Shown here: positions 1 through 49,164 of the stretch, piece after piece | Layout of the letters: the number at the start of each line of letters is the position of its first letter | Numbering within the stretch: the first letter of the stretch is position 1 | From: Parcubacteria group bacterium Greene0416_36 | Lineage (GTDB): Bacteria; Patescibacteriota; Patescibacteriia; VMEV01 | Length of the DNA: 49,164 nt | Direction of reading: 5' to 3' | Assembly: GCA_007375725.1 (NCBI GenBank) | Contig: VMEV01000010.1 | Coordinates: 1-49,164, forward strand | Program-made: the position numbers and the translations under genes | The notes under the pieces: generated by a model | Told to the model about the DNA's origin: nothing | Database searches by the model: none | What the model saw: only the letters and a program-made list of their open reading frames with translations

Positions 1-156
1 GTTATTCTTTTTCATAGGAAGGATGATTTTAATGGTTACTAAACATTTCCATTATCTCATCCCTTCTTTTTTATTTACACACTTTTAGTTTACAGTACCC
101 CGATTGACGAACAAAGCCGCACCGAAAAAGAACCTTTTGAACCGGTAGCTGTACAA

Positions 157-771
157 TTGGCGGAATACGAAGAGAACGACAAGCGAGTCCATATCATACC
201 TGTGTATGATGGATATACTTGGACGCATGGACTGAATGTCGGCCTCAATGCCATTCGCCAAAATACAGTTAGAAGAATCCAAGGGAAGCCTACCTACGAT
301 TTCATATTCCCTAATTCAACCGAAACCGAATTCACGAAAAACCATCTGAATGCCATGCTAAAAGAATTTGAAAACCCTGAGGTTGTTATGGTAGGAACAA
401 CTTTTGCAGGTAAAACTCCAGATGGAACACCTGTCTCATTGGGCAATTCATACAACAATCCTAGGAATACAGGATTGTTGATCAGGACCGCACTATTTGA
501 TGAACATCTCTTTAGAAGCGGATGGGATCCTTATACCGACAAAATAGGAGGACAAGAAGACTACCACATGAAATTAACCATAGAGATCTTCACATCTCTT
601 CAGATGGTCATGTTAGATCTGAAGGTCCCTCTCATTGTCGGAGTCAATTACGACCAAACCAAAAAAGAAAGGGATGAACAATTAGCAATGCAAAAAATCA
701 ATGACAGAATGAAAGGCTGGTCAACCCAAATTAGACTTATGTTCGGTATGATCGAATTTCCAAAAAGTTAG
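157..771 (+). CDS. Hypothetical protein, possibly a divergent GT-A/GT2 glycosyltransferase; start uncertain
   Basis: 204-aa ORF with TTG start. Segments RVHIIP..G....GLNVGL, DFIF and GWD...GGQED resemble GT2 motifs. The frame stays open upstream to nt 43 with no ATG. Confidence 0.45.
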   Translation: MAEYEENDKRVHIIPVYDGYTWTHGLNVGLNAIRQNTVRRIQGKPTYDFIFPNSTETEFTKNHLNAMLKEFENPEVVMVGTTFAGKTPDGTPVSLGNSYNNPRNTGLLIRTALFDEHLFRSGWDPYTDKIGGQEDYHMKLTIEIFTSLQMVMLDLKVPLIVGVNYDQTKKERDEQLAMQKINDRMKGWSTQIRLMFGMIEFPKS

Positions 772-852
772 ACTCCAAATAGATAGAGAACCAAGTCCTG
801 TTTATCTATCCCCACTAATCCAAGGAATCAATTTTCTTGGATTGTTTATTTC

Positions 853-891
853 AACAAAACACAGCCCGCTAGAGACGGGCTGTGTTTTGTT
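853..891. terminator. Bidirectional intrinsic terminator between convergent genes
   Basis: AACAAAACACAGCCCG-ctagaga-CGGGCTGTGTTTTGTT perfect inverted repeat. Confidence 0.75.
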
Positions 892-925
892 ATTTACCCC
901 CTGTCAAGGGGGAATGAAGGGGAGT

Positions 926-3900
926 TTACACCTCCTTCGGGGCGGTCGAAATTTCGTGCTTTTTTTCAAAGCCTTTGCCCACGGGGATAAGGCGGCCGAT
1001 GATGACGTTTTCCTTGAGGCCTTCGAGATAATCAATTTTGCCGGAAAGCGACGCATTGATGAGCACCTTGGGGGTTTCCTGAAAGGACGCGGCGGAGAGA
1101 AAACTGCTCGTGGTGAGCGCCACCTTTGTGACACCCATGATCAGCTTCTCGCCCTTGGCCAATTCGCGGCCGGCTTTCTTGGCTACCACATTGGCTTCCT
1201 CAAAATCTCCCCATTCCATGACATCGCCGGGGAGCAGTTCGGTTTCTCCGGCATCCTTGATGGAGATACGCGAGAAGAGCTGGCGGATGATGATTTCAAT
1301 ATGCTTATCATTGAGCTTCTGACCCTGAGAAGAATAGATATGCTGAATATCCTTGATGATATATTTCTGCACATTCTCTTCTCCGGCTAGGCGGTAAGAT
1401 TCCGCGAGATCCCATGATCCTTCAGTCAGAGCCATGCCTTTGGCGACCAAATCGCCGTCCTTGACCCAGACCTTGAATCCTACAGGAATGAAGTATTCGG
1501 CCATCTTGTCAGCTTCCACACGGACGCCAACATAGCCGTCACCCATGGTGACCATGCCTCCCCGGGTAGAGACCACCTCTTTGCCGGAAGAATCAATCAT
1601 AATGATATTGCCAGCGCCGATATTCTCTCCGGCTTTAACCTTAATGGATGTTTTGGCTCCCTCTTTCTTGCTCTTGGGAGTGGAATAGAAATATTTATCT
1701 TCTTCGACGTCGCGGTACTTAATGCGCACCACTTTCTGTTTGACCAAGGCCGCGCCTTTCTTGGCTCCGGGAGCCTCAACATCAGCCTCTTCCACCTTGG
1801 CCACGCCGCCCACTTCAGACAAAACAGATTTATGCTTGGGCGGACGCACTTCGAATAATTCTTCCACGCGAGGCAACCCTTGCGTGATATCCGATCCGGC
1901 CACGCCACCCGTATGAAAAGTTCTCATCGTGAGCTGGGTGCCAGGTTCACCGATACTCTGCGCGGCAATAATGCCTACTGCGGTTCCCATCTTAACCACG
2001 GTATTGCTTCCCAAATCCCATCCGTAACATTTCTGACATACGCCTCGAGTGCTGGAACATTTGAGTACCGATCGGACGGTAATAGTTTCGAGATCCAATG
2101 GTTCAAGCTCTTTGAAAACCTGGGTATCAATCAGGGTATTGACCGGGAACAATTCTTTCTTCCCCTTGGCATCCATAATCGGAGCGGCAATGTAGCGGCC
2201 CAAGACTCGGTCCATGATGTTTTTCTTGCCCATTTCCAGACTTTCTTTCTTGGTAATGGTCCAGCCTTCTTTGGTGCCGCAATCCACCTCGCGGATGATG
2301 ACATCCTGAGACACATCCACCAGACGGCGAGTCAGATAACCCGAATTAGCAGTTCGAAGGGCGGTATCGGCGAGACCTTTTCGGGCTCCATGAGTGGAGA
2401 TGAAATACTCGAGCACTCCGATGCCTTCCTTGAAGTTTCCTCGGACAGGAAGTTCGATAATTTCACCAGCCGGGTTATTCACAAGACCCTTCATCCCCAC
2501 GATCTGAATCAGCTGGCTCATGGAACCTCTGGCTCCGGAGTTCACCATGGAAGCCACCGATCCATCGGGATTGAGCGCTTTTTTGCTCAGATCCACGATC
2601 TTTTCCTTGGCCTCGGTCCAAATTTCGATGACCTTGGCATAACGTTCGCTTTGAGTCAGGAGGCCCATTTCATATTGAGCCTGGCACTCGTCCACGCGGC
2701 GGTCGGATTCCACGAACACAGCTTGTTTCTCTGGAAGACTTGGCACATCATCGAGTCCCCACGAGAGGCCAGAGCGAGTGATCCATTTATAGCCAAACTC
2801 TTTGATTTCATCGAGAAATTCTGCGGTTCTCTCGATTCCATATTGTTCAAAAAATATTCCCAATAATTTTTCCACTTCCTTCTTTCCCATAATATCGTTC
2901 TGGAAAGGAATTTCCTTGGGCAAAATCTGGTTGAAAAAAATGCGGCCGACGGTAGTGACAGCAATCCGCTCTCCCTTGGCCGATAACTTATCCAGACGCA
3001 CATTCACTTTCTGGCGAAGACCCAATTTTCCAAGATTGTACTGAATAATGGCTTCCGATTCGTTCAATAATCCGGGACGCACTTCAAGCTGAGTCAATGT
3101 CGGAACCGAAGTCACGTAAAAACAACCCCACACCATATCCTTTGAAGGAGTGGTAATCGGTTCGCCGCGAGCCGGAGAAAGAAGATTCTTTGAGGCCAAC
3201 ATCAGATTGGCCGCTTCCCACTTGGCTTCTTCGGTCAGCGGCACATGAACGGCCATCTGGTCGCCGTCGAAATCAGCGTTAAAAGCCGCGCACACGAGCG
3301 GATGAATCTGAATGGCTTTTCCTTCGATAAGAATGGGCCGGAAAGCCTGAATACCCAGACGATGCAAGGTCGGAGCGCGGTTGAGAAGGACATGAGCGTC
3401 CTTGATGATGTCTTCGAGAATATCCCATACCTCGCTTTTATCCGATTCGATATAACGGGAACCGCTCCTGACATTATGAACGATCCCTGCGGCAATCAGG
3501 CGGCTGATAATAAAAGGCTTGAATAATTCCAGAGCCATTTTCTTTGGCAGACCGCACTGATGGAGCTTGAGATGAGGACCCACCACGATAACGGAACGTC
3601 CGGAATAGTCTGTGCGTTTACCCAGCAAGTTGGCGCGGAATCGGCCCTGCTTGCCTTTGAGCATATCCGCCAGCGACTTGAGCATGCGCTTCTGGCCCGT
3701 GGAGGCCTGCACGGTTTTGGCGTGACGGGCTCCATTGTCGATCAAAGCATCCACCGCTTCCTGGAGCATGCGCTTCTCATTCCTCGTGATGACTTCCGGA
3801 GCTTTGAGTTCCTGCAGCTGTTTCAATCGGTTATTGCGGTTAATCACGCGACGATAGAGATCATTGAGATCCGAAGTAGCAAAACGACCGCCGTCAAGCG

Positions 3901-4861
3901 GCACCATGGGACGCAGATCGGGCGGGATTACAGGCAATACGGAAAGCACCATCCATTCCGGACGTATATTATTCTTGCGGAGATTCCGGAGGAGCTGCAG
4001 ACGGCGGAGAGTCTTATCTTTCTTGGCCACCTTGCTCTTTTGGGCCACCTCTTCCAACTCGGCGATCAGCGGACCAAGCTCGACACGAGACAAAAGCGAC
4101 CGAATCGCTTCCGCACCAATGCCGGCTTCAAAAATATGACTGTATTTGAGAGACAGTTCCTGATAAGAAGCCTCGGAAATAATCTGCATGGGAACCAGTT
4201 CTTTGAGCTCAGCTTCGGTTTCCTCCAAAATGGCATCGAGTTCCGCCATCTTGGCTTCCTGTTCACCTATGGCCACTTTCATAGCTTCAGCCGCATCATC
4301 CTTGTTCAATTCTTTTGCCTCTACTTTAGAATCCATCCGTTTAATTTTTTGATCATACTCAGCCAAAATATTCTTCTTTTTCATTTCATACTCATTTTTA
4401 ATTTCCGCCACTACCGCCATTTTGGCATCTTCATTAACCTTGGTAATGATAAAAGAAGCGAAATAAATCACTTTTTCCAAATTGAGCACCGACAAATCCA
4501 AAATGAGGCCAATTTTGGAGGGCACATTTCGCAAAAACCAAATATGAGAAACGGGAACTGCTAAATCAATATGTCCCATGCGCTCGCGGCGGACAATCGA
4601 ACGGGTGACTTCCACCCCGCACTTGTCGCAAACTATGCCTTTGTAGCGAATTTTCTTGTATTTGCCGCAATAGCATTCCCAATCCTTCGAAGGTCCAAAA
4701 ATCTTCTCACAGAATAAGCCATCCTTTTCAGGGCGCTGGGTGCGATAGTTAATCGTTTCCGGCTTAGTCACTTCTCCAAAAGACCAGGCGTGCATCACGT
4801 CCGGGGAAGCCAATTTCAGGCGTATCGAGCTGAAATCGGTTGTTTTTATGGGCGTAAACAT
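926..4861 (-). CDS. rpoC: DNA-directed RNA polymerase subunit beta'
   Basis: [12 protein letters not shown] catalytic motif, N-terminal zinc finger (CYCGKYK..CDKC), [13 protein letters not shown]. Confidence 0.99.
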
Positions 4862-4934
4862 AAATAAGTAAAAAGTTAGAAGGCAAAAGTCACAAGTTTA
4901 AAACTTTAAAACGAGGCGTCTCTGGCGCAAAAAA

Positions 4935-7900
4935 CTACTTTTTCTTTTTAGCTTTGCCCGTGCGTTCATCATCGGACAATTCATGAGTCTGATCATCTAC
5001 TTTGGCGCTGGCAGAATCCAAAAGCTCCACATCCAAACACAAACCCTTGAGTTCGCGGACGAGCACATTAAACGATTCCGGCACATTGAGCTTCCTGATC
5101 GGTTCATTTTTAATAATGGATTCATAGGCTTTGGCGCGGCCCGGCACATCATCGGATTTGATGGTCAGAATTTCCTGAAGCATATGAGCAGCGCCGTAGG
5201 CTTCCAAAGCCCAGACTTCCATTTCTCCAAAACGCTGGCCTCCGAACTGCGCTTTTCCTCCCAAAGGCTGTTGGGTAATGAGGGAGTAAGGACCGATGGA
5301 ACGCTGGTGGATCTTGTCTTCCACCATATGGTTGAGTTTGAGCATATACTTAATTCCAACCGTGATTTTATTATCAAAAGCATCACCGGTTCGGCCGTCA
5401 TACAGCACCATCTGGCCGTCCCGTGTATATCCGGCTTTTTCGAGCTCATCGCGCACCTGTCCTTCCGTGACTCCGGCAATCGGAGGAGTCGCCACCGTAT
5501 ACCCCAGCTTGGTTGCGGCAAGCCCTAAATACGTTTCAAAAAGCTGGCCCAGATTCATACGAGAAATAACACCCAAAGGACTGAGAATGATGTCCACAGG
5601 TTTGCCATCCGCCATAAACGGCATATCTTCCACATTCACAATGCGAGAAATAACACCTTTGTTTCCGTGGCGTCCTGCCATTTTGTCGCCTACCTGAATC
5701 TTTCGGAGCTGGGCAATGGAGACCTGGATGGTTTTGATGACCCCCGAGGGAAGCTTATCTCCCGATTCACGGGAAAACACCTTGATGTCTACCACTTTTC
5801 CATGCTCGCCGTGTTCGAGATACATGGAACTGTCCCGCACATCCTTAGCTTTTTCGCCAAAAATCACACGGAGCAATTTTTCTTCCGGAGACAGTTCAGT
5901 TTCCCCTTTCGGAGTGATTTTGCCCACCAAAATATTGCCCGAAGAAACTTCGGCGCCAATGCGGATAATGCCCTGTTCATCAAGATCCTTGAGCTTCTCT
6001 TCTCCAATATTTGGAATATCGGAAGTCACAATTTCAGGACCGAGCTTGGTGTCTCGGACATCGATGGAATAATCTTCGATATGAATGGATGTATATAAAT
6101 CACGGTGCACCACTTTTTCGGAAATCAAAATAGCGTCTTCATAGTTGCCTCCTTCCCAAGACATAAACGCAACCATGATATTCTGGCCCAAAGCCAATTC
6201 ACCGCCATCGGTGGAGGCGCCATCGCAAAGAGTATCTCCTTTTTTTACCTTATCTCCACGATTGATGATCACCCGCTGATTGAGACACGTCGAAGCATTG
6301 GAACGAGAGAATTTTCGCAAGCGATATTCATGGCGCACCCCTTTAGCAGCTTCGAGCACGATTTTATCACCGGATAATTCCACAATTTTACCGTCTTCCG
6401 GAGCGGTGATTACATGGCCAGAATGGTAGGCCACGGCCGACTCTATGCCCGTGCCGATCACAGGAGCCGACGGATTGATGCAGCAGACAGCCTGGCGCTG
6501 CATATTCGTGCCCATCAGAGCGCGGTTAGCGTCATCGTGTTCGACAAAAGGGATGAGCGACGTGGCAATGGAAAAAATCTGCATGGTCGAGACATCCACA
6601 TAATCAATCTGATCGATAGTCACCACCGACGGCCGGCCATGGTATCGAACCTCGGCTTTCTCAGTGACAAAATAGCCATTATCATCTACCGGAGTGGTCG
6701 CAGGAGTGCTCACATGCCGCTCCTCAGTAAAAGCATCGAGATACACCACGTCATGGGTCACGCGGGGCCGCACAGGAATTTCCACAAGAGTTGTCTTTGC
6801 CAATTTTACGGCTAAATCCTTAGTGATTTTCTCGCCGTCTTTAGCAATAATTTTATCATTAGCAGGATTCTTGATATTCCCCCTTACAATCTCTCCCTCG
6901 GCAGATTGAGGAGCATTAACCACACTTTTAACTACTTTTCTAAATGGGGTCTCAATAAATCCATACTCATTGAGCTTGGCATAGGACGCGATATGGCCAA
7001 CCAGACCAATGTTCGGGCCTTCGGGAGTCGCGATCGGACAGATGCGGCCGTAATGAGTCGTATGCACGTCGCGAACTTCAAAACCCGCGCGGTCTCGAGA
7101 CAGACCTCCGGGACCCATGGCTGAGAGACGACGCTTGTGTTCGAGTTCGGAGAGATGATTGGTCTGATCCATGAACTGGGACAATTGGCTGGACATGAAG
7201 AATTCCTTCACCACGCCCATAACCGGCCGGGCATTGACCAAGCGGGCAGGAGTCAGAGTGGCGATATCATAAGTACTCATGCGGTCGCGCACGATTCTTT
7301 CCATACGAGAAAGACCGATCCTGAATTTATTCTGCACCAGTTCTCCGATGGCACGAACGCGGCGATTGCCCAAATGATCGATATCATCGGCTTCTCGCTG
7401 AGTGATATTGAGATCAATGATTTCCTTAACCACAGCGAGCAAATCCTCGCGGCGCAAAATACGATTCTCCGGAATATTGGAAACCTCAAAATTAAAGCGG
7501 CGGTTGATTTTGTAGCGTCCCACGCGGCCAAAATCATAGCGGTCAAAATTGAAAAACATCGAATGGATGAGAGATTTCGCATTATCCCCGGTGGCCAAAT
7601 CTCCGGGACGAATACGCTTATACACCTCCTTGAGCCCCTCTTCTTCGGTATGGGAGGTATCCTTAGCAATAGAATTTTTGATATAGGAAATTTCAGGATG
7701 CACATCCACGTCAGCAAAGGCAGCCAAAAGCTCATCATTAGTTCCAAAACCAAAAGCGCGGAGAAGGGCAGTAATAGACACCTTGCGCTTCCTATCAATC
7801 TTGGCCCAGATCACGTGATTGGAATCGGTTTCGATCTCAATCCAAGCCCCGCGATTGGGGATAATTTTTGCGCCATAAAATCGGCGGCCACGAAACAGGG

Positions 7901-8330
7901 TAGATGTAAAAAAAATACCCGCGCTGCGAATCAGCTGCGAGACCACGACTCTTTCGATGCCGTTGATAATAAAGGTACCCCGTCCGGTCATGAGAGGAAA
8001 ATCCCCCATATAGATTTCCTGTTCTTTGACATCATTGGTCTTTTTATTAACCAATCGGGTATTGATCCGCAGAGGCGCTTCATAGGTGATATTTTTTTCT
8101 CGAGAAATGGTTTCGGAAAATTTGGGTTCGTCCAAATAAAAATCGAGAAAGGACAATTCTAAATCACGACCGATAAAATCGCGGATGGGAGAGACTTCAT
8201 CGAAGAGCTCACGGAGGCCTTCGCGCAAAAACCAGCTGTAAGAATCTTTTTGAATTTCAATCAAATCCGGGAGAGGAAAAATAGGCTGAAATTTCGAAAA
8301 ATATTTACGAGGGGGTCTCGATTTTGACAT
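4935..8330 (-). CDS. rpoB: DNA-directed RNA polymerase subunit beta
   Basis: SQLSQFMDQ, TPEGPNIGL, GDKMAGRHGNKG and GGQRFGEMEVWALEAYGA motifs; directly upstream of rpoC. Confidence 0.99.
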   Translation of the reverse strand: MSKSRPPRKYFSKFQPIFPLPDLIEIQKDSYSWFLREGLRELFDEVSPIRDFIGRDLELSFLDFYLDEPKFSETISREKNITYEAPLRINTRLVNKKTNDVKEQEIYMGDFPLMTGRGTFIINGIERVVVSQLIRSAGIFFTSTLFRGRRFYGAKIIPNRGAWIEIETDSNHVIWAKIDRKRKVSITALLRAFGFGTNDELLAAFADVDVHPEISYIKNSIAKDTSHTEEEGLKEVYKRIRPGDLATGDNAKSLIHSMFFNFDRYDFGRVGRYKINRRFNFEVSNIPENRILRREDLLAVVKEIIDLNITQREADDIDHLGNRRVRAIGELVQNKFRIGLSRMERIVRDRMSTYDIATLTPARLVNARPVMGVVKEFFMSSQLSQFMDQTNHLSELEHKRRLSAMGPGGLSRDRAGFEVRDVHTTHYGRICPIATPEGPNIGLVGHIASYAKLNEYGFIETPFRKVVKSVVNAPQSAEGEIVRGNIKNPANDKIIAKDGEKITKDLAVKLAKTTLVEIPVRPRVTHDVVYLDAFTEERHVSTPATTPVDDNGYFVTEKAEVRYHGRPSVVTIDQIDYVDVSTMQIFSIATSLIPFVEHDDANRALMGTNMQRQAVCCINPSAPVIGTGIESAVAYHSGHVITAPEDGKIVELSGDKIVLEAAKGVRHEYRLRKFSRSNASTCLNQRVIINRGDKVKKGDTLCDGASTDGGELALGQNIMVAFMSWEGGNYEDAILISEKVVHRDLYTSIHIEDYSIDVRDTKLGPEIVTSDIPNIGEEKLKDLDEQGIIRIGAEVSSGNILVGKITPKGETELSPEEKLLRVIFGEKAKDVRDSSMYLEHGEHGKVVDIKVFSRESGDKLPSGVIKTIQVSIAQLRKIQVGDKMAGRHGNKGVISRIVNVEDMPFMADGKPVDIILSPLGVISRMNLGQLFETYLGLAATKLGYTVATPPIAGVTEGQVRDELEKAGYTRDGQMVLYDGRTGDAFDNKITVGIKYMLKLNHMVEDKIHQRSIGPYSLITQQPLGGKAQFGGQRFGEMEVWALEAYGAAHMLQEILTIKSDDVPGRAKAYESIIKNEPIRKLNVPESFNVLVRELKGLCLDVELLDSASAKVDDQTHELSDDERTGKAKKKK

Positions 8331-8489
8331 AGAATCAAAAAATTCCCGTTTTCCTTATACTTGTGAAATAAAGAGGGCAAAACGAGTTTTTTAAAAATAA
8401 AATTTATAAAAATTTTTGGACTTTTGGGGAGGACATGCGCAAAAATATTCTTCCCGAAGAATATATTGTTTACTAAGGGGTGTCAAATG

Positions 8490-8518
8490 AATATAACAGT
8501 AAATTTAAATAACGTCAA
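8490..8518 (-). promoter_or_regulatory. Candidate sigma70 promoter of rpoBC
   Basis: Minus strand TTGACG-17 nt-TATATT. Confidence 0.55.
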
Positions 8519-8523
8519 ATTGA

Positions 8524-8556
8524 CGGTAGGGGTGGGTTTCCAACCCACCCCTACCG
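8524..8556. repeat. GTAG-type REP-like palindrome; related copies at 9792-9828, 10186-10213, 16348-16377 and 39461-39490
   Basis: CGGTAGGGGTGGGTT-tcc-AACCCACCCCTACCG; every copy starts GTAG/GTAA, folds into a hairpin and is intergenic. Confidence 0.7.
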
Positions 8557-8566
8557 AGGCAAATAA

Positions 8567-9682
8567 CTACTTCTGCACCACTATATAAATATGGTCATCC
8601 ATAGAGGGAACCGACCGCACCCAGAAAGGTGAAAATTCAACAGTGACTTCGCCAACCCCGGGTTTGGAGGCGAAATAATCAATCAATTCCTGGCGAGATT
8701 TGCCTTTGATCGCCTCTTTATCTACGAGAGCGCTGGTTCCTTTGAGGATGCCTTTGGCGGCCATGGAAATTTTGATTTGAGCAGATTTGGCCACGGGATC
8801 ATATTTCTCCAGCTTAAAAGTCAAACTGTCTGAATTGATACCAATGACTTCCATGTCAGTACCCGCCTGACGATACAATTCCTTTTTTGCTAATTCCGCA
8901 ATTTTAACAGGATTCGAAATCAAAACTTGCACCCTGACCTTCATGGCGACCTCAAAATTGGATTTATTATCTCCCGAAGCAGCTGATACGCTTTCGGATT
9001 CAACCAAAACCCAGGAAGCCTCCCGCAAAATGGACTCCCCTACTTCCAAAGCGGATCCGGCCTGCTGGAAAGCGAGATCCTCCAAATCTTTCTGCAAGGT
9101 CGCTTTGGCGGAGGCAATTTCCTGTTCGGTCACGGAATAGACGAATTTTTTACCTCCGGAAAAAGCCTCGGAGCTTTGGCCATAAATAATATTCTCAAAA
9201 GGCTTGCCTAAGCCAGGGACAGAAAACATCCCGGGGGATACATTCCCCTTCTCTCCCTTGTCATCCGCTACGACTTCGACCTCCACTGTGCCTCCCTTGG
9301 GAACTAGAATACGGCGGTTAGTTCTGAAAATAAGCCCGCCGGAAGAGGCAAATCGAGTTTTGGGAACAAGAATTTGATCAGACGAAGATTTGTTGTAAAC
9401 CGTGAGTGTGCCTGTGGCAAAATCATCCGCCCCCGACCCTCCAGGAGCAGACTCGAATTTCTTGGAATCCGACGAGTTGATTTCCAAAACCCGGCCCGCG
9501 ACTCCCTCTTTCTCGGACAAAGAAACCGTTTCAATAAAATCAACGGATAGTTCCGTTTCTTTGGGACGGATGGTGATGGAGGCGTAAGACACCGAAATAT
9601 ATAAAACCACAACAATCACCACCAGGGTCAACCCCGCGAAAGTCAGAGCCAGCTGGCGGTAAAGAGAGACGGAACGATCCAT
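8567..9682 (-). CDS. Membrane-anchored protein with baseplate J-like domain (type common in Patescibacteria)
   Basis: N-terminal TM helix; ATGTLTVYN...L.PKTRF...GLIFRT...VPKGG.VEVEVVAD..GEKGN signature. Confidence 0.7.
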   Translation of the reverse strand: MDRSVSLYRQLALTFAGLTLVVIVVVLYISVSYASITIRPKETELSVDFIETVSLSEKEGVAGRVLEINSSDSKKFESAPGGSGADDFATGTLTVYNKSSSDQILVPKTRFASSGGLIFRTNRRILVPKGGTVEVEVVADDKGEKGNVSPGMFSVPGLGKPFENIIYGQSSEAFSGGKKFVYSVTEQEIASAKATLQKDLEDLAFQQAGSALEVGESILREASWVLVESESVSAASGDNKSNFEVAMKVRVQVLISNPVKIAELAKKELYRQAGTDMEVIGINSDSLTFKLEKYDPVAKSAQIKISMAAKGILKGTSALVDKEAIKGKSRQELIDYFASKPGVGEVTVEFSPFWVRSVPSMDDHIYIVVQK

Positions 9683-9848
9683 ATTAAAATAGGATTTAGG
9701 GTTTAGGATTCAGGAAAGAAACACACACCACAACTCAAGATCATTTAAAAATTACATTCATATTATACCAAAAAAACAAAAACAAAAAAACGTAGGGGCG
9801 GTCCAACGTTACATCGGACCGCCCCTGCATTTATAAAAAAGAATTTCT

Positions 9849-10130
9849 CTAAAGCACCGCATCCTTGCAGGCCTTGGCAACGCGAAATTTGACCACGGTC
9901 TTGGCTGGAATCTGGATCTGGGCGCCGGTGGCGGGATTGCGGCCCATGCGGGCGGCGCGGTCCTTCTTCACGAGCTTACCCAATCCTGGAACCACAAATT
10001 CGCCATTCTTTTTGACCTCAGAATAGGCAATTTCGGTTAAAACACCCAAGAGCATGGCAACATCCTTTTTGGTGTGGCCGGTCTTGGAGGCGACTGCTTC
10101 TAACAACTGAGATTTTGTCATCTTTGACAT
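9849..10130 (-). CDS. hup: DNA-binding protein HU
   Basis: MTKSQL...GLGKL....RAARMGRNPATG..I.IPAK.VVKF. Confidence 0.95.
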   Translation of the reverse strand: MSKMTKSQLLEAVASKTGHTKKDVAMLLGVLTEIAYSEVKKNGEFVVPGLGKLVKKDRAARMGRNPATGAQIQIPAKTVVKFRVAKACKDAVL

Positions 10131-10337
10131 AACCTTTTATTTTAATTATAAAGTTTTTCGAATTTTATTGGATAAGGTATTTTTTGTAAAGACGTGCCAT
10201 GACGCGTCTCTACAAAAAATACCTCGTCCGCAAAAATTCTCTACTTTTATACTCCCTATGATACACAATAAAAAAAGGGTTGCAAGACATTCACTCATCC
10301 ACAGCCCGCCGAAGCTTTAATCTTTTTTTTGGTAAAG

Positions 10338-10598
10338 TCAAATTTTGGCGTCCGTTTCTCCCAAAAAAAGAGACCCAATTTTGCCGTTCAAATCATTGAT
10401 TTGCTTCGTAAAATCAAGGCGGAGCTCTTCTTCTGTACGGACGAAATTCGCGCGCTGATCCACGCTTAAATTTTTATCCGGATCTGCGATCATTGCATCC
10501 AACAAGTCCAATAAGTTTTCCACATAGCGGGACTGTTTTTGGATCTGGCTGTAATAGTAAGAAACGATTTCTTTTTTTTGTTCTTGGGATAAAGCCAT
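10338..10598 (-). CDS. Small hypothetical helical protein
   Basis: ORF from MALSQEQ, tightly packed in the minus-strand gene run. Confidence 0.6.
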   Translation of the reverse strand: MALSQEQKKEIVSYYYSQIQKQSRYVENLLDLLDAMIADPDKNLSVDQRANFVRTEEELRLDFTKQINDLNGKIGSLFLGETDAKI

Positions 10599-10602
10599 AA
10601 AA

Positions 10603-10821
10603 TTATTGCGCCAATTTTGCTCTAGCGGCACGAGTATCGGCGGCATCAACCTCTCTCATTTTCTCCATGATAACTGAGGGCAAAGGAGAACGTTTCAGCT
10701 CAGCAACCCAGCGGTCCGCCAGAGCGACTTTTTCTTTGTCCGACAAAGTTTCCGGTGTTTCCATCTTTTCTTCTGACGGAGCATCCGCTAATTTTTTTTC
10801 TGTCCTAATCTGTTCAGCCAT
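10603..10821 (-). CDS. Small hypothetical protein
   Basis: ORF from MAEQIRT; 4-nt gaps to both neighbours. Confidence 0.6.
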   Translation of the reverse strand: MAEQIRTEKKLADAPSEEKMETPETLSDKEKVALADRWVAELKRSPLPSVIMEKMREVDAADTRAARAKLAQ

Positions 10822-10825
10822 AAAG

Positions 10826-12262
10826 TTACAATAATAATTTAGCGCGCAAATCTTCCATATCGCTCTTTCCATTGCCGTCCGTGTCTTTTTTGAGGGGAGA
10901 TGTCTTGGAAATATTCACCTCATCCCCGTCATCCAGCCCATCGCCATCAGTATCGTTTTTGACAGGATCCGTTCGCACCGAACACACTTCCTCGAAGTCC
11001 GTTAGGCCATCCTTGTCAAAATCCAATTGGACCATCATTTTTTTCTGAGCATCGTCCAGATCACCACAATTTTTAGTTGCGAATCCTCCTAAAACTTCTC
11101 CATAATTGCCGGCAAAAATAACCGGCAAGTTATAGGATCGGCCGAGAAAAGTCCCTTTGGAGCATTGACCGGAGGATAGAGACAGCTCAAAGAATGCGGT
11201 GGGACAGAGCCCAGCGTCCACATCTTCTTTATCGGTTTTCCCGTTTTGGTTCGTGTCGCGGTCCCCCGGGTTAGATCCGTAATCATTGACTTCAATACCA
11301 TCTGATAAACCGTCACCGTCTTTATCCGTACTCAGCGGATCGGAACCAATGCCCAAAAATTCATCTCCATCACCCAAACCGTCGCCATCGGTATCAAACT
11401 TAGTTGGGTCCGTATTGAACCATAATTCTTTCTCATCCGGAATCCCATCTTTGTCATAATCCAAAATAAATTCCGTATTGCTCAATTTGTACGTACAAAC
11501 CGTCTTGGCGGATTCCAATGGAATCTTGGCACAATCTTTGGCGTCTCGGGCCTCGCGATACTGGACCCAGGAACTATATTGATCAAGGACCGTCTTATTT
11601 TTAATCTGGCCCTCGGCTGGAATATCGGATCGAAGCGCATTGACTAAACATAATTTGGAATATTCGAGAGATGTAATGCCGCCACAGACCGAGACACTCT
11701 CTTTGCCAGCGGCGAGAACCGCGAGATTCAAAGCGAGCACGCGGTCCTTGCACTCTACGGCCTCATGGCTATCGTCCAACGAATCGCAAATCCCCGCCTG
11801 GGCCTTATCAACCGCCATAGAGGCAATGCACCGCTCGCGAAGAGATACCGTAGAAATCATGGCGCATTTTTTCGGATCACCGCTCTCTCTGCCTACACGA
11901 AACAGACAATCATTTCTATAACCATCTTCGTAAATACCCAAGCACTGGTCTATGCTTTTGGCATTACTGATCACTTCTGTATGAATAAATTCGTCGATAC
12001 ACCCCTCTTTGGCATCTCCTTCGGCCAAGCCAACACAGCCTTCTTTGGTTGGAATCAAAGGGGGACTCACCAACCTGCCGCCCTCTTCAAAGACCGTATT
12101 GCCGGGTTCATCCAGCAAACGGCGAAAAGCAGGATCTATGCCGCTGGAATCCGGAATCGTCACATCTCCCTCTCCCACGCTGGAAAAAAACCAGACCCCT
12201 CCGGCTAACAAAATAACCGCAGATAAAGCAATGATGGCCCATTGAAATTTAGATAGATTCAT
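10826..12262 (-). CDS. Membrane-anchored Cys-rich protein with Ca-binding DxDxDG (TSP3/binary-toxin-like) repeats
   Basis: N-terminal TM (from MNLSKF), C-x-x-I...C helical repeats, multiple DTDGDGL.DG.E....TDP repeats. Confidence 0.85.
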   Translation of the reverse strand: MNLSKFQWAIIALSAVILLAGGVWFFSSVGEGDVTIPDSSGIDPAFRRLLDEPGNTVFEEGGRLVSPPLIPTKEGCVGLAEGDAKEGCIDEFIHTEVISNAKSIDQCLGIYEDGYRNDCLFRVGRESGDPKKCAMISTVSLRERCIASMAVDKAQAGICDSLDDSHEAVECKDRVLALNLAVLAAGKESVSVCGGITSLEYSKLCLVNALRSDIPAEGQIKNKTVLDQYSSWVQYREARDAKDCAKIPLESAKTVCTYKLSNTEFILDYDKDGIPDEKELWFNTDPTKFDTDGDGLGDGDEFLGIGSDPLSTDKDGDGLSDGIEVNDYGSNPGDRDTNQNGKTDKEDVDAGLCPTAFFELSLSSGQCSKGTFLGRSYNLPVIFAGNYGEVLGGFATKNCGDLDDAQKKMMVQLDFDKDGLTDFEEVCSVRTDPVKNDTDGDGLDDGDEVNISKTSPLKKDTDGNGKSDMEDLRAKLLL

Positions 12263-12272
12263 AGGGTGTAAA

Positions 12273-15266
12273 TTACAAACAGTAACAAGCGGTTTCGAGC
12301 AAATCGTAGCCATGATAAGCACAAGTGTCCCCAGGATTTTCCTGATAGACGGGTGTCTTGCCTCGGGCATTGTCCAGATTGGCAAATCCGGAACAGGTCG
12401 ACACGCCGGTTACGCCATAAGGTTTGCATAAACCGCAAACATTGCTATTGACATCATTAGGCATTGGAGAATAGATGCTTCCTGCGGTTCTCCAATACGA
12501 ATAAGGATCATTAGCCCGGCAATAGTACTCATATTTATCATAGCCGGTAGAGTAATGGTTGGAATAGCTAGGCTGAATACGATCACCCGTATAATAATCC
12601 ATTCCAAAAAAACTCTTACAATTAGTACTTGCTTGGTTGGCGGACAAATTCATTGAGATAGTCGCTATCCCATTATTATTGCAACCACCAGGAGTTGAGA
12701 AGGCATCATCACGAACATATACACAGGCATTGGTCTTAGGGTTAGTAAATCCAACTCCCACGCAGACCCGATTCGTTTTACCGCAAATATCATCGCATCG
12801 AAATCCCTTCTTAAGCGCCGGAAGGCCTGGACTGAAAGCCACCGGTCCGCTGATGGGAACCAAATCCTCTACTCCCGCGCGCACAATCACAAAAGGCTTG
12901 TCTCCAATGAGGCCATCAGCGAATTCAGCCTTTTGATTGATTTCTTTGGATGCGGGATCGGTGGGTGCGGCACAACAATAGTCATGTATGGCTTTATCAA
13001 AAACGTCTGCGCAAACAAGTTTATTGTTCTGGCAGAGGAAAACTCCTTTTTGGCATTCATCGGGCTCGGTAATTCCAATACCTCCCCCACCGACTCGGAT
13101 TTTATCAACATAACAACCTACTCCCAAAGATTCGCCCTTAGGTCCTTTATTGTTGCAAGGCGAATCTTGTGGGAGGAGCTGACAATCTCTCTTGCAAAGA
13201 GTCAGCCTCGCCTTCCATGTGGCTTCATTGTAATTGGGAGGTTTGGACTCTAGAGGATCGCATTGTTCTATACCGGTCACTCGGCCGTCGCCGCAGGTAT
13301 CCGCGTCACATACATCGCCCAGAGGCGCCCAGCCGAATTCTTTCTCTAGTTGGGCGTCAGTATTAGTCTGAAGCGCATCCGAAATAAAGGGACAAAGGTC
13401 CGCGGCTCCGGAGAAACGGATAGAACAGTCTAGGCTCCCTGTATTAACCGTACATTTTCCATTCTCCTTGGCCGGACAAGCACAGACACCATCACCATCG
13501 ATATCATTGTCCGGATCATAGAAACAGCAGTCGCAGACATCGCCTACTCCGTCGGCATCACGGTCTGATTGATCCGTATTGGAAGAAAGAACGCAATTAT
13601 CCTTGGCTCCGGATTTTTCGGGACTTGAAAAACGGGGCCCCGCACAAACGCCATCGCCATCGGCATCATTAGCAGGATCATCAGGACACCAGTCGCAGAT
13701 ATCACCGTAGGCATCTCCGTCCACATTTAGTTGATCTTCGTTGGCATCGTCCACGCAATTATCAGCAGTGTCAATAACCGTATCCTCATCTTTATCCGAC
13801 AAACAGCCCTCCGCAGCGGAGATAAAAAAACGATTACAAATCCACTGGTCGCAATTATCCTGACATTCGGCATTGGAGGGAGTATTGTCTCTAAAATCAC
13901 AGACTTCAAAGCCCTCTTTCTCTCCATTGCCGCACGTGCCAATATCTCCGGAACACGCGTCGCCCAAAAGAGGCCGGCCAGACTCGATTTCCTGCCGCTC
14001 ATCTGTATTTCTCTGATCAGGATTGGGGGCTAGCGGACAATTATCTTCCCCGCCGCGCTTGGTGCCTCCGGATTCGACGCCGCGGAATACGCCGCCGATG
14101 CAGAGGCCGTCGCGGTCGCGGTCATTTTCAGGGTCTAAGGGGCATTCGTCACAGCCGTCTCCCACGCCGTCACGGTCGCGATCACACTGAGCATTGGTTC
14201 GGCGTTCTGGATCGCCCGACTGAGGCTGATAACAAATTCCGGGACGATTGCGGAGCTGGAAGCAGGTCTCGCCAGGGGCGAGCTGATCCACGGTAACAAA
14301 GGCAAATTTCTGATCCTCGGAGCACGCGATATCGCCGAAGCGGTCGCCGGAGGGACAAATATCTAGAGAATTGGGAATACCGTCGCGATCATTGTCGGTC
14401 GTATCCGCGGTCTTGAAGAAAAAACAGCCGGCCGAATCCAGCGGATTATCCACTACACCCTGCCAAGAACCCTCCCCTTTATATTCAAAATTGGCATACA
14501 GCTCGTAGCTGTCGCCATTTTCCATGGAACGATAGCCGTATACCTGGGCTCCGGTGGGACAAAAAAATTGTTTAGAGCGTTCATTCCAGCAAGTCACGGG
14601 ATCCACGTCCTCAGCGCGGCATCCGAAAAATTTATTCTCCGGATCAATGGGAATATCTTTTCCCAGCTCACGGCCCAAGGTCTCCTGCCAGGAAGGCCAG
14701 ACGGAAAAACTCCAGCCCGTCTGGTAACTGCCGGCTCGAAGATCAGGATACACTTTTTTGCCTTTCTTATAATCTTCCAAAATGCGGCGGAGATCATTGA
14801 TTTCCATCACGCGCCGAAGATCTTCCTGAATGCTTTTTTTCACCAGGCCCTCAGGATCAATTTCTTCCCCAATATTAGAATTAAAACGCCAAGTGCGAAT
14901 GAGCTGGCCTAAAATTTCGAGCACTTCCTGCTGGGCTCCTTCATTGAAAGAAATCAAATAAATATTGGAATAAAGCTTATCCCCCACTTTGTTCACAGCC
15001 GCCACATAAATCGTGCGGCCATCCCGGATAGCCGGATAGCCGTCCACCTCCAGCGCTTCCGGTTCCCCTGGATTAGGCACATTCTCCAAATACCATTCCA
15101 AAGGCGATAATATTCCATTGATATAAGTATGCGGATACTGCGCCAAATCCCCGGCATTCTGAATCACACGCACGCCGATCACATTTTGAATGGCAGATGC
15201 CTTGTCAGGTAAAGACAGCTCAAAGATAATAAAAAAAGATAAAATTAAGAGAAGCCGACGGAGCAT
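12273..15266 (-). CDS. Large secreted Cys-rich surface protein with thrombospondin type 3 repeats and a pilin-like segment
   Basis: Signal peptide; DNCP..PNPDQ.N.D.DG.GD.CD repeats; CGNG..E..E.CD repeats; D.RR......L...LE.Y......YP segment. Confidence 0.85.
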   Translation of the reverse strand: MLRRLLLILSFFIIFELSLPDKASAIQNVIGVRVIQNAGDLAQYPHTYINGILSPLEWYLENVPNPGEPEALEVDGYPAIRDGRTIYVAAVNKVGDKLYSNIYLISFNEGAQQEVLEILGQLIRTWRFNSNIGEEIDPEGLVKKSIQEDLRRVMEINDLRRILEDYKKGKKVYPDLRAGSYQTGWSFSVWPSWQETLGRELGKDIPIDPENKFFGCRAEDVDPVTCWNERSKQFFCPTGAQVYGYRSMENGDSYELYANFEYKGEGSWQGVVDNPLDSAGCFFFKTADTTDNDRDGIPNSLDICPSGDRFGDIACSEDQKFAFVTVDQLAPGETCFQLRNRPGICYQPQSGDPERRTNAQCDRDRDGVGDGCDECPLDPENDRDRDGLCIGGVFRGVESGGTKRGGEDNCPLAPNPDQRNTDERQEIESGRPLLGDACSGDIGTCGNGEKEGFEVCDFRDNTPSNAECQDNCDQWICNRFFISAAEGCLSDKDEDTVIDTADNCVDDANEDQLNVDGDAYGDICDWCPDDPANDADGDGVCAGPRFSSPEKSGAKDNCVLSSNTDQSDRDADGVGDVCDCCFYDPDNDIDGDGVCACPAKENGKCTVNTGSLDCSIRFSGAADLCPFISDALQTNTDAQLEKEFGWAPLGDVCDADTCGDGRVTGIEQCDPLESKPPNYNEATWKARLTLCKRDCQLLPQDSPCNNKGPKGESLGVGCYVDKIRVGGGGIGITEPDECQKGVFLCQNNKLVCADVFDKAIHDYCCAAPTDPASKEINQKAEFADGLIGDKPFVIVRAGVEDLVPISGPVAFSPGLPALKKGFRCDDICGKTNRVCVGVGFTNPKTNACVYVRDDAFSTPGGCNNNGIATISMNLSANQASTNCKSFFGMDYYTGDRIQPSYSNHYSTGYDKYEYYCRANDPYSYWRTAGSIYSPMPNDVNSNVCGLCKPYGVTGVSTCSGFANLDNARGKTPVYQENPGDTCAYHGYDLLETACYCL

Positions 15267-15271
15267 AAAAC

Positions 15272-15351
15272 AATTACGAATTACGAATGACGAATTACGA
15301 ATGGATCAGCCAGTTGTTCAATTCGTAATTCGTAATTTCTAATTCGTAATT
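15272..15351. repeat. Inverted heptamer tandem repeats (AATTACG/CGTAATT); related tracts at 29008-29073, 36032-36135, 43235-43268, 43633-43666, 45147-45178 and 46520-46548
   Basis: aattacgaattacgaatgacgaattacgaat ... attcgtaattcgtaatttctaattcgtaatt. Confidence 0.8.
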
Positions 15352-15432
15352 AAATTATATCCCATCCATTGATTTTTAAAAAACAATTATTTAGAATAGT
15401 GGTGATTTTACTTGATTAATAGAGATAAAAAT

Positions 15433-16335
15433 ATGATTTTCATTGGACATAAAAATCCGGACACGGATGCGGTATGCGCCGCAATCGGAGCCGCTTCCCT
15501 CTGGGACGGAAAAGCCGCGCGGGCGGGAGAATTCAACAAAGAAACAGAATTTATTTTTAATTATTTCAAAATTCCGATTCCTGAAATCATCACGGATTTC
15601 AAAGGCGAAGCCGTAGGACTTGTGGATCACAATGAAAAAAGCCAATATCCGGAGGGATTGGAAACCGGAAAACTCAAAAAAGTAGTGGATCATCATCTGA
15701 TCAATCTGACCACCAGCGAACCGATTGAAATCATCATGCGACCTTGGGGATCAACCTCGACGGTGATTGCCAATGAATTTGTCCTGGCAAAAAAAGCCAT
15801 CCCCGAAGATGCGGCCAAAGCCATGCTTGCCGGCATTCTCTCAGACACTCTGGCTTTGCAAGGTCCCACAACTACGGAAAAAGACAAAGAAATGGTCATG
15901 ATCCTCCTCCCGCTGACCGGTATCAAGGACTACAAAACCTTTGCCAAAGAAATGTTCATGGCAAAATCCAATCTGGGAAATCTGTCTGCCAAAGAAATTT
16001 TAAATCTTGATTATAAAGTATTTGAACTGGGCGGGAAGAAAATAGGATTTGGCGTGGCTGAAACGGTAGCTCCGGAACAATTACTCGCGAGAAAAATAGA
16101 ATTGCTGGAAGCCATGGGCGTGCAGAAAAACACAGAAAAATTAGATGGACTATTCTTCGCCATCGTGGATGTTCTGGCTAGCCACAGCGACCTCTTGGTC
16201 TTGAGTGATGCTGAAAAAATGATCGCCGAAAAAGCATTTGGTGCTATGGCCAAAGACAATCTGCTCGATATCGAGAAACGAGTATCACGAAAAAAAGAAA
16301 TGATTCCGGCGATATCAGAAGCGATAGGGAAATAA
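15433..16335 (+). CDS. ppaC: Manganese-dependent inorganic pyrophosphatase (DHH/DHHA2)
   Basis: GHKNPDTDA, LVDHNE, VVDHH, GILSDT and SRKK motifs. Confidence 0.95.
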   Translation: MIFIGHKNPDTDAVCAAIGAASLWDGKAARAGEFNKETEFIFNYFKIPIPEIITDFKGEAVGLVDHNEKSQYPEGLETGKLKKVVDHHLINLTTSEPIEIIMRPWGSTSTVIANEFVLAKKAIPEDAAKAMLAGILSDTLALQGPTTTEKDKEMVMILLPLTGIKDYKTFAKEMFMAKSNLGNLSAKEILNLDYKVFELGGKKIGFGVAETVAPEQLLARKIELLEAMGVQKNTEKLDGLFFAIVDVLASHSDLLVLSDAEKMIAEKAFGAMAKDNLLDIEKRVSRKKEMIPAISEAIGK

Positions 16336-16401
16336 ATAATCAAAAAAGTAGGGGCGCACACACTGATGCTCCCCTACTTTTTTTTCTGAATTTCAAAGAA
16401 A

Positions 16402-16782
16402 CTACCCTCTCATGGACACAGCTTCCCGATATTCGCTAGGGACTGCCATCTTCTCCCCTTTCACTTTTTTGGGAATATCGACGATTTTGATCGTCTTATC
16501 TAGGGCATGCAGGTATTTCATGAAAGTGCTGAGGCGAAAATCCACACGACCATTCTCAATACGAGACAAAAAACTTTTCTTAAATCCAGCTTTTTCTGCA
16601 AAGTCTGATTGAGTCATACCAGAATTTTCTCTTATCTCTAACATGTCTGAAATATACGAATGAATTAAACCTAATTTTTCAACATCTCTTTCCATTTTCA
16701 ACCTTCCTTTTGGATCATTAGCATATACTTCAGCCACATAAGATTCAAAAGAGGTATCTTCATTTTTATTATAGTTATGCAT
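16402..16782 (-). CDS. XRE-family HTH antitoxin (HigA-like)
   Basis: IRENSGMTQSDFAEKAGFKKSFLSRIENG HTH; downstream of a RelE/Gp49-like gene. Confidence 0.8.
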   Translation of the reverse strand: MHNYNKNEDTSFESYVAEVYANDPKGRLKMERDVEKLGLIHSYISDMLEIRENSGMTQSDFAEKAGFKKSFLSRIENGRVDFRLSTFMKYLHALDKTIKIVDIPKKVKGEKMAVPSEYREAVSMRG

Positions 16783-16789
16783 ATTTTTT

Positions 16790-17047
16790 TTATTCTATTT
16801 TAAGATTTTTTATAAAATCCATGTAGTAACCTTCAGCGAGTTCAATTTCCTGAAGTGGAATCTTATTCGATTTTTTTGCAAAAGCATGAAGCAATATAAT
16901 CTGCCTTGGATGATACAATATATAAAAAATTCTATAATTTATTCCATGGATCTCATCTCTTAGTGCCCAAACTTTAACAGGTATCTGGCCATTTGTTTTC
17001 TTATAAAAACAAAGACGCCAAGAATCTTCTAAAGGAATCATACACAT
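16790..17047 (-). CDS. RelE/ParE-superfamily (Gp49/HigB-like) toxin, apparently internally deleted
   Basis: FY...NG..PV and YRIFY......IILLHAFAKKSNKIP..EIELA motifs present; only 85 aa. Confidence 0.65.
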   Translation of the reverse strand: MCMIPLEDSWRLCFYKKTNGQIPVKVWALRDEIHGINYRIFYILYHPRQIILLHAFAKKSNKIPLQEIELAEGYYMDFIKNLKIE

Positions 17048-17081
17048 AATATTAACTCATTAGTTAATTTTAGTCAAAAAA

Positions 17082-17121
17082 AAGACAAGTCTTCATCCCA
17101 TGTAGGTGAGGGCTTGTCTTT
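17082..17121 (-). terminator. Intrinsic terminator after efp
   Basis: aaagacaagtcttca...tgagggcttgtcttt stem followed by a U-run on the minus strand. Confidence 0.7.
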
Positions 17122-17149
17122 TAAAAAAGGAATTTGTTTGATTGTTTGT

Positions 17150-17713
17150 TTATTTCTCCTCCTGCTCACGTCCGACGTATTCCCGATTCTCGGTATTGAT
17201 GATCACGACTTCGCCTTCTTTGATGAAGAGCGGCACATTAATGGTGGCTCCGGTTTCGAGCTCGGCCTGCTTCATGACGGCTCCGGCGCTGTCTCCTTTG
17301 ACCCCGGGAGCGGTATTGACCACTTTGAGCGATACTTTCTTGGGAAGAGAAATGGTCACCAAATCATCCCCCAAAAAGAGTCCGTCCACCTTGGCTTCGG
17401 CCACGAGAAACTGGCCGTCTTCGCCTACCGCTTCGGTGCTAACCTGAAACTGCTCAAAATTGTCGTCCATGAAATAATAATTCGTGGCGTCTTTGTAAGT
17501 GAATTGCATGGCACGGCGAGTCACATCCGCCTCCTGTACGACTTCGTCCGATCGGAAGGTAACTTCGAGCGTCTTGCCATTTTTGACATTGCGCATCTTG
17601 ATGCGGCACATCATGCGGCGCTGAGCCATTTTGGAACGGTTCACCTCGGAAACGATCCAAGGATCATTCTCGTACATCATGGCCATTCCTTTGTGAAAAT
17701 CTCCGGCAGTCAT
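17150..17713 (-). CDS. efp: Translation elongation factor P
   Basis: YFMD.NFEQ, TAPGVKGDSA...K.AELETG..I.VPLFI.EG...I.T....Y..R. Confidence 0.95.
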   Translation of the reverse strand: MTAGDFHKGMAMMYENDPWIVSEVNRSKMAQRRMMCRIKMRNVKNGKTLEVTFRSDEVVQEADVTRRAMQFTYKDATNYYFMDDNFEQFQVSTEAVGEDGQFLVAEAKVDGLFLGDDLVTISLPKKVSLKVVNTAPGVKGDSAGAVMKQAELETGATINVPLFIKEGEVVIINTENREYVGREQEEK

Positions 17714-17842
17714 AAATTAGGCTATTAGGCATTAGCTTCTTAGCTTTTTAGAAGACAAAGTAACTAATCCGAAATGGATATAAAAAATAAAAATCTACTT
17801 ATAAACCTATATAATTAAGACCAAATTAGCCTTTTTGGGAGG

Positions 17843-17881
17843 AAAAAGCAAATCCTCGAGAGGAAGTTTCCAATCGAGGAT
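17843..17881 (-). terminator. Terminator closing array 1
   Basis: ATCCTCGA...TCGAGGAT stem followed by TTGCTTTTT on the minus strand. Confidence 0.6.
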
Positions 17882-17888
17882 ATATTTC

Positions 17889-18865
17889 GCCAAATAGATT
17901 TGGCATAAACAAAAATTCGAATTAAAGCGCAAAATATTAGTAAACAAGAAAGAAATTTGTTATAAAACTTCGCGAGAAAATTCTCGCCTCAAAACTAATT
18001 CAACGCATTATAATCTGCAGAAATTCGAAATATAGTGAGGGATAGTACGTCGATACATTAAAGAGTACTGCCTATTCGAGACCTAAAAAAAAGTCTCCAG
18101 TAACTTAAAAGGCTACAATTAAATCTACGCTACTGGACCGTAGTCCGGTAGGGATATCATCATCCGTCCTTTATAAAAGGACCAGAACCATAATCTAATA
18201 AAAAACAAGACGTTCAACATAAATCCGTAGAAAACATGCCGAGCTTCGAAAAGCTCCTAGGCATTAAAACAGGGTGAAACACGGCAAAGGGACCTACAGA
18301 ACACTGATCCAAAATCCCACAACTTTCATGTCTATTATGACCAGACACCTTAAACGAACAATAATGTGCGGCAACACAATCCGAACTACGACACTTAACT
18401 TGGATATCCGAGCAAAAATGCTCCTGAAAAGTAGAGAAATCTGAAACAGTGAACAGGACCCTAGGGGACCAAAATACACTACACATCCGTCCGAAGAATT
18501 CGGACCAATAATAAACCGCAGACTGCAGGAAACAAATATAGGACATCTCGCAGGACATTGATTTCGCCCTTGATAAAAGGGCCAGAAGAACAATTTATCT
18601 TACTTTAAGATAAGATAATTTAATAAATTACAAGGCAAATAAATACATACCGAGCCAATGAAGGCTCCTTGGCACTACAATAAACTAAAGTAAAACAGAC
18701 CATAGTAATCTAAAGGACGCCACTCCATCCGCGAGCAAAGACTCGCCAAAAATCTAAATGACCGCAAGCTAAACCAAGGGAAATAAAACCAATAAGCCCA
18801 AAGGCAAACAATCCGAGAACGAAAAGCTCTCCTATGCAATATTCTTCCTAAACAAACAGAAAGGC
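17889..18865 (-). ncRNA. Putative guide-RNA array 1: 12 hairpins and 11 complete pentamer-periodic tracts
   Basis: Hairpins start at 17889, 17972, 18078, 18166, 18241, 18328, 18410, 18489, 18566, 18652, 18731 and 18815. After each of the first 11, the + strand has a purine every 5 nt for 10-16 steps, starting exactly 5 nt from the stem. No credible ORF. Confidence 0.85.
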
Positions 18866-18890
18866 CTTTTCAAAGAACAGCAACCCAATA

Positions 18891-18919
18891 AATCTAGTCT
18901 AATAGCCAAAGAATGTCAA
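18891..18919 (-). promoter_or_regulatory. sigma70 promoter for array 1
   Basis: Minus strand TTGACA-17 nt-TAGATT, followed by boxA-like TGTTCTTTGAA (18869-18879). Confidence 0.75.
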
Positions 18920-18930
18920 TCCTCCCAACG

Positions 18931-18970
18931 AAAAAACAGCTTATTTTGTTCAATAAGCTGTTTTCTGTTT
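18931..18970 (-). terminator. Intrinsic terminator after the helicase gene
   Basis: aaaacagcttatt-ttgttc-aataagctgtttt. Confidence 0.7.
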
Positions 18971-18996
18971 CTTCTAAAAAACAAAAAGTAATATAG

Positions 18997-21030
18997 TTAT
19001 TTCTTCAAAAACGCACGGGCATCCAGACAACAATCTGCAAAGGTTTTGCCAGATATATAAGAGGTTCTTAGCTTTTCAGGGAGGGCGTAATAGACAAGCC
19101 CCTTAAATCTCTGATCATAACAGATCGTAACGGATTTGATTTTCCCGTCGCGTTCCGTACGGCCGCGGGCTTGCTTGATACGGATCTTGACCAGCCATTG
19201 ATGGATAGCGAAAGCGCCGTTTTTGCCGAACTTGCGATTCTCGAACTTCGACTCGGGAGAATTCGGATCAGGGTATCCAGGACGAAGGGTGATCACTACT
19301 TGAGCCAGACCATCCGGCAAGTCAATCCCTTCGGAAAAATTCTGCTCCGTACCGAGTAAAACCATGCCTTTGCCACCGCGAAACAATTCCACAGCTTCTT
19401 TGGGAGTTTTCGGCATAGTACCCAGCATCGCATCCGATCTCGGACTATTCGAACTGCGACCTCGGGAATAAGTGATGACATCGAGATTTTCTTTGTCCGG
19501 AGAGGAATAGAATAAGAACTTATCCAACTCTTGATGCGATCCAACCAGAACTAAAACACGAATCCCTTCGGCGTTAAAAAGTTTGCATTCCTTAACAATA
19601 CTTTCCAGGCTCTTGGCAGGTTCTCTATCCGAACGCACACTGTAAGCCAGACTCGGAGTGTCGCTCGGCATATAAATACGGGTGTTCTCAGCCGGGAAAC
19701 CGGATTCGAGAAAAAGATACTGAGGAAAATCAATGCCGGAAATATACCCAAAAACAGTACGGTCGCCAATGGTGGCGGACATCGCCAAAGTTCGGGACAA
19801 AAGCACTTTCTTACGAATCAGAGGCCTCACATGATGGGACTGGATGGTAAGGCGATTGATGACTTTTGGCCCCCTTCCTCCGTATTCTTCTTCTGGAATG
19901 GGTTCAGACACAAAATAACTGAATACATAGTTGAGTGCCATGTGCTTGATTTCATCATTTTCTTCCTTGGGAATAGCATAACGAAGGGACTGGATGTACC
20001 TCCAAAGATTGAAAAGAAGATTCTGCACCTCATTGAGAGCTTCGCGCCCTCCTTCCGCTTGGCTCGCCATTTTCTCCAATTCATTTTTTTTGGATTCCAA
20101 AGGAGAAGTGTCAATGGCTTCCAAGGCTTTGATGAGTTTTTTGATTTCATCATCTTCCAAGACGATTTTGGTGAAAGGAGGCTTATTCCTAGATACGATT
20201 TTCTTGAACACAACGAGAAATTTCTTGAGAGAGACGGACACACTTTCGTCCACTTTCTCCACGACCTCAATCGCGCGTTCTAAATGCCAGTCAGTAATAT
20301 CGTAAGAGAGGACATTGCGCACCAGTGGCGTGATATTGTGAACTTCATCCAGGACCACCGCGTCATGATCTTCCCAAACCCCTTTCTCGCTTTTAAAAAG
20401 CCTCATGATCAAATAAAAGGCATACGTGGTCACAACAATTCCCTCGTACTGCTTAGCCGCATATTTATGAGCATAATACGGACAGGGAACCGCCCCTTCT
20501 TCAAGAGTTTTTCCAGTCGCCTGATCCACCCGATGACCGCAGCTTCGCAGTATCGCACAAGGAATTTCATTGGCTTTCCACGCCGGCTTTTGATCCGGAT
20601 AATAAAGACAATCATGAGACTCTCTGCCTTCGAGCACAAATACCATATCCGAAAAACGCTTAGCGATTTGTTTGGCTTGAGCCAAATTGGGCACCACGTA
20701 GAAAATTCGTTTATAGCCATGCAATTTCCGAAGAACTGAAAGCCACACGATACCAATGAGAGACTTGCCGACGCCAGTTTCTCCCTCCAATAAAACTTGA
20801 TCATGGCCTTGGGATAGAAAACGAAAAGCCTTGAGCTGAGCCTCTCTCATTCGGAAATAACGCGGAATATGCCAAGGAAAACACTCCACATAAGGAGCCA
20901 ATGCCGGATTGGCAGCGACTTCCACAGCAAGCATTTCTCTTGTATACCCTTCCTGAGGCGATTCTTGTACGATCGGAATAGGGGAAGGTGTATCTGCAAT
21001 TGAACCCAATAATAATTGATCCGCCATCAT
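18997..21030 (-). CDS. DinG/Rad3-family SF2 helicase with probable FeS-binding cysteines
   Basis: GETGVGKS (motif I), DEVH (II), SAT (III), EGIDLP (V), QARGRTER (VI); GRESHDC...PC....C...PCPYY cysteine cluster. Confidence 0.88.
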   Translation of the reverse strand: MMADQLLLGSIADTPSPIPIVQESPQEGYTREMLAVEVAANPALAPYVECFPWHIPRYFRMREAQLKAFRFLSQGHDQVLLEGETGVGKSLIGIVWLSVLRKLHGYKRIFYVVPNLAQAKQIAKRFSDMVFVLEGRESHDCLYYPDQKPAWKANEIPCAILRSCGHRVDQATGKTLEEGAVPCPYYAHKYAAKQYEGIVVTTYAFYLIMRLFKSEKGVWEDHDAVVLDEVHNITPLVRNVLSYDITDWHLERAIEVVEKVDESVSVSLKKFLVVFKKIVSRNKPPFTKIVLEDDEIKKLIKALEAIDTSPLESKKNELEKMASQAEGGREALNEVQNLLFNLWRYIQSLRYAIPKEENDEIKHMALNYVFSYFVSEPIPEEEYGGRGPKVINRLTIQSHHVRPLIRKKVLLSRTLAMSATIGDRTVFGYISGIDFPQYLFLESGFPAENTRIYMPSDTPSLAYSVRSDREPAKSLESIVKECKLFNAEGIRVLVLVGSHQELDKFLFYSSPDKENLDVITYSRGRSSNSPRSDAMLGTMPKTPKEAVELFRGGKGMVLLGTEQNFSEGIDLPDGLAQVVITLRPGYPDPNSPESKFENRKFGKNGAFAIHQWLVKIRIKQARGRTERDGKIKSVTICYDQRFKGLVYYALPEKLRTSYISGKTFADCCLDARAFLKK

Positions 21031-21123
21031 TTTTTCCTTTCAGGAAAATTAATAAGAAACAAACTAAAACACGAACAGGTTCATTCAATCAGAAAACCCA
21101 TAATTTGTAAAGACTCGTCCAAT

Positions 21124-21153
21124 AAAAAAACACTCTCTTGGCGAGAATGTTTT
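21124..21153 (-). terminator. Possible terminator/attenuator between the RAMP-like gene and the helicase
   Basis: Minus strand aaaacattctc-gccaa-gagagtgtttt, then ttt. Confidence 0.5.
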
Positions 21154-21186
21154 AATTGTCCAATATTTCACTATAAAATCTATCGA

Positions 21187-22053
21187 TTATGTTTTTCCGG
21201 AATTCGCAGGAAGAGAAACTCCTTCCTTCACTTCTTCCTCTTCCATTTTATACGGAAGCGAAATGTATTCATAATCGTCTTCTTTCAAGAGTTCTTTCTT
21301 TACTTCTTGCACACGAACAATCTTGAAGGTACCGTTGGTGCCGTTACAGTTTACACGATAGGACCCGATTCCATAGATCACACCGCCGTTTTTGAGGCAT
21401 TGAAGCGCGATATCGATAGTCTTGGGACCCAAACGATCTTTGACTTCGCAGAGGAATTTGATCTGGGTGCCTTCGGGGTATTCGGGACGCACAATGCGGC
21501 AAGTGATTTCAGCTTTTGGAATAACACCGCGGTCTTCATTGACACGGAATTTTTCCTTTCCGACAATGCACATTTCCTGATCCACAAATTCGGCAGTATA
21601 CCCCAAAATCCTGAAAAAAGAACCGATAATGCTTCCGCTGGTCTTGGTGGAAACTTTCTTGCGATTGCCCAAATCCACATCACATCCCCCGCAACGAGTA
21701 GCCGCATAAATCCACTTGGCAGGCACGCCCGATTTACCAGAATCAGGATCGATCCACACTTTTTTCCTGGCAATTTCTATGCCCGGAAGCCCTTTTACCT
21801 TAACTTTCTTATCAGCAGAATCGATTTCCAATAATTTCTCTGGAGTCATCGGATCGCCCAAAAGTGGAGAGGTCGTTTGGATCGTGATTTCCAAAATGGT
21901 GATATATTTGGTTCCATACGAAACAGGAGAGGAACCTTTCTTTTCCTTTTTCTTCCCCTTTTCAGCGCTCGCCGCACTATCAGCAACGGTTTCAACCACG
22001 GGAATCGGTTCAGTCGCGACAGCAGAGGAACTATCATTTTTTTGTCTAGCCAT
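21187..22053 (-). CDS. Stand-alone RAMP/Cas7-like protein (288 aa)
   Basis: AAGGAG RBS before ATG 22053. LEITIQTTSPLL first strand, G.P...I.AA helix, RPEY...T.I.F and a C-terminal glycine-rich loop GG..YGIGSYR....G..GTF, which is the RAMP/Cas7 layout. Judged by eye, no HMM run. Confidence 0.75.
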   Translation of the reverse strand: MARQKNDSSSAVATEPIPVVETVADSAASAEKGKKKEKKGSSPVSYGTKYITILEITIQTTSPLLGDPMTPEKLLEIDSADKKVKVKGLPGIEIARKKVWIDPDSGKSGVPAKWIYAATRCGGCDVDLGNRKKVSTKTSGSIIGSFFRILGYTAEFVDQEMCIVGKEKFRVNEDRGVIPKAEITCRIVRPEYPEGTQIKFLCEVKDRLGPKTIDIALQCLKNGGVIYGIGSYRVNCNGTNGTFKIVRVQEVKKELLKEDDYEYISLPYKMEEEEVKEGVSLPANSGKT

Positions 22054-22112
22054 GCTAGATCTCCTTAAAAACAAAATACTCAATCTACACAAAACACTAA
22101 AAAATAACAATC

Positions 22113-22353
22113 GAGGTTCAAAGACCCCCTTTACAATACACTACTTAAAAATAAACAGATGAAAAATGAAGGAACATACTCTATTTCGAGGTTAAAACCT
22201 CCAAAACATTAACTTACGAAACAACAAATTAATTAACACCGTTTTAAAGAAATCAATAAAACAGTATATACCGCCCGCATAATGCAGGCCTAAACCTCAC
22301 AGGGATTGACGCAAATCCGCGCAATTATACTCAGAGGTAATCTGCAGGAAAAT
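22113..22353 (-). ncRNA. Putative guide-RNA array 2 (3 units) in the leader of the RAMP-like gene
   Basis: Hairpins 22113-22128, 22188-22201 and 22273-22289; purine every 5 nt on + for 11, 13 and 12 steps from 22133, 22206 and 22294; G.U pairs form only on the minus strand. Confidence 0.82.
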
Positions 22354-22499
22354 TGTCGTTCTAATTGTAAAGAACGTGTTCATCCAAGCATAACCCCAAA
22401 TACTTGTCAAATCTTCCAGGATATGCTTCAATGATGAGTCCAATGTAATTTCAGACCGAGAGACTATAAAACAAATTCCAATCAAAACAGGAGAAACAA

Positions 22500-23489
22500 A
22501 TGAACGATATCGCAACAAGACCAGTACGCGAAAAGAGTCCATGGACCGTGGCCTTTGAAAACAGAAAACATCTCGGAGATTTTTCTACCCCAGCTTGGAA
22601 ACAGGCATATGGTATTATCAATAAAGATTTTTCCAGATTCGAAATACTCGACTGCCCAAATAAAGCGGGACTTACCATTGACTGCGGGCACGCCAGAATC
22701 AAAAACCAAGCAATCGGGATAGAAGGAAACACCTTAATGGTGCACATCTCCGATGTCGCAAGCTTCATTCCCAAAGACAGCCCTCTGGATGTCGAAATGC
22801 AGAGCCGAGTCATATCCATACAAAATTCCAGGATTCTCCCCTTCCGGTTAGCAAAGGAACAGTTCTCGCTGGAACAGAATCAGAAAACCAAATGCCTCAC
22901 GTTCCAATGGGCATTCGATGAATACGGAGAAATCAATCAGTTGCGACGAAAAATATACCATTCCAATGTCGAGGTCCCGATATCGATTTCATTTGAACAA
23001 GCCGATGGCATCCTCGAGGATCCTCTACACAAATACCACCCAGTCATACGAAGCCTCAAATCGATCGGAGAACATCTGGTCGACCTGCGCATCCGCAATG
23101 AGTGGACATTCACGCGCGAACGAAAAAAAACATGGGTGGAAAAAAACGGACAATGGATTTTCACAGACTATATCGACGGGTCTCAATCCCCCAATGACTG
23201 GATCATGCAGGAGGTCATGATTCTAGTGAATTACACCGTGGCATCCCTGTTAGACCAATTGGGTATCCATGGATGCTACACCGATCCCTATCGCTCTCCC
23301 AATGGTATCCGCTATTGCCAAGCCACAGCCCCCATGCATAATTTGGAAGATCTTGTAAATCAAAGGATTCTATTGGCATTATTATCACTCGGGAAAATTC
23401 CTATACCCTATACCCTGGAAGAAATGGAGGAAATCAAAACCAAAACCAATCGCATGTACTTCGCCCGATCTTCGGGAGGGAAAAAATAA
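22500..23489 (+). CDS. RNB (RNase II/R catalytic)-domain protein, predicted inactive
   Basis: TID...LMVHISDVASFIP.DSPLD.E..R..S, FSL, EVMILVN and ATAPM..LEDLVNQRIL match RNB motifs; the catalytic DxDD is replaced by IKNQ. Confidence 0.75.
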   Translation: MNDIATRPVREKSPWTVAFENRKHLGDFSTPAWKQAYGIINKDFSRFEILDCPNKAGLTIDCGHARIKNQAIGIEGNTLMVHISDVASFIPKDSPLDVEMQSRVISIQNSRILPFRLAKEQFSLEQNQKTKCLTFQWAFDEYGEINQLRRKIYHSNVEVPISISFEQADGILEDPLHKYHPVIRSLKSIGEHLVDLRIRNEWTFTRERKKTWVEKNGQWIFTDYIDGSQSPNDWIMQEVMILVNYTVASLLDQLGIHGCYTDPYRSPNGIRYCQATAPMHNLEDLVNQRILLALLSLGKIPIPYTLEEMEEIKTKTNRMYFARSSGGKK

Positions 23490-23500
23490 AAAACAAACAA

Positions 23501-23661
23501 TTCTGTCCTGTCTATTTGCCTAGATCAAAACAAACTAAATTTGAATTTAGGTCCTTTATAATAAAGGACGAAAAAATTTCACATTATTCACGTCAAACAA
23601 ACCTAATTCACGTGGACTTAATTTCATTCCTGTTCGTCTCTGAGCCTCTCTAATCGAGGCT
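23501..23661 (+). ncRNA. Putative guide-RNA array 3 (2 units), opposite orientation, downstream of RNB-like gene 1
   Basis: Pyrimidine every 5 nt at 23501-23546 (10 steps) and 23588-23638 (11 steps); each tract ends 5 nt before a hairpin (23551-23569, 23643-23661) that is followed by GAAA/GGAAAT. Confidence 0.78.
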
Positions 23662-23668
23662 GGAAATC

Positions 23669-23717
23669 AAAAAGTAGCTTCTTCTCAAATTTCAGAAAAA
23701 GCTACTTTTATTTTTTT
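23669..23717. terminator. Bidirectional terminator between convergent arrays 3 and 4
   Basis: AAAAGTAGCTT...AAGCTACTTTTATTTTTTT. Confidence 0.7.
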
Positions 23718-23718
23718 C

Positions 23719-23957
23719 AGCCCCCAGAGAGGGCTCTTGAATATACTATAATTTAGAGTGCCTGAAAGAACAGAACAATAAGGCACGGAAAAGCAAACCG
23801 CGTTTTTAGAAAAACGCCAACACTTAACTCTTGATCGAAATAAAATAATACACAGGAATAAACTATAATAGAACAGCATCCGAGTATGGTGAGTACTCCT
23901 AGAATTGAATGGAATTTACAACAAAGGACAATGATGAGCACCAATCTACAGTAAAAG
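23719..23957 (-). ncRNA. Putative guide-RNA array 4 (3 units)
   Basis: Hairpins 23719-23735, 23800-23817 and 23882-23898; purine every 5 nt from 23740 (12 steps), 23822 (10 of 11) and 23903 (11). Confidence 0.82.
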
Positions 23958-23966
23958 TACCCAATG

Positions 23967-23995
23967 AAACTAGCAATTGGATAGAGGGATGTCAA
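23967..23995 (-). promoter_or_regulatory. sigma70 promoter for array 4
   Basis: Minus strand TTGACA-17 nt-TAGTTT with TG extended -10. Confidence 0.7.
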
Positions 23996-24081
23996 GAGCA
24001 AGCCCTTGTACAATCGATCCGGATATGCTTCAATACTCTCGATTTTCAGTATATTTATCTCTCATTTTAAGGAGTCCAAAA

Positions 24082-25029
24082 ATGGCTAAAAATGGCCAAA
24101 AAAAGAAGATCAACTGGAAAGAGTATTTTGAAAAAAGACAGAATTCGTATCTGTCGGATGCGTCACGCGAAGAATTCGTCAAACATCTGCATTCTGCAGC
24201 ATCCGAAAATAAAAAAATAGAAAGGACAATAATCACCAGCATCACATTCGACAAGGAAATCTATATGAATGAGGCGATACTGATCGAATATCCCTATATT
24301 CATATCAGCGTCCCGGATATAGTCAGTCTCGTTACTCCCAAGAAGACACTGGATAAAGAATTGTACGAGAGAGCCTCTTCCGTTAAAGATAACCCTCTTT
24401 TTCCGGAAGATCTCATCAACCTTCGATCCTCTTTCAAGCATGATGAACTTCGAAATGCTTATACTCTCTCTTGGAAATTTGGCGATGCCGGAGAAATTCA
24501 AGAACCCAAATTTTATCCCAGCCAAATTCTATCAATTGGATATATCCAACCTTCGCCAAGCGCTGAAGCTAAAGACTATCCCAAGAACTTGGAACAAATC
24601 GGACTAAAACTCATTGATCGCAGAATCAAAACGTTTCAGCTCTTCAAGAAAGAGGAAAAATTGCCAGTTGCAGAGAAAGAAGGCTATAAAATTTTCGAAT
24701 GCTACCTCAGAAACTCCACCATGAGCTGGGTTGAAAAAGAACTTGCCATCTTTGCCAATATCCAAGCTGGGGAACTATTTCATCAGAAAGGCATAGCCGC
24801 ATGTTTTGCCTCTCCCTATGGTTCTCCCTGTGAAACCCACTATGCTCCCATCATGCGGCCGCTGGATTCCTATCGAGATCTCATCAATCAGCGAGCACTC
24901 TTGTCAATTTTCACCGGACTCAAAAAGGATTTCCCCTATACTCCCGCGCAGATAGCGAAAATAAATGAAAGGATTCAAACACGGTACAGCGCGTGGAAAA
25001 ATCTAGAAAAGAAAAATTCTAATCTATGA
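24082..25029 (+). CDS. Second RNB-like protein (paralogue), predicted inactive
   Basis: AAGGAG RBS before ATG 24082; IHISVPDI...LD.E..ERASSV, ELAIFAN and HYAPIMRPLDSYRDLINQRAL; catalytic aspartate motif lost. Confidence 0.7.
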   Translation: MAKNGQKKKINWKEYFEKRQNSYLSDASREEFVKHLHSAASENKKIERTIITSITFDKEIYMNEAILIEYPYIHISVPDIVSLVTPKKTLDKELYERASSVKDNPLFPEDLINLRSSFKHDELRNAYTLSWKFGDAGEIQEPKFYPSQILSIGYIQPSPSAEAKDYPKNLEQIGLKLIDRRIKTFQLFKKEEKLPVAEKEGYKIFECYLRNSTMSWVEKELAIFANIQAGELFHQKGIAACFASPYGSPCETHYAPIMRPLDSYRDLINQRALLSIFTGLKKDFPYTPAQIAKINERIQTRYSAWKNLEKKNSNL

Positions 25030-25056
25030 AATTGATCGGTTTCCAAAAAAACCATC

Positions 25057-25100
25057 AAAAAAGTAGCCGATATTTAACCATCAGGCTACTTTTATTTTTT
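25057..25100. terminator. Bidirectional terminator between RNB-like gene 2 and array 5
   Basis: AAAAGTAGCC...GGCTACTTTTATTTTTT, nearly the same as 23669-23717. Confidence 0.7.
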
Positions 25101-25102
25101 CC

Positions 25103-25482
25103 GTGGATTGAATCCACCTGCACACAAATTGATTATGGCTTGAGTCAAGGCAATCCGAAATAATATAGAGAAATCTACGATAATTCAAAAAACAGAACAG
25201 CAATCCGCGCTCTTTTCTAAAAGCGCCTTAAATTTACATTAAATCAATGTAAGTTACACCGGTCGAGACTAAAGAGGTACAATTCGCCTGATAAGTCAGG
25301 CCAGCGATAAAAACCAACTCAAACTACATAAATCTGATATACGTAAATATGACGAAACCATTCGCGTCTGAAAAGACGCCTAGACAAGAAAGCAACGAAA
25401 TCAACACTAAGCCAAATAACAGAACAATAATCCGCGCCCCATTCAATGAGCGCCTACAATAAAAACAAGATTAAATAGAAAA
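25103..25482 (-). ncRNA. Putative guide-RNA array 5 (5 hairpins; 4 complete tracts plus a short leader tract)
   Basis: Hairpins 25103-25117, 25207-25226, 25286-25301, 25364-25379 and 25434-25453; purine every 5 nt from 25122 (17 steps), 25231 (11), 25306 (11), 25384 (10) and 25458 (5). Confidence 0.85.
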
Positions 25483-25505
25483 CACAACAAATTAAGAACT
25501 CATCA

Positions 25506-25534
25506 AACTTATACAATCAATCAATGATTGTCAA
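25506..25534 (-). promoter_or_regulatory. sigma70 promoter for array 5
   Basis: Minus strand TTGACA-17 nt-TAAGTT, then boxA-like GTTCTTAA. Confidence 0.7.
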
Positions 25535-25539
25535 GGGTG

Positions 25540-25571
25540 TGTCGCAAAAACATAATAATGTCTTTGCGACA
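25540..25571. promoter_or_regulatory. Palindromic operator-like site TGTCGCAA-N16-TTGCGACA (second copy at 34375-34406)
   Basis: Identical half-sites and spacing at two loci, each between back-to-back TTGACA boxes. Confidence 0.65.
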
Positions 25572-25577
25572 AAATTC

Positions 25578-25606
25578 TTGACAATTGATTTTAGAAAATT
25601 TATAAT
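25578..25606 (+). promoter_or_regulatory. Consensus sigma70 promoter of the mazEF-like operon
   Basis: TTGACA-17 nt-TATAAT. Confidence 0.85.
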
Positions 25607-25629
25607 ACACACAAATAATGTGTAAAGAT

Positions 25630-25890
25630 ATGTCAACTATCACACTCTCACCCAATACGAAAGAACGCATCAATGTCATGCTTCCACGACGGATCATCCG
25701 TTCGATCGGCCGTCTATCGAAAAATAGAAAACGAAGCCAATTCATCGCAACCGCGGTCGATTTTTATATTGATTCAATGCAAAACAAAAAACTCAAATCT
25801 CTTCTACAAGAAGGAGCGCAAAAAAGATCCGAAAGAGATCAGATAATCACCGAAGAAATGGGCCTCATCGATACGGTTTATGAAAAATAA
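25630..25890 (+). CDS. Ribbon-helix-helix antitoxin (MazE/EndoAI-like)
   Basis: RINVMLP...I......RSQFI..AV pattern; overlaps the start of the toxin gene. Confidence 0.8.
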   Translation: MSTITLSPNTKERINVMLPRRIIRSIGRLSKNRKRSQFIATAVDFYIDSMQNKKLKSLLQEGAQKRSERDQIITEEMGLIDTVYEK

Positions 25891-26248
25891 GACCCTTTTC
25901 CCAAAGCGAGGCGAAATATATCTCGTCAATTTTGATCCTACAGTAGGAGCGGAGATGAAAAAAACACGGCCGGCTCTCATTTTACAAAATGATATTGCAA
26001 ACAAATATAGCGCCATAACCATCATCGCAGCAATCACCTCTCAATTCGAACTGCCTCTCTACCCTACTGAAGTTTTATTGGACTCTTCCGCATGCCGGCT
26101 AGACAAAGAATCAGTCATAGTACTCAATCAAATCCGATCCATCGACAAAACACGCCTGATCAAAAAAATCGGAGAAATTCCAGCGAAGTCATTACAGCAA
26201 ATAGAAATAGCACTAAAAATAAGCCTGGGTCTTATAAAGATAGAATAA
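25880..26248 (+). CDS. mazF: PemK/MazF-family toxin endoribonuclease
   Basis: KRGEIYLVNFDPTVGAE.KKTRPALILQND..N, QIRSIDK.RL. Confidence 0.93.
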   Translation: MKNKTLFPKRGEIYLVNFDPTVGAEMKKTRPALILQNDIANKYSAITIIAAITSQFELPLYPTEVLLDSSACRLDKESVIVLNQIRSIDKTRLIKKIGEIPAKSLQQIEIALKISLGLIKIE

Positions 26249-26361
26249 AATCCTCCTCGATTTCGGGAGGGTTTTGTTTTCATCCCCCTTGCCAGCCTCC
26301 CTCCCTTTCCACTAATCTAAACCCAGAATCGGAGACCCCCCTAATAAGCTAAAGCCTAGTT

Positions 26362-28950
26362 ATGTCCGAACCCACACCCATGCTACGCCAGTATTTTGAG
26401 ATCAAGCGCCAGCATCCGGACTCGATCGTGATGTTTCGATTGGGGGATTTTTATGAGATGTTTGGGGAGGACGCGAAGGTGGCGTCGAGGATTTTGGGGA
26501 TCACCCTCACGGCTCGTGGACGCGGGACGGAGAATGAGATCGCCATGTGCGGCATCCCCCAGCATAATATCACCGTGCATGTGGGGAAACTCACAACCGC
26601 CGGAAAATCCGTGGCGATCTGCGACCAGACCAGTGATCCGAATCTGCCGGGAATAGTGGAGAGGAACGTGACAAGAGTGGTCACGCCAGGAACCACGCTC
26701 GACTCGAGCAATCTGGACGAGAAAAAAAATAATTATATCGTGGCGATCATAGCCCAAAAAGGACGATACGGTTTGGCCCTCGCGGATCTGGGAACCGGAC
26801 ACTTTCAGGCAACAGAAATTGACGGCGGAGAAGAGCTGACCCAACAAATACAAAAACTCCGCCCCAGCGAGGTACTTCATGACGGGGAGCCTCTCTCCGG
26901 ATCTTTTTTCCAGAAAGAATTCCATCTGCCGGACTGGGAAGGACCCAAGACACTATTTGCGGCGCAGTTTGGCAGGCCCGATCTCTCAGGATTCGGCTTT
27001 ATCAATATGCCTTTGGCCGAAGAGGCGGCGGCGATTCTGCTTTATTATCTCAAAAATACCCAAAAAACCGCGCTCTCCCATATCGACTCCATTTCTCGCT
27101 ATGTCTGGGAAGACAAAATGATTCTGGATGCCTCGACCATCCGCAATCTAGAATTGTTTGAAAATAATTACGACCGGAGCCGGAATAATACCCTGTTCTC
27201 AATTTTGGATTTCACGGCCACCTCGATGGGGGCTAGAGTTTTACGAAACTGGATCACCTTGCCCCTCGGAGACAAAGACCGAATAGAAGAGCGCTCCGAA
27301 GGAGTCGAGTGGCTCTCTAAAAACAAAGAAGCAAGAACCGCGGTCAAAGAGCATCTGGACAAAATAGCGGACATCGAAAGAATCTCCGGGCGTATCGGAT
27401 GCCTGCGCGCCGGGCCCAAGGATCTGATTGCCATGGCTCACTCTCTTCGAGAAATTCCAGAGATTAAAGAAATACTCAAACCCTCCCAAGAATCAGCGAA
27501 TTCAATATTAAATAAGCTGGAAAAAGAATTGGATCCAATAGAACCGGTGGGCGAACTTATCGCCAAAAGTATTGCGGAGGAGCCTCCTGCGCTCGTTTCG
27601 GACGGCGGAGTGATCCGCAATGGATACAATCCAGATCTTGACCTACTCCGGTCCATTTCCAAAGGCGGCAAGGACTGGATCGGGGAATTTGAGACACGGG
27701 AAATCGAAAAAACAAAAATTTCGTCGCTCAAGGTACGGTACAACCGTGTCTTCGGGTATTATATCGAAATTTCAAAAACCAATTTGGACCGCGTCCCGCC
27801 CCATTATATCCGGAGGCAAACCCTCTCCAATGCTGAACGCTTCACGGTCGAAGAGCTCAAGAATTACGAAGACAAAATATTGGGAGCCGAGGCGAAAATT
27901 TTGTCGCTGGAAAATGAACTATGGAATCAAATAATCGGACAAATTTCCAAATATTTGGGAGAGATCAAAAAACAATCGCATTTGCTGGCTGAGATCGACG
28001 CCCTCTATTCCCTGGCGGAATGCGCCTACCAGCGGAATTATACCAAACCCGAATTCGTGGAATCCGACGAAATTCGGATTGAAGAAGGACGCCACCCGGT
28101 CATCGAGACCTTACTTCCAGCGGGCACCTACATCCCAAATGACACTCTTTTGAATAACCAAACCCACCAATTCATTTTGCTCACTGGCCCCAATATGGCC
28201 GGTAAATCCAGCTATCTTCGGCAAGTGGCTCTCATCTTGCTCCTCTCCCACATCGGCAGTTTTGTGCCGGCTAAAAAAGCCGCGGTCTCAATCACCGACC
28301 GTATTTTCACGCGCGTTGGAGCCGAGGACCGCCTCTCGGAAGGGCAGTCCACCTTCATGGTGGAAATGCAGGAGGCCTCCAATATCATTCATAACGCGAC
28401 TGGAAACAGCCTTATTTTGCTCGACGAGCTGGGTCGCGGCACCAGCACTTACGATGGAGTGTCTTTGGCCTGGGCCATCTCGGAATACATCCACAATCAT
28501 CTCAAAGCCAAAACCATTTTTGCGACCCACTATCATGAACTCATCGAGTTCGCGAATTCTCTTCCTCGCGCGAAAAATTATTCCGTGGCCGTGTCGGAAC
28601 ATAAAGGAGGCGTGGTATTTCTCCGAAAAATTATTCCTGGCGGGATCAATAAAAGCTACGGCATTGCCGTAGCCGCGCTCGCCGGGCTCCCCAAACAAAT
28701 CCTCGAGCGAGCCCATGAACTACTGGCGGATCTAGAAGGACAAATCCATCTGGGAAGCAAACCCAAATCCAATCAAACCGCCCTCCCCTTTTTCGCTCCC
28801 CCGCCCAAATCCGATCCAGCAGTAGAAACGGTCCTTCTCGAAATCAAAAACATCGATATCAACCAAACCACGCCGATGGAGGCGATGAGGAAATTGGAGG
28901 AGTGGAAAAATAAGCTAACAAACAACAAATCCCCCTTAATCCCCCTTTGA
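26362..28950 (+). CDS. mutS: DNA mismatch repair protein MutS
   Basis: TPMLRQY, FRLGDFYEMF, TGPNMAGKSSYLRQ, DELGRGTST and ATHYHEL motifs. Confidence 0.98.
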   Translation: MSEPTPMLRQYFEIKRQHPDSIVMFRLGDFYEMFGEDAKVASRILGITLTARGRGTENEIAMCGIPQHNITVHVGKLTTAGKSVAICDQTSDPNLPGIVERNVTRVVTPGTTLDSSNLDEKKNNYIVAIIAQKGRYGLALADLGTGHFQATEIDGGEELTQQIQKLRPSEVLHDGEPLSGSFFQKEFHLPDWEGPKTLFAAQFGRPDLSGFGFINMPLAEEAAAILLYYLKNTQKTALSHIDSISRYVWEDKMILDASTIRNLELFENNYDRSRNNTLFSILDFTATSMGARVLRNWITLPLGDKDRIEERSEGVEWLSKNKEARTAVKEHLDKIADIERISGRIGCLRAGPKDLIAMAHSLREIPEIKEILKPSQESANSILNKLEKELDPIEPVGELIAKSIAEEPPALVSDGGVIRNGYNPDLDLLRSISKGGKDWIGEFETREIEKTKISSLKVRYNRVFGYYIEISKTNLDRVPPHYIRRQTLSNAERFTVEELKNYEDKILGAEAKILSLENELWNQIIGQISKYLGEIKKQSHLLAEIDALYSLAECAYQRNYTKPEFVESDEIRIEEGRHPVIETLLPAGTYIPNDTLLNNQTHQFILLTGPNMAGKSSYLRQVALILLLSHIGSFVPAKKAAVSITDRIFTRVGAEDRLSEGQSTFMVEMQEASNIIHNATGNSLILLDELGRGTSTYDGVSLAWAISEYIHNHLKAKTIFATHYHELIEFANSLPRAKNYSVAVSEHKGGVVFLRKIIPGGINKSYGIAVAALAGLPKQILERAHELLADLEGQIHLGSKPKSNQTALPFFAPPPKSDPAVETVLLEIKNIDINQTTPMEAMRKLEEWKNKLTNNKSPLIPL

Positions 28951-29008
28951 CAAGGGGGAAACTGCTCCCTCCCTTGTCAAAGGGAGGGCTGGGGAGGGAT
29001 TTGTTGTT
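28921..29008. repeat. Dispersed palindromic element (CCCC(T)TTGACAAGGGG family); copies at 895-926, 39323-39392 and 47962-47999
   Basis: aacaacaaatcccc.ttaatccccctttgacaagggggaaac...gagggctggggagggatttgttg, nearly identical at 39323. Confidence 0.75.
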
Positions 29009-29435
29009 CATTCGTCATTCGTCCTCCTTCGCCTTTCAGCTTCGGCGGGACAAGTAATTCGTCATTCGTAATTTTCCTCGCCCCTCCCAACACAAAAAAC
29101 AAAGCCAGCGGAGCACCCCAATTGGCCCAACGCTCAATGAAGTCCCAGATCGGAAGACCCACTAATGGGCGGAGAAGCGCAGTCCATAGCCCCCAAAATG
29201 CAGCCCAAAGAAGAATGGTACGATTGGGGCGAATGAGAATCCAAAAGGCCGCAATAATATCGAAAATACCAATCCAAAATAAAAATCTGGTCGCTAATTC
29301 AATATCCGCCCCAGTGAATTGCTGAATCCAGAGTACCCAATCTGATTTGCCACGAATGGCAAACACTCCATGCCCCACAAACTCCCCCCACACCGCGATG
29401 CGGAGGATCCACTCGATTTTTTTGTCTAGTATCAT
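28977..29435 (-). CDS. Integral membrane protein (DoxX-like, about 4 TM)
   Basis: Hydrophobic helices; ILRIAV...F.GHG, WDFIER.ANWGAPL; start chosen at MILDKK. Confidence 0.7.
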   Translation of the reverse strand: MILDKKIEWILRIAVWGEFVGHGVFAIRGKSDWVLWIQQFTGADIELATRFLFWIGIFDIIAAFWILIRPNRTILLWAAFWGLWTALLRPLVGLPIWDFIERWANWGAPLALFFVLGGARKITNDELLVPPKLKGEGGRMTNEQQIPPQPSL

Positions 29436-29477
29436 AAAATGCAAATATTTTTTATATTTGCATTTTAACATGTTTCG

Positions 29478-30272
29478 TTAGAGAAGTCGGCGACCAGAAC
29501 GTGGAGAATGGGCCGGGACAGTTATAGGTTTAGGATATGAAGCTAACCCCTCGCGGATCCCTTCATTGCGGATACGGAGGGCAGTCCAAATTTCAACCGA
29601 ACTATGATTGGCGCGCAAAATGAGAAAAACCCATTTTTTCGCCTCCATACGATCCAAATGCTCTTCTTTATAACAAGTAAGAGAGGGCATATGAAGAAGA
29701 CACCTGTTTTTATTGAGGAACAAAAATAATTTTTCATGTCCTATGTTCCAATTTTTGGCTTTCTTAGCAACTCCCTCATGGACAATCAGACAGTAATCTT
29801 GGCATCCCAACTGAACCGCTGGCTTATAGAAATAAGCTCCGGTGCGCAGTTCCGGAACGAAGGGTGTTATTGCCGGAGCCAATAATTCGGCATGGTTAGT
29901 TCTTGTATTCTCCATGCGAGCAGGAGTCCAAATGCGTAGCTTATAGTGATCAAGTTCATTGACCAACACCCAGTCATTTTTTTTCAGAATCGCTAGCTTT
30001 TCTGGAGTAAAAATGATTCGATGCATACCCGAAGTGGCGACCATTTGTGTAAAAAAAGGTCTACGGCGAATCAGCCTGAGCACTAAATTTGGAAATAGCA
30101 ATAAGATTTCCGAAGTATATTTATCTTCCAACTCACTGAATTGCCCGACCAGATAGTTTTTTCTATCCGCGATGCTTTTCATGCCCGAGGCTCGCTCTGC
30201 GATACCACGATGAACAATGCACAGCGGATACTTCAAAGATACTTCATAAATCATTTGGCCTTGTCGAGTCAT
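29478..30272 (-). CDS. Hypothetical protein with an internal domain duplication
   Basis: 264-aa ORF with an AGGAG RBS; two related halves (CIVHRGIAERA..LRIWTPARM versus LIVHEGVAKKA..VEIWTALRI). Confidence 0.7.
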   Translation of the reverse strand: MTRQGQMIYEVSLKYPLCIVHRGIAERASGMKSIADRKNYLVGQFSELEDKYTSEILLLFPNLVLRLIRRRPFFTQMVATSGMHRIIFTPEKLAILKKNDWVLVNELDHYKLRIWTPARMENTRTNHAELLAPAITPFVPELRTGAYFYKPAVQLGCQDYCLIVHEGVAKKAKNWNIGHEKLFLFLNKNRCLLHMPSLTCYKEEHLDRMEAKKWVFLILRANHSSVEIWTALRIRNEGIREGLASYPKPITVPAHSPRSGRRLL

Positions 30273-30368
30273 AAAAGACTCCTTTATAAAGAACGTTTAC
30301 AATTTATTTTCACCTATCCATTTTCTATCACATTTCCATAGAAAACGAATATCCGAAAATAAAGAGAA

Positions 30369-31090
30369 CTCTCGACAATAGATATTTTTATCTATTGTCG
30401 AGAGCCTATTTGCGTGGTGTTATTGATTTTCCTTTCCCTTTTTGGACAATCCAGATAGAGCGACAAACCCGATACCACACCAATCGAGCTAGCCACTATG
30501 GGAATGCACACCGTATAGGGAATCAGAATATTCGACACAATAGACTATTCTGAAATTTACTCCCCCATCCCCTGCCAACGGGAAGTTTTTAATCTCGCCT
30601 TATCAAGATGGCAAATACTGTCCATTACCACCGAGGTAATGGTTATTTTTTAATTCCATTGCCAAAATCAGCCTAGGGCTGAATAAACCATCCAAAAAAG
30701 AACGCAATGGAATGAGAATTCATGATGAGTAAGGCATCATGTCCGTTCGGGAACCTTAAATAAAGGGTTCAACATAAACGGAACAACTCCCGAATTAATA
30801 AAAAGAACATTTTACCCGAAGAGCTGTTGGGATTTTAACAGCTGATCTTTCAGTTTCCTGAAAGTCTACCCATTCGGACACCTTTCTGTGTGAGGCATGT
30901 TTACTCGACAACCGAGCAGCTATTCCGTGATCATGCCTCACTTATATACGGAAGAGCTTTCGTACTTAATGAAAGTGAGATCAGCAAGGATATGTGCTTT
31001 TCACTTTCTTTTTTAGCTACCCTCATTTTTCTAAGGAGTATGTTGTAAATAAGATGAAACTCCTCCTTTACTTCAGTCTCATCTCGGCAT
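30369..31090. ncRNA. Candidate large structured non-coding RNA (~720 nt), family unknown
   Basis: No ORF of 60 aa or more; at least 10 stems, including nested and multibranch ones; G.U pairs favour the + strand. Confidence 0.5.
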
Positions 31091-31093
31091 TTC

Positions 31094-32812
31094 TTATGGC
31101 TGCGGCCTCACTTGAGGGGGTAGGAGGCGACGACTATTGGTGAATTCGATCGCGAGCTGGCTCATTTTTAGAAAGGCCGCCTCGTCGCGACTCGGAATAT
31201 AGTCTTCTACAGCGTTTTTCAGTATTTCAGTTGTTAATTTTTGCGTAGGTGTTTCTTCGGCAAACTGTTTAGCTCGAAGAAGAACCGCTTCCAGCTGAGC
31301 ACCGGTCCAATTATCACTCTGGTCAAGAGCAAAAGAAAAGTCAAGGCTCGCGGCATCGATTTGGTATTTCGTGCACAGAGCCTCAAGAATTTTTTTGCGT
31401 GTTTCTCGATCAGGAACAAGCAATGGAACACGCTTGTCCATGCGACCTTCACGGAGAATGGCAGGAGGTAGACGGTTGGGGTAATTGGTCGCCAAAATGA
31501 AAAATAATTTCCCACGGTTAGCGTCATCACCCATGACATTTTGTAGCATGCCTCGCACACGATTACCCACGCCTGAGTCGCCGGCATATTCTTCACCAGA
31601 ACCGATGGCTTCAGCCGCTTCATCGACAAAAAGAATTGTAGGCGCCATAGCGGCGGCAATATCCATAGCCAGACGCATATTGCGTTCCGAGTCTCCAACA
31701 AATTTGGAGAAGATATTGCCGAGCATCAAAAAATTGACGCCGGACTCTTTTGCCAGGGCTTCAGCGATAATGGTTTTGCCAGTTCCCGGAGGACCCATGA
31801 GGATCCATCCTTTGTCCGTAGTTTTGGACCCGGTGCGAAGTTTGGCAACCTGCACACGGAGGGCTTCTTTGATATATTCAAGTCCTCCAATGGATTCGAA
31901 GCCATGTTTTGGGCGAACAACACGCAAGACTCCCCCGCTTTGTTTTTCGATAAGTTCCATTTTTTTCTGCCAAATAAACCGTTCGTCCAGTTCTTTTCGG
32001 GTAGTTTTGGCAACCAAACAGAAATCATCGAAATCCTTGCAACGAAGACCAGCCATGAGATTAGCAACCATAGGCGCATTCAAACCTGAACCAAATTTCA
32101 CGACATGAGCTTTAGTCGCCCATCTCAAAAACTTCTGATGCTCATCGCGATTAGGCCGTGGAATATGAATCCCCACAACATTGGAGTCATCATGTTTGAC
32201 CGCGGAACTAACACGTTCTGGATTGCGCTCAATGAGAATAACCGGATTGCCCGTTCCTCGGAGTGGAGAGTCAAGGCTAGCCCAGCGCTGGAGAGTCACC
32301 GATGGAACCGAGACATAGTCATTCTCCGAAAGAATGGACTCGGCATATTCCAATATAAGCGCGGCTTTTTTCTCAGTAAGTTTGCCGGTGGAGATAAGTT
32401 TCTCAAGAAGCTGAAATGACCGCTCAGGATCCGTCGGTAAGTCCGTTGCATTACCCAACCCGCCCAAGCTCGCAAGCAAAGAGCTGGAAGAAGTGGAAGA
32501 CGAACTAGGAGCAGCATCGCCCGTAATGAGCGATTTGAATTTCTCACGCATTATGGAAGGACGAGGCCGTCCTGTGGACGGTTCTTGAAGAGACTTGATG
32601 ATTTCATCTCCAAAAGTAAAACCCGCCGCTTTGTCCCAAAAAACTACGATTTCACGACCTGAAAGCTGAGTCGCCACAAATTCTTTGAGAGTCAGAAATG
32701 TTTCATTTAAAGGAAAAAGGTCGGAAATATTTCCGGAAATGAGAAATACATATCCCAACTCCGCTTCGTATGCTTGACGAAGTTTATCCCACCACGTATG
32801 TGCTGTATGCAT
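31094..32812 (-). CDS. AAA+ ATPase (Ycf46-like, degenerate N-terminal AAA domain)
   Basis: F.SIGGL..IK, GPPGTGKT, LFVDE, ATN.P..L..A.LREGR.D. Confidence 0.9.
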   Translation of the reverse strand: MHTAHTWWDKLRQAYEAELGYVFLISGNISDLFPLNETFLTLKEFVATQLSGREIVVFWDKAAGFTFGDEIIKSLQEPSTGRPRPSIMREKFKSLITGDAAPSSSSTSSSSLLASLGGLGNATDLPTDPERSFQLLEKLISTGKLTEKKAALILEYAESILSENDYVSVPSVTLQRWASLDSPLRGTGNPVILIERNPERVSSAVKHDDSNVVGIHIPRPNRDEHQKFLRWATKAHVVKFGSGLNAPMVANLMAGLRCKDFDDFCLVAKTTRKELDERFIWQKKMELIEKQSGGVLRVVRPKHGFESIGGLEYIKEALRVQVAKLRTGSKTTDKGWILMGPPGTGKTIIAEALAKESGVNFLMLGNIFSKFVGDSERNMRLAMDIAAAMAPTILFVDEAAEAIGSGEEYAGDSGVGNRVRGMLQNVMGDDANRGKLFFILATNYPNRLPPAILREGRMDKRVPLLVPDRETRKKILEALCTKYQIDAASLDFSFALDQSDNWTGAQLEAVLLRAKQFAEETPTQKLTTEILKNAVEDYIPSRDEAAFLKMSQLAIEFTNSRRLLPPQVRPQP

Positions 32813-32833
32813 GATTGGCCCCTTTTTGTTATT

Positions 32834-32932
32834 TTAATTTTTCAAAATTCGAAGAACATTCAAAATAAATGTCCTAACGGTATCGACAATCAGTACGATT
32901 CCAAATACGGTTAGGACGGTGAATTTTTTCAC
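32834..32932 (-). CDS. Putative 32-aa membrane microprotein
   Basis: GAGG RBS, GTG start, MKKFTVLTVFGIVLIVDTVRTFILNVLRILKN; fills the operon gap. Confidence 0.5.
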   Translation of the reverse strand: MKKFTVLTVFGIVLIVDTVRTFILNVLRILKN

Positions 32933-32941
32933 CGTTGCCTC

Positions 32942-33601
32942 TTATTTTTTAAGCAACTCGCTGACTTTTTTCCAGACCTGTTCATTTGTCAGAAATTCTG
33001 GAAAACCCGTGTGTGTCACATGGCCAGACAAGTCGAGTGCTGCCGAATATTGCTGGGTTCCCAATAACTCTTCCCTAGAAATGCCGTTGGAAAGAATGAC
33101 GATTTCTTGATTGGCCGATCCCAATAAATTCGACCGATTCGATTTTTGGGACAAAAGATACGGTCCTGCAACCAAGGCATCGGTCCATTTCAAGAGGTCA
33201 GCACTTCCGGAAGGAGCCTTGGAGCTCATCAAAAATTCGTAAGTATAGCCCGTAAAAATAAGTAAACTCAAATTCAATGATTCACGGATTTTACGAGCAA
33301 GAAACGAAAGAGCCCTGGCTTGTTGAAAAGGTTCTCCACCGGAGAAAGTCACGCCCTGGATCGAATTTTTGAGAAGAGATCCATTTATCATCTCCACAAT
33401 CGAATCCAATGTAGAGGATGTGCCTTTTCCGGGGTCCCACGTATGCGAGTTCCAGCATCCCGGACAGTTCCGAGTGGCGCCATTCGGCTGAGGAACCCCA
33501 ATGCAACCTTGCAACCATAGAACAAACCGTTTACCGGGACCATTGACCGTATTGCATGGCAAAAAGCGATGAATACGGAGGGTGCGTGTGTCTTCCCTCA
33601 T
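32942..33601 (-). CDS. Radical SAM / NrdG-like activase protein
   Basis: VNGPGKRFVLWLQGC...CPGCWN, GVTFSGGEPFQQ, FTGYT, D.LV.GPY and GS.NQ motifs. Confidence 0.88.
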   Translation of the reverse strand: MREDTRTLRIHRFLPCNTVNGPGKRFVLWLQGCIGVPQPNGATRNCPGCWNSHTWDPGKGTSSTLDSIVEMINGSLLKNSIQGVTFSGGEPFQQARALSFLARKIRESLNLSLLIFTGYTYEFLMSSKAPSGSADLLKWTDALVAGPYLLSQKSNRSNLLGSANQEIVILSNGISREELLGTQQYSAALDLSGHVTHTGFPEFLTNEQVWKKVSELLKK

Positions 33602-33603
33602 CG

Positions 33604-33822
33604 TCAATTCCTTTTTTCGTAGATGATTTGCTGTTCTTTTACCACCGATTGCGGACAAGATGTGTCTTTGTGAACCAGGTTGGTAATTTCGGATTTGATG
33701 CCCAAAGCTTCAAACTGTCTGGCCAGTTCCGCAGCGTGTTTGAGGCAAGCTTTGCCTACAAAACCTGACAGATTGCTGGTGATTTCGCCCTTGCTGTTGA
33801 GAACGATTTTTTCACTAGGCAT
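33604..33822 (-). CDS. DUF2997-like small protein
   Basis: I.....GEI.....GF.G.AC......F..LG pattern; context with AAA ATPase. Confidence 0.6.
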   Translation of the reverse strand: MPSEKIVLNSKGEITSNLSGFVGKACLKHAAELARQFEALGIKSEITNLVHKDTSCPQSVVKEQQIIYEKRN

Positions 33823-33842
33823 GTTTGGTCCCTTAACTAAAA

Positions 33843-34289
33843 TTAGATTTCGACCAAAAGTTCCAATTGTTTATCTGAATTGACAGTCAGCGAAAATTTT
33901 TGCTGCTGTTTTTCAGCGATAAACATGCGTGCTGCCAGGCAACAAGCACCACCGAGCAGATTCTCTACCTTTTGACGAAGAACCTCGGCTCGACTTTGCT
34001 GGTCCGGAGAATAAAAATCCCCCATAATAGCCAATTGCCCGAGCTTGTCCACGCCCAATCCCATTCCAGGAAATAAGGCAGAATTGCTTGCCGCACCCTT
34101 GGCATCTAGCCCCGAGACAATGGACATACCCTGAAAGGTTGTCACTTGCTTGCCTGCCCAGTCTAGAATATATGGAGTAACCAAAATTCCTTCCAATTCC
34201 AACATTTTGGAAAGAACCTTAATGCCCTCAGTCAAAATAGCAGGATGAATTCCCGCACAGCTGACTTTTTCTGTTTTTATGTGTGACAT
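33843..34289 (-). CDS. DUF1257/Ycf35-like protein
   Basis: MSHI.T N-terminus, G.G......L....D.Y; first gene of the DUF2997/AAA cluster. Confidence 0.55.
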   Translation of the reverse strand: MSHIKTEKVSCAGIHPAILTEGIKVLSKMLELEGILVTPYILDWAGKQVTTFQGMSIVSGLDAKGAASNSALFPGMGLGVDKLGQLAIMGDFYSPDQQSRAEVLRQKVENLLGGACCLAARMFIAEKQQQKFSLTVNSDKQLELLVEI

Positions 34290-34340
34290 TTGTCCTCACT
34301 TCTATTGTGTTTAAAGAACACTTAGCAAAAACGTAAAGTT

Positions 34341-34439
34341 AATCTAGCAGACTTGATTTTTTTTGTCAAGAATTTGTCGCAAGGACAGGATCGTATCCTT
34401 GCGACAAATTCTTGACATTTTCAAAAAACATGCTAAATT
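34341..34439. promoter_or_regulatory. Divergent sigma70 promoters inside a long palindrome
   Basis: TGTCAAGAATTTGTCGCAAGGA...TCCTTGCGACAAATTCTTGACA; minus strand TTGACA-17-TAGATT, plus strand TTGACA-16-TAAATT. Confidence 0.7.
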
Positions 34440-34492
34440 GTTTTGTTCTTTAACAATTTGTCATCCACTCTCCTTTTTAAGGAGTCCTATTT

Positions 34493-34918
34493 ATGGACTG
34501 TGAGCAAATCATGGACACTTTAATGAAAACCCAAGAAACACAAGAACCCTTAAACAATGAAGAAAACAAAAAAATACTCATTCATTGTGCGGAGTGCCAA
34601 GAATGCAATCTTTTTATGGGTTTTTGTAACCTCAGCCCGGACAGAATCAAGAAAAAAGTGAGAAATAAATGTGCCTATTTCTTGGTACATGCATACACTC
34701 CTTTTGCTAAGTTAGAAGACTTACAGGAATTCTACCTACACACAACGCATTGCTCAAAATGCGCTCAAATCTCTTTCGACCATTTCTCCGAAGAAGCCAG
34801 AAACTCCCCTATATCAGAAGAAGAGGAAAAGGCAATCATCAAAAAGCTTGACAAGCTACGAATTCAAGAAAACATAGCTTGGTATATCAAGCTATTCACC
34901 GGAAAAATAAAATTATAA
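34493..34918 (+). CDS. Protein with two HxxxCxxC (zf-HC2/ZAS-like) zinc motifs
   Basis: MDC start, HCAECQEC and HTTHCSKC; AAGGAG RBS. Confidence 0.65.
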   Translation: MDCEQIMDTLMKTQETQEPLNNEENKKILIHCAECQECNLFMGFCNLSPDRIKKKVRNKCAYFLVHAYTPFAKLEDLQEFYLHTTHCSKCAQISFDHFSEEARNSPISEEEEKAIIKKLDKLRIQENIAWYIKLFTGKIKL

Positions 34919-34928
34919 AAAATAATAA

Positions 34929-34958
34929 AAAAACAGATCCTATACGGTCTGTTTTTTT
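34929..34958 (+). terminator. Intrinsic terminator
   Basis: aaaaacaga...tctgttttttt. Confidence 0.55.
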
Positions 34959-35128
34959 GATATAAAATTTCAAAAATACTCCAATCAATATTTCAATACA
35001 AGTATCAAATTCATAAAAATAATAAAGGTGTGTTAAAATATATAAACTTATTATACCCTCACCTGAATCCTTCCGCCAAAGGCGGATCCGCCTTTGGCGG
35101 AAAATCCTAGTTCCTGAATCCTAGACTT

Positions 35129-36028
35129 ATGAATCGCATTCAAAATTCACTCGTCAATATCGTCCGAGCCTGGACTGGAGTACAGGACTTGTCCTTGCTT
35201 CCCAAGGGCCACCCTGCCCGTTTTTTTCTCGAGCGGAGCCTGGATGATCTGGAGTCGAGTCACTATCAAGATCTCCTCTCCATGCTCGACGAAATAGGCG
35301 CTGCTTATTGGGAAGAAGTGGAAAAAATGATTCCAGCTGCGCGCGAAGAATTTTCCAGCCCCAAAGAACAGGATCATTTTTTTGACGCCCTCCGCCCCAA
35401 GGTCCCTTTCATGCAGAGATTCCGCTATGAATTCCTCAGTTCGCAGATCATCGAAATCATCCATATCAAAAATGAAATCATGGAAACGTACGGACAAAAA
35501 ATAGGCAAAAATGCAGGAGCCATCGGGCTCAAAATCACTCTCTTGACCTTAGCGCTCATCCTCCTAGCATGGGCCGTGGTCAAACAATTCGAAAAAAAAG
35601 CGGTAGTTGACGAAGACGAAGCGCGGAGAGTTAATCTCATCCACGCCATGGAAGGAATCGGTAAATATTTCATTACCACACGAGAAAAAGATCCCTCCCA
35701 AAGCACTTATCCCCATATTACGGACCGAGAAAATGGCTGGGAGCAACTGCACCGACAAGTCAGCACCCTGGTGCCGAATTTCCTCGAGAATCCTCCGGGA
35801 GAAAAATGGTATTACTACATCTCCAATGGCCCTCAGATTGGAGCCCCAGGTACCTGTTTTGCCATTGACGTACGACTGGAAAATAAAGATCAAGAAGCCA
35901 ATACCCCTTCCGGGTTCCTCGAATCCGGCTGTGACACCAACAATAATCTCGACTGTTTTTTCAAAGCCGGCGTCTACGAAACCCCGAGTGGCACGAAATA
36001 TTTCAGATTAGTGGGGGGGGGATGCTGA
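35129..36028 (+). CDS. Membrane protein with a pilin/pseudopilin-like C-terminal domain
   Basis: Central TM helix, then DEARR..L......I.KY......YP, YYYIS and F.I...LEN with a cysteine pair. Confidence 0.55.
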   Translation: MNRIQNSLVNIVRAWTGVQDLSLLPKGHPARFFLERSLDDLESSHYQDLLSMLDEIGAAYWEEVEKMIPAAREEFSSPKEQDHFFDALRPKVPFMQRFRYEFLSSQIIEIIHIKNEIMETYGQKIGKNAGAIGLKITLLTLALILLAWAVVKQFEKKAVVDEDEARRVNLIHAMEGIGKYFITTREKDPSQSTYPHITDRENGWEQLHRQVSTLVPNFLENPPGEKWYYYISNGPQIGAPGTCFAIDVRLENKDQEANTPSGFLESGCDTNNNLDCFFKAGVYETPSGTKYFRLVGGGC

Positions 36029-36194
36029 AAAAATTAAGAATTTCAGAATTAAGAATGAAGAATTAAACAGCCCTGCTTTATTTGCTGTTTGTTGCTCATT
36101 CTTAATTATTCATTCTTAATTTTTAATTAATTTAACTCTTCCCCACCTTATACACTTCCCCAAGCCATACCTACGGAGTTAATCTGGTACCGAT

Positions 36195-37997
36195 ATGGCG
36201 AATTTAGATCTCATCAAACAGCGCATTGATATTGTGGAACTGGTAGGACAATACGTGCAGCTCAAAAAAGCGGGGACGAACTGGAAGGGACTGTGCCCTT
36301 TCCACAATGAAAAAAGTCCGTCTTTCATGGTCAGCGAGACTAAACAGATGTTTCACTGCTTCGGCTGCAGCGCGGGCGGAGATATTTTTGAATTCATCAA
36401 AAAAATGGAAGGCGTGGAATTCAAAGAAGCCATGATACTTCTGGCCAAAAAAGCCGGAATCACCCTCGAATACCAGTCCCCGGGACAAGAAAACCGAAAG
36501 AATCGTCTCTACGACATATTGGAAGAGTCCACACAGTTTTTCGAAAATGCCCTGCGACAAAATAATGCGGGGGCGGATTTTGCCAGAAATTATATCGCCA
36601 CAAAAAGAGGACTGACTGACCAAACCACGAGACACTTTCGAATCGGCTATGCCCCAGACTCTTGGAGTGATCTTTGCGATTTTCTAGCCACGAAGAAATT
36701 CTCGGCCGAAGAAATACTCGAATCCGGCATGGGCGCCTGCTCGGAAAAAACCGGCCGAGTGTATGACCGATTCCGCAACCGCGTCGCCTTCCCTATTTTC
36801 AATCCCTTCGGCAATATCATCGGATTTTCAGCGCGAGTACTTAATCCCGAACGCGACAAAATGGGCAAGTACATCAATAGCCCGGAAACTCCGACCTTTC
36901 ACAAAGGCTCGGTCCTTTATGGGCTCTTTCAAGCCAAAGACGCAATCAAGGAAAAAAAGAGCGCGATTCTGGTCGAAGGCCAGGTGGATGTCATTGCCTG
37001 CCATCAGGCAGGATTCCGCAATGTCGTTGCGGCCTCAGGCACAGCCCTGACGCAAGACCACCTCAAAATTTTGGCGAGATACACTGACACGCTCTATCTC
37101 TGCTTTGATTCGGATAAAGCGGGTCAAATGGCGCTCCTGCGTTCGGCAAAAATCGTCCTCCCCGGCACTCTGGCGGCGAAAGTCATCACTCTGCCCGCGG
37201 GCAAGGATCCGGATGAGCTCATCCAAAAAAATCCGGCCCTTTTCCAAGAAGGCGTCACCGCCGCGAAATCTCTGCTCGATCACTATTTTCACGCCATCAC
37301 GACTAGAGCGGATTTTGGCAATGCCGCGGCCAAAGAAAAATCGATCCGATTTTTACTCAAGATCTTGACTCTCTCCTCCAGCGCCATCCAGAAAGAATAT
37401 TATCTGGAAAAAATATCACATGCCTTTGGCATTTCTGGAAAATCTCTGAATGAAGAATCGAAAAAAATAAATGCGGGACCCAAAATTAAACCCTCCGTCA
37501 CGCCGCCAGCCGCGGCTGCAGTCTCTCCTCAAAAAATCACGCCCCAAGAAAAAAAAACGAGTGATCTCCTAGACCGCGTTCTGGGACTGTGGCTCTCGGA
37601 CTGGCTCGAAACACCTCGCCCCCCGCTCCCGGAAGAGTATTTGAAGTTCGATTTCTACCCCAAAACCTCGCTTTACAAGCGGATATCCGATTGGTATAGT
37701 GCACATAATTCAAACAATTTAGCTGATTTTACCAAAACTCTTCCACCCGAAGAGCATTCTATTTTTCAAAAACTCACCTTTCTGGGTGATGAATATTACG
37801 GACATTTTCAAAACGACTCGCGCTCCAAAGAATGGCAATTCCTCTCTACGGAGATCAAAAAAATCGCGCTCTCCAGAGAATTAGATACCACGAGTAAACA
37901 ATTATTTGTCGCCGAAGCGCAAAAAGACGCCGAAAAAATACAACAATTGCTTGTGGCTATGAATGGCCTCCACAAACAAATGTCCTCTCTCAAATAA
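36195..37997 (+). CDS. dnaG: DNA primase
   Basis: [11 protein letters not shown] zinc finger, [21 protein letters not shown] and FDSDKAG TOPRIM motifs. Confidence 0.97.
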
Positions 37998-38008
37998 TCA
38001 CCTCGACT

Positions 38009-39271
38009 ATGCCCCCAAAAATTATTGCAAAAAAAACACTCTTCAAGGGCGGGAAAAAATTCGCGGTACCCGCCAAAAAAGGACAACCTTCTAGAGGCAA
38101 AGGAAAATCTCCCGCAGCAGAAGAAATAATCCCTCACGTGACCGTTCCCCCCTTCAATGAGTCGGAGCTCGACGCCTTGGTCAATAAAGGAATGGTACGC
38201 CGCTTCATCACCGAAGCCGAACTCATGCAGGCCTTCCCAGAGGTCGAAGAATACATCGACCAGTATGAAGATTTCCTCGAACGCCTCGACTCCGAAGGCA
38301 TCCCCATCGTGGAGCCCCGAGGCGGATTCCTAACCAGCAAAACCCAGCAGTCTCAGACCCTCAAGACTCTAGGAATAGACATTGAAAAAGAGAAAGAAAA
38401 AGCCCGCGAAGCCGACAAAAAACTCTCGGAACTCGCCGAGGAACTCTCGGCCGATTCAATCCAGATGTATCTCCGAGAAATCGGAAAAGTGCCGCTTCTT
38501 AAAGGCGAAGAAGAAATCGCCCTGGCCAAGCGCAAAGAAAAAAATGATAAAGAAGCTGAAAAAAAGCTTATTGAAGCTAACTTGCGCCTCGTGGTTTCGA
38601 TTGCCAAAAAATTCACAGGCAAAAGCTTATCACTTCTGGATTTGATTCAAGAAGGAAATATCGGACTCTTCCGCGCGGTCGAAAAATTCGAGTATCGAAA
38701 AGGGTTTAAATTCTCGACTTATGCCACCTGGTGGATTCGCCAGGCCATCACGCGGGCTCTCGCTGATCAGTCCCGCACCATCCGCATTCCCGTCCACATG
38801 GTCGAAACCATCAATAAATTCCAGCAGGTGGAACGCCAATTGATTCAGGATCTCGGACGCGAACCCCTCCCCGAGGAAATCGCGGCCGAGATGGGCGAAG
38901 ACGTGGAGAAAATCCGGCAGATCATCAAGATCTCCCAGGACACCGTGTCCCTCGGCACTCCCGTGGGCGATGACGAGGAAGACGGCTCGACTCTCGAAGA
39001 ATTCATCGAGGACGTCAAAAACCTCACCCCCGACCGCGCAGCCGCTCTCGAACTCCTCAAAGATTACGTCAAAAAGATCATTCATCACCTGACTCCCCGC
39101 GAACAGAAAATCCTCGAGATGCGCTTCGGACTCGAGGATGGAGTGCAGCATACCCTCGAAGAAGTCGGCAAAGAATTCGACGTGACACGCGAACGTATTC
39201 GCCAAATTGAGGCGAAGGCCCTCGAGAAACTGATGACTCTGGAGGGGATAGAGAAATTGAAGGATTACTAA
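38009..39271 (+). CDS. rpoD: Primary RNA polymerase sigma factor
   Basis: [48 protein letters not shown]; follows dnaG. Confidence 0.97.
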
Positions 39272-39494
39272 TACCCAATTTAAATAACCCATTATCAATT
39301 AAAAGCCTTTTGAAAATAGCCTAACAACAAATCCCCCTTAGTCCCCCTTTGACAAGGGGGAAACAGCGCGAGGGTTGGGGAGGGATTTGTTGCTGGAGCA
39401 TTCAGATGTTTTTGATAATTGACTAATTGAATTTGGTATAAAGAGATATCGCAATAAAAAGTAGGAGCTGACGCACAGGTCAGCCCCTGCTTTT

Positions 39495-40385
39495 TTATTC
39501 CTTCTGGCCAAACTGGACTCTGGCAAAAAAAGGAATCTCGCCTATTCTTCCCATTATCTTTTTTACTCCTCCGGATATTTTTTTGGGGAAAGAAAGATTA
39601 TCTTTAAGGTTATATTTCTCTTGCAGAAATTCTATTTTCTCGCGGTGTGCCGGTAAATTTCCCACAAAAAACTCCAGACTCAAGACCTCCTTGGCTAAAT
39701 CCTTCTCCAATTTATCTTTCATTTTTAAAAGCAAGGTATTTTTCGATTCCACTGCTTTTGGATCATTAGGGGAGGGAGCAAATAATTTCGCCGAACCCGG
39801 TAGCATATTGCCAGTCACAATGACCTCTTTTTTATCAAAATCAACATCGACAAAATCTCCAGAAACCGCGCTCTCAATGCTTCCCAGAATAGGAGAAAAT
39901 AAATTAGCACCTAATTTATCCTTCTTCGTGATTTTTCCACTGGAATCTCTGGCAAACCGGCGGCCCATTGAATCAATATTTACAAAAGGGGGCTCTCCTT
40001 TTTGATACCGAATGGTAGAAGCGGCAAATGCGACTATCTCTCCCGCCTTATTATTCACGATATGGGTCAGATGAGACTGTGCACTCCCATCAGGATTGGC
40101 AATGATGGTATTATGATATTTGCTCCAAGCCCGCTCCACCTCAACGCGCTTTTTATGATCGCTCTTTCTTCCATAATAAACGGCGAAAGCGTCCATCCAC
40201 AAATCCACCACTTCTTTCAATTCTTCGGCATTCGCCTCTGAACAGGGCAAATCAAATTCAACCTTTCCTGTTTCAGGTTCGGGACGCTGACCCGGCTCAC
40301 TGATTTCTCCGATCTTCTGACGAATATCTGATATCTTTTCTTGTTCAGAAATGATTCCAACTGCGCTCGGCATTGCCTCTGGCAT
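39495..40385 (-). CDS. Hypothetical protein (possibly GNAT-like fold)
   Basis: 296-aa ORF; GEIVAFA...VNIDSMG segment only weakly suggestive. Confidence 0.55.
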   Translation of the reverse strand: MPEAMPSAVGIISEQEKISDIRQKIGEISEPGQRPEPETGKVEFDLPCSEANAEELKEVVDLWMDAFAVYYGRKSDHKKRVEVERAWSKYHNTIIANPDGSAQSHLTHIVNNKAGEIVAFAASTIRYQKGEPPFVNIDSMGRRFARDSSGKITKKDKLGANLFSPILGSIESAVSGDFVDVDFDKKEVIVTGNMLPGSAKLFAPSPNDPKAVESKNTLLLKMKDKLEKDLAKEVLSLEFFVGNLPAHREKIEFLQEKYNLKDNLSFPKKISGGVKKIMGRIGEIPFFARVQFGQKE

Positions 40386-40484
40386 ATAATTTCTAATTAA
40401 TATTCAACAGCAAATTCATTATAAAAAAAATTCGTCTTTTTTGACAAAAACGAACTTTTATTTTTGATTTTTCTAGTCTAGATT

Positions 40485-41420
40485 TTAGACTAGATTTTGA
40501 ATGAGAGATTCTGCAACAATCCTTGCAGAATCTCTATGGTATCCTCCGGATAAAACCATAAGGACCGGAATTTGTTTGATTTTGCCAAAATCAAACATCT
40601 TTCTGTCTCTTTCTATAATGCCTTTCCATGAAATTTGCAGGAAACTGAGTGGGTCCAGGCAATAAATATCAGTCCCCGCATTATAAACGATCAAATCAGG
40701 ACCAAAATTGTCAATCTGAGGGAAAATGAACCTATCCATATCCCGTAAATAATCATCATCCCTCAATGGACCCAATCCTATATCAACTTCAATTGATTTT
40801 TTGGCTGCCTCAATTTCCGCAGTATTTGTGTTCGGAAAAAGACGGTAGTCATAAAAATCAATAATTTGAACCTCATTGGAAATGACTTCTCGAGCAAGGG
40901 AACGAGCATTCCCGTCTCCCAAATGAGCATCCAGATCAACAATCGTCACCCGACTGACTTTTTTTTGAGATAAAAGCTCTCGAATCGCAATCGAAATATC
41001 GGGAACAATACAAAATCCGTGCCCATGATCCCATCGCGCATGATGGAATCCCCCGCCGAGATTTACCGCAACCCCCTCCTCTAAAGCCAAATTCGCGGCT
41101 AGAATGGTACCGCAACTAGCAAGTATCATGCGATCCACCACACCCCGTTTCAATAGACTATAAGGCAAGTATCCCAAAATCGGCACTTCTAAAGCATTCG
41201 CCACAAAATGAGAATTGCGCAATTTTTCTCGATACTCCGGATCAAGATAACTCCAAATCAATTCACGATTCATCCGTGGAGTCACAAAAGCATCCTTAAA
41301 TTTTCCCGACAGATCTAGCATTTTCTTGATCCGCTTATACTTATTGGAAGGAAAAGGATGTAATTTCTCAAGTCCCCATAATGAAATATTATAATCCGGA
41401 TGATAAACAATTTTACTCAT
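40485..41420 (-). CDS. Histone deacetylase family protein (HDAC11-like)
   Basis: HPFP..KY, GGGFHHA, GFC, DLDAHLGDG, YNAGTD...DPL and SGGY motifs. Confidence 0.92.
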   Translation of the reverse strand: MSKIVYHPDYNISLWGLEKLHPFPSNKYKRIKKMLDLSGKFKDAFVTPRMNRELIWSYLDPEYREKLRNSHFVANALEVPILGYLPYSLLKRGVVDRMILASCGTILAANLALEEGVAVNLGGGFHHARWDHGHGFCIVPDISIAIRELLSQKKVSRVTIVDLDAHLGDGNARSLAREVISNEVQIIDFYDYRLFPNTNTAEIEAAKKSIEVDIGLGPLRDDDYLRDMDRFIFPQIDNFGPDLIVYNAGTDIYCLDPLSFLQISWKGIIERDRKMFDFGKIKQIPVLMVLSGGYHRDSARIVAESLIQNLV

Positions 41421-41564
41421 AATAAGACCTTTCTGTGTATTTTATATAAGGAACGCGAAAACAACATATGTTTATATCAGTAGAGCAAAATTAAGTCAAA
41501 AAGAAGCCACTTGATATTTTGCCAAAAGTTGTGTATGCTACATGTGTATTAAATTCAAAAAAAT

Positions 41565-41795
41565 ATGAACCGAACTCAAATCATCCTCGACTCCGAAACA
41601 AAGATAGAATTACAGCGTTATGCCTACCAGACTGACCAATCCATATCGGAACTCATTCGCACGGGAATGAAAGAGTTTCTAGAGAAGAATAAAAAAAATA
41701 ACCGCGGCGTACAAGGCCTCAAGCACCTCGCGAGGATTTCCAGAAAAGGCGGTCCCACAAATCTATCGGCAACGATTGATAAGATTTTATATTAA
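41565..41795 (+). CDS. RHH/CopG antitoxin (VapB-like)
   Basis: RTQI.L......L...A......ISELIR; upstream of a PIN gene. Confidence 0.8.
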   Translation: MNRTQIILDSETKIELQRYAYQTDQSISELIRTGMKEFLEKNKKNNRGVQGLKHLARISRKGGPTNLSATIDKILY

Positions 41796-41807
41796 TCTGA
41801 AAAGCCT

Positions 41808-42212
41808 ATGAGAATATTCGTGGACACCAGCTTTTATATTGCTCTCTTGAGGCAAGACGACACCCAGCACAAAAAGGCTACTGCCATTTTGGATAAGCTC
41901 GATCACACCGATGCGATTTTGTACACTTCCCACTTCGTCATAGACGAAACGGTGACCGTGCTTTCCATGAGGGTTTCCAAAAAAGAAGCCAATAAATTTC
42001 TGGACACCGTCCTACAAAAAGATTTCCCGATGATTTTGGATATGGATTCCGCACTCCGAAAAACATCACATGATTTTTTTCGTTCTCTCAAAAATAAAAA
42101 TATCAGCATGATCGACTGCCACTCCGTCATTCTCATGAACCATAAAAATATCGAATACTGCCTCACTTTTGACGATCATTTCAAAAAAATGGGATTCAAA
42201 GTTTGGGGATAA
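41808..42212 (+). CDS. vapC: PIN-domain toxin (VapC family)
   Basis: IFVDTS, E, S..DC.S and TFD.HF acidic PIN residues. Confidence 0.9.
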   Translation: MRIFVDTSFYIALLRQDDTQHKKATAILDKLDHTDAILYTSHFVIDETVTVLSMRVSKKEANKFLDTVLQKDFPMILDMDSALRKTSHDFFRSLKNKNISMIDCHSVILMNHKNIEYCLTFDDHFKKMGFKVWG

Positions 42213-42363
42213 CTTTTTAAAATCCCATTCTACGCTAAAATTAAAAACCCCATTCACTTTTAGCGTAAACCGCGGTTTCATGCCCATTTTCACAAGTGCT
42301 AAAACTATGCCGTATTCCAGAATAAAAAAACCGCGTCGATTATTGTTCTCGAACGCGTTTTTT

Positions 42364-42843
42364 TTATTTTCCTTTTAAAACGATCTTATCAAAAATTGGT
42401 TTAAAATTCCGAACTTCTTGATCTACACCTGCACAACCAATACAATTTTTTGTTGCAGATAAAATAAACTCACGATCAGACCAAGGATTTTTATGATGAT
42501 CGATTACAAACCCCAATTTTTCCAATTCCTTTATAAAAAAATTAATGCCTTTCAGTTCCTTGATAAAGGAAGGAAGTCCGCCATCCTTACTAAAATAACA
42601 AGAAAAATTGAAAGTCATAAAAAAAGAATCTATATTTTCACAAGTAACTCCCAAGAGTATACGAAACCCAAAGTGGGAAAACGACTTACCGGAAAAACGG
42701 CAAAAAACATATTGATCAGATGAACCAAATGGCATCTCAATACATACCTTTTGCGTTGGAAAATTATTTTTCAATAATTTAGCAATACTATCCAGTTTTT
42801 CTCTGGATATTTTTTTAATTTTTTTCAATTCTGAAGATAACAC
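42364..42843 (-). CDS. Hypothetical AT-rich protein
   Basis: 159-aa ORF, GTG start with AGGAG RBS. Confidence 0.6.
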   Translation of the reverse strand: MLSSELKKIKKISREKLDSIAKLLKNNFPTQKVCIEMPFGSSDQYVFCRFSGKSFSHFGFRILLGVTCENIDSFFMTFNFSCYFSKDGGLPSFIKELKGINFFIKELEKLGFVIDHHKNPWSDREFILSATKNCIGCAGVDQEVRNFKPIFDKIVLKGK

Positions 42844-42870
42844 ATCAATCTCCTAAAAATTGTCAAACAA

Positions 42871-43230
42871 CTAAGGCTTCAACATCTCCCTCACCCCCGT
42901 CCACGCCAATAGCGCGCATTTGAGGCGGCCGGCATTGATGGAGGTGCACAACATTTCTAGTATACCTTCTTTAGATATGTCAAGTACTTCCTCAATTGTC
43001 TTCCCTTTGATGACCTCAGTCAGCATCGATGCCGCTGCCATGGAGATAGCGCAGCCGGAACCGGTGAAGGACACGTCAACGACTCGATTTTCGTCCAGTT
43101 TCATGTATAAAACAAGTCTGTCCCCGCATGTCGGATTATACTCCGCGCGCACCAAAGAATACCCCTTCATTTCTCCATAGTTGGAGGGGGTTTTGTAGTG
43201 GTCGATGATGTTTTGGTGGTAGAGATCCAT
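42871..43230 (-). CDS. sufU: SUF system NifU/SufU-type scaffold
   Basis: DLY...IIDHY..P.N.G, NPTCGD, GCAISMA.ASM and R.KCALL.W motifs. Confidence 0.92.
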   Translation of the reverse strand: MDLYHQNIIDHYKTPSNYGEMKGYSLVRAEYNPTCGDRLVLYMKLDENRVVDVSFTGSGCAISMAAASMLTEVIKGKTIEEVLDISKEGILEMLCTSINAGRLKCALLAWTGVREMLKP

Positions 43231-43258
43231 AACAGAATTAAGAATGAAAAATGAAGAA

Positions 43259-43624
43259 TTAAGAATTATCACGATCTTCTTTTTTTGAAGTCTTTAAAAT
43301 AGTGACTATAATACTCAAAATTTCATTTATTGCATTTAGAAAATAAACAGATAGTTTTTCATTTAAATAGCCGGAATCTTTCAAAAGCCTGATCCAATAG
43401 AGAGTTTCTCTTGCTTCTTTATAAGCAATTGTCATTTTGGCAACAAAATCTCTTTTTGATTGTGCGCCCTGTGCCTCTTCAACATTTGCGCCAATAGAAG
43501 TCCCACTTCTCAAAACCTGCCGCGATAAAACGAATTCTTTATCTTTCGCCACTAATTGCTGAGCTAGCTTCACAATCTGGATTGCAAAATAATAACTTTT
43601 TTCTTGAATAATATTTTCTTTCAT
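43259..43624 (-). CDS. Four-helix-bundle (23S rRNA IVP-like) protein
   Basis: LSRQVLRSGTSIGANVEEAQGAQS..DF..K..IA.KEARET.YW; flanked by heptamer repeats. Confidence 0.9.
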   Translation of the reverse strand: MKENIIQEKSYYFAIQIVKLAQQLVAKDKEFVLSRQVLRSGTSIGANVEEAQGAQSKRDFVAKMTIAYKEARETLYWIRLLKDSGYLNEKLSVYFLNAINEILSIIVTILKTSKKEDRDNS

Positions 43625-43652
43625 ACTGCTGTTCATTCTTAATTCTTCATTT

Positions 43653-44888
43653 TTAATTCTTAATTTGAAACACCCTCTTCACTTTCCCAATCGCCTTTAT
43701 CAACTCATCCACATCTTTCTCCGTATTATAAATATAAAACGACACGCGCGCCGTGGCCTCGGTCTTCCATACCCCCATCATGGACTGAGAGCAGTGGTGG
43801 CCAGCGCGGATGGCTATTCCGAAAGTATCGCAGATGGTGGCGATGTCATGAGGGTGCACGCCGCGAATGCCAAAAGAAATAATGCCTCCGCGACTGATCA
43901 TGTCCATGGGGCCGTAAATTTCGACGCCTGAAATTTTCTGGATCTCCCCCAAAGCATACTCGGTCAATTGTTTTTCATGTTCAAAAACCGCGCCCATGCC
44001 AATGGCCGACAAATAATCCACGGCAACGCCAAGAGCCACGGCCTCGGCAATCGGCGGGGTGCCGGCTTCGAAGCGCTCGGGAACATCGGCCCAAGTGGAC
44101 TCAGTCAGATGCACTTCTCGGATCATGCCTCCCCCTCCCTGATACGGTTCCATTTGAAGGAGCAGGTCCTTCTTGCCCCATACGACTCCGATTCCCGTGG
44201 GCCCCAGCATTTTGTGGCCGGAAAAAACGAGAAAATCGCATCCGAGACGCGCAACAGAAACCGGCATATGTGGCACACTCTGCGCGCCATCTAAAATTAA
44301 CAAGGCCTTTTTCTCTCGAATCCAAGGTACTATTTTCTCGACCGGATGAATCACTCCGGAAGAATTCGAGGCATGCGCCACAGACACGATTTTAACCGGA
44401 AGGGTCTTTATTTTATTTTGAAAATCCCCCAGATCCCAGCGTCCCTCTACTGTCATTTTCACCGCCTCCACAGTAAAGCCAAAAATCTGCGAGGCCAATT
44501 GCCATGGAACTAAATTAGAGTGATGCTCGCCTCCCGAAACCAAAACCACATCGCCTTTCTTCAGGAATGTTTTCCCCAGTGAAAAAGCCAAAAGATTCAG
44601 GCCCTCGGTCGCATTTTTAGTGAAAATAATTTCTTTGGCATCTTTAGCTCCAATAAACCGAACTACTTTTTCTTTCGCCTCTTCGTATTTCGCAGTCGCC
44701 TGTTCGGACAAAGAGTAAACCCCGCGATGCACATTGGCATTATCTTTCCTATAAAAATTCGAAATCGACTCAATCACCGCCTTCGGCTTCTGCGTGGTGG
44801 ACGCATTATCCAGATAAACCAAAGAATAACCATTGGATTTGGTTTTTAAGATTGGGAAGTTGGATTTTATGTGTTTTGTGTCAAGCAT
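43653..44888 (-). CDS. sufS: Cysteine desulfurase SufS
   Basis: YLDNASTTQKP, EHHSNLVPW, FSGHKMLGPTG and RAGHHC motifs. Confidence 0.95.
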   Translation of the reverse strand: MLDTKHIKSNFPILKTKSNGYSLVYLDNASTTQKPKAVIESISNFYRKDNANVHRGVYSLSEQATAKYEEAKEKVVRFIGAKDAKEIIFTKNATEGLNLLAFSLGKTFLKKGDVVLVSGGEHHSNLVPWQLASQIFGFTVEAVKMTVEGRWDLGDFQNKIKTLPVKIVSVAHASNSSGVIHPVEKIVPWIREKKALLILDGAQSVPHMPVSVARLGCDFLVFSGHKMLGPTGIGVVWGKKDLLLQMEPYQGGGGMIREVHLTESTWADVPERFEAGTPPIAEAVALGVAVDYLSAIGMGAVFEHEKQLTEYALGEIQKISGVEIYGPMDMISRGGIISFGIRGVHPHDIATICDTFGIAIRAGHHCSQSMMGVWKTEATARVSFYIYNTEKDVDELIKAIGKVKRVFQIKN

Positions 44889-44895
44889 AGTAATC

Positions 44896-45127
44896 GTCCG
44901 TCATCCCCGAGAAGCCTCGTCCCGCCATAAGCGGGATACGAGGCTGGATCGGGGATCCAGACCCTTCATATGTAAAAAAAATTATACTTGTCAGACCTTT
45001 TTATCTAGTAGAAAAAACAACCCATTCCTCGCAACAACTATTTTAGTATGACCAAATCCGATGCCTCTAAATAGAGTCGTTGCCTGGATCCCCGATCCGC
45101 CCTACGGGGCTCTCGGGGATGACGGAG
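44896..45127. repeat. REP-like composite inverted element (GTCATCCCCG...GGATCCAG / CTGGATCCCC...CGGGGATGAC)
   Basis: Complementary ends at 44896-44961 and 45083-45127 around an AT-rich core. Confidence 0.6.
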
Positions 45128-46346
45128 AGGGCACATGGATCTGCCGAATTCGTAATTCGTCATTCGTAATTCGTAATTTATTCTGTAGCAGCTCCCTCAC
45201 ATCCTCATTCGGACACGCGTCGATGATCTCGCCCAGGAATCCGCCGATCAGCACCGAACGAGCCTCGTCTCTCTCAAGTCCGCGACTCTGGAGATAGAAT
45301 AACCGGTCGGCGTCAAGCTGGGTAGTCGAAGACCCATGCTTGGCTCCCACGTCATTGGTATGCACGCGAAGAATCGGCAGGGATCGCTTCTTGGCAGAAG
45401 CCGACAATTGTAATCCTGATTCCACCAGATGCGCATTGGAAAGTTTCGCGTCTTTGGAAAGTTCCAAATCCCCCACAAAATCGATGAAAGCTGATCCGTC
45501 GAGAGTGCCTTTGACCACAATATCAGAAGTGGACCTCTCGGCCATGTGATGAGCATTGGCAATAATGGAAATTTCATCCGTACCTCCCGCGCGATACAAA
45601 CCGCGGTAAGAATACTCCGCCTTCTCCCCCGCCAAATACGCCTGATTGAAGATGCGCGCGGCCGGACAATTGAAAGAGGCGCCCCAGACTCGGCAGGAAG
45701 CATTGGCCTCCAAGAAAATCTCGCGCGTGAAAAAAGACTTGGCCTGGCACTCATTATAAAAATTAGAAATCTCGAGTGCCACTCCCTCGCCCACAAAGAC
45801 ACGGTCCAGGCCAAAAGACATCGGCAACTCTTTCGGCTCGGCTCCGGAAGACACGGTGATTTGGGCGGCCACACCCGATTCGACCACCCAGGCCACGACA
45901 AATCCCAGAGGCGCGCTTTGATGGTAATGCATAAAAAAATGGCGCGTCTCGTGCTCGGCGGAAACCAATACCAAACCGCCCGAAGAAAAGACGGCCAAGT
46001 TGGCTAGGACCATGATATCCGAGTCTTGCGAAATATTATGAAAGATATAATTCGAAAAAAATTCCAGATTCTTCTCCAGTTCCGTGTACTCCAAAAAATT
46101 CATGTCGATGTTTCCAGCCGCGGAATCAATGCTCACAACCTCGCCAGCGCTGATCTCCAGAGGCTCGCTCAATTTTTCTTCTTTTCCCAACAACATTTCC
46201 AAAGCGGCCAACTGTTCCTTGGTGAATTTTTTCTCTTTCAAAAGTGAGAACGCAAAATCACGGCCTTCTTTGATAAAGCGAGGCTCGCGGCGTGTTTGAT
46301 TGAGATTATCTTTAATAATTTTGATTTGAGAAATGATGTGTTGCAT
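45102..46346 (-). CDS. sufD: Fe-S assembly protein SufD
   Basis: P.L.V...DV.AKHGSS...D...LFYLQSRGL....A...LI.GF; between sufB and sufS. Confidence 0.88.
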   Translation of the reverse strand: MQHIISQIKIIKDNLNQTRREPRFIKEGRDFAFSLLKEKKFTKEQLAALEMLLGKEEKLSEPLEISAGEVVSIDSAAGNIDMNFLEYTELEKNLEFFSNYIFHNISQDSDIMVLANLAVFSSGGLVLVSAEHETRHFFMHYHQSAPLGFVVAWVVESGVAAQITVSSGAEPKELPMSFGLDRVFVGEGVALEISNFYNECQAKSFFTREIFLEANASCRVWGASFNCPAARIFNQAYLAGEKAEYSYRGLYRAGGTDEISIIANAHHMAERSTSDIVVKGTLDGSAFIDFVGDLELSKDAKLSNAHLVESGLQLSASAKKRSLPILRVHTNDVGAKHGSSTTQLDADRLFYLQSRGLERDEARSVLIGGFLGEIIDACPNEDVRELLQNKLRITNDELRIRQIHVPSPSSPRAP

Positions 46347-46358
46347 AAAAATGTATCA

Positions 46359-46504
46359 GTGTCATTGCGAGCGATTTCGAACCGATAAAGTCATTTAAAA
46401 AAATGACGGCTGAAGAGAAGAGTGTGGCAATCTCGTGATCACACTATCCCCTTCGACACGAGATTGCTTCATCCCCGCTAAGACGCGTGTCTTCGCAATG
46501 ACAG
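46359..46504. repeat. REP-like element GTCATTGCGAG...GCAATCTC / GAGATTGC...CGCAATGAC; partial copy at 48831-48870
   Basis: Nested inverted repeats visible in the sequence. Confidence 0.65.
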
Positions 46505-46559
46505 TAACTCCGCAGGCTGTTCATTCTTAATTCTTAATTTTTAATTTTGCATTTGTTGC

Positions 46560-47921
46560 CTACCCCACCCACCCGCCCTCATCTATCTCCATCTGAATGA
46601 GGCGGTTCATCTCAACCGCGTATTCGAGGGGGATTTCTTTCATGATGGGTTCGATGAAGCCATTGATGATAAGCGAGACGGCTTGGTTTTCGGAAAGACC
46701 GCGGCTTTTGAGGTAAAAAATCTGGTCCGGGCTGATTTTGCCGGTGGCGGCTTCGTGGACGCACTCAGACGTGTCATTGTCGACTTTGATATAAGGAAAA
46801 GTATCGGATCCGGAAATGGGATCGAGGAGGAGAGCGTCACAGCGAACGGAACATTTCGCATTCGCGGCACCAGGAAGAATATTGACGAGTCCTCGATAGT
46901 GGCTTTTGCCGCCGTCTTTGGCCAGGCCTTTTGCCATGATGTGAGACGAAGTATTCCTGCCGATATGAATCACCTTGGCGCCCACGTCTTGGATCTGATT
47001 TTCCCCGGCAAACGCGACCGAGAGATGCTCGGCTTTCGATCCGTCGCCTTTGAGGACGGAACAGGGATACACCATGGAAATGCAGGAACCCAAGTTGCCC
47101 GTCACCCACTCGATCACACCTTTTTCCTCGACCATGGCGCGCTTGGTATTGAGATTGTGCACGTCAATGCTCCAGTTCTCAATGCTCGAGTACCGGCACC
47201 GCGCGTTTTTGCCGACAAATACCTCCACTCCTCCGGCATGAAGCGCGGTCGAGTCATACCGCGGAGCACTGCACCCTTCGATATAATGCGCCACCGCGTC
47301 ATCTTCCACCACGATCAGGGTATGTTCGAACTGGCCAAGTCCCGGAGTATTCATACGAAAATACGACTGGACAGGCATATCGAGCTTGACTCCTTTTGGA
47401 ATATAGAGAAAAGTCCCGCCGCTCCAGAAAGCATAGTGAAGCGCCATGTATTTGTGCTCGGCAAGAGACAAACATTTTGAAAAATATTTTCGGACAATGT
47501 CTTCGTGGTCAACCAGAGCCACGCTCAAATCTTCGTATAAAATCCCCATTTCTTTCCATTTGGATTTGAGATTGTGATACACGACTTCAGACTCATATTG
47601 CGCGCCCACGCCAGCCAGAGCCTTGCGCTCGGCTTCGGGAATGCCCAGTTTATCGAAAGTTTTCTTGATTTCTTCCGGAACATCTTCCCATTTTTTGGCA
47701 TTGCGGATCTCTCCGGGAGACGCGTAATAGACAATTTTCTCCAAATCCAAACCTGAGAGAGATGGTCCGAATCCCGGCATTTGTTTGTCTGTAAAAATTT
47801 TATAGGCCTTGAGGCGTAATTCCAGCATCCAAACAGGCTCTTTCTTATCCGCGGATAATCGGCGAACCAGATCTTCGGACACGCCCGGTTTGAGGCCGGT
47901 TAGGTGGTCGGTGTGAATCAT
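46560..47921 (-). CDS. sufB: Fe-S assembly protein SufB
   Basis: GVGAQYESE, GQFEHTLI, YIEGCSAP and HEA..GKI..DQIFYL.SRG motifs. Confidence 0.96.
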   Translation of the reverse strand: MIHTDHLTGLKPGVSEDLVRRLSADKKEPVWMLELRLKAYKIFTDKQMPGFGPSLSGLDLEKIVYYASPGEIRNAKKWEDVPEEIKKTFDKLGIPEAERKALAGVGAQYESEVVYHNLKSKWKEMGILYEDLSVALVDHEDIVRKYFSKCLSLAEHKYMALHYAFWSGGTFLYIPKGVKLDMPVQSYFRMNTPGLGQFEHTLIVVEDDAVAHYIEGCSAPRYDSTALHAGGVEVFVGKNARCRYSSIENWSIDVHNLNTKRAMVEEKGVIEWVTGNLGSCISMVYPCSVLKGDGSKAEHLSVAFAGENQIQDVGAKVIHIGRNTSSHIMAKGLAKDGGKSHYRGLVNILPGAANAKCSVRCDALLLDPISGSDTFPYIKVDNDTSECVHEAATGKISPDQIFYLKSRGLSENQAVSLIINGFIEPIMKEIPLEYAVEMNRLIQMEIDEGGWVG

Positions 47922-47923
47922 AT

Positions 47924-48739
47924 TTATTTCGCCATTTTCAATTTCTTTTTTGCTGACTGTTCTCCCTCCATTGTCAAGGGGAGGGCTGGGGTGGGGTTGA
48001 ACCCCTCCTCCTCGAGCTGATCCACCAATTCCATGCCTCCGGACTTCACGATCTTTCCCTCTTTGAGAATATGAACGGCATCGGCTTTGATGTATTCGAG
48101 AATGCGTTTGTAATGGGTGATGAGCAGAATACTCGATCCCTTGGAAATAAGCACATTGATTCCTGAAGCGACGGTTCGGAGAGCATCGACATCGAGACCG
48201 GAGTCGATTTCATCGATAATAGCCAATTTCGGTTCCAGAAGTAACATTTGCAAAACCTCCGCCTTCTTCTTCTCCCCCCCGGAAAATCCCTGATTCAAAT
48301 AACGGTCAAGAAAGGACCGGTCCATATTCAGCTCCTTCATTTTCTCTAGGAGAATTTTTCGAAAATCCATGCTTTTTAGATCCACGGATTCAGAATTTGC
48401 CACTTTCATTTTGGAATTATAGGCCAAACGCAAAAATTCAGGGAAGGACACGCCGTCAATTTCCACGGGATTCTGAAAAGATAAAAAGATACCTTTTTGT
48501 GCGATTTCAGAAGGATCCATTTCAGAAATCTTCTCTTTTCCAAATAAAATCTCACCGCCGGTCATCTGGTACTGCGGATTCTTGGCAATCACATGTGCCA
48601 GCGAACTTTTCCCCGAGCCATTGGGACCCATCACGACATGCACCTCCCCCGCTGGAATCTCCAGATCCACCCCGCGAAGCACTTCCTTGTCCGTCTCAAT
48701 GATTTTGGCCTTTAAATTGTGTATCGATAAATTGGGCAT
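47924..48739 (-). CDS. sufC: Fe-S assembly ATPase SufC
   Basis: MGPNGSGKS, FQNPVEI.GV, GFSGGEKK, DEIDSGLDVDAL and ITHY motifs; start chosen at MPNLS. Confidence 0.96.
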   Translation of the reverse strand: MPNLSIHNLKAKIIETDKEVLRGVDLEIPAGEVHVVMGPNGSGKSSLAHVIAKNPQYQMTGGEILFGKEKISEMDPSEIAQKGIFLSFQNPVEIDGVSFPEFLRLAYNSKMKVANSESVDLKSMDFRKILLEKMKELNMDRSFLDRYLNQGFSGGEKKKAEVLQMLLLEPKLAIIDEIDSGLDVDALRTVASGINVLISKGSSILLITHYKRILEYIKADAVHILKEGKIVKSGGMELVDQLEEEGFNPTPALPLTMEGEQSAKKKLKMAK

Positions 48740-49013
48740 AAATAAAATACTATGACTAATTGAGTCATAGTAATGCAAAACGAACAAAAAATCAAGTCTT
48801 TATACCATTTCTTGCTAACCACTTTGCAAGCTGTCATTGCGAAGACGCCGTAGCGGATGAAGCAATCGCATGGCAGAATAGTGGTTATTTGGATTTGGTA
48901 TTACTCTTCTATCCCGAAATGCTTCTCCATAAATTCAGCACGATTGATCTTATACTGTAAATCCCTTGCCATTTTCTTAGCCTTACGATAACGAAAATGA
49001 TTCCAGATCCCCA

Positions 49014-49056
49014 TTGCCAATCTTGCCAATCTTGTCAACCCTGTCAACCTTGTCAA
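49014..49056 (+). repeat. 9-nt tandem repeat (about 5 copies of YYTGYCAAY)
   Basis: ttgccaatc ttgccaatc ttgtcaacc ctgtcaacc ttgtcaa. Confidence 0.7.
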
Positions 49057-49164
49057 ATAGACAAGCACCGAAAGTTAGGTTTGAAAAGCACCGATAGGAA
49101 GATTAAGGTGGAAAATATGATGATAAAAAAAACACGCTCACCTCAACGATAGCGAACGGGATGA

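Follow-up and report, generated by a model that had tools for sequence, protein, structure and literature searches.

A probable chromosomal, helicase-associated VIPR system with pentamer arrays in a Parcubacteria group bacterium

VIPR and neighboring RAMP systems

VIPR (Viral Interference Programmable Repeat) was first described in 2026 as a Vipr protein acting with vrRNA (bioRxiv 10.64898/2026.04.26.720920 and 10.64898/2026.04.26.720927). According to the portions of these 2 preprints available to us, there are 7 types, of which types III-V encode nucleases or helicases, the helicase-bearing ones being uncharacterised in that text; the repeat GGY/NN (YNNGG) has the variants YNNNG and NNNNG, the SUSP1 vrRNAs bear a 3' tail, and the characterised systems silence transcription. 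A further preprint, in its accessible part, gives non-canonical arrays with the motifs GAC/NN, CAC/NN, WGT/NN, and TGH/NN (bioRxiv 10.64898/2026.10.21.760802). Two other kinds of system lie nearby, namely type IV-A CRISPR-Cas, which pairs a Csf2/Cas7 filament with CasDinG, and the type III and type VII effectors, which are built on Csm3/Cas7.

The window analyzed here is the 49,164 nucleotides of contig VMEV01000010.1 from Parcubacteria group bacterium Greene0416_36. We read a locus in it as a chromosomal, helicase-associated VIPR system with vrRNA arrays on the minus strand, and assign this reading a probability of about 0.8. The likeness to VIPR consists of a minimal RAMP of the Vipr family, the absence of a CRISPR array from the locus, an accessory enzyme gene, and long flanking intergenic tracts of tandem pentamers, with 3 constrained and 2 free bases and a structured 3' part, lying on either side of the genes. 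Considering what marks a VIPR locus, the neighboring vap (accessory) gene that acts on DNA would here be a linked predicted helicase, the run of at least 4 tandem 5-nt units with constrained and hypervariable positions amounts to 10 to 13 pentamers per unit, and the conserved structured 3' tail corresponds to a hairpin followed by GRAW, given the inferred orientation. The canonical GGY/NN repeat is not found. The locus also differs from the described VIPR systems in having W-K-U/NN with U at position 2, about 22 units in 4 or 5 arrays, a simple hairpin and GRAW tail in place of a pseudoknot, a chromosomal seat in a genome of roughly 1 Mb, and 2 inactive RNB genes inside.

The preliminary description of this DNA had pointed to a RAMP-based VIPR family with GGY-NN pentamers, whose existence the 2026 preprints confirm, and had taken the locus for a helicase-linked variant of it, which is essentially right on the family profile, the fold, the 5-nt period, and the gene linkage. 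It overrated the novelty. VIPR itself, helicase-bearing types, and non-GGY pentamers already appear in what is accessible of those preprints, so the locus adds to the known VIPR kind and is no new class of system.

The genes of the locus

The gene order is efp (17150-17713, minus strand), helicase, vipr, and 2 RNB genes, then mazEF and mutS, with 4 non-coding stretches at 17714-18996, 22054-22499, 23490-24081, and 25030-25617, and our gene calls agree with the 4 genes and non-coding arrays first noted between efp and mazEF. Two toxin-antitoxin pairs flank the locus, resembling defence islets. The public runs listed as matching it are 4 DNA runs from a single groundwater study, and no RNA run is among them. 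Rfam at gathering thresholds gives no match over the whole window, 7 open reading frames checked within the arrays have no Pfam match, and no direct-repeat family is found in the window. The earlier statement that cas1 and a direct-repeat array are lacking holds for the window and not for the assembly, in which both a Cas1 fragment and a CRISPR-like array of 3 repeats are present on a 2.6-kb contig.

The vipr gene (21187-22053, minus strand) encodes 288 amino acids, with a core at about residues 49-256 and disordered N- and C-terminal extensions. The protein has no Pfam match, a word-index homologue search returns only the query itself, and as a single sequence it has no significant match to the PDB (best E = 0.8); what connects it to Vipr is a family profile together with the fold. 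The profile, built from 77 family sequences, scores E = 6.9 × 10−16 against SUSP1 Vipr (PDB ID: 36pp_D), covering 192 of its 202 residues. The AlphaFold (AF2) model has a pLDDT of 83, and the best Foldseek matches are Csm3/Cas7 RAMPs, with E = 4.5 × 10−8 to about 10−6 and probability 1.0; BFVD adds 3 viral RAMP-like matches. Membership in the Vipr family is supported by the sequence profile, and a RAMP fold by the predicted model, which is how the lone Cas7-like RAMP proposed at the outset fares when its fold is searched. Sequence identity to these best structural matches, the Csm3/Cas7 proteins of type III and type VII effectors, is 9 to 15%; the locus has a step of 5 nt against their 6 nt and has no Cas10, Cas11, or Cas14 partner.

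The G-loop is present as G228-I-G-S-Y-R-V (GIGSYR...GTNGTF). Compared to SUSP1 Vipr, the Arg holding Y3 is retained as R233, while the Asp reading G1 has become Ser; S231 and Y232 stand where SUSP1 Vipr has Asp and Trp. This fits a repeat that keeps the pyrimidine and has lost G1.

Downstream of vipr on the same strand, after a terminator-like hairpin at 21127-21153, there is encoded a DinG/XPD-type SF2 helicase (18997-21030, minus strand) with Pfam matches to Helicase_C_2, DEAD, and DEAD_2. Its Walker A, DEAH, and 4-Cys Fe-S motifs (C141, C158, C164, and C183) are invariant in 8 of 8 homologues. The helicase scores 6.2 × 10−40 against the PADLOC typeIV_DinG model, and a type IV-A system, with a Cas7-like RNA-bound filament (here inferred) and a DinG-family helicase, is the obvious comparison. 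That identity was rejected: the Csf4 equivalog, with its cut-off at 400 bits, is matched at 21, direct repeats are absent from the window as stated, and the open reading frames of the locus include no Csf1/Csf3/Csf5-type and no Cas5-, Cas6-, or Cas8-like gene. CasDinG is not known to have an Fe-S cluster, unlike this helicase with its XPD/DinG-like cysteines.

What ties the helicase to Vipr is the company its homologues keep. A Vipr reading frame adjoins 49 of 52 close homologues, Patescibacteria by their record titles and the 3 misses being short contigs or contig ends, versus 0 of 27 distant ones; in the fetched loci, 7 of 8 have the helicase homologue near the Vipr gene. In viral contigs, a search with the helicase alignment gave 26 pattern matches and no relatives. 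The pairing of DinG helicase and RAMP first put forward is borne out by these neighborhoods, which support the helicase as a dedicated Vipr partner.

Upstream of vipr and on the opposite strand are RNB-domain protein 1 (22500-23489, plus strand, 329 aa) and RNB-domain protein 2 (24082-25029, plus strand, 315 aa), the second starting from ATG 24082 behind an AAGGAG ribosome-binding site, where the open reading frame list has TTG 23977. They are paralogues at 30% identity, and RNB is the sole domain matched in each (Pfam E = 2.3 × 10−26 and 6.7 × 10−15, both exceeding the cut-off), with no match to flanking CSD or S1 RNA-binding domains. An Atlas structure search with protein 1 finds RNB folds at TM of about 0.8. 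The RNase R segment DLDDA aligns with IKNQA in protein 1 and YMNEA in protein 2; with the catalytic Asp cluster (D...DxDD), which we take from the RNase II literature to be the active residues, replaced in both, the 2 proteins are predicted to be catalytically dead.

The question is whether this pair belongs to the system. As integral accessories they might aid vrRNA maturation, or bind or cap the vrRNAs at their 3' hairpin-GRAW ends, and it is suggestive that both genes lie in the gaps separating arrays 2, 3, and 4, that the RNB fold is kept in full, including its RNA-binding channel, after the loss of the catalytic Asp cluster, and that close relatives elsewhere were not found, a word-index search with protein 1 returning only itself. 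We consider this role unlikely, as none of 8 fetched loci and none of 79 related ones yields an RNB homologue, a third RNB paralogue lies on another contig free of arrays, and the strand is opposite to that of vipr, the helicase, and the arrays. The RNB pair is probably a lineage-specific addition, judging from its distribution, with a putative tie to the VIPR system; of the 2 dead RNB proteins that had been counted as part of the system, the predicted deadness stands and the conserved membership does not.

Pentamer arrays, their strand, and their motif

The arrays comprise 21 to 24 units, or about 22 vrRNA genes, over the 4 intergenic regions, replacing an earlier count of 25 hairpins and 23 complete units in 5 arrays. 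Array 1 (17839-18890, minus strand) has 11 or 12 units of period 5, with hairpins at 17889-17904, 17972-17987, 18078-18097, 18166-18182, 18241-18256, 18410-18423, 18489-18505, 18566-18582, 18652-18667, 18731-18746, and 18815-18831, the doubtful twelfth, at 18329-18347, being displaced by +1. Array 2 (22113-22410, minus) precedes vipr on its strand and has 3 units with hairpins at 22113-22128, 22188-22201, and 22273-22289. Array 3a (23551-23661, minus) consists of one poorly fitting unit (hairpin 23551-23569) in a strong local period of 5, plus a hairpin at 23643-23661. Array 3b (23719-23995, minus) has 3 units with hairpins at 23719-23735, 23800-23817, and 23882-23898, and array 4 (25103-25534, minus) has 5, at 25103-25117, 25207-25226, 25286-25301, 25364-25379, and 25434-25453.

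In each unit, the 10 to 13 pentamers stop exactly at a GC-rich hairpin of 5 to 8 bp, whose register they keep. The statistics are based on 20 hairpins chosen by eye from the hairpin list by their flanks (YC before a stem that begins with G, and C after a stem that ends in C); 3 more, at 22113-22128, 22273-22289, and 23719-23735, are likewise in register. The phase-by-base chi-square of the hairpin-anchored tracts is 237, compared to 12.1 ± 4.9 for 2000 shuffles, the highest of which reached 36.8. The successive plus-strand phases are A/C at 83%, A/T at 80%, 2 that are near-uniform, and A at 174 of 240 positions (72.5%), against 110 ± 6.9 in shuffles. The 2 near-uniform phases, the NN positions, are compositionally flat against an A/T-rich background. 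Taken without hairpin anchoring, autocorrelation and spectra show a weak period of 5, except in the first intergenic region. When the entire 1.03-Mb assembly is scanned, there are 42 matches, 15 of them in the locus, and all 9 that score at least 25 are in the locus. The hairpin-linked period of 5 nt, as originally noted, is thereby established.

Read from the minus strand, a unit is a series of 5'-Y(U)-N-N-W-K-3' pentamers, a 3' hairpin, and GRAW, the pentamer being W-K-U/NN in the notation of GGY/NN. The same system might instead use plus-strand RNAs, in which the hairpin would be a 5' handle nucleating the filament and an A-rich M-W-N-N-A tract would lie 3' of it. The hairpin fixes the register on either strand, and the bidirectional terminators at 18931-18966 (after the helicase gene), 23670-23709, and 25059-25093 would serve the plus strand too. 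The folding energies of the 20 hairpins sum to −175 kcal/mol on the minus strand and −144 on the plus, the minus being lower in 16; the plus strand gives the more stable fold for the hairpin at 23882-23898 and, marginally, for 3 others. Where the minus strand has G.U pairs, the plus strand has C.A mismatches. Each of the 4 array regions has one minus-strand TTGACA at its upstream end, in the form of a promoter-like TTGACA-17-TAGATT facing array 1 (18891-18919) and of TTGACA at 22405-22410, 23990-23995, and 25529-25534 for arrays 2, 3b, and 4. Moreover, in the relatives, pentamer tract, hairpin, and U-run are all on the vipr strand with the tract 5' of the hairpin, the SUSP1 vrRNAs have their tail at the 3' end, and the conserved base on the plus strand would be a purine, which the Vipr pocket excludes. 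We find plus-strand RNAs quite unlikely, and minus-strand array RNAs, in which the hairpin forms a 3' tail, are the more likely case from these sequence features.

On the minus strand the frequencies are 0.14 for G1, 0.19 for G2, and 0.79 for Y3, with U at position 2 reaching 0.63. The relatives carry tracts mostly of x-G-Y/NN with hairpins, on the vipr strand in 33 of 40 related loci, and one relative has a Vipr family member flanked by canonical GGT/NN arrays. Their G at position 2 is mostly 0.45 to 0.88 among the 40 loci, and the present locus is an outlier with the lowest value of 42, U standing in place of G, which bears out the degenerate motif first described. The non-canonical arrays of the third preprint share a period of 5 with a non-GGY trinucleotide beside a Vipr-like fold, and WGT/NN is close to the x-G-Y of the relatives; the U at position 2 is absent from the motifs given in the part of it available. 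Among the relatives, mean G1 is 0.44 in 12 loci with the G-loop Asp versus 0.28 in 15 others, with overlapping ranges and mutually related loci, which makes the covariation of that Asp with G1 only a trend.

One could also take the arrays for drifting remnants of x-G-Y/NN vrRNA genes in a defunct system. The low G at position 2 is a weakening that could mean decay, the relatives have longer hairpins, of the terminator type, and per-unit promoters are absent here, the unit spacing of 75 to 106 nt being too tight for promoters like those of the relatives. Decay is nevertheless very unlikely in view of the intact vipr and helicase frames with invariant catalytic motifs, at least 21 units in exact hairpin register, NN phases that stay flat on an A/T-rich background, and a position 2 that is non-random, having shifted to U.

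Proposed working of the system and its meaning

On the preferred reading as a VIPR system with minus-strand vrRNAs, a single upstream TTGACA promoter would drive each array, and the units would arise at the hairpins, where transcripts are cleaved or end. Homology with SUSP1 Vipr suggests that one protomer would sit on each pentamer, burying the 3 constrained bases and leaving the 2 free bases exposed, and that the 20 to 26 exposed bases of a guide would jointly read a gapped dsDNA site in a mobile element such as a phage. The Fe-S DinG/XPD-type helicase may then load on the opened target, blocking or stripping it, as gene linkage and the analogy to CasDinG suggest.

A search of the organism's own genome with 19 guides of 12 NN each and skip rules of 0 to 3 gave no target above shuffled guides. 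That the system regulates host genes instead of attacking mobile elements, as its chromosomal seat between efp and mutS in a 1-Mb genome and the transcriptional silencing by characterised VIPR systems might suggest, is highly improbable given own-genome sites that match at best 17 to 21 of 24 guide positions, equaled by shuffled guides, the 2 flanking toxin-antitoxin pairs as in defence islets, and the lack of reported self-targets for types III and V in the accessible text of the 2026 VIPR preprints.

It is conceivable, if rather unlikely, that the Vipr pocket has been re-tuned to the U-rich W-K-U and that the dead RNB pair has been recruited to hold the roughly 22 guides by their 3' hairpin-GRAW ends. 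If true, the outcome would be a VIPR effector of three components, of filament, Fe-S helicase, and dead exonuclease, in an ultra-small genome. Together with its 49 relatives, the locus presents a tight pairing of Vipr and helicase across Patescibacteria, and its guide genes are easily read. It would offer a natural test of how far the fixed trinucleotide can drift, here with U for G at position 2, without loss of the five-base code, and of what a DinG-type motor may contribute to gapped RNA-guided DNA binding.

Gene content and setting

The interval from efp (17150-17713, minus strand) to mazEF/mutS contains four genes: a DinG/XPD-type helicase of 677 aa (18997-21030, minus), the 288-aa protein, here vipr (21187-22053, minus), and RNB-domain proteins 1 and 2, RNB1 (22500-23489, plus) and RNB2 (24082-25029, plus). 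The non-coding stretches, at 17714-18996, 22054-22499, 23490-24081 and 25030-25617, total about 2.9 kb, and their plus strand is about 41% A. Rfam has no match anywhere in the window, Pfam has none for the seven ORFs inside the non-coding stretches, and no CRISPR-type direct-repeat family is found within the window, as the preliminary description had said. The setting is chromosomal, with rpoC, rpoB, two large Pfam-less proteins, a DHH phosphoesterase and a Gp49/HTH toxin-antitoxin pair on the upstream side and mazEF, then mutS, downstream. The source assembly comprises 25 contigs totalling 1.03 Mb, with completeness rated 100%.

Just upstream of efp, a Gp49-like (DUF891, HigB-type) toxin ORF adjoins an HTH_3 antitoxin-like ORF (16402-17047, minus), and this pair and mazEF (25618-26248) bracket the VIPR locus. 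The two large Pfam-less ORFs, of 371 and 997 aa (8567-9682 and 12273-15266, minus), both adjoin a TSP3-repeat protein (10826-12385), and from that neighbor they may be surface proteins. Elsewhere in the source assembly, a 2.6-kb contig (C10, locus L036) opens with a Cas1 fragment (92-289; 31.7 bits, above the Pfam cut-off), followed by three repeat copies (784-972) at a spacing of 71-73 nt, reported as 45 nt long with the last bases differing. The assembly may thus include a CRISPR-Cas locus as well, though with a contig this small the binning is uncertain.

The Vipr family and its helicase

The 288-aa protein has no match in Pfam, NCBIfam, PHROG or PADLOC, and a word-index search returns only the query itself. 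Exhaustive phmmer against 1.8 billion representatives gives 79 proteins at E ≤ 1e-3, query included, mostly of 190-290 aa; leaving out four long repetitive ones and adding two translations from relatives produced a 77-row family alignment. Its profile has one match in PDB, the SUSP1 Vipr protein (36pp_D, E = 6.9e-16), joining profile positions 15-206 to chain residues 2-192 of 202, with the next-ranked matches at E = 0.3 or worse. As a single query the 288-aa protein finds nothing in PDB (best E = 0.8), so the Vipr assignment is transitive, through the family. The family is tied to VIPR independently by one relative's member (locus L029), which has textbook GGT/NN arrays with tails on its flanks. 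The AlphaFold2 model built on the alignment has a mean pLDDT of 83.4, with the core above 90. Foldseek against PDB finds 129 matches with E ≤ 0.001; the best are Csm3 and Cas7 chains of type VII, from E = 4.5e-8 upward at probability 1.0. This bears out the earlier claim of a Cas7-like RAMP. Three matches to viral models pass the same threshold, and one carries the name of a RAMP-superfamily protein from a siphovirus. Three relatives (G378, G004 and G116) carry two tandem Vipr paralogues.

The helicase has the Pfam domains Helicase_C_2, DEAD and DEAD_2 and scores 6.2e-40 against the PADLOC typeIV_DinG model, while it reaches no NCBIfam equivalog cut-off, that of Csf4 included. All eight helicase homologues keep Walker A, DEAH and three of the four Fe-S-type cysteines unchanged. 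The Vipr profile is matched in 13 of 401 genomes of the window's class. Of the 8 loci fetched around such matches, 7 have a helicase homologue (30-37% identity) nearby; the GGT/NN locus is the exception. Searching with the helicase alignment, one genome per species, and keeping the best 80 of 168 relatives gave 79 loci. A Vipr-profile ORF lies in the fetched flank of 49 of the 52 with a helicase match of at least 30% identity, a set that includes two partial matches at contig ends and at least six contigs already fetched; in the other three the contig is short or the helicase lies at its end. Near the 27 distant matches among these best 80 (L089-L115; 21-28% identical where the match is long, with some short segments higher) there is no Vipr-profile ORF. 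By record titles the close loci are mostly Patescibacteria, with several titles differing, and the distant ones mostly archaeal, DPANN. The same method, applied to viral contigs, found no helicase relatives. Hence the co-occurrence with DinG that the preliminary description proposed is found.

Hairpin units, their strand and the repeat code

The hairpin listing contains a recurring plus-strand form, A-T-Y-C, a 4-8-bp stem opening with G and closing with C, then C, in copies 75-106 nt apart. Plain autocorrelation of the non-coding stretches gives only weak period 5. With 20 hairpins chosen by their flanks, tracts anchored at the following plus-strand hairpin show little signal (chi-square 41.6), and those anchored at the end of the preceding one show a sharp five-base frame across 12 pentamers, M-W-N-N-A. 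Over 240 positions per phase, phase 1 is A or C in 83%, phase 2 A or T in 80%, phase 3 mixed (A 76, C 56, G 54, T 54), phase 4 likewise (A 65, C 58, G 30, T 87), and phase 5 A in 174. The phase-by-base chi-square is 237, versus 12.1 ± 4.9 (maximum 36.8) in 2000 within-tract shuffles and 22 ± 11.5 (maximum 84) for random offsets, in agreement with the pentamer period and hairpins first described. Three extra hairpins are in register (22113-22128, 22273-22289 and 23719-23735), the one at 18329-18347 fits at +1, and two of the 20 fit poorly (18815-18831, abutting the promoter, and 23551-23569). The total is 21-24 units, where 23 had been claimed. Scanning both strands of the assembly for a G-stem hairpin plus fitting tract gives 42 matches, 15 in the locus, which also holds all nine scoring at least 25. 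Within the locus, period 5 is locally strongest in the stretch 23570-23650 (power 3.9), which fits the frame poorly all the same; it contains an internal near-repeat, ATTCACGT, twice, and may represent a unit that has diverged or that runs in the other direction.

Five lines agree in pointing to units read from the minus strand, as 5'-(U/Y-N-N-W-K)n-hairpin-GRAW-3'. Folding energy summed over the 20 hairpins is -175 kcal/mol on the minus strand versus -144 on the plus, and lower on the minus in 16. In several hairpins, pairs that are G.U on the minus strand become C.A mismatches on the plus, and in one the reverse holds. The register is fixed at the hairpin, which becomes a 3' hairpin when the minus strand is read; SUSP1 vrRNAs are built in this order too, repeats first and then a 3' tail. 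TTGACA occurs on the minus strand exactly once in each of the four array regions, at the upstream end (18914-18919, 22405-22410, 23990-23995 and 25529-25534), the first also recovered by a promoter scan with a 17-nt spacer, and the arrays are closed by bidirectional terminators. In relatives, the vipr strand carries a TTGAC promoter, a Y-N-N-A-G pentamer tract, a GC hairpin and a U-run. Minus-strand reading also makes the best-kept base a pyrimidine, as the Vipr Y3 pocket requires. We consider the plus-strand alternative improbable. Since the units are too closely spaced for one promoter each, we infer multi-unit transcripts, with cleavage or termination at each hairpin; array 2 (22113-22410) would lie in the vipr leader and array 1 (17839-18890) after the helicase terminator. 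Some relatives (L026/L055 in G378, L027/L057 in G264) have several kb of vrRNA-like genes, in which a TTGAC promoter and a terminator hairpin accompany every single gene.

A five-column motif was fitted to period-5 windows in 9 and later 42 loci. The canonical GGT/NN locus fits at G 0.80, G 0.78 and Y 0.90. Helicase-linked loci are mostly x-G-Y/NN (position-2 G 0.45-0.88, position-3 pyrimidine 0.6-0.93), and 33 of 40 carry the motif on the vipr strand. It corresponds to the variant given as YNNNG in the VIPR paper (bioRxiv 10.64898/2026.04.26.720920, 10.64898/2026.04.26.720927) and as WGT/NN in a later preprint (bioRxiv 10.64898/2026.10.21.760802). The window's repeat stands apart from these: position 2 is G 0.19 and U 0.63, the highest U among the 42 loci (next 0.35 and 0.33), with position-3 pyrimidine at 0.79. 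In the SUSP1 structure paper, G1 is read by D177, G2 is held by R138 and W178, and the pyrimidine pocket is R179 with neighboring residues; the window's matching G-loop residues are S231, Y232 and R233. Asp occupies the G1-reading position in all loci with the strongest G1. Over the whole set the covariation is only a trend, G1 averaging 0.44 in loci that have Asp (n = 12) versus 0.28 in those that lack it (n = 15), and the loci are mutually related.

Nineteen guides, with 12 NN pairs each, were searched against their own genome under skip rules 0-3. The best matches are 17-21 of 24 under rules 0, 1 and 2 and 16-19 of 24 under rule 3, each guide's own locus set aside; pair-order-shuffled guides reach 16-21 of 24. 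True guides being no better than shuffled, there is no self-target for them in this genome under these rules. Among the sequencing runs listed for this DNA, none is of RNA.

The RNB proteins and placement of the locus

RNB1 and RNB2 are paralogues (30% identity, E = 4e-33), each a full RNB domain and nothing else. RNase R DLDDA aligns with IKNQA in RNB1 and YMNEA in RNB2; from the RNase II literature, we take the catalytic residues of RNase II-type enzymes to lie in this region. With it replaced, both proteins are expected from sequence to lack exonuclease activity, as the preliminary description proposed in calling them dead. The co-occurrence of RNB genes with homologous loci, for which it proposed a test, is not seen: there is no homologue in 8 related loci or in the 79 helicase loci (from the best 80 of 168 relatives), nor at E ≤ 1e-5 in 400 other genomes of the class, and the RNB genes are therefore not a conserved VIPR component. 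A third RNB-like paralogue, of 224 aa and 22% identity to RNB1, adjoins a 310-aa ORF on another contig of the assembly (C19, 44383-45090; locus L035, ORF 1483-2157, minus), with no pentamer units nearby. A local role in the system, suggested by the position between arrays, seems unlikely.

VIPR, as set out in the 2026 preprints (bioRxiv 10.64898/2026.04.26.720920, 10.64898/2026.04.26.720927), is a minimal RAMP with vrRNAs of 9-16 YNNGG repeats plus a tail, recognizing double-stranded DNA in gapped fashion with one base skipped; there are seven types, III-V with nucleases or helicases, and repeat variants exist, with further non-GGY motifs in the later preprint (bioRxiv 10.64898/2026.10.21.760802). 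The main text of the VIPR paper contains neither 'DinG' nor 'RNB' and leaves the helicase family unnamed. The present locus has the defining features of the family that sequence and predicted structure can show, except the canonical GGY motif, and we therefore file it as a VIPR member with a divergent repeat. The predicted pairing of a Cas7-like filament with a DinG-family motor resembles type IV-A CRISPR, of which the locus is not a member. The preliminary description, which named the VIPR family and read the locus as a helicase-linked variant with a degenerate motif, is supported in that reading; its claim of novelty is not, the family, its helicase-bearing types and its repeat variants being already in the preprints. 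Two local features are unusual, the U-rich repeat and the RNB pair predicted to be inactive.

What the first reader, a model, noticed from the sequence alone, without database searches (positions are those of the whole stretch)
17889..25453. Hairpins conserve structure and flanks rather than sequence: a Cas6-independent processing or capping signal
Stems differ (GAGCUU, GUCCGAA, GCCCUU, GCGAG, GCCUGA, GCGUCU and others) but all pair over about 5-8 bp. In the RNA sense they are nearly always preceded by G and followed by G(G/A)(A/N), typically GGAU or GAAU. Several apparent mismatches become G.U pairs only on the predicted transcribed strand (18328, 18815, 22113, 22273, 23719), independently agreeing with promoter orientation. 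Stems at 18166 and 23551 (GUCCUUU...AAAGGAC) are near-identical between oppositely oriented arrays, implying common origin. No Cas6 is present, so how units are matured and acquired is open.
Basis: partly seen in the sequence, partly recalled or inferred. Interest (0 to 1): 0.75.

Follow-up and report, generated by a model that had tools for sequence, protein, structure and literature searches.

The report
Guide-RNA arrays of a VIPR system
The hairpins are real and are the end-caps of about 25 small guide RNAs that belong to a VIPR system, a CRISPR-like RNA-guided DNA silencer first described in 2026, here carried with a DinG-like helicase in the chromosome of an ultra-small groundwater bacterium.

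Summary
There are 25 hairpins of 5-8 bp. A G precedes 24 of 25, and G(G/A) follows all 25. They lie about 80 nt apart in four intergenic stretches and occur nowhere else in the 1.03-Mb genome.

They are tandem pentamers, Y-N-N-W-K:
- Autocorrelation z is 5.5, 4.4 and 6.6 at lags 5, 10 and 15.
- 241 of 257 pentamers start with a pyrimidine.
- The register is locked to the downstream hairpin in 20 of 20 tracts.

The "RAMP" (21187-22053, minus strand) is a Vipr-family protein. Its family profile matches the solved SUSP1 Vipr protein at E 9e-15, and its model has a Cas7-like fold.

The locus is therefore a VIPR system (bioRxiv 10.64898/2026.04.26.720920): pentamer-coded guide RNAs, each ending in a structured 3' tail, which here is a short hairpin. 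A DinG-like helicase accompanies vipr in 8 of 10 related loci. The two RNB-like proteins lack the catalytic DxDD motif and are private to this genome.

Verdict: a new member of a recently described kind. Its tails keep their shape but not their sequence.

The parts
17836..17881 (-). Terminator-like hairpin (8-bp stem, 14-nt loop) with a U-rich tail, closing array 1.
   Evidence: Read from the sequence. The scan does not list it because its loop limit is 8 nt.
17889..18831 (-). Array 1: 12 vrRNA-like units. Each is a pentamer tract of 58-90 nt followed by a 14-21-nt hairpin.
   Evidence: Hairpin starts lie 74-110 nt apart.
18891..18919 (-). Promoter-like site TTGACA-17-TAGATT upstream of array 1.
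   Evidence: 10 of 12 matches. This is a consensus match only.
18931..18966 (-). Terminator-like hairpin after the helicase gene. It separates that gene from array 1.
18997..21030 (-). DinG/XPD-family helicase of 677 aa, the likely accessory (vap) gene.
   Evidence: Pfam Helicase_C_2, DEAD and DEAD_2. PADLOC typeIV_DinG at 6e-40. Homologues lie beside vipr in 8 of 10 related loci.
21187..22053 (-). vipr: a 288-aa RAMP protein of the Vipr family with a Lys-rich, low-confidence N-terminus of about 50 aa.
22113..22289 (-). Array 2: 3 units directly upstream of vipr.
22500..23489 (+). RNB-like protein 1 (329 aa). It is a stand-alone RNB domain whose DxDD motif is replaced.
23490..23661 (+). Array 3a: 2 units on the plus strand. 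They begin at the stop codon of RNB-like 1 and are followed by a terminator-like hairpin at 23671-23717.
23719..23898 (-). Array 3b: 3 units on the minus strand.
24082..25029 (+). RNB-like protein 2 (315 aa from the ATG), 29% identical to RNB-like 1. Its motif is also degenerate.
25103..25453 (-). Array 4: 5 units. Units 1 and 4 share a 64-nt segment that is 75% identical.
25555..25584 (-). Promoter-like site TTGTCA-18-CATTAT upstream of array 4.
   Evidence: 9 of 12 matches. This is a consensus match only.

Best explanation
The region is a chromosomal VIPR (Viral Interference Programmable Repeat) system of the helicase-associated kind.

Arrays and units. The four intergenic stretches are arrays of about 25 guide RNAs (vrRNAs). 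Each unit reads G(G/A)AU, then 10-18 pentamers Y-N-N-W-K, then a 14-21-nt hairpin.

Mapping onto the published model (inferred). By analogy with the solved type II complex, one Vipr protomer binds each pentamer. It holds the K and Y letters (equivalents of G2 and Y3 of the canonical GGY) and exposes the two letters after the Y for gapped pairing with DNA.

Role of the hairpin. The hairpin is the vrRNA 3' tail. It begins exactly at a pentamer boundary, so it fixes the register and the end of the filament. It would also protect the 3' end and mark the unit boundary in a long precursor. Precursors would be made from promoter-like sites upstream of arrays 1 and 4. Only the shape and immediate flanks of the tail are constrained, so the stems have drifted by compensatory change.

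Effector (inferred). The DinG-like helicase is the effector or accessory partner.

Shown here:
- the Vipr homology and fold;
- the pentamer periodicity and its phase lock to the hairpin;
- the hairpin grammar;
- the locus specificity;
- the conserved vipr-helicase pairing.

Inferred, not shown:
- transcription and processing;
- binding of Vipr;
- the pairing rule;
- the helicase's role;
- the targets.
For: Protein:
- The 288-aa protein has 79 relatives at E up to 0.001 among 1.84 billion representatives.
- A profile of 62 of them matches PDB 36pp_D, 'SUSP1 Vipr protein', at E 9.1e-15 over 190 residues.
- Its AlphaFold model (pLDDT 82) hits Csm3/Cas7 chains at Foldseek probability 1.0 and E about 1e-7.
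- By the alignment and the residue roles given in section 5 of 10.64898/2026.04.26.720927, thumb R138 corresponds to R189, W178 to Y232 and R179 to R233. The two G1 contacts, H17 and D177, correspond to D67 and S231. That fits loss of the first G in the repeat.

RNA tracts:
- Lags 5, 10 and 15 give z of 5.5, 4.4 and 6.6 in the 20 inter-hairpin tracts.
- Position 1 is U in 78% and C in 16% of pentamers. Position 5 is G or U in 84%.
- 241 of 257 pentamers start with Y, against a background of 58%. The Y phase counted from the 3' hairpin is the same in 20 of 20 tracts but scattered when counted from the 5' end.
- U at -10, Y at -5 and G at -1 are seen in 25, 25 and 24 of 25 hairpins.

Literature:
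- vrRNAs are 9-16 pentamer repeats followed by a structured 3' tail and are encoded in arrays beside vipr. Types III-V carry nucleases or helicases (Results of 10.64898/2026.04.26.720920).
- Alternative repeats NNNGG, YNNNG and NNNNG are in print (Methods), as are WGT/NN-type motifs (passages of 10.64898/2026.10.21.760802).

Relatives:
- vipr is found in 10 of 401 sampled genomes of the phylum.
- The helicase is adjacent in 8 of 10 loci examined.
- G276 has 24 units with the same grammar: YNNNG pentamers, then G, a hairpin AGCAAG..CUUGCU, then RGURU. Its intergenic lag-5 z is 6.2.
- G004 shows lag-5, -10 and -15 z of 3.6, 2.3 and 4.0.
Against: - There is no RNA evidence. No RNA run holds the stretch, so ends, processing and even transcription are unproven.
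- No target was found. Gapped searches of the own genome, using two or three variable letters per pentamer and skips of 0-3, gave nothing above shuffled guides.
- The repeat lacks the canonical GG. Position 5 is G in only 35% of pentamers, so the published pairing rule may not transfer.
- The tail is a plain 14-21-nt hairpin. It is not the conserved 40-60-nt pseudoknot of the characterised type II.
- I could not see the figures or supplements that define the seven VIPR types, so the type assignment is open.
- In G004 I could not find a clean register with my chosen anchors.
Confidence: 0.85

Rival explanations
1. A new CRISPR-like array. Its 'repeats' would be conserved only as hairpins and its 60-70-nt 'spacers' would be acquired from invaders, with maturation independent of Cas6.
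For: The unit length of about 80 nt resembles repeat plus spacer. A RAMP and a DinG-like helicase are adjacent. A hairpin lies at each unit end.
Against: - The 'spacers' have a strict 5-nt periodicity in phase with the hairpin. Captured foreign DNA would not have this.
- The arrays contain no conserved direct repeat.
- The window holds no cas1, cas2 or cas6.
- The RAMP matches Vipr, not a Cas family.
- Two units are diverged duplicates of each other.
Confidence: 0.03
2. The hairpin belongs functionally to the unit downstream of it, as a 5' handle made of hairpin plus G(G/A)AU, rather than to the tract upstream as a 3' tail. Alternatively, mature RNAs keep a hairpin at both ends.
For: G(G/A)AU always follows the hairpin at a fixed distance (25 of 25). 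The 64-nt duplicated segment in array 4 covers a hairpin plus the start of the following tract.
Against: The pentamer register is locked to the downstream hairpin in 20 of 20 tracts, while tract lengths modulo 5 take all five values. The published order is tract then tail.
Confidence: 0.1
3. The hairpins are generic RNA or DNA elements unrelated to Vipr, such as terminators, attenuators or REP/MITE-like palindromes.
For: The consensus scan lists 7 of the 25 hairpins as terminator-like because U-rich sequence follows them. The genome carries other palindromic repeats.
Against: - No U-run follows most of them. G(G/A)AU follows all of them.
- Their spacing and register are strict.
- They are confined to the vipr locus.
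- The same grammar recurs beside vipr in another genome.
Confidence: 0.02

Closest known systems
VIPR systems (Vipr protein plus vrRNAs; bioRxiv 10.64898/2026.04.26.720920, 10.64898/2026.04.26.720927 and 10.64898/2026.10.15.759431). The characterised example is type II of Escherichia phage SUSP1.
   Same: - A small RAMP protein homologous to Vipr.
- Guide RNAs under 100 nt, made of tandem pentamers followed by a structured 3' tail.
- Several guides in arrays in the intergenic DNA beside vipr.
- One accessory gene.
- No adaptation genes.
   Different: - The repeat is Y-N-N-W-K, not Y-N-N-G-G.
- The tail is a 14-21-nt hairpin whose sequence differs from unit to unit (21 distinct arms of 25). It is not a conserved 40-60-nt pseudoknot.
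- There are about 25 guides rather than 4.
- The accessory gene is a DinG-like helicase, not a DNA-binding Vap1.
- The system is chromosomal, between efp and mutS of a 1-Mb groundwater bacterium, not in a phage.
VIPR variants with non-canonical repeats: YNNNG, NNNGG and NNNNG (Methods of 10.64898/2026.04.26.720920), and WGT/NN and TGH/NN clusters (10.64898/2026.10.21.760802). Also VIPR types III-V, which carry nuclease or helicase vap genes.
   Same: A degenerate fixed trinucleotide, read here as W-K-Y, with two variable letters. A helicase as accessory gene. A defence-island-like setting, with toxin-antitoxin pairs on both sides.
   Different: I could read only text and figure legends, so I cannot say which type this is or whether hairpin-tailed contiguous arrays are drawn there. 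The printed array forms are staggered, hammerhead-interspersed and single. The RNB-like genes are not mentioned in the text: the words 'RNase' and 'DinG' each occur 0 times.
Type IV-A CRISPR-Cas (Csf2/Cas7 filament on a crRNA, plus the DinG helicase Csf4).
   Same: It works alike in outline: a RAMP filament on a guide RNA paired with a DinG-family helicase and no nuclease in the locus. The helicase matches a PADLOC typeIV_DinG model over its full length (6e-40).
   Different: - There are no CRISPR repeats and no Csf1, Csf3 or Csf5.
- NCBIfam cas_csf4 scores 21 bits against a cut-off of 400.
- tblastn of the helicase finds nothing in 72,556 plasmids or 50,697 phages at E 1e-5.
Type I-E/I-F crRNAs, which carry a 3' repeat hairpin left by Cas6.
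   Same: A 3' stem-loop caps each guide, and a short constant 5' tag follows the previous hairpin.
   Different: Here the hairpin sequence is not constant, no Cas6 is present, and the guide is read discontinuously.

Membership tests
VIPR system | A Vipr protein: a minimal RAMP homologous to characterised Vipr. | tested here: met
   The family profile matches PDB 36pp_D (SUSP1 Vipr) at E 9.1e-15. The single sequence alone does not reach it. The model's best Foldseek hits are Csm3/Cas7.
VIPR system | The RAMP hallmarks: a thumb Arg and a glycine-rich loop. | tested here: met
   R189-P190 are present in 61 and 62 of 62 family members. G228, G238, G241 and F243 are near-invariant. Their equivalence to R138 and the G-loop of SUSP1 Vipr is read from the alignment.
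VIPR system | vrRNA made of 9-16 tandem pentamers with fixed and hypervariable positions. | tested here: met
   There are 10-18 pentamers per tract. Lag-5, -10 and -15 z are 5.5, 4.4 and 6.6. Y is at position 1 in 241 of 257 pentamers. Positions 2-3 are near background composition.
VIPR system | The canonical GGY fixed trinucleotide. | tested here: not met
   The fixed letters are W-K-Y. Position 5 is G in 35% and U in 49% of pentamers, and position 4 is A or U in 79%. Non-canonical repeats, including YNNNG and WGT/NN, are in print as VIPR variants.
VIPR system | A structured 3' tail directly after the repeat tract. | tested here: met
   A hairpin starts at a pentamer boundary in 20 of 20 tracts. 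The form differs: a simple hairpin with variable sequence.
VIPR system | An accessory (vap) gene beside vipr. | tested here: met
   A DinG-like helicase is adjacent here and in 8 of 10 related loci. Helicase vap genes are stated for types III-V.
VIPR system | vrRNAs are expressed, bind Vipr and direct gapped DNA recognition. | not testable with these tools
   No RNA run is listed. There is no target in the own genome.
CRISPR-Cas | Direct repeats of conserved sequence that separate unique spacers. | tested here: not met
   The four stretches hold no repeat family. They hold only two-copy chance matches and one duplicated unit.
CRISPR-Cas | cas1/cas2 adaptation genes and Cas6 at the locus. | tested here: not met
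   None appears among 23 window proteins scanned with Pfam. A Cas1 fragment lies on another contig, C10.
Type IV-A CRISPR-Cas | Csf4 (DinG) equivalog together with Csf1, Csf2, Csf3 and Csf5. | tested here: not met
   cas_csf4 scores 21 bits against a cut-off of 400. No Csf proteins were found.
RNase II/R (RNB) exoribonucleases | An RNB domain. | tested here: met
   Pfam RNB at 2e-26 and 7e-15. Structural TM is about 0.8 to RNB domains.
RNase II/R (RNB) exoribonucleases | The four catalytic acidic residues of motif I (D...D.DD) and the flanking CSD/S1 RNA-binding domains. | tested here: not met
   Aligned to RNase R (8cdu), TIDGADAKDLDDA corresponds to TIDCGHARIKNQA. The paralogue has FDKEIYMNEA. 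The proteins are 329 and 315 aa with no CSD or S1 hit. The role of these residues is recalled from the RNase II literature, not from a call.

The most novel reading that the evidence does not exclude
In this helicase-type VIPR lineage the guide's 3' tail is recognised purely by shape and position: a G-flanked hairpin abutting the last pentamer. One genome can therefore carry about 25 guides with about 21 different tails. The two catalytically dead, stand-alone RNB-domain proteins wedged between the arrays would be a new class of accessory factor that grips the hairpin-capped 3' ends. They could measure or protect the ends, or hand guides to Vipr. With its DinG partner the system would be a living analogue, or a relative, of the step from VIPR to type IV CRISPR.
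Probability: 0.15. Interest if true: 0.65.

Novelty: new member of a known kind. Interest (0 to 1): 0.45.

Why it matters
VIPR was described only in 2026, and only a phage type II system has been dissected. This locus is a chromosomal, helicase-linked example in an ultra-small groundwater bacterium.

It offers three things:
- A natural covariation experiment. About 25 guides share the pentamer scaffold and a register-locked hairpin, yet hardly any tail sequence. That separates what the tail must be (shape, position, G flanks) from what it happens to be.
- A degenerate W-K-Y repeat together with matching substitutions at the two published G1 contacts. That is a testable link between protein and code.
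- A RAMP-filament-plus-DinG pairing that parallels type IV-A CRISPR.

It also shows how such arrays can be mistaken for Cas6-less CRISPR arrays.

Tried and rejected
- Rfam gathering scan of the window: 0 matches. ARAGORN: 0 tRNAs.
- Pfam, NCBIfam and PADLOC gave nothing for the 288-aa protein. The word-indexed search found only the protein itself.
- The single-sequence PDB search did not reach Vipr. Only the profile did.
- Contiguous BLAST of the 20 tracts against the own genome gave only 13-23-nt chance matches with E of 0.01 or more.
- Gapped target searches in the own genome, with the locus masked, used two or three letters per pentamer and skips of 0-3. Best scores equalled those of shuffled guides. 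The two mild outliers among 160 tests were 21/26 and 21/24.
- I did not run target scans of public viral or metagenome collections. They need a derived gapped pattern, which I am not to type.
- No RNA holder is listed for the array. Contigs of four DNA runs from one study are identical to the window across 17600-25700, so they say nothing on array turnover and may be the source of this DNA.
- tblastn of the helicase against plasmids and phages: no match.
I used the genome search instead.
- The word-indexed search for RNB-like 1 found only the protein itself. No PDB match was found for RNB-like 2.
The type table, fig. 5A and figs. S17-S22 may already show this architecture.
- A MAFFT alignment of all 25 hairpins misplaced the 7 longest, so the covariance model and pair counts rest on 18 of the 25.
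- In G004 my hairpin anchors gave no clean pentamer register.
Full report
**Setting.** The window is contig C22 of a 1.03-Mb, 25-contig genome of about 45% G+C. DNA runs that hold it are labelled groundwater metagenome. Earlier notes of this scan call the organism Parcubacteria/Patescibacteria; I did not test that. The finding spans the DNA between efp (17150-17713, minus) and a HicB-like/MazF pair followed by mutS (25618-28950). That DNA holds four genes: a DinG/XPD-family helicase (18997-21030, minus), a 288-aa protein with no Pfam family (21187-22053, minus), and two short RNB-domain proteins (22500-23489 and 24082-25029, plus). The four genes are separated by four A+T-rich non-coding stretches with strong A-over-T skew on the plus strand.

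**Observation.**
- Stems are 5-8 bp and loops 3-8 nt.
- In the assigned RNA sense, 22 hairpins are on the minus strand. The two at 23551 and 23643 are on the plus strand.
- G precedes 24 of 25, and G(G/A) follows 25 of 25.
- The 5' arms are 21 different pentamers among the 25.
- Nine hairpins contain G.U pairs that would be A-C mismatches on the other strand.

The hairpins are not a chance feature.
- G-C-closed hairpins followed by G(G/A) occur at 0.44 per kb genome-wide. There are 9 in one 1-kb bin here, and there is no second cluster.
- A covariance model from 18 of the hairpins finds 16 matches with E below 0.06, all in the locus. Nothing elsewhere is better than E 0.39.
- The four outer base pairs are paired in 72 of 72 cells, with compensatory changes at all four. 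The rows were picked as hairpins, so that count is partly circular.

The segments between hairpins (54-90 nt, median 64-65) are not random.
- Letter identity at lags 5, 10 and 15 exceeds shuffles by z of 5.5, 4.4 and 6.6.
- When right-justified on the following hairpin they resolve into pentamers Y-N-N-W-K.
- 241 of 257 pentamers begin with a pyrimidine, against a background of 58%.
- The pyrimidine phase counted from the downstream hairpin is identical in 20 of 20 tracts. Counted from the upstream end it is scattered, because tract lengths modulo 5 take all five values.
U at -10 and Y at -5 are present in 25 of 25 hairpins.

**The protein.**
- The word-indexed search found only the protein itself. 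An exhaustive HMMER search found 79 relatives, mostly 190-290 aa.
- A profile of 62 of them has no Pfam family. It matches one solved structure, 36pp chain D, 'SUSP1 Vipr protein', at E 9.1e-15.
- The AlphaFold model (pLDDT 82) is Cas7-like. Csm3 and type VII Cas7 chains head the Foldseek list at probability 1.0.

**Literature.** The name led to three 2026 preprints. For 10.64898/2026.04.26.720920 I read the abstract, Results, Discussion, Methods sections 18 and 20, and the supplementary figure legends. For 10.64898/2026.04.26.720927 I read the abstract and section 5. For 10.64898/2026.10.15.759431 I read the abstract and passages on tails.

They describe VIPR systems as follows.
- A minimal RAMP, Vipr, polymerises one protomer per pentamer on a vrRNA of about 100 nt made of 9-16 YNNGG repeats.
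- It sequesters GGY and presents NN for gapped pairing to DNA, skipping one target base.
- A structured 3' tail follows the repeats.
- Guides lie singly or in arrays beside vipr.
- There are seven types, of which III-V carry nuclease or helicase accessory genes.
- Alternative repeats NNNGG, YNNNG and NNNNG are noted.

A fourth preprint, 10.64898/2026.10.21.760802 (passages only), reports 21 clusters with non-canonical pentamers such as WGT/NN next to Vipr-like folds. The locus fits this description point by point, with W-K-Y as the fixed letters and a short hairpin as the tail.

**Link between protein and code (inferred).** The alignment and the contacts listed give these equivalences.
- Retained: thumb R138 (G2) corresponds to R189, W178 (stacks on G2) to Y232, and R179 (Y3 pocket) to R233.
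- Replaced: both contacts of G1, H17 and D177, correspond to D67 and S231.

The repeat position that corresponds to G1 is the one that has lost its G.

**Relatives.**
- vipr is patchy: 2 of 41 close relatives with the single protein, and 10 of 401 sampled genomes of the phylum with the profile.
- In ten loci from other genomes, the helicase is adjacent in 8. One of the other two ends 1.4 kb after vipr. No locus has an RNB-like gene.
- Long intergenic stretches beside vipr show 5-nt periodicity in G276 (z 6.2) and G004 (z 3.6), whereas coding DNA there shows 3-nt periodicity.
- G276 has 24 units with the same grammar: YNNNG pentamers, G, a hairpin, then RGURU. Its hairpins are mostly AGCAAG..CUUGCU with a few covarying variants. 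I selected those rows by a pattern.
- G004 has GCGCC..GGCGC-type hairpins and a NYN-domain gene beside a longer, 604-aa Vipr homologue.
- So the hairpin tail is a family feature. Its sequence diversity within one locus is special to this genome among those I looked at.

**Array organisation.**
- Array 1 has a promoter-like site (18919-18891) after the helicase terminator, and a terminator-like hairpin at its end. It looks like its own transcription unit, which would need processing into 12 RNAs.
- Units are contiguous, without ribozymes.
- One 64-nt segment (a hairpin plus the start of the next tract) occurs twice in array 4 at 75% identity. By eye, the differences in the tract fall mostly on pentamer positions 2-4. 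Both copies keep a paired stem. This points to growth by duplication and point mutation, not by spacer capture.

**RNB-like proteins.**
- They are stand-alone RNB domains.
- They are paralogous at 29% identity, with a third copy on contig C19.
- They have no close relatives.
- They lack three of the four motif-I acidic residues when aligned to RNase R. I expect them to bind rather than degrade RNA.
- Whether they belong to the system is open.

**What stays open.** Transcription, RNA ends, the processing enzyme, the pairing rule for this repeat, the targets and the helicase's role are all unresolved. No RNA data exist, and no self-target was found. The scan has met VIPR arrays before on other DNA. 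Those notes reached me after I had identified the system, and I did not test them.

**Verdict.** The system is a new member of a kind that entered print in 2026, with a shape-only tail and two dead-RNB neighbours as its unusual points.

Noticed in passing
G000 contig C10 (L033) 62-505 and 784-972: A Cas1 C-terminal fragment (Pfam 1.2e-7) lies next to three copies of a 38-45-nt direct repeat spaced 71-73 nt apart. This is a canonical CRISPR remnant on a 2.5-kb contig of the same bin. A 465-aa open frame with no Pfam family follows it.
   Followed up: partly
window 25170-25233 and 25397-25460: Two units of array 4 share a 64-nt segment at 75% identity (a hairpin plus the start of the next tract). 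Differences in the tract fall mostly on pentamer positions 2-4. Related starts (GGAU.GCUGUUCU) also occur in array 3b.
   Followed up: partly
window 16402-17047 and 25618-26248: Toxin-antitoxin pairs flank the locus on both sides: Gp49-like with HTH_3, and HicB-like with PemK/MazF. This gives a defence-island-like setting between efp and mutS.
   Followed up: no
G000 contig C19 44383-45090 (L009 6384-7091, minus): A third, shorter RNB-like paralogue (Pfam RNB 6e-14). The scan found no hairpin array around it.
   Followed up: partly
L008 (G004 contig C20) 4540-5103 and 5316-7130: In this relative the Vipr homologue is 604 aa, so it carries about 350 extra C-terminal residues with no Pfam family. 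A NYN-domain (PIN-like RNase) gene sits next to it where G000 has RNB-like genes.
   Followed up: no
L025 (G276 contig C1) 3189-12372: Two vipr paralogues, one helicase and at least 24 hairpin-tailed units in five intergenic stretches. This is the largest related array set that I saw.
   Followed up: partly
G000 contigs C2 (about 3491-3510) and C3 (about 3132-3153 and 23320-23339): Near-identical palindromes of the form TCCCCCTT-TGAC-AAGGGGGA recur. They probably belong to the palindromic repeat family that earlier notes of this scan describe in this genome.
   Followed up: no
window 21904-22053 (residues 1-50 of the Vipr homologue): A Lys/Ser/Ala-rich N-terminal extension of low model confidence (pLDDT about 50-60). 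Most family members lack it.
   Followed up: no
window 8567-15266: A run of large secreted or surface-type proteins: a Baseplate_J-like protein, proteins with TSP3 repeats, and a 997-aa protein with a weak MtsC-like match. They lie between rpoB and the toxin-antitoxin pair.
   Followed up: no

Follow-up and report, generated by a model that had tools for sequence, protein, structure and literature searches.

A very probable chromosomal VIPR locus with a G-poor pentamer scaffold and a DinG-like helicase in a Parcubacteria genome

VIPR is a CRISPR-like form of RNA-guided DNA recognition that was first described in 2026 (bioRxiv 10.64898/2026.04.26.720920). As set out in that preprint, its parts are the RAMP protein Vipr, an accessory vap gene and vrRNAs composed of 9–16 YNNGG repeats with a structured 3′ tail. 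The repeats spell a gapped code, with GGY gripped, NN paired to DNA and one base of the target skipped (10.64898/2026.04.26.720920, 10.64898/2026.04.26.720927). Seven VIPR types are distinguished, of which types III–V carry DNA nucleases or helicases, and NNNGG, YNNNG and NNNNG are given as alternative repeats (10.64898/2026.04.26.720920). In the structure from Escherichia phage SUSP1, one protomer sits on each repeat; H17 and D177 serve as readers of the first G and R138 and W178 as readers of the second, and R179 helps to form a pyrimidine pocket (10.64898/2026.04.26.720927). Non-canonical repeat clusters with the motifs WGT/NN, TGH/NN, GAC/NN and CAC/NN have also been reported (10.64898/2026.10.21.760802), and a further preprint deals with VIPR (bioRxiv 10.64898/2026.10.15.759431).

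The DNA analysed here (the window) is one entire contig of 49,164 nt (VMEV01000010.1) from Parcubacteria group bacterium Greene0416_36, whose 1.03-Mb genome is rated 100% complete and comprises 25 contigs. Four A-rich non-coding stretches lie between efp (17150–17713) and mutS (26362–28950). Since pentamer tracts, a Vipr homologue and an adjoining DinG-like helicase occur together in this region, we consider it very probable that the locus is a chromosomal VIPR system consisting of a vipr gene, the helicase and about 23 vrRNA units in four arrays, with the tracts as the guide parts. The features are as follows.

17888–18888, minus strand: predicted vrRNA array 1, 12 head-to-tail units (pentamer tract, then 3′ hairpin tail in RNA sense), from hairpins, in-phase runs and periodicity
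18584–18649, minus strand: putative guide tract v4, 13 pentamers; tail hairpin at 18564–18583; A fraction at fixed phase 1.00
18669–18728, minus strand: putative guide tract v3, 12 pentamers; tail hairpin at 18650–18668
18748–18812, minus strand: putative guide tract v2, 13 pentamers; tail hairpin at 18729–18747
18891–18919, minus strand: sigma-70-like promoter TTGACA-17-TAGATT facing array 1, 10 of 12 consensus matches; a consensus match only
18933–18964, no strand assigned: 13-bp perfect palindrome, terminator-like on both strands, between the helicase stop codon and the array promoter
18997–21030, minus strand: DinG/XPD-like helicase, 677 aa; Pfam Helicase_C_2, DEAD and DEAD_2
21187–22053, minus strand: vipr gene, predicted minimal RAMP protein of 288 aa whose first 50 or so residues are disordered and Lys-rich
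22111–22355, minus strand: predicted vrRNA array 2, 3 units, upstream of vipr on the same strand, from hairpins and in-phase runs
22500–23489, plus strand: RNB-domain protein 1, 329 aa; Pfam RNB, E 2.3e-26; catalytic Asp cluster missing
23715–23960, minus strand: predicted vrRNA array 3, 3 units, between the two RNB-like genes; first hairpin read by eye
24082–25029, plus strand: RNB-domain paralogue 2, about 315 aa; Pfam RNB, E 6.7e-15; also without the Asp cluster, as read by eye
25101–25520, minus strand: predicted vrRNA array 4, 5 units; weak pattern in the last tract (25455–25520)

The locus resembles the type II VIPR of SUSP1 in having a small RAMP gene next to long non-coding stretches and, within these, arrays of units with 9–16 tandem pentamers, a conserved trinucleotide, a variable dinucleotide and a structured 3′ tail. 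However, the scaffold is GGY in SUSP1 and W-K-Y here (GGY in 9 of 280 units), and the tail, a fixed-sequence pseudoknot in SUSP1, is a plain hairpin of variable stem. The accessory gene is the DNA-binding vap1 in SUSP1 and a DinG-like helicase here, four units compare with about 23, and a phage location compares with a bacterial chromosome. The residues that contact the first G in SUSP1 Vipr are also different in the present Vipr. With VIPR types III–V, as these appear in the accessible text on them, the locus shares a helicase accessory gene as well as a cellular location and a degenerate repeat. Measured against the NNNGG, YNNNG and NNNNG repeats of that text, the last G is kept in just 30% of units here. 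Among the non-canonical motifs in the accessible part of 10.64898/2026.10.21.760802, WGT/NN is the nearest: a five-base period, an altered trinucleotide and a Vipr-like fold are held in common, whereas the middle base here is more often U than G and arrays there have 10 repeats compared with 10–16 here. Since the preprints allow for related consensus sequences (NNNGG, YNNNG, NNNNG; WGT, TGH), the missing GGY does not exclude membership.

The five-base rhythm of the tracts is genuine, with very high significance. For 20 tracts put in register at the hairpin end, the period-5 G-statistic was 295, compared with 11.8 in 500 shuffles (sd 4.5, maximum 29.6) and 11.7 at random places in the window (maximum 32.4). 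The statistic still reached 240.7 without the three tracts noted initially, and in a Fourier scan the v2 tract gave the strongest period-5 peak of the window. Periods 3, 4 and 6–9 stayed at chance level in the 20 hairpin-anchored tracts; with period 3 at chance, the tracts are not coding. Counted from the hairpin end on the plus strand, the register reads W-N-N-A-M, with A making up 77% at position 4. For the 15 tracts that lie between two hairpins, the phase ran without slips when anchored on the upstream hairpin of the plus strand (G 270.8). Tract lengths are not multiples of five, and anchoring on the downstream hairpin therefore abolished the phase (G 34.5).

A scan with the pattern (C/T)CG-stem-loop-stem-CC returned 20 good hairpins in non-coding stretches, spaced by about 80 nt. 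Behind these canonical hairpins lie 20 tracts; three more (17906, 18350 and 23737) were found by a position-weight scan for in-phase runs and stand behind variant hairpins that were read by eye. The resulting total of 23 agrees with the number given in an earlier note made from the letters of this DNA. In RNA sense, each unit reads 5′-(W-K-Y-N-N) repeated 10–16 times, then an unpaired G, the hairpin and G(G/A)AU. Thus, the structured tail follows directly 3′ of the tract, the register is locked to the hairpin, and in 20 of 20 units the unpaired G ahead of the hairpin occupies the second-G slot of the last repeat. Throughout the genome, clusters of at least three array-type hairpins are confined to this contig (1 of 25).

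The stem of the tail, 5–8 bp in length, varies in sequence yet always pairs. Across stem pairs 1–5, all 100 cells pair when read in the minus sense, four of them as G·U, while the plus sense gives 96 Watson–Crick cells and four A·C mismatches. When 3′ arms were dealt at random among the hairpins, 58 cells paired on average and at most 72. As the mismatches become G·U on the minus strand, the molecule that functions is a single strand of minus sense. Each of stem pairs 2–5 occurs in two to four standard pair types, with G·U left out of the count, and the stem is therefore kept by compensatory change.

The earlier note had described the pentamers as a three-base scaffold with a two-base variable payload. 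Its reading of 18751–18810 was exact: the segment holds 12 pentamers whose plus-strand positions 4–5 are ct tg gc ct cc gg ta cc aa ca gc ca. Over the three tracts it had considered (38 units), plus-strand position 1 is, as claimed, always a purine (A 36, G 2), position 2 is mostly A or C (30 of 38 units), and positions 4 and 5 are varied (1.98 and 1.87 bits). Position 3 carries 1.87 bits in the same tracts and is thus as variable as payload, so that the three-base scaffold was overstated there. Over all 280 units, the composition in RNA sense is as follows.

RNA position 1: A/U 77%, G+C 23%; 1.77 bits
RNA position 2: U 53%, G 30%; 1.62 bits
RNA position 3: U 78%, C 16%, a pyrimidine in 264 units; 1.00 bits
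RNA position 4: mixed, G+C 37%; 1.92 bits
RNA position 5: mixed, G+C 46%; 1.97 bits

RNA position 1, the complement of plus-strand position 3, thus shows a scaffold-like but weak bias, and the 10–16 tandem pentamers alternate conserved positions with a hypervariable dinucleotide. The proposed payload pair does comprise the two positions of highest entropy and most even composition. KY occurs in 221 of the 280 units, NGY in 81 and GGY in 9, which gives the consensus W-K-Y and bears out the remark that true GGY is rare. Because the first scaffold position is only weakly constrained, a division into two scaffold and three payload bases is conceivable. The NN dinucleotide CG (RNA sense) was seen once in 280 units (17906–25520), compared with about 9 expected from base frequencies. 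A weak test for codon-like structure in the series of NN dinucleotides was negative (z 0.14).

At the gathering threshold of Rfam, no family matched anywhere in the window, and neither a hammerhead nor another known RNA was found between units. Promoter-like sites over the region are at shuffle level (19 compared with 17.7), and the site facing array 1 is to be read with this in mind. The sequencing runs that contain the locus number four, all of them DNA and from one groundwater study, and may be where the present DNA originates. Their contigs showed zero differences over 17700–25700 and hence offered no strain contrast between NN and scaffold positions.

The 288-aa product of 21187–22053 is, by profile comparison and structure prediction, a homologue of the RAMP protein Vipr. 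Pfam assigned the ORF to no family, and the single sequence without a family profile matched no relevant PDB chain. HMMER returned 79 relatives, mostly of 190–250 aa, and a profile of 75 of these matched PDB chain 36pp_D, 'SUSP1 Vipr protein', with E 3.6e-16 over chain residues 2–192 of 202. The family of unknown function phrog_4652 was matched by 74 of the 75 aligned relatives, and the ESM Atlas neighbours of the protein are viral. An alignment-based AF2 model (pLDDT 82.1), used because the single-sequence fold reached only pLDDT 31.8, matched Csm3 and type VII Cas7 chains with E of about 1e-7, and the alignment contains the glycine-rich loop G-I-G-S-Y-R. Back-translated Vipr peptides searched in viral contigs gave no match, nor did tblastn of Vipr against the phage collection.

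In the profile alignment, both SUSP1 residues that contact the first G are replaced (H17 by D67 and D177 by S231). By contrast, R138 and R179, which contact the second G and Y, are both kept, as R189 and R233, and W178 corresponds to Y232. This residue pattern would fit a scaffold that has lost the first G and weakened the second but retained Y. At the second scaffold position, 53% of units have U and just 30% have G, despite a kept residue that salt-bridges this G in SUSP1, and the binding mode may therefore differ from that of SUSP1.

The gene adjoining vipr codes for a DNA-related function, as expected for a vap-type gene. The product matched the PADLOC typeIV_DinG model with E 6.2e-40 over the entire profile, and both the vipr and helicase reading frames are intact. 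The DinG-like helicase is likely to be the vipr-accessory (vap) gene. Searches for its peptide patterns in genome and metagenome contigs returned no close relative. A DinG helicase is also a feature of type IV-A CRISPR, and we considered whether the locus might be a type IV-A CRISPR-Cas system; this was rejected, since only the helicase among six neighbouring genes matches a PADLOC type IV model and a scan of the window for an identical direct-repeat array found none. More generally, class 1 CRISPR complexes (Cas7/Csm3 on crRNA) resemble VIPR in the RAMP fold, in one protomer per short RNA segment and in a 3′ hairpin landmark. However, their period is 6 nt compared with 5 nt here, and the locus has neither identical direct repeats nor cas genes. 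Repeat duplication at spacer uptake did not create the units, because their hairpins differ in sequence.

A Vipr match was found in 11 of 401 sampled genomes of the phylum, the present genome counted. In tblastn searches, a helicase homologue adjoined vipr in all nine related loci. Six of these homologues are near full length, with 33–38% identity and Pfam helicase domains in every one, and the other three are truncated, either at a contig end or where the fetched stretch stops. In related loci, most periodic tracts share the strand of vipr; their pentamer is Y-N-N-N-G with a variable third N, one of the alternative repeats named in 10.64898/2026.04.26.720920. One relative, L020 (C1:2500–22000), has the same tract-plus-hairpin units. 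Along with two copies of vipr and a single helicase, it has at least 34 period-5 windows over several kilobases, an array complement exceeding that of the present window.

Two RNB-domain genes are interleaved with arrays 2–4. Protein 1 has IKNQ where RNase R (chain 8cdu_C) has the enzyme's DLDD, and paralogue 2 is about 30% identical to it. No relative of protein 1 was found in a word-based search of 5.8 billion proteins, in 40 related genomes or in the nine related VIPR loci. Both proteins are uncertain members of the VIPR system. The idea that they trim vrRNA 3′ ends at the hairpins was dropped, given the missing catalytic Asp cluster and their absence from the nine related loci. A third, short RNB-domain paralogue, again without the catalytic Asp cluster, lies on contig C19 (44383–45102).

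Several other features of the window were recorded. A MazF/PemK toxin gene and a small upstream partner (25630–26248) directly adjoin array 4, with a perfect TTGACA-17-TATAAT promoter ahead of the pair. A run of large minus-strand genes occupies 8567–15266; a weak Baseplate_J match marks one of them and bacterial TSP3 repeats another, and a 997-aa protein within the run matches no Pfam family. Tandem heptamer arrays, AATTCGT / AATTACG and ATTCTTA / AATTAAG with 4–5 copies each, are found at 15269–15351, 36032–36128, 43234–43268 together with 43632–43665, 45147–45181, 46522–46554 and 29009–29069. Those at 15269–15351 and 36032–36128 are intergenic inverted pairs about 20–30 nt apart. The AATTCGT dimer, with up to 2 mismatches, has 14 matches compared with 0.66 expected. 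The heptamer arrays may correspond to the period-7 arrays mentioned in the accessible part of 10.64898/2026.10.21.760802.

By analogy with the solved system, a mechanism can be proposed for the locus. All of the roughly 23 units would be transcribed from the minus strand, and one Vipr protomer would bind each pentamer, by homology with SUSP1. Vipr would hold the three scaffold bases out of pairing and present the NN bases, and the NN of successive repeats would pair with a DNA strand, with one base skipped between pairs. The 20–32 informative bases per guide that the earlier note had estimated follow from 10–16 units. Its suggestion of a gripped scaffold whose dinucleotides jointly specify a non-contiguous target gains from the published VIPR mechanism and from the adjoining Vipr homologue, although no targets were found. 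For this locus, the gapped-guide mechanism is argued from homology and positional entropies, not from targets.

Within this mechanism, filament assembly would be registered from the 3′ tail and not by reading GGY in each repeat. Such a register is suggested by three features: only the pyrimidine is strongly kept, an invariant G stands by the hairpin, and the phase is locked to it. We further hypothesize, tentatively and with more doubt than conviction, that the clade has largely given up base recognition of the scaffold in each repeat, so that the register is set by the 3′ hairpin with its invariant flanking G and the filament spreads cooperatively over a U-rich, pyrimidine-keeping scaffold. 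If this were true, the first scaffold base would be freed and the pairing rule could differ from NN plus a one-base skip. An altered pairing rule could then be coupled to the DinG-like helicase, and not to silencing alone.

A related reading keeps the VIPR assignment and changes the code: N4, N5 and the base in the first-G slot would pair, the skip would possibly not be one base, and the scaffold would be of the YNNNG type with two gripped bases. The entropy of position 1 (1.87 bits in three tracts, 1.77 overall), the replacement of the first-G readers H17 and D177 by D67 and S231, and the YNNNG tracts of the relatives with their variable third N all speak for it. However, position 1 is A/U in 77% of units, and its G+C of 23%, compared with 37% and 46% at N4 and N5, looks like relaxed composition rather than information. 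A three-base payload with a skip of 0, 1 or 2 also gave no excess in the genome itself, in a search of little power. We regard this other code as unlikely.

The earlier note had proposed to look for an excess of gapped matches, and for no skip length did one emerge from the genome itself, from IMG/VR cores or from JGI metagenomes; the searches are weak, and the code is not refuted by them. In the genome itself with the arrays masked, a two-base payload gave no excess at any skip from 0 to 3, at low power: matches at 80% or more numbered 3, 0, 4 and 4 for skips 0, 1, 2 and 3, compared with 4.4, 3.0, 3.4 and 2.6 for order-shuffled guides. Three-base payloads (skip 0, 1 or 2) and models with four paired and one free base gave 0 matches there, again with little power. 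In IMG/VR, exact cores of eight dinucleotides with a one-base skip were searched for five of the 23 guides and returned 7, 5, 32, 17 and 30 matches, with best flanks of 5/10, 3/8, 7/10, 7/10 and 5/8, respectively. Given the number of matches and the A/T-rich flanks, we judge these compatible with chance. IMG/VR contigs matched by one guide did not converge on a second (3 matches compared with 3.0 in controls). A 9-dinucleotide core of v2, the one guide searched in JGI metagenomes, gave 4 matches with flanks of 1–2 of 8, and array 1 had no blastn match in the phage collection. No self-target was seen here, and the accessible text of 10.64898/2026.04.26.720920 likewise gives none for its systems. 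With exact cores, few guides and the right virus perhaps absent from the collections, these searches neither support nor refute the code.

The empty target searches would also suit arrays that are decaying or idle, being former GGY or NGY vrRNAs that have drifted A/U-rich with no guiding left. The low GGY count (9 of 280), the weak pattern in some tracts (e.g. 18833–18897 and 25455–25519) and the lack of a close relative of the locus in genome and metagenome collections point the same way. However, none of the 15 tracts between two hairpins carries a phase-breaking indel, compensatory changes leave all 100 cells of the tail stems paired, and the reading frames of both vipr and the helicase are unbroken. 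The strong differences in conservation among positions are not what neutral decay would produce. Decay is thus quite improbable, and less probable than the altered code discussed above.

We give very little credence to contiguous guides of the Cascade kind with four paired bases and one flipped base in each subunit, a pairing scheme that the earlier note had offered as its alternative. Vipr is a Cas7-like RAMP, and class 1 CRISPR complexes flip one base per subunit, as related in the accessible text of the 2026 VIPR preprints. Each pentamer, however, has two to three compositionally constrained positions and not one, and in the solved SUSP1 complex the displaced guide bases number three in each repeat (10.64898/2026.04.26.720927). 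A contiguous pattern with every fifth base free had 0 matches in IMG/VR and no excess in the genome itself, and phage blastn was empty. Least credible of all is a role without guiding, as a protein-titrating RNA, a DNA-level periodic element or a degenerate pentanucleotide satellite: the tracts are A/T-rich with a simple repeat period, but within the genome the feature is confined to the vipr locus, the strand-specific G·U pairs indicate a single-stranded minus-sense molecule, and the association of tracts with the gene recurs in related genomes.

Under the preferred reading as a chromosomal VIPR system, the locus adds a case with a G-poor scaffold to VIPR and is not a new kind of system. Its putative gapped RNA guide code could be recognised from raw sequence alone, although such a code was published only in 2026. 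About 23 guide units are carried in a genome of 1.03 Mb, and the helicase-linked clade is present in 11 of 401 genomes of the phylum. The scaffold is the most G-poor among the VIPR scaffolds described in the literature that we found. If active, the locus would show how little GGY a Vipr filament needs, with consequences for guide design and for how the register is set.

Follow-up and report, generated by a model that had tools for sequence, protein, structure and literature searches.

A probable array of VIPR guide RNAs with a relaxed five-nucleotide repeat beside a DinG-type helicase in a groundwater Parcubacteria bacterium

Which kind of genetic element carries a row of hairpins that share no repeat sequence and are nevertheless locked to one five-nucleotide register? 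This question is raised by a non-coding region of Parcubacteria group bacterium Greene0416_36, a groundwater bacterium with a genome of 1.03 Mb (100% complete). We analyzed this region within a stretch of 49,164 nucleotides (contig VMEV01000010.1; hereafter the window), which is chromosomal (rpoB, rpoC, EF-P, and MutS are present).

A framework for such a pattern is offered by the Viral Interference Programmable Repeat (VIPR), a form of RNA-guided DNA recognition first described in 2026, thought to pre-date CRISPR, and decoded in two closely related phage systems (10.64898/2026.04.26.720920). According to the published account, its effector Vipr is an ancestral minimal RAMP protein with an RRM core, a glycine-rich loop, and a thumb, and its guide RNAs (vrRNAs) comprise 9-16 YNNGG repeats followed by a structured 3' tail, the NN dinucleotide pairing with double-stranded DNA and one target base in three being skipped (10.64898/2026.04.26.720920). 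One protomer is bound per repeat in a helical filament, in which a pocket for the pyrimidine excludes purines (10.64898/2026.04.26.720927). Seven VIPR types have been distinguished, with the alternative repeats NNNGG, YNNNG, and NNNNG, and with helicases and nucleases among the accessory genes of types III-V (10.64898/2026.04.26.720920). The minimal locus is described as a vipr and a vap gene with long non-coding flanks and no CRISPR array; the vrRNAs are reported to be expressed, processed to ~100 nt, and co-purified with Vipr, and to have no self-targets, as far as that description extends (10.64898/2026.04.26.720920). In addition, Vipr-linked 5-mer arrays whose motifs are non-canonical have been reported to form 21 clusters (10.64898/2026.10.21.760802).

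We conclude that the array of hairpins (array 1) is very probably a polycistronic, minus-strand set of 11 vrRNAs, belonging to an island in which five arrays with a total of 23 vrRNAs accompany one Vipr gene and a DinG-type helicase gene (Table 1), because the family profile of a neighboring protein matches the solved Vipr protein and the anatomy of the locus matches that of published VIPR. The kind of system is thus one already published (10.64898/2026.04.26.720920), of which the locus is a member with a degenerate repeat and a DinG-type partner. The anatomy of the repeat, the homology of the neighboring protein to Vipr, and the recurrence of Vipr with the helicase in distant relatives are direct observations; the way in which the system would work is proposed below.

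Table 1. Predicted features of the VIPR island (window coordinates; for the minus strand, hairpins are written in RNA direction)
Feature	Position	Strand	Basis or remark
Terminator-like hairpin and U-rich run, end of array 1	17840..17881	-	inverted repeat and fold
Array 1, 11 predicted vrRNA units	17889..18814	-	register and hairpins, 10-16 pentamers each
Array 1 hairpins 1-6	18746-18731, 18667-18652, 18582-18566, 18505-18489, 18423-18410, 18348-18328	-	fold
Array 1 hairpins 7-11	18256-18241, 18182-18166, 18097-18078, 17987-17972, 17904-17889	-	fold
Array 1 hairpin starts	17889, 17972, 18078, 18166, 18241, 18328/18330, 18410, 18489, 18566, 18652, 18731, 18815		mapped starts
Leader hairpin, then GGAU	18815..18831	-	fold; no pentamer tract 5' of leader
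Promoter-like TTGACA-17-TAGATT	18891..18919	-	10/12 consensus matches; just after helicase terminator hairpin 18933-18964
DinG/XPD-type helicase, 677 aa	18997..21030	-	Pfam Helicase_C_2, DEAD, ResIII, DEAD_2
vipr gene, RAMP-fold effector, 288 aa from ATG	21187..22053	-	family profile and model
Array 2, 3 units directly upstream of vipr	22113..22349	-	runs 12, 13, 12
Short RNB-domain protein 1, 329 aa	22500..23489	+	Pfam RNB E 2.3e-26
Array 3, 2 units directly after first RNB-like gene	23501..23661	+	runs 10, 11
Array 4, 3 units	23719..23953	-	register and hairpins
Short RNB-domain protein 2, 315 aa	24082..25029	+	Pfam RNB E 6.7e-15
Array 5, leader hairpin 25458-25441 and 4 units	25103..25458	-	register and fold

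A five-nucleotide register anchored to hairpins

Twelve short G+C-rich hairpins were counted within 17889-18865, and their mapped starts reproduce the spacings given in the original prediction (83, 106, 88, 75, 87, 82, 79, 77, 86, 79, and 84 nt). The central claim of that prediction, a purine at every fifth base of the plus strand locked to the end of the stem, was borne out in all 11 complete tracts, with runs of 12, 16, 11, 10, 11, 11, 12, 11, 13, 12, and 13 that equal the earlier hand count; the sixth run of 11 requires a stem end at 18348, which adds a G.U pair present on the minus strand alone. The twelfth, promoter-proximal hairpin has no phased tract on its plus-strand 3' side (a run of 2), fitting the number of complete tracts. 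The units had also been described as sharing no sequence, and indeed no direct-repeat family spans them, the hairpin sequences differ from unit to unit, and no CRISPR array of conserved repeats and spacers was found in the window. Such arrays can be revealed by reading the raw sequence, while repeat-based CRISPR finders are blind to them.

In a Fourier analysis of the purine track, performed tract by tract, the power at period 5 exceeded that of the shuffles in at most 12 of 2000 cases and usually in none, no tract being individually convincing, and pooled autocorrelation reached +0.08, +0.10, and +0.17 at lags of 5, 10, and 15. Since these approaches are too weak for one fixed base in five, we used a test anchored to the hairpin, in which the first 11 pentamers of 12 stretches, including the leader and one stretch anchored off register, were scored. 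Purines occupied 121 of the 132 fifth positions (99 of them A), compared with 44-57% purine in the other four phases, and the highest count among 20,000 composition-matched shuffles was 99. Of the expectation that periodicity and phase would exceed composition-matched shuffles, therefore, the phase lock to the hairpin stands and the plain Fourier part is weak: the signal resides in the phase lock rather than in spectral power. Across the 1.03-Mb genome, 34 hairpins were followed by 10 purines out of 10 when counting started at offset 5, and 30 when it started at offset 10; each of the eight out-of-phase offsets gave 9-13. A run of at least 9 was seen at 40 hairpins, 18 of which lie inside 17889-25379.

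Read 5' to 3' on the minus strand, each predicted unit consists of a few bases starting with G-G/A-A, 10-16 pentamers of the pattern Y-N-N-W-K, and a hairpin of 5-8 bp, which begins immediately after the last pentamer in all 23 units of the five arrays. Among 230 internal pentamers, position 1 is U in 184 and C in 46 (entropy 0.72 bits), in line with the U/C at every fifth nucleotide foreseen for the RNA. The two positions directly after this pyrimidine show the highest entropy of the five: position 2 holds A, C, G, and U in 86, 31, 57, and 56 pentamers (1.92 bits), and position 3 in 55, 61, 57, and 57 (2.00 bits). Position 4 is A/U in 77% and G in 10% (1.78 bits), and position 5 is U in about 52% and G in about 31%, together 83% (1.63 bits). 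The last pentamer ends in W-G in all but two of the 23 units, and one of these two exceptions, the unit at 23818, is anchored off register. Most hairpins begin with G and end with C (19/23), their sequences being otherwise unit-specific.

The assignment of array 1 to the minus strand, also made in the original prediction, is backed by three observations. Over 25 hairpins (23 units and 2 leaders), G.U pairs number 10 in the sense and 2 in the antisense direction; the sense fold is the more stable one in 21 of 25; and array 1 is co-oriented with the vipr and helicase genes. For example, the leader hairpin of array 1, with one G.U pair, folds at -7.4 kcal/mol in the sense and -2.6 kcal/mol in the antisense direction, and a U.G pair is present in RNA sense in the array 2 hairpin at 22289-22273. 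Energies of -6 kcal/mol or better were found for 22 of the 25 hairpins, compared with 5.9% of shuffles.

The promoter-like and terminator-like sites said to bracket array 1 are both present (Table 1); the promoter match alone proves nothing, a scan having returned 2 promoter-like sites against 3.4 expected, and the terminator-like hairpin does not appear in the output of a simple terminator scan. Within the window, no tRNA genes were found and Rfam gave no match at gathering score, which excluded an array punctuated by hammerhead ribozymes. RNA bound by TRAP carries 11 triplets at a 5-nt period, and a TRAP-like protein-binding RNA had been considered; it was dropped once the neighboring gene was recognized as a Vipr homolog.

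The Vipr homolog and its helicase neighbor

The vipr gene lies 2.3 kb upstream of array 1, and its open reading frame, if started at a TTG, extends to 22110. An exhaustive search of 1.84 billion representatives yielded 77 relatives of ~190-290 aa at E<=0.001. A profile built from 68 rows (66 relatives, the window protein, and one protein from the relative G004) matched a single solved protein, the SUSP1 Vipr protein (PDB 36pp_D; E 1.1e-16), along residues 2-192 of 202, and 67 of the 68 rows matched phrog_4652, the window protein being the sole exception. The family alignment contains a glycine-rich stretch (G-I-G-S-Y-R...G...G-T-F) and the invariant residues G224, G241, and P190. The AlphaFold model of the 288-aa protein (pLDDT 83.3) found Csm3 and type VII Cas7 as its top Foldseek matches, at E 5e-8 to 1e-6 and, for the best, probability 1.00, in keeping with the published description of Vipr as a RAMP (10.64898/2026.04.26.720920). 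Searched on its own, the window protein gave a best E of 0.81 against PDB and no match in Pfam, PHROGs, PADLOC, or NCBIfam; its predicted membership in the Vipr family rests on the family profile and the modeled fold and not on single-sequence matches.

In SUSP1 Vipr, H17 and D177 read the first G of the repeat, R138 and W178 cradle the second G, and R179 stacks on the pyrimidine (10.64898/2026.04.26.720927). Traced by eye through the consensus of the profile alignment, the window protein has D for H17 and S for D177, so that both first-G residues are replaced, R for R138 and Y for W178, and R for R179. Judged from this alignment, the substitutions would fit a repeat that keeps a strict pyrimidine, no longer fixes G at position 4, and has G (or G/U) at position 5 only in part. 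With little but the pyrimidine still fixed in the repeat, and with apparently matching substitutions in the protein, the locus may serve as a natural experiment on the contacts that set the code.

The gene between vipr and array 1 encodes the helicase, whose best match in defense libraries is PADLOC typeIV_DinG (E 6.2e-40, profile positions 17-566 of 575); against NCBIfam cas_csf4 it scored 21.4 bits (cut-off 400). Its four conserved cysteines presumably follow the pattern of iron-sulfur helicases. From its sequence and position, this protein is likely the Vipr accessory protein (Vap).

The probable VIPR island and its recurrence in relatives

The island spans 17.85-25.5 kb (7.6 kb), about a fifth of which is taken up by the 23 predicted vrRNAs, and is a large, cleanly organized example of VIPR, given 23 guides in a 1.03-Mb genome. 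Along the minus strand the order is array 2, the vipr gene, the helicase gene, a terminator, a promoter, and array 1, and the locus thereby combines vipr, a helicase, and arrays with no common direct repeat. The 12 units outside array 1 have 10-13 pentamers, with the exception of the unit at 25118, which has up to 18 and an undefined 5' limit; the middle unit of array 4 (hairpin 23817-23800) contains one non-pyrimidine among 12 phased positions.

The two RNB-domain proteins of the island are paralogs (E 1.5e-29). Compared with RNase R (8cdu), protein 1 has HARIKNQA where RNase R has DAKDLDDA, and both paralogs are predicted from sequence to be catalytically altered. No RNB-like homologs were found in 9 other VIPR loci, and a role of these genes as components of the system is unsupported by recurrence (0/9).

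Of 401 genomes sampled across the class, 10 carry an ortholog of the helicase (E 1e-66 to 1e-111), the window genome (G000) being one of them; that of G004 is 33% identical over its full length. A Vipr gene stands beside the helicase, within the region retrieved, in 8 of the 10 loci, as a tandem pair in G004, G378, and G116, and was not found in G123 or on the 7.5-kb contig of G186. This conserved pairing of Vipr with a DinG-family, type IV-A-like helicase bears on the proposed path from VIPR to CRISPR.

Candidate units were sought in these eight Vipr-bearing loci, G000 among them, by a loose automated screen (a pyrimidine run of at least 9 in a non-coding stretch, then a hairpin), which may admit chance runs in GC-rich loci and returned 3-21 units per locus. 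Units are clear by eye in G004, G052, G075, G264, and G116, and some rows of G378 look like chance runs. In the units of this screen, the fraction of G at position 5 was 0.72 in G116, 0.62 in G004, 0.58 in G075, 0.57 in G052, 0.35 in G378 (with G 0.54 at position 4), 0.30 in G264, 0.30 in G000 (with U 0.51), and 0.22 in G041, the latter from 4 candidate units seen by the screen only. Since G reaches 57-72% at position 5 in four of these relatives (G004, G052, G075, and G116), the helicase-linked clade appears from its repeats to belong with YNNNG, and of the members seen here G000 is the most relaxed. The tail hairpins, followed by U runs, are conserved in G052 and G075 and variable in G264 and G000.

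The DNA of the window also occurs in groundwater metagenomes. No RNA run was listed for this DNA. Over 17700-25600, four DNA runs match the window letter for letter and therefore offer no between-sample variation; they come from one groundwater study, from which the window itself may derive.

Relation to known systems, proposed working, and alternative readings

Compared with type II VIPR of Escherichia phage SUSP1 and a Pseudomonas fulva prophage, as far as the published descriptions extend, the locus shares a small RAMP-fold Vipr without CRISPR repeats, a tract of similar length (9-16 pentamers there, 10-16 here) with a fixed pyrimidine and a structured 3' end, and, as in SUSP1, vrRNAs on both sides of the protein genes. 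Variation is greatest here at positions 2 and 3, in which the code of SUSP1 resides. It differs in the repeat (Y-N-N-W-K instead of Y-N-N-G-G), in the 3' end (a short, sequence-variable hairpin instead of the invariant pseudoknotted tail of SUSP1), in the number of vrRNAs (23 in five arrays instead of four), in the partner (a DinG-type helicase instead of a DNA-binding Vap), and in the host (the chromosome of a groundwater bacterium with a 1.03-Mb genome instead of a phage). Loss of a fixed G, a helicase or nuclease partner, and residence in cellular genomes bring it closer to VIPR types III-V and the clusters of non-canonical 5-mers, to the extent that these are described. None of the published consensus forms (YNNGG, NNNGG, YNNNG, and NNNNG) fits exactly, the nearest being a weakened YNNNG: the canonical GG is absent (G 10% at position 4, about 31% at position 5), and, unlike in VIPR with alternative repeats as so far reported, position 5 of G000 holds about 30% G and 51% U in the screen, only the pyrimidine being truly fixed.

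In class 1 crRNAs (Cascade/Csm), the guide is likewise interrupted at regular spacing by the thumb of each backbone subunit, and in many subtypes its 3' end is capped by a hairpin. Their interval is 6 nt, the interrupted base is unconstrained, and five of six bases pair, compared with two of five in published VIPR. With type IV-A CRISPR-Cas (Cas7/Csf2 and CasDinG/Csf4) the locus shares a RAMP backbone protein and a DinG-family helicase, with no dedicated nuclease. Where type IV-A has a multi-subunit complex, the locus has one Vipr gene (G004, G378, and G116 have two); it also lacks CRISPR repeats, its register is 5 nt and not 6 nt, and its guide is sequence-constrained and not acquired.

By analogy with SUSP1, one Vipr protomer would bind each pentamer, and 10-16 subunits would form a helical filament along the tract, with the pyrimidine at position 1 held in a purine-excluding pocket, positions 2-3 pairing with double-stranded DNA so that every third target base is skipped, and the 3' hairpin capping the filament. 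The layout of the locus suggests that the hairpins and the following G-G/A-A may also mark the sites at which the precursor is cut between units; processing at hairpins is proposed because no ribozyme was found with Rfam. In type IV-A CRISPR systems, CasDinG works on the target once it is bound, and the related helicase might act here in a similar manner, after binding of the target by Vipr. The targets may be foreign elements, which we propose because none was found in the organism's own genome: the 23 guides were searched with 12 rules for pairing, which covered positions 2-3 (skips of 0-3), longer reads, and other pairs, and the best matches were no better than those of shuffled guides. This result agrees with the VIPR paper, as far as its account of self-targets extends, and points to foreign DNA, naming no target.

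A bolder extension of the VIPR reading, which we consider unlikely, starts from a code relaxed to a single fixed pyrimidine in this lineage of groundwater bacteria with small genomes, the lost first-G contacts, the CasDinG-like partner, and the tandem Vipr genes of three relatives. The system could represent a still-living stage between VIPR and type IV CRISPR-Cas; it might read three or more bases of each repeat, or recognize position 5 with a keto-specific (G/U) pocket.

A related alternative is that this is a VIPR-family system with another reading rule, in which three or four bases of each pentamer pair or the target is RNA. Positions 4 and 5 retain 1.78 and 1.63 of 2 bits, both residues that read the first G in SUSP1 are replaced, and a helicase takes the place of a DNA-binding protein as partner, all of which would suit such a rule. 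Nevertheless, positions 4 and 5 are biased (A/U 77%; U/G 83%) next to a flat position 3 (55/61/57/57), as expected of protein-held positions beside a free NN code in an AT-rich genome; relatives retain G at position 5 in 57-72% of pentamers; no rule yielded a target in the organism's own genome, and nothing favors a longer read. We therefore regard another reading rule as improbable.

It is still harder to see a decayed, non-functional VIPR locus whose repeats have drifted from YNNNG, and we give this reading little credence, even though G at position 5 has fallen to about 30% here from the 57-72% of four relatives. The reading frames of vipr and helicase are intact, the pyrimidine register and the adjoining hairpin are kept in 23 units (22/25 hairpins at -6 kcal/mol or below, against 5.9% of shuffles), a final G is still present on the last pentamer of 21 of the 23 units, and promoter-like and terminator-like sites bracket array 1; drift would erase the phase first.

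A helicase whose best defense-library match is typeIV_DinG (E 6.2e-40) and a neighboring protein with a Cas7-like fold could also be taken to indicate an atypical CRISPR array, for example of type IV with DinG, with repeats degenerated past recognition. This is very unlikely, given that the units have no direct repeat in common, that the period is 5 and not 6 and constrains the variable part itself, unlike in acquired spacers, that sequence comparison links the Vipr profile to the solved Vipr protein, and that the helicase scores about 21 bits with cas_csf4 against a cut-off of 400; the larger ORFs of the window scanned against Pfam contained no known Cas proteins.

Finally, a chance or compositional pattern of an A-rich spacer region, which the A-rich plus strand (AT skew of the array region 0.316) and the non-significant Fourier result per tract might suggest, carries practically no weight beside the VIPR reading, being refuted by the anchored count (0/20,000 shuffles), by a genome-wide excess at in-phase offsets only, and by the matching architecture beside orthologous genes in other genomes.

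VIPR-linked helicase and tandem Vipr paralogues

The helicase encoded in the island gives, as its top match in the defence library, the type IV-A CRISPR DinG model, which it covers over nearly its full length (E 6.2e-40). The terms DinG, Csf4 and XPD do not occur in the main text of the paper describing the discovery of VIPR (bioRxiv 10.64898/2026.04.26.720920). In three relatives carrying the helicase orthologue (genomes G004, G378 and G116; loci L027, L039 and L043, respectively), this gene is adjoined by two tandem Vipr paralogues, and such tandem pairs are a step towards CRISPR-type multi-RAMP loci.

Coordinates of features in the window and in related loci
Feature	Location	Strand	Remark
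Helicase	window 18997-21030	-	
Short RNB-domain protein 1	window 22500-23489	+	vrRNA arrays on both sides
Short RNB-domain protein 2	window 24082-25029	+	vrRNA arrays on both sides
Tandem Vipr paralogues	L027 (G004:C20) 5314-6129 and about 6240-7130		
Tandem Vipr paralogues	L039 (G378) 13905-15510		
Tandem Vipr paralogues	L043 (G116) 6060-7804		
NYN-domain (RNase-like) gene	L027 (G004:C20) 4540-5103	-	Pfam E 7.7e-7
vrRNA-like units	L027 (G004:C20) 4300-4533	-	directly 3' of NYN-domain gene, same strand
Small antitoxin-like gene	window 25630-25882	+	weak HicB-like match, E 0.0029
MazF/PemK toxin gene	window 25880-26248	+	Pfam E 1.6e-31
HTH_3 and Gp49-like proteins	window 16402-17047	-	adjacent; 126 and 85 aa
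Three genes directly adjoining rpoB	window 8567-15266	-	
Region without large ORF	window 9683-10825		about 1.1 kb

RNase-fold genes and vrRNAs

The two short RNB-domain proteins of the island are paralogues (mutual E 1.5e-29); a search of nine further VIPR loci found no homologue of either. The aspartates of the acidic RNase R stretch DAKDLDDA are catalytic. Because this stretch reads HARIKNQA in RNB-domain protein 1 when aligned to RNase R, the two proteins are probably not active exonucleases. Array 3 lies directly 3' of the gene encoding protein 1 and on its strand, just as the vrRNA-like units follow the NYN-domain gene of the G004 relative. A gene of an RNA-binding or RNase fold with vrRNAs in its 3' flank is seen at two loci (the window and L027).

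Neighboring genes and short sequences

The antitoxin-like and MazF/PemK toxin genes are located at the island edge, beside array 5. The HTH_3 and Gp49-like proteins, encoded just past EF-P as seen from array 1, resemble a HigB/HigA-type toxin-antitoxin pair. Of the genes adjoining rpoB, one encodes a Baseplate_J-like protein (weak match, E 3.1e-5), another a product containing bacterial TSP3 repeats, and the third a protein of 997 aa assigned to no family.

Just past the EF-P gene, 35 bases (window 17717-17751) are common, with three differences, to a second contig found in all four groundwater runs; it diverges on both sides, only those bases being common, and the segment is a short stretch common to another place or organism. 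Outside the window, two further hairpins of the same genome (C12:90665-90683, +, and C23:2322-2343, -) are followed by in-phase purine runs (a purine at every fifth base) of 17 and 15, respectively, which may reflect chance or stray vrRNA-like units.

Follow-up and report, generated by a model that had tools for sequence, protein, structure and literature searches.

Organization of the Locus

The host is a groundwater bacterium with a small chromosome of 1.03 Mb, and the stretch of DNA analyzed, here called the window, is 49,164 nucleotides long. The gene under study is designated vipr for reasons given below; a Shine-Dalgarno sequence, AAGGAG, lies 7 nt 5' of its ATG at position 22053. The surrounding genes and the hairpins between them are as follows.

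18933..18964, minus strand: intrinsic-terminator hairpin of 13 pairs, with the T-run on the minus strand, past the helicase stop codon
18997..21030, minus strand: accessory (vap-like) SF2 helicase of the XPD/DinG family, 677 aa, downstream of vipr
21127..21153, minus strand: terminator-like hairpin (11 pairs, then a T-run) separating the vipr and helicase genes
21187..22053, minus strand: vipr, encoding a Cas7-like RAMP of 288 aa (open reading frame call, family profile, and predicted fold)
22500..23489, plus strand: mini-RNB protein 1, 329 aa, with an RNase II/R-type RNB domain (Pfam RNB)
24082..25029, plus strand: mini-RNB protein 2, 315 aa from an ATG with an AAGGAG site (Pfam RNB)

The hairpin between vipr and the helicase gene may be an attenuator controlling how much helicase is made relative to Vipr. 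The earlier note had placed the gene outside any cas operon, and this holds for the window, in which no CRISPR-like tandem or direct repeat and no CRISPR array occurs. A PADLOC scan of five neighboring proteins gave the helicase as the sole cas-like match and no Cas5-, Cas6-, or Cas8-like match, and Rfam models have no match in the window. A separate 2.5-kb contig of the genome carries a Cas1 fragment and an array of three repeats. Four sequencing runs contain the locus; all are DNA runs from one groundwater study, with no RNA run among them.

The Vipr Protein and Its Family

The RAMP motifs for which the gene was initially singled out are all present in the 288-aa protein: residues 51-65 form the strand ITILEITIQTTSPLL, the RP motif is R189-P190 in the context VRPEY, and residues 228-243 make up the glycine-rich loop GIGSYRVNCNGTNGTF. 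An AF2 model based on an alignment of 75 sequences has a mean pLDDT of 82.1 and a pTM of 0.74, with values mostly above 90 in the core (residues 50-255), while prediction from the single sequence reaches a pLDDT of only 31.8. The model has the one RRM core and glycine-rich loop that mark a RAMP fold, and its nearest folds are Cas7 proteins. The Cas7-like identity proposed in the earlier note was borne out, also by the match of the family profile to a solved Vipr structure. Both termini have low pLDDT: residues 1-49 are rich in Lys, Ser, and Ala (K8, S8, A7), and residues 256-288 are acidic (E7 and D2 among 33). These tails could conceivably be helicase-binding parts.

The description of the protein as an orphan did not survive, since a family of about 75 proteins of 190-290 aa exists and vipr, the helicase gene, and the arrays together make up a system. 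A phmmer search of 1.84 billion representative proteins gave 79 matches at E <= 1e-3, of which 75 were kept; the other four (757-1638 aa) resembled multi-RAMP fusions, but proved to be HYR/cadherin repeat proteins and were excluded. The model phrog_4652 is matched by 74 of the 75 family members, the sole exception being the Vipr studied here. By itself this protein has no match among the models of Pfam, NCBIfam, PADLOC, and PHROGs, finds nothing in the PDB by phmmer, the SUSP1 Vipr included, and is the only protein returned by a word-indexed search of 5.8 billion proteins. Its membership therefore rests on profile transitivity. Aligned with a family profile built without it, the protein scores an hhalign probability of 99.8% (E 5e-29, 201 columns), and that profile in turn finds PDB 36pp, "SUSP1 Vipr protein," at E 1.9e-16 (3.6e-16 when the query is included). 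A quick family tree puts the protein on a long branch (2.23) whose position has no support.

VIPR (Viral Interference Programmable Repeat) loci have been described as comprising vipr and vap genes with long flanking intergenic regions and pentanucleotide vrRNAs that end in a 3' tail; helicases are found in some types, and cellular chromosomes account for 25.5% of the loci (10.64898/2026.04.26.720920). The characterized examples are from Escherichia phage SUSP1 and a P. fulva prophage (10.64898/2026.04.26.720920, 10.64898/2026.04.26.720927). The locus examined here is a new example of this known RNA-guided DNA-binding system, consisting of vipr, a helicase, and about 20 candidate vrRNAs on one strand, and the reading of the open reading frame as Vipr, the single-RRM Cas7-like RAMP of a chromosomal VIPR system, is given a probability of roughly 0.85. 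As in the SUSP1 and P. fulva systems, there is a small single-RRM RAMP with a G-loop (profile E 2e-16), flanking pentamer arrays with 3' structure, one adjacent accessory gene, and no CRISPR array. The arginines that contact G2 and Y3 of the repeat in SUSP1, R138 and R179, are conserved as R189 and R233, while the two residues that contact G1, H17 and D177, are replaced by D67 and S231. Unlike the phage-borne systems, the locus is chromosomal, its accessory gene encodes a helicase rather than a DNA-binding protein, and Vipr is extended at its N- and C-termini by about 49 and 33 aa.

Pentamer Arrays and Their Hairpins

The arrays noted on both sides of the gene are real. Four intergenic arrays, with about 20 units altogether, lie on the vipr strand, and their features are listed below.

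17852..18890, minus strand: array D, the largest, about 10 units of pentamer tract plus hairpin (canonical hairpins 18831-18815, 18746-18731, 18667-18652, 18582-18566, 18505-18489, 18423-18410, 18256-18241, 18182-18166, 18097-18078, 17987-17972, and 17904-17889)
17881-17852, minus strand: terminator-like hairpin closing array D
18891..18919, minus strand: promoter-like site TTGACA-17-TAGATT, adjoining array D on its upstream side
22188..22499, minus strand: array A, upstream of vipr (hairpins 22289-22273 and 22201-22188)
23673-23706, both strands: bidirectional terminator hairpin after array B
23719..23976, minus strand: array B, three tract-plus-hairpin units (hairpins 23898-23882, 23817-23800, and 23735-23719)
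25060-25092, both strands: bidirectional terminator hairpin of array C
25103..25547, minus strand: array C, five units (hairpins 25453-25434, 25379-25364, 25301-25286, 25226-25207, and 25117-25103)
25584-25555, minus strand: promoter-like site of array C (consensus match)

Periodicity was scored on the plus strand by counting windows in which at least 9 of 10 fifth-base positions are A. The four flanking intergenic regions contain 40 such windows, compared with a mean of 5.2 (sd 4.1, maximum 18) in 200 dinucleotide-preserving shuffles; periods of 4, 6, and 7 are at background level. Each array opens with a tract and closes with a hairpin, and minus-strand terminators and a promoter-like site bracket the arrays, although the sigma-70 and terminator scans yield consensus matches only and promoter-like sites number 22 against 17.9 expected. 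The candidate vrRNA unit has the form 5'-(GGAU)-[N N W K U] x 10-13 -NNNG-hairpin-3', with tracts of roughly 60-70 nt holding 10-13 phased pentamers; the RNAs of VIPR type II are described as having 9-16 pentanucleotide repeats each. Among 234 phased pentamers from 18 tracts, position 5 is U in 0.80 and C in 0.13, position 4 is U in 0.52 and G in 0.28, position 3 is A in 0.36 and U in 0.41, and positions 1-2 are near uniform.

The hairpins were taken from a ViennaRNA scan and their stem pairs counted directly. All 20 have a G-C closing pair, while the stem sequence differs between units. At stem positions 2-5, all 80 of 80 cells contain a pair and each position shows 2-6 pair types, compared with 45% pairing for non-cognate arms; the complete pairing is partly circular because the hairpins were selected as hairpins. 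MAFFT with RNAalifold recovered no structure for the 20, since unequal loops were misaligned. The flanks are conserved, with G before the hairpin in 19 of 20 and GGAU, GAAU, or similar after it, and between 17972 and 25453 the minus strand has 20 copies of the flanked-hairpin motif, compared with 512 in the whole genome (2 x 1.03 Mb). This tail of 14-20 nt with a variable stem differs from that of SUSP1, which is invariant, about 40 nt long, and contains a pseudoknot.

The fixed trinucleotide is W-K-U here but GGY in the SUSP1 and P. fulva systems, and a scan for canonical NN-GGY found no GG or YNNGG at period 5 on either strand. This lack does not exclude VIPR membership, because the papers that introduced VIPR also admit "a related consensus" (NNNGG, YNNNG, NNNNG) and because non-canonical motifs including WGT/NN, beside Vipr-like folds, are reported in another study (10.64898/2026.10.21.760802). 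The NN-W-K-U consensus resembles the WGT/NN class as it is presented there, and the arrays of related loci, in which the period-5 bases are G/U when read in the vipr orientation (consensus NNN-G-U), fit that class. The preference for U over G at position 4 departs from the WGT/NN arrays in that account. The changes at D67 and S231 fit with the missing first G in the repeat.

If the vipr gene were real but its arrays decaying remnants that had lost their guiding function, W-K-U would be an eroded GGY and no working code. The absent GG periodicity would suit such decay, as would the uneven phasing: U is found at no fewer than 80% of phased positions in 11 of the 18 tracts and falls below that share in seven, the badly phased tracts score 17/31, 21/42, and 8/12, and tracts of 153 nt and 210 nt are hardly periodic. 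Array A alone has one well-phased tract (12/14) and one weak tract (21/42). The search for self-targets in the host's own genome is empty as well, in that the best scores of 16 guides at skips of 0-2 equal those of shuffled guides, with mild outliers among 48 tests (21/24 at skip 2 and 21/26 at skip 0). Against erosion, both the vipr and helicase open reading frames are intact, with the Walker A, DExH, and Cys columns that are invariant in the helicase all kept; the hairpin stems covary perfectly; and two paralogous units differ at eight sites, all of them within pentamer positions 1-3, with positions 4-5 unchanged. The NNN-G-U of the relatives is an intermediate consensus, WGT/NN arrays have been published beside Vipr-like folds (10.64898/2026.10.21.760802), and the G1-contacting residues have altered in step with the repeat. 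Decay is accordingly a rather improbable account of the arrays.

The Associated Helicase

The helicase has Helicase_C_2 and DEAD_2 domains, Walker A and DEAH/DExH motifs, and four Cys in Fe-S-like spacing. Elsewhere in the phylum, 9 of 400 genomes have a vipr homologue, and a Helicase_C_2/DEAD helicase of 597-646 aa, 33-39% identical to the one here, is encoded on the vipr strand in eight of ten related loci. Such pairing is shared with the helicase-carrying VIPR types; nucleases or helicases are ascribed to types III-V (10.64898/2026.10.21.760802).

A Cas7-like protein beside a DinG-family helicase is also the layout of type IV systems, and the open reading frame might instead encode Cas7 for a pared-down CRISPR-Cas system, with no VIPR involved. 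Its fold is indeed nearest to Cas7 proteins, the helicase matches the PADLOC model typeIV_DinG PDLC01439 over nearly its full length (E 6e-40, a match that shows relatedness only), and the Cas1 fragment and small array are present elsewhere in the genome. Like type IV-A CasDinG, the helicase is an SF2 enzyme with four conserved Cys coupled to a Cas7-like RNA-guided binder. An assignment to CasDinG (Csf4) was nevertheless rejected: the helicase scores 21.4 bits on the NCBIfam Csf4 model TIGR03117, for which the cut-off is 400, and the best solved relatives of its profile are archaeal and eukaryotic XPD proteins (E about 1e-24). With no CRISPR repeat-spacer array in the window, no Cas5-, Cas6-, or Cas8-like protein among the five neighbors, a family profile that matches Vipr by sequence, and a repeat period of 5 nt, a reduced type IV system is very improbable. 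In comparison with the type III-A protein Csm3 and the type VII Cas7, sequence identity is 9-15%, the register is 5 nt here but 6 nt there, and partner Cas subunits and a CRISPR array are lacking here.

Proposed Mechanism and Significance

Homology, fold, the anatomy and strand of the arrays, and the conserved vipr-helicase pairing are directly supported, and a mechanism for the VIPR system can be proposed around them. The array transcripts would be expressed and processed into vrRNAs, on which Vipr would form a filament with one protomer per pentamer, as carried over from the SUSP1 and P. fulva systems. Vipr would bury the semi-conserved W-K-U and present the two variable bases, and the filament would read double-stranded DNA through a gapped code in which one target base is skipped per unit. 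The helicase may be recruited to, or may sense, the resulting R-loop or triplex, by which binding would become interference with a foreign element; the purpose of the locus is presumably anti-phage or anti-plasmid.

VIPR systems were described only in 2026 and have been proposed to be older than CRISPR and to be a very small programmable DNA binder. To these the locus adds a chromosomal, helicase-linked VIPR, and about 20 candidate guides are a large investment for a 1-Mb genome. The W-K-U consensus together with the changed G1-reading residues constitutes a natural test of how far Vipr depends on the GGY scaffold. The conserved pairing with an XPD-like helicase offers an entry to how accessory enzymes read the Vipr-bound target, a question that the structure preprint leaves open.

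The Mini-RNB Genes

The two mini-RNB proteins are 30% identical to each other and score above the cut-off of Pfam RNB (93 and 56 bits), with the profile covered at positions 11-224 of 326 only. Their motif I is TIDCGHARIKNQAI, compared with TIDGADAKDLDDAV in RNase R, and three of the four motif-I aspartates are substituted in protein 1; judging by these residues, the genes between the arrays are catalytically degenerate. An identity as housekeeping RNase R was rejected, as a search with the mini-RNB query did not find them in 150 other genomes of the class.

The plus-strand RNB genes are flanked by arrays A, B, and C, RNB domains bind RNA 3' ends, and three of the 20 hairpins are slightly more stable when read from the plus strand, but it is scarcely credible that the arrays are A-periodic RNA in the untranslated regions of RNB mRNAs, serving the RNB proteins and not Vipr: array D, the largest, adjoins no RNB gene; the relatives have similar arrays, with period-5 bases that follow the vipr orientation, and no RNB gene among 58 open reading frames scanned; terminators on the plus strand separate each RNB stop codon from the arrays; and G-U pairs favor the minus strand, on which the hairpins sum to -132.4 kcal/mol compared with -116.0 on the plus strand (eight fold better on minus and nine equally). 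In an Rfam search of seven related loci, one tRNA and nothing else was found.

With the arrays read from the minus strand as the guides of a VIPR system, whether the mini-RNB proteins are part of that system is uncertain. An extended and unlikely version would have a scaffold with one firmly fixed base (U) per pentamer and a minimal hairpin tail with a free stem, the dead mini-RNB pair being a new class of VIPR accessory that holds or senses the 3' ends of vrRNAs or target transcripts and, with the XPD-like helicase, makes up a host-domesticated multi-component effector in a very small genome. The convergent orientation of arrays B and C relative to the RNB genes is unusual and counts against the VIPR reading.

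Assignment to the Vipr family

By profile comparison, the protein under study is a predicted Vipr, the RAMP of VIPR (Viral Interference Programmable Repeat) systems, and its locus is predicted to form a VIPR system of helicase type in which the repeat has a degenerate W-K-U form. This adds one member to a kind described in 2026 preprints. The coordinates of the earlier note do contain an ORF:

21187..22053, minus strand: vipr ORF, 288 aa, AAGGAG 7 nt 5' of the ATG

A longer TTG-started frame also exists but need not be invoked. The motifs quoted earlier are all present, namely ITILEITIQTTSPLL (residues 51-65), the RP motif (R189-P190), and GIGSYRVNCNGTNGTF (residues 228-243). The N-terminal 49 residues are rich in K, S, and A, and the last 33 are acidic.

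Alone, the protein matched no model in Pfam, NCBIfam, PADLOC, or PHROGs, and a word-indexed search of 5.8 billion proteins recovered only the protein itself. Exhaustive searching with phmmer across 1.84 billion representatives gave 79 proteins at E <= 1e-3 (best 4.8e-12); removal of four long matches, which turned out to be proteins with HYR or cadherin repeats, left a family of 75 proteins of 187-295 aa, query included, 74 of which match phrog_4652 (function unknown). The family profile matches one solved structure, that of the characterised phage protein SUSP1 Vipr (PDB 36pp, "SUSP1 Vipr protein", E 3.6e-16). As a guard against circularity the family was rebuilt without the query; the query matched this family with an hhalign probability of 99.8% (E 5e-29, 201 columns), and the query-free profile still matched SUSP1 Vipr (E 1.9e-16). 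The earlier reading of the protein as a RAMP is supported by these matches, while its description as an orphan is not borne out.

In the available text of one preprint, Vipr is a small RAMP protein whose branch precedes Cas5, Cas6, and Cas7; the vipr gene usually comes with a single accessory gene (vap) and is flanked by long intergenic stretches, which encode guide RNAs (vrRNAs) of ~100 nt with 9-16 YNNGG pentamers and a conserved 3' tail cap, and dsDNA is read by the variable NN pairs with one target base skipped per unit (10.64898/2026.04.26.720920). The same portions define seven VIPR types, with nucleases or helicases in types III-V, and assign 25.5% of VIPR loci to cellular chromosomes (10.64898/2026.04.26.720920). 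As far as the accessible part of a second preprint goes, the Vipr structure has one protomer per repeat, G1 being read by H17 and D177 and G2 by R138 and W178, while the Y3 pocket includes R179 (10.64898/2026.04.26.720927). These SUSP1 Vipr residues were matched to those of the window protein by way of the profile alignment, and their retention was counted over the 75 family sequences.

Table. Base-contacting residues of SUSP1 Vipr and their counterparts.
R138 (contacts G2): here R189; retained in 73 of 75 family sequences
R179 (contacts Y3): here R233; retained in 74 of 75
W178 (contacts G2): here Y232; family mostly F
H17 (contacts G1): here D67; not kept in the family
D177 (contacts G1): here S231; not kept in the family

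As a correlation drawn from the alignment, this pattern agrees with a repeat that would have lost the first G and weakened the second while retaining the pyrimidine.

Repeat arrays

Scanning for GG or YNNGG with a period of 5 gave no hits. A base-blind scan found a strong period-5 A on the plus strand, with 54 windows in the 49-kb stretch against 0, 9, and 7 in three shuffles. The earlier note had arrays on both sides of vipr, and 40 of the 54 windows do fall within the four intergenic regions that surround it, compared with 5.2 +/- 4.1 (maximum 18) in 200 dinucleotide-preserving shuffles of those regions; periods 4, 6, and 7 were at background level there. Read on the minus strand, which is that of vipr, the regions resolve into repeated units:

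17852..18890, minus strand: array D, about 10 units
22188..22499, minus strand: array A, 2 units
23719..23976, minus strand: array B, 3 units
25103..25547, minus strand: array C, 5 units

The units share one order: a hairpin of 14-20 nt, with G as its first base and C as its last; GGAU or something close to it; 10-13 pentamers; and NNNG, after which the next hairpin follows.

Table. Composition of 234 phased pentamers from 18 tracts.
Positions 1-2: near uniform
Position 3: A 0.36, U 0.41
Position 4: U 0.52, G 0.28
Position 5: U 0.80, C 0.13 (somewhat inflated, the phase having been chosen to maximise U)

From these compositions the unit is NN followed by W-K-U. U occupies at least 80% of phased sites in 11 of the 18 tracts; poorly phased tracts include those with 17/31 and 8/12. 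Eight sites differ between two paralogous units of array C; every one falls at pentamer positions 1-3, and positions 4-5 are identical. In the parts of the literature available, ribozyme-interspersed arrays are mentioned for VIPR (VIPR preprint), and 21 clusters of non-canonical arrays, WGT/NN among them, adjoin Vipr-like folds (10.64898/2026.10.21.760802).

The closing G-C pair is common to all 20 hairpins. Stem positions 2-5 use 2-6 pair types each and are paired in 80 of 80 cells, compared with 45% for non-cognate arms; this pairing is only partly independent evidence because the sequences were selected as hairpins. On the minus strand, 17972-25453 contains the flanked-hairpin motif 20 times; both strands of the 1.03-Mb genome together contain it 512 times, with no second cluster of this kind elsewhere. 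Separately, the 7-mer AATTACG / AATTCGT forms inverted tandem runs in intergenic sequence at 15272-15351 and 45147-45178.

Strand and transcription signals

Four observations favour the minus-strand reading of the arrays. Summed over the 20 hairpins, folding energy is -132.4 kcal/mol on the minus strand versus -116.0 for the plus-strand reading (8 hairpins fold better on minus, 3 fold worse, and 9 are equal); the gap is due to G-U pairs, whose counterparts on the other strand would be C-A. Candidate signals, which are consensus matches and not proof, are placed as follows:

18964..18933, minus strand: hairpin then T-run, ending the helicase gene
18919..18891, minus strand: TTGACA-17-TAGATT site 5' of array D
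23673..23706, both strands: bidirectional terminator hairpin ending array B and a plus-strand RNB gene
25060..25092, both strands: bidirectional terminator hairpin ending array C and a plus-strand RNB gene

All arrays have the tract first and the hairpin last, which fits a layout of tract plus 3' tail, and, in the orientation of vipr, the bases that recur periodically in related loci are G and U.

21153..21127, minus strand: terminator-like hairpin of 11 pairs, then a T-run, between vipr and the helicase gene

This last hairpin may be an attenuator that could keep helicase expression under that of Vipr.

Self-targets were sought in the organism's own genome with two variable bases per unit, 16 guides, and skip rules 0-3. 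At skip 3 each guide matches its own locus only; at skips 0-2 the best scores of the 16 guides equal those of shuffled guides. There is no sign of self-targeting in the organism's own genome, a result silent on foreign targets. Four DNA sequencing runs, all from a single groundwater study, contain the locus; no run of RNA is listed as containing it.

Helicase and related loci

18997..21030, minus strand: helicase gene

The helicase has Helicase_C_2, DEAD, ResIII, and DEAD_2 matches in Pfam and matches positions 17-566 of the 575-position PADLOC model "typeIV_DinG" (PDLC01439; E 6e-40). Among solved structures, its family profile is best matched by XPD from archaea and eukaryotes (E about 1e-24), followed by FANCJ, CHL1, and DinG. 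It is filed, on these matches, as a putative XPD/DinG-family helicase and not as CasDinG, in view of a score of 21.4 bits against the curated Csf4 model (cut-off 400) and of XPD being the best-matched solved structures. XPD enzymes translocate 5' to 3' along single-stranded DNA and contain an Fe-S cluster. The mode of action of accessory helicases and nucleases is declared unknown in the available part of the structural preprint (10.64898/2026.04.26.720927).

The protein alone, as query, found one weak relative among 40 other related genomes; with the family profile, homologues turned up in 9 of 400 other genomes of the phylum, each ~0.6-1.0 Mb in size. Ten related loci were fetched, and the 58 of their 106 ORFs (>=110 aa) nearest vipr were scanned. 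A helicase of 597-646 aa with Helicase_C_2 and DEAD or DEAD_2, on the vipr strand, is present in 8 of the 10; of the two loci where none was found, one stops 1.4 kb past vipr. The nine aligned helicases, at 33-39% identity to that of the window, have invariant Walker A, DExH, and three Cys columns, with a fourth Cys in 8 of 9. On a quick, poorly resolved tree the query forms a long branch without a placement, and the rows linked to a helicase are spread over the tree (10 changes over 11 rows), a scatter which suggests that the whole family is helicase-linked.

Period-5 arrays adjoin vipr in most related loci, with the consensus NNN-G-U (position 4 G 0.42-0.79), whereas the window has W-K-U (position 4 G 0.28). 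One related locus (L018, G276:C1:2000-21000) carries vipr twice, with a single helicase and several kb of period-5 arrays whose hairpin separators have the fixed stem AGCAAG...CUUGCU. In another (L023, 10280-11000, plus strand), pentamer tracts are separated by a conserved ~85-nt block with three hairpins and no Rfam match. A third (L026, 5323-7130, plus strand; G004:C20), on a contig of GC 0.58 in a genome of the same order, encodes two tandem Vipr paralogues, one of which resembles the window protein in its Lys-rich N-terminus and acidic C-terminal tail.

Mini-RNB genes and genomic setting

22500..23489, plus strand: RNB gene 1, 329 aa, between arrays A and B
24082..25029, plus strand: RNB gene 2, 315 aa, between arrays B and C
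G000:C19:44383-45090 (another contig of the organism's own genome), minus strand: third, shorter RNB copy, without arrays

Both window proteins, mutually 30% identical, exceed the Pfam RNB cut-off while covering only profile positions 11-224 of 326. Aligned to RNase R, motif I is TIDCGHARIKNQAI versus TIDGADAKDLDDAV, so three of the four metal-binding aspartates are replaced in mini-RNB; work on E. coli RNase II assigns the catalytic role to these four. This query found no mini-RNB protein in 150 other genomes of the class or in the 5.8-billion-protein set, and the RNB domain occurs in 0 of the 10 related loci (58 ORFs scanned).

The locus is surrounded by housekeeping genes (EF-P and MutS, with RpoB/RpoC at greater distance), and no phage hallmark genes lie within 5 kb. 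A MazE-like protein (weak HicB_lk_antitox match) and a MazF/PemK toxin form a pair directly adjoining array C (25618-26248, plus strand), which suggests a small accessory or defence island. The genome, of 1.03 Mb with a completeness estimate of 100%, would point to a reduced, possibly episymbiotic lineage. It probably also has a badly assembled CRISPR-Cas locus; a 2.5-kb contig (G000:C10:92-289 and C10:784-966) holds a terminal Cas1 fragment and three repeat copies ~72 nt apart. Elsewhere in the window (8567-15266, minus strand), a Baseplate_J-like protein lies beside two TSP3-repeat proteins of very large size (519 and 997 aa), which weakly resemble cell-cohesion and gliding proteins of myxobacteria.

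Follow-up and report, generated by a model that had tools for sequence, protein, structure and literature searches.

VIPR systems were first described in 2026 as consisting of a small RAMP protein (Vipr), one accessory gene (vap) and guide RNAs designated as vrRNAs (10.64898/2026.04.26.720920 = PMC13142463). Each vrRNA is described as having 9-16 YNNGG pentamers in a row and, after them, a structured 3' tail, and in SUSP1, the type II exemplar from an Escherichia phage, one vrRNA lies upstream of the genes and three lie downstream (10.64898/2026.04.26.720920). According to the same report, the NN letters are matched to double-stranded DNA, 1 nt of which is skipped between one pair and the next, and seven types are distinguished, of which types III-V occur with "DNA nucleases or helicases". 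It also gives NNNGG, YNNNG and NNNNG as other pentamer units and allows "a related consensus" (10.64898/2026.04.26.720920). One Vipr protomer is reported to bind each pentamer, the GGY letters being held by D177, W178 and R179 of the G-loop (10.64898/2026.04.26.720927). Non-canonical units including WGT/NN and TGH/NN have been listed (10.64898/2026.10.21.760802), and VIPR is also the subject of 10.64898/2026.10.15.759431.

The locus described here lies in a window of 49,164 nt, which is the whole stretch of DNA that was analysed. Unlike the phage-borne SUSP1 system, it is located between efp and mutS on the chromosome of its host, an ultra-small groundwater bacterium, and the genes around it are of the housekeeping kind (rpoB/rpoC, efp, mutS, dnaG, rpoD and suf). 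The genome comprises 1.03 Mb in 25 contigs and is rated 100% complete, and its DNA is present in groundwater metagenome runs.

Array 2 and the other guide arrays

The initial annotation of this DNA recognized three guide-like units upstream of a RAMP gene on the minus strand, and the hairpins, the 5-nt phase and the clustering of the units confirm this. Read on the minus strand, positions 22349-22113 (Array 2) contain three units, in each of which a tract of 11-14 pentamers leads up to a short hairpin (Table 1). The tracts are T/G-rich, and their 5-nt register is shared with the start of the hairpin. Cutting Array 2 in fives from the hairpin start gave 12, 14 and 11 pentamers (37 in all); the first letter is C or T in 36 of them (binomial p = 4.5e-8 against the local composition) and T in 29 (p = 5.8e-5). 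Counts of 11, 13 and 12 pentamers had been annotated. The common architecture stands, while the counts obtained here are 12, 13-14 and 11 plus 4 nt, a difference that reflects where the ends are drawn. The tail of A2.3 is a 5-bp hairpin that folds at -5.5 kcal/mol, and a U run begins 9 nt further on. The end of this hairpin (22113) is separated from the ATG of vipr at 22053 by 59 nt, in agreement with the approximately 60 nt originally estimated. The term "guide-like" is also appropriate, since a tract with a structured 3' tail and arrays on both sides of the gene correspond to the published VIPR layout.

Table 1 Positions of the features in the window.
Feature	Position (strand)	Description	Remark
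Array 1	17888..18919 (-)	promoter TTGACA-17-TAGATT 18919-18891, then 12 units; first and last poorly phased	3' of helicase
Terminator after helicase	18931..18966 (-)	-18.8 kcal/mol	
DinG/XPD-type helicase, likely accessory (vap) gene	18997..21030 (-)	677 aa	
Terminator-like hairpin and U run after vipr	21127..21153 (-)	-14.5 kcal/mol	
vipr	21187..22053 (-)	288-aa Cas7-like RAMP protein	core residues 51-251, disordered Lys-rich N-terminus, acidic C-terminal tail
Spacer between Array 2 and vipr	22054..22112 (-)	59 nt, U-rich	AAGGAG 8 nt before ATG; weak promoter-like TTGTTA-17-TAGATT 22110-22082; assigned by reading
vrRNA unit A2.3	22113..22187 (-)	GAAA, 11 pentamers 22183-22129, tail hairpin 22128-22113	Y first in 11/11
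vrRNA unit A2.2	22188..22272 (-)	13-14 pentamers 22272-22202, tail hairpin 22201-22188	Y first in 13/14
vrRNA unit A2.1	22273..22349 (-)	~12 pentamers 22349-22290 (count approximate at the 5' end), tail hairpin 22289-22273	Y first in 12/12
6-bp hairpin holding boxA-like GTTCTTTAC	22357..22376 (-)	GTTCTTTAC at 22375-22367	between promoter and first pentamers
Candidate Array 2 promoter	22382..22410 (-)	TTGACA 22410-22405, 17 nt, TTGGAT 22387-22382	
Array 4	23669..23995 (-)	TTGACA at 23995; 3 units, tails 23898-23882, 23817-23800, 23735-23719; terminator -20.1 kcal/mol	between two plus-strand genes
Array 3	25057..25534 (-)	TTGACA at 25534; 5 units, tails at 25453, 25379, 25301, 25226, 25117; terminator -15.8 kcal/mol	

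Array 2 belongs to a set of approximately 23 guide units in four arrays, all of which are on the vipr strand. When the columns of the 23 units were anchored on the hairpins (~300 letters per column), position 1 was T at a frequency of 0.74 (Y 0.89), positions 2 and 3 were near uniform, position 4 was A/T at 0.78 (G 0.11), and position 5 was G/T at 0.84 (G 0.35, T 0.49). The pentamer form across the locus is Y-NN-W-K, with two free and three constrained letters, and all 16 dinucleotides are present at the NN positions. The tracts comprise 10-18 pentamers per unit, and three units (A3.1, A1.1, and A1.12) are poorly phased. On these column frequencies, the unit read as W-K-Y/NN is a looser form of WGT/NN. 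It reads W-[G/T]-T/NN, close to the WGT/NN listed in 10.64898/2026.10.21.760802, except that G at the middle constant letter is in the minority here (0.35 versus 0.49 for T). The constant letters are G-G-Y in SUSP1 and W-K-Y here, and as W-K-Y is far weaker as a constant motif, binding may follow a different rule. The locus was identical in 4 DNA runs of one groundwater metagenome study, possibly the source of this DNA, and this identity is therefore uninformative on the variability of the NN letters.

The tails are hairpins of 14-17 nt, and the 23 tails have 23 distinct sequences; at positions 2, 4, and 5 of the stem, 4-6 types of pair occur. Their shape and flanks (G before, G-R-A after) are kept although the sequence varies in every unit. 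In contrast, the tails of SUSP1 are invariable and pseudoknotted. A strict hairpin-plus-flank filter gave 178 matches on both strands of the genome. Clusters of matches (at least three within 200 nt) were confined, in the 1.03-Mb genome, to this contig and to its minus strand (17987-18182, 18423-18831, 22128-22289 and 25117-25453). The hairpins and their G and G-R flanks were selected by the filter, and the formation of all outer pairs (115/115) is thus a matter of construction. This reservation does not extend to how the units cluster, to their 73-110-nt spacing, to the phase of the pentamers, or to the A or T at -2 (23 of the 23 tails) and the A at +3 (18 of the 23).

A codon-like contiguous reading of positions 2-4 showed no depletion of stops (12 versus 10.8 expected in the sense direction and 17 versus 15.9 in the antisense direction); A3.1, A1.1, A1.12 and the pentamers lacking Y at position 1 were omitted from this count. 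Tandem Repeats Finder reported nothing at the arrays. The window contains no known RNA family at the gathering score and no tRNA, and a search at E <= 1 over 17700-25700 returned two chance-level rows only and no ribozyme. Repeats of other kinds are present elsewhere in the window. Runs of a 7-nt repeat (AATT plus three letters) are located at 15272-15351, 36032-36128, 43234-43268, 43635-43665, 45147-45178 and 46523-46546, and the first two are each followed by their reverse complement. They resemble the period-7 "beads-on-a-string" arrays of Patescibacteriota, described as cluster 156,623 (10.64898/2026.10.21.760802). A 9-nt tandem repeat, TTGTCAACC x 4.8, is located at the end of the window (49014-49056) and contains three minus-strand TTGACA hexamers.

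The vipr protein, its helicase neighbour and related loci

The vipr protein has no family of its own in Pfam, PHROG, PADLOC or NCBIfam, and a word-index protein search with it returned only the protein itself. With phmmer against 1.84 billion representatives, 79 proteins were obtained at E <= 0.001, the best non-self match being at 4.8e-12 with 32% identity. Four of the 79 were giant proteins with HYR or cadherin repeats and were removed, and the remaining 75 were aligned. All eight small relatives tested are contained in phrog_4652, a family of unknown function. The 75-row family profile matched 36pp_D, "SUSP1 Vipr protein", in the PDB with an E value of 3.6e-16 over 189 profile positions, while the vipr protein alone did not match the SUSP1 Vipr structure in the PDB (best E 0.81). 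An AF2 model was obtained with a pLDDT of 82; Foldseek matched it best to the Csm3/Cas7 subunits that occur in complexes of types III-A and VII (E 1.5e-7 at a probability of 1.00). On these comparisons, the vipr product is a homologue of the solved SUSP1 Vipr through its protein family, and its predicted structure is a Cas7/RAMP fold. The "RAMP" label given earlier to the gene downstream of Array 2 is right, as indicated by both the fold and the family matches. Like the Cas7 proteins of types III and VII (Csm3), which are its best structural matches, the protein would place one protomer per fixed guide-RNA step and has a G-rich loop; it differs from them in a step of 5 nt instead of 6, in being a stand-alone protein and in a sequence identity of just 9-15%.

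A Vipr homologue was found in 13 of 401 sampled genomes of the same taxonomic class by an alignment-based profile search, and 12 related loci were fetched for comparison of their neighbours. In a tree built by a quick method (weak support, a more careful search being unfinished), the protein falls inside a large helicase-linked group on a branch of 2.83 and has no well-supported sister; the tree is taken here only to indicate that the protein is divergent. Its G-loop, GIGSYR..G..G.F, aligns to the G[LIV]G.[FYW]RP..G.FG.F of the family. The position of SUSP1 D177 (GVGDWRP) is occupied by Ser231 in this locus. Among the related loci, canonical YNNGG units go together with a G-loop of ..G-D-Y-R-P in L025, L028 and L029, whereas L020, L021, L024 and L027 have GY-NNN units with Ala, Ala, Gly or Ser at the D177 place, and L023 has T-anchored units with Pro. 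Asp occurs with GG units in 4/4 loci (SUSP1 included) and a non-Asp residue with non-GG units in 6/6, in what is a tiny sample of kin. Across the family of 75, this place is held by Asp in 29, Ser in 25 and Ala in 13, many of the Asp members being without readable DNA. A link between the G-loop residue and the GG anchor is accordingly offered as a lead suggested by these sequences and not as a result.

Two of these relatives have leaders of their own kind before vipr. That of L021 (G052), ~90 nt before vipr, contains 6-7 pentamers of the GY-NNN kind, and its guide tail is shortened and lacks a U run; in L020 (G075), ~125 nt before vipr, the leader ends in a tail-like hairpin and a U run just before the RBS. 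Guide-like vipr leaders may thus recur in this branch, as far as the sequences of these loci indicate.

The gene beside vipr encodes a helicase whose best match in the defence libraries is PADLOC typeIV_DinG (type IV-A DinG), at 6.2e-40 over the full length. The TIGR03117 cas_csf4 equivalog scores 21 bits on it against a cut-off of 400. Seven of the 12 related loci carry a homologue of the helicase (30-37% identity) in the vicinity of vipr, which indicates that the vipr-helicase pair is conserved. The helicase-linked relatives of the same class use mostly GY-NNN units, unlike this locus. The word DinG does not occur in the searchable text of 10.64898/2026.04.26.720920.

Other genes lie near the arrays. 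Two short paralogues with an RNB domain (RNase II/R-like) lie between the guide arrays at 22500-23489 (+) and 23977-25029 (+) and are 30% identical, and a third short copy is located on another contig (G000:C19 ~44383-45102). None of the three copies has cold-shock or S1 domains. The two paralogues read I-K-N-Q and Y-M-N-E at the place where RNase II has its Asp cluster. RNB-like genes were rejected as parts of the system, as none of the 12 related Vipr loci carries one. A gene for a MazF/PemK-type toxin (Pfam 1.6e-31) follows a 90-aa ORF at 25618-26248 (+), back to back with Array 3, and this gene pair has a perfect TTGACA-17-TATAAT promoter at 25578-25606.

Identity of the system

In our view Array 2 is likely, with good confidence, to consist of three vrRNA genes belonging to a VIPR system on the chromosome. 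What is established is the anatomy of the sequence together with the fold and the homology of the protein. The small RAMP, a protein characterized in VIPR by an RRM core, a G-rich loop and a thumb, is homologous to Vipr by its family profile and fold, and the tracts consist of pentamers with constant and hypervariable positions, with 10-18 per unit compared with ~9-16 in the definition. A hairpin follows every tract, the hairpins having been chosen by the filter. Guides flank the genes, with Array 2 upstream and Array 1 downstream of vipr and the helicase, which stands beside vipr as vap. The canonical GGY letters are missing, the frequency of G being 0.11 (position 4) and 0.35 (position 5). 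Because the published descriptions allow a related consensus and other units, this lowers the assignment to a canonical type and not the assignment to VIPR. The locus thus has every structural feature of VIPR save the canonical GGY. It resembles SUSP1 in its Vipr-homologous small RAMP, its pentamer tract with a 3' tail, the guides on both sides, the single accessory gene and the absence of self-targets above shuffled controls. It differs in the number of guides (~23 in four arrays) and in the accessory gene, which encodes a DNA-binding protein in SUSP1 and a helicase here. The helicase partner and the location on a host chromosome are shared with VIPR types III-V.

The combination of a Cas7 fold and a DinG-type helicase also calls for comparison with CRISPR. 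Type IV-A CRISPR-Cas probably binds its target, on which the helicase then works, rather than cutting it. Like that system (Csf2/Cas7 with CasDinG/Csf4), the present locus pairs an RNA-binding protein of predicted Cas7 fold with a helicase of the DinG family. If the arrays were a degenerate CRISPR array of a type IV-like system, the fold of the vipr protein and the type IV-A DinG match of the helicase would be accounted for, and a Cas1 fragment on another contig could be cited in addition. This reading is nevertheless very improbable. It is contradicted by the absence of direct repeats, since the 23 tails all differ and Tandem Repeats Finder sees no array. The "spacers" carry a 5-nt code, and the helicase is far under the csf4 cut-off. 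No Cas5, Cas6, Cas8 or other Cas family was found among the scanned ORFs of the locus, which is also without adaptation genes. An origin by chance, from intergenic DNA that is rich in T and dotted with small hairpins or terminators, has a still smaller probability, close to negligible: the terminator scan does flag many of the hairpins, but the clusters occur at this locus only in 1.03 Mb, the phase statistics are strong, and the four arrays agree in strand and in spacing and adjoin a Vipr homologue.

The Cas1 fragment is C-terminal (31.7 bits, over the cut-off) and is accompanied by a repeat with a 73-nt period in 2.6 copies, the two being at G000:C10:92-289 and 783-966 (locus L032). Together they may represent what is left of a CRISPR locus, or the edge of one, within the same genome bin.

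For the chromosomal VIPR system, we infer transcription, processing, protein binding and DNA targeting. One Vipr protomer would bind each pentamer, as suggested by the homology with SUSP1. As in SUSP1, the filament would hide the constrained letters and display the NN pairs, which would read double-stranded DNA in an NN-skip-NN register, and the neighbouring DinG-like helicase would then act on the bound target.

Targets were searched for with this register and with variants of it. In the own genome, eight reading rules were applied (positions 2-3, 2-4 or 2-5; skips 0-2) and none beat the shuffled controls; 1-7 of the 23 units exceeded 4 controls, compared with ~4.6 expected by chance. This lack of self-targets agrees with the description in 10.64898/2026.04.26.720920. 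The exact NN-skip patterns of A2.1, A2.2 and A2.3, as well as those of A1.3, A1.2 and A1.6, gave 0 matches in viral contigs, and those of A2.2 and A2.1 gave 0 matches in metagenome contigs. The A2.2 pattern with <=3 mismatches gave 0 matches in the 401 genomes of the class. These results in viral contigs, metagenome contigs and class genomes are uninformative, because exact matching is harsh and the phages of such bacteria are poorly sampled.

Transcription of Array 2 and vipr

The TTGACA that the initial annotation had seen upstream of Array 2 is present at 22410-22405 on the minus strand, and its judgement that the -10 is poor was right: TTGGAT breaks the -10 rule of the promoter scan, and the candidate promoter was consequently unlisted by the scan. 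The downstream 9-mer GTTCTTTAC had been regarded as boxA-like. Such a role is unsupported, as no such motif is located within 420 nt upstream of the 16S rRNA of this genome and the 9-mer occurs five times in the genome. The sole other genome match to a relaxed boxA-like pattern is GTTCTTTAACAA at 34445-34460 (+), which precedes an ORF of unknown family at 34493-34918. Feedback by the protein on its own leader had also been proposed and remains speculative and unsupported. The RBS-hiding fold behind the last Array 2 tail is no better than that of shuffled sequences (z +0.43; 129/200 shuffles fold at least equally well). The entire 314-nt leader has a folding z of -2.8, from which we read nothing beyond its three hairpins.

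We lean towards transcription from Array 2 running on into vipr, and the arrangement of signals makes such co-transcription plausible. The units would most likely be transcribed from the promoter at 22410-22382, and the guides and the protein would come from one primary transcript, which would then be cut near the tails. The minus strand of 17700-25700 contains seven perfect TTGACA hexamers, four of which stand at array heads, one per array. The nearest one upstream of vipr on the same strand is that at 22410, which is 352 nt away. A TTGACA is located ~90-140 nt before vipr in all five relatives examined, and the greater distance here is due to the length added by the three units. Hairpins with U runs, folding at -14.5 to -20.1 kcal/mol, close off Arrays 3 and 4 as well as vipr and the helicase; Array 2 alone is without a strong terminator.

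We hold a different organization to be somewhat less likely, namely one in which Array 2, still made up of vrRNAs, forms its own small-RNA transcription unit that ends at or near its last tail, and vipr is expressed from its own weak promoter just before the ATG. The promoter-like TTGTTA(22110-22105)-17-TAGATT(22087-22082) between the last tail and the ATG has the same -10 hexamer as the Array 1 promoter; it matches just 8/12 letters, however, in very T-rich DNA, and the interval from Array 2 to vipr lacks a perfect TTGACA, unlike the situation in the five relatives. Two relatives do have the separate organization, the upstream guide of L025 and L023 ending in its own terminator and vipr having its own promoter. 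In the present locus, the U-rich stretch after the last tail was flagged as terminator-like by the scan, but so were seven other tails that are internal or first in arrays, and the call is therefore non-discriminating. The weak fold of this last tail and the distance to its U run also contrast with the terminators of the locus. It is decidedly improbable that the Array 2 units are instead worn or non-guiding cis copies, serving as a Vipr-binding leader that sets the translation or stability of the vipr mRNA or as a decoy. Their position in front of vipr, the short tract and cut-down tail without a U run in the vipr leader of L021, and the failure to find targets would all suit such a function. 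On the other hand, Array 2 is phased as well as the other arrays (36/37 Y) and has full-length tracts with diverse NN letters, no RBS-hiding structure stands out (z +0.43), and missing targets carry little information for an organism whose phages are barely sampled.

Going beyond transcription that runs on from Array 2 into vipr, it can be proposed that in the helicase-linked VIPR branch the guides are carried in the 5' leader of the vipr mRNA, that coating of the nascent leader by Vipr or cutting at the tails sets the level of full-length vipr mRNA, and that the guides are recognized mainly by one pyrimidine per step and the hairpin. We put this forward tentatively, as a rather unlikely scheme. 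Such recognition would follow from the T-anchored, weakly constrained W-K-Y unit and the tails kept in shape only, and a G-loop with Ser where SUSP1 uses Asp to read the first G would be consistent with it. If true, one promoter would make three guides and then their coat protein, with a self-limiting ratio of guide to protein that is undescribed for VIPR.

The RNA-guided system of this locus is real, but its kind has already been named as VIPR. Novelty may lie in degree, namely in the weak W-K-Y anchor, the tails conserved in shape only, the four arrays with ~23 guides and the DinG-type partner. The placement of guides in the vipr leader is probably a further feature. VIPR was discovered only months ago, its characterisation has so far covered phage type II systems alone, and the present locus provides a compact example on a host chromosome. 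It could help to establish to what extent the GGY anchor is really required and what a helicase adds to binding-only silencing, in parallel with type IV-A CRISPR. It could also be used to test the delivery of guides from the mRNA leader of their own protein.
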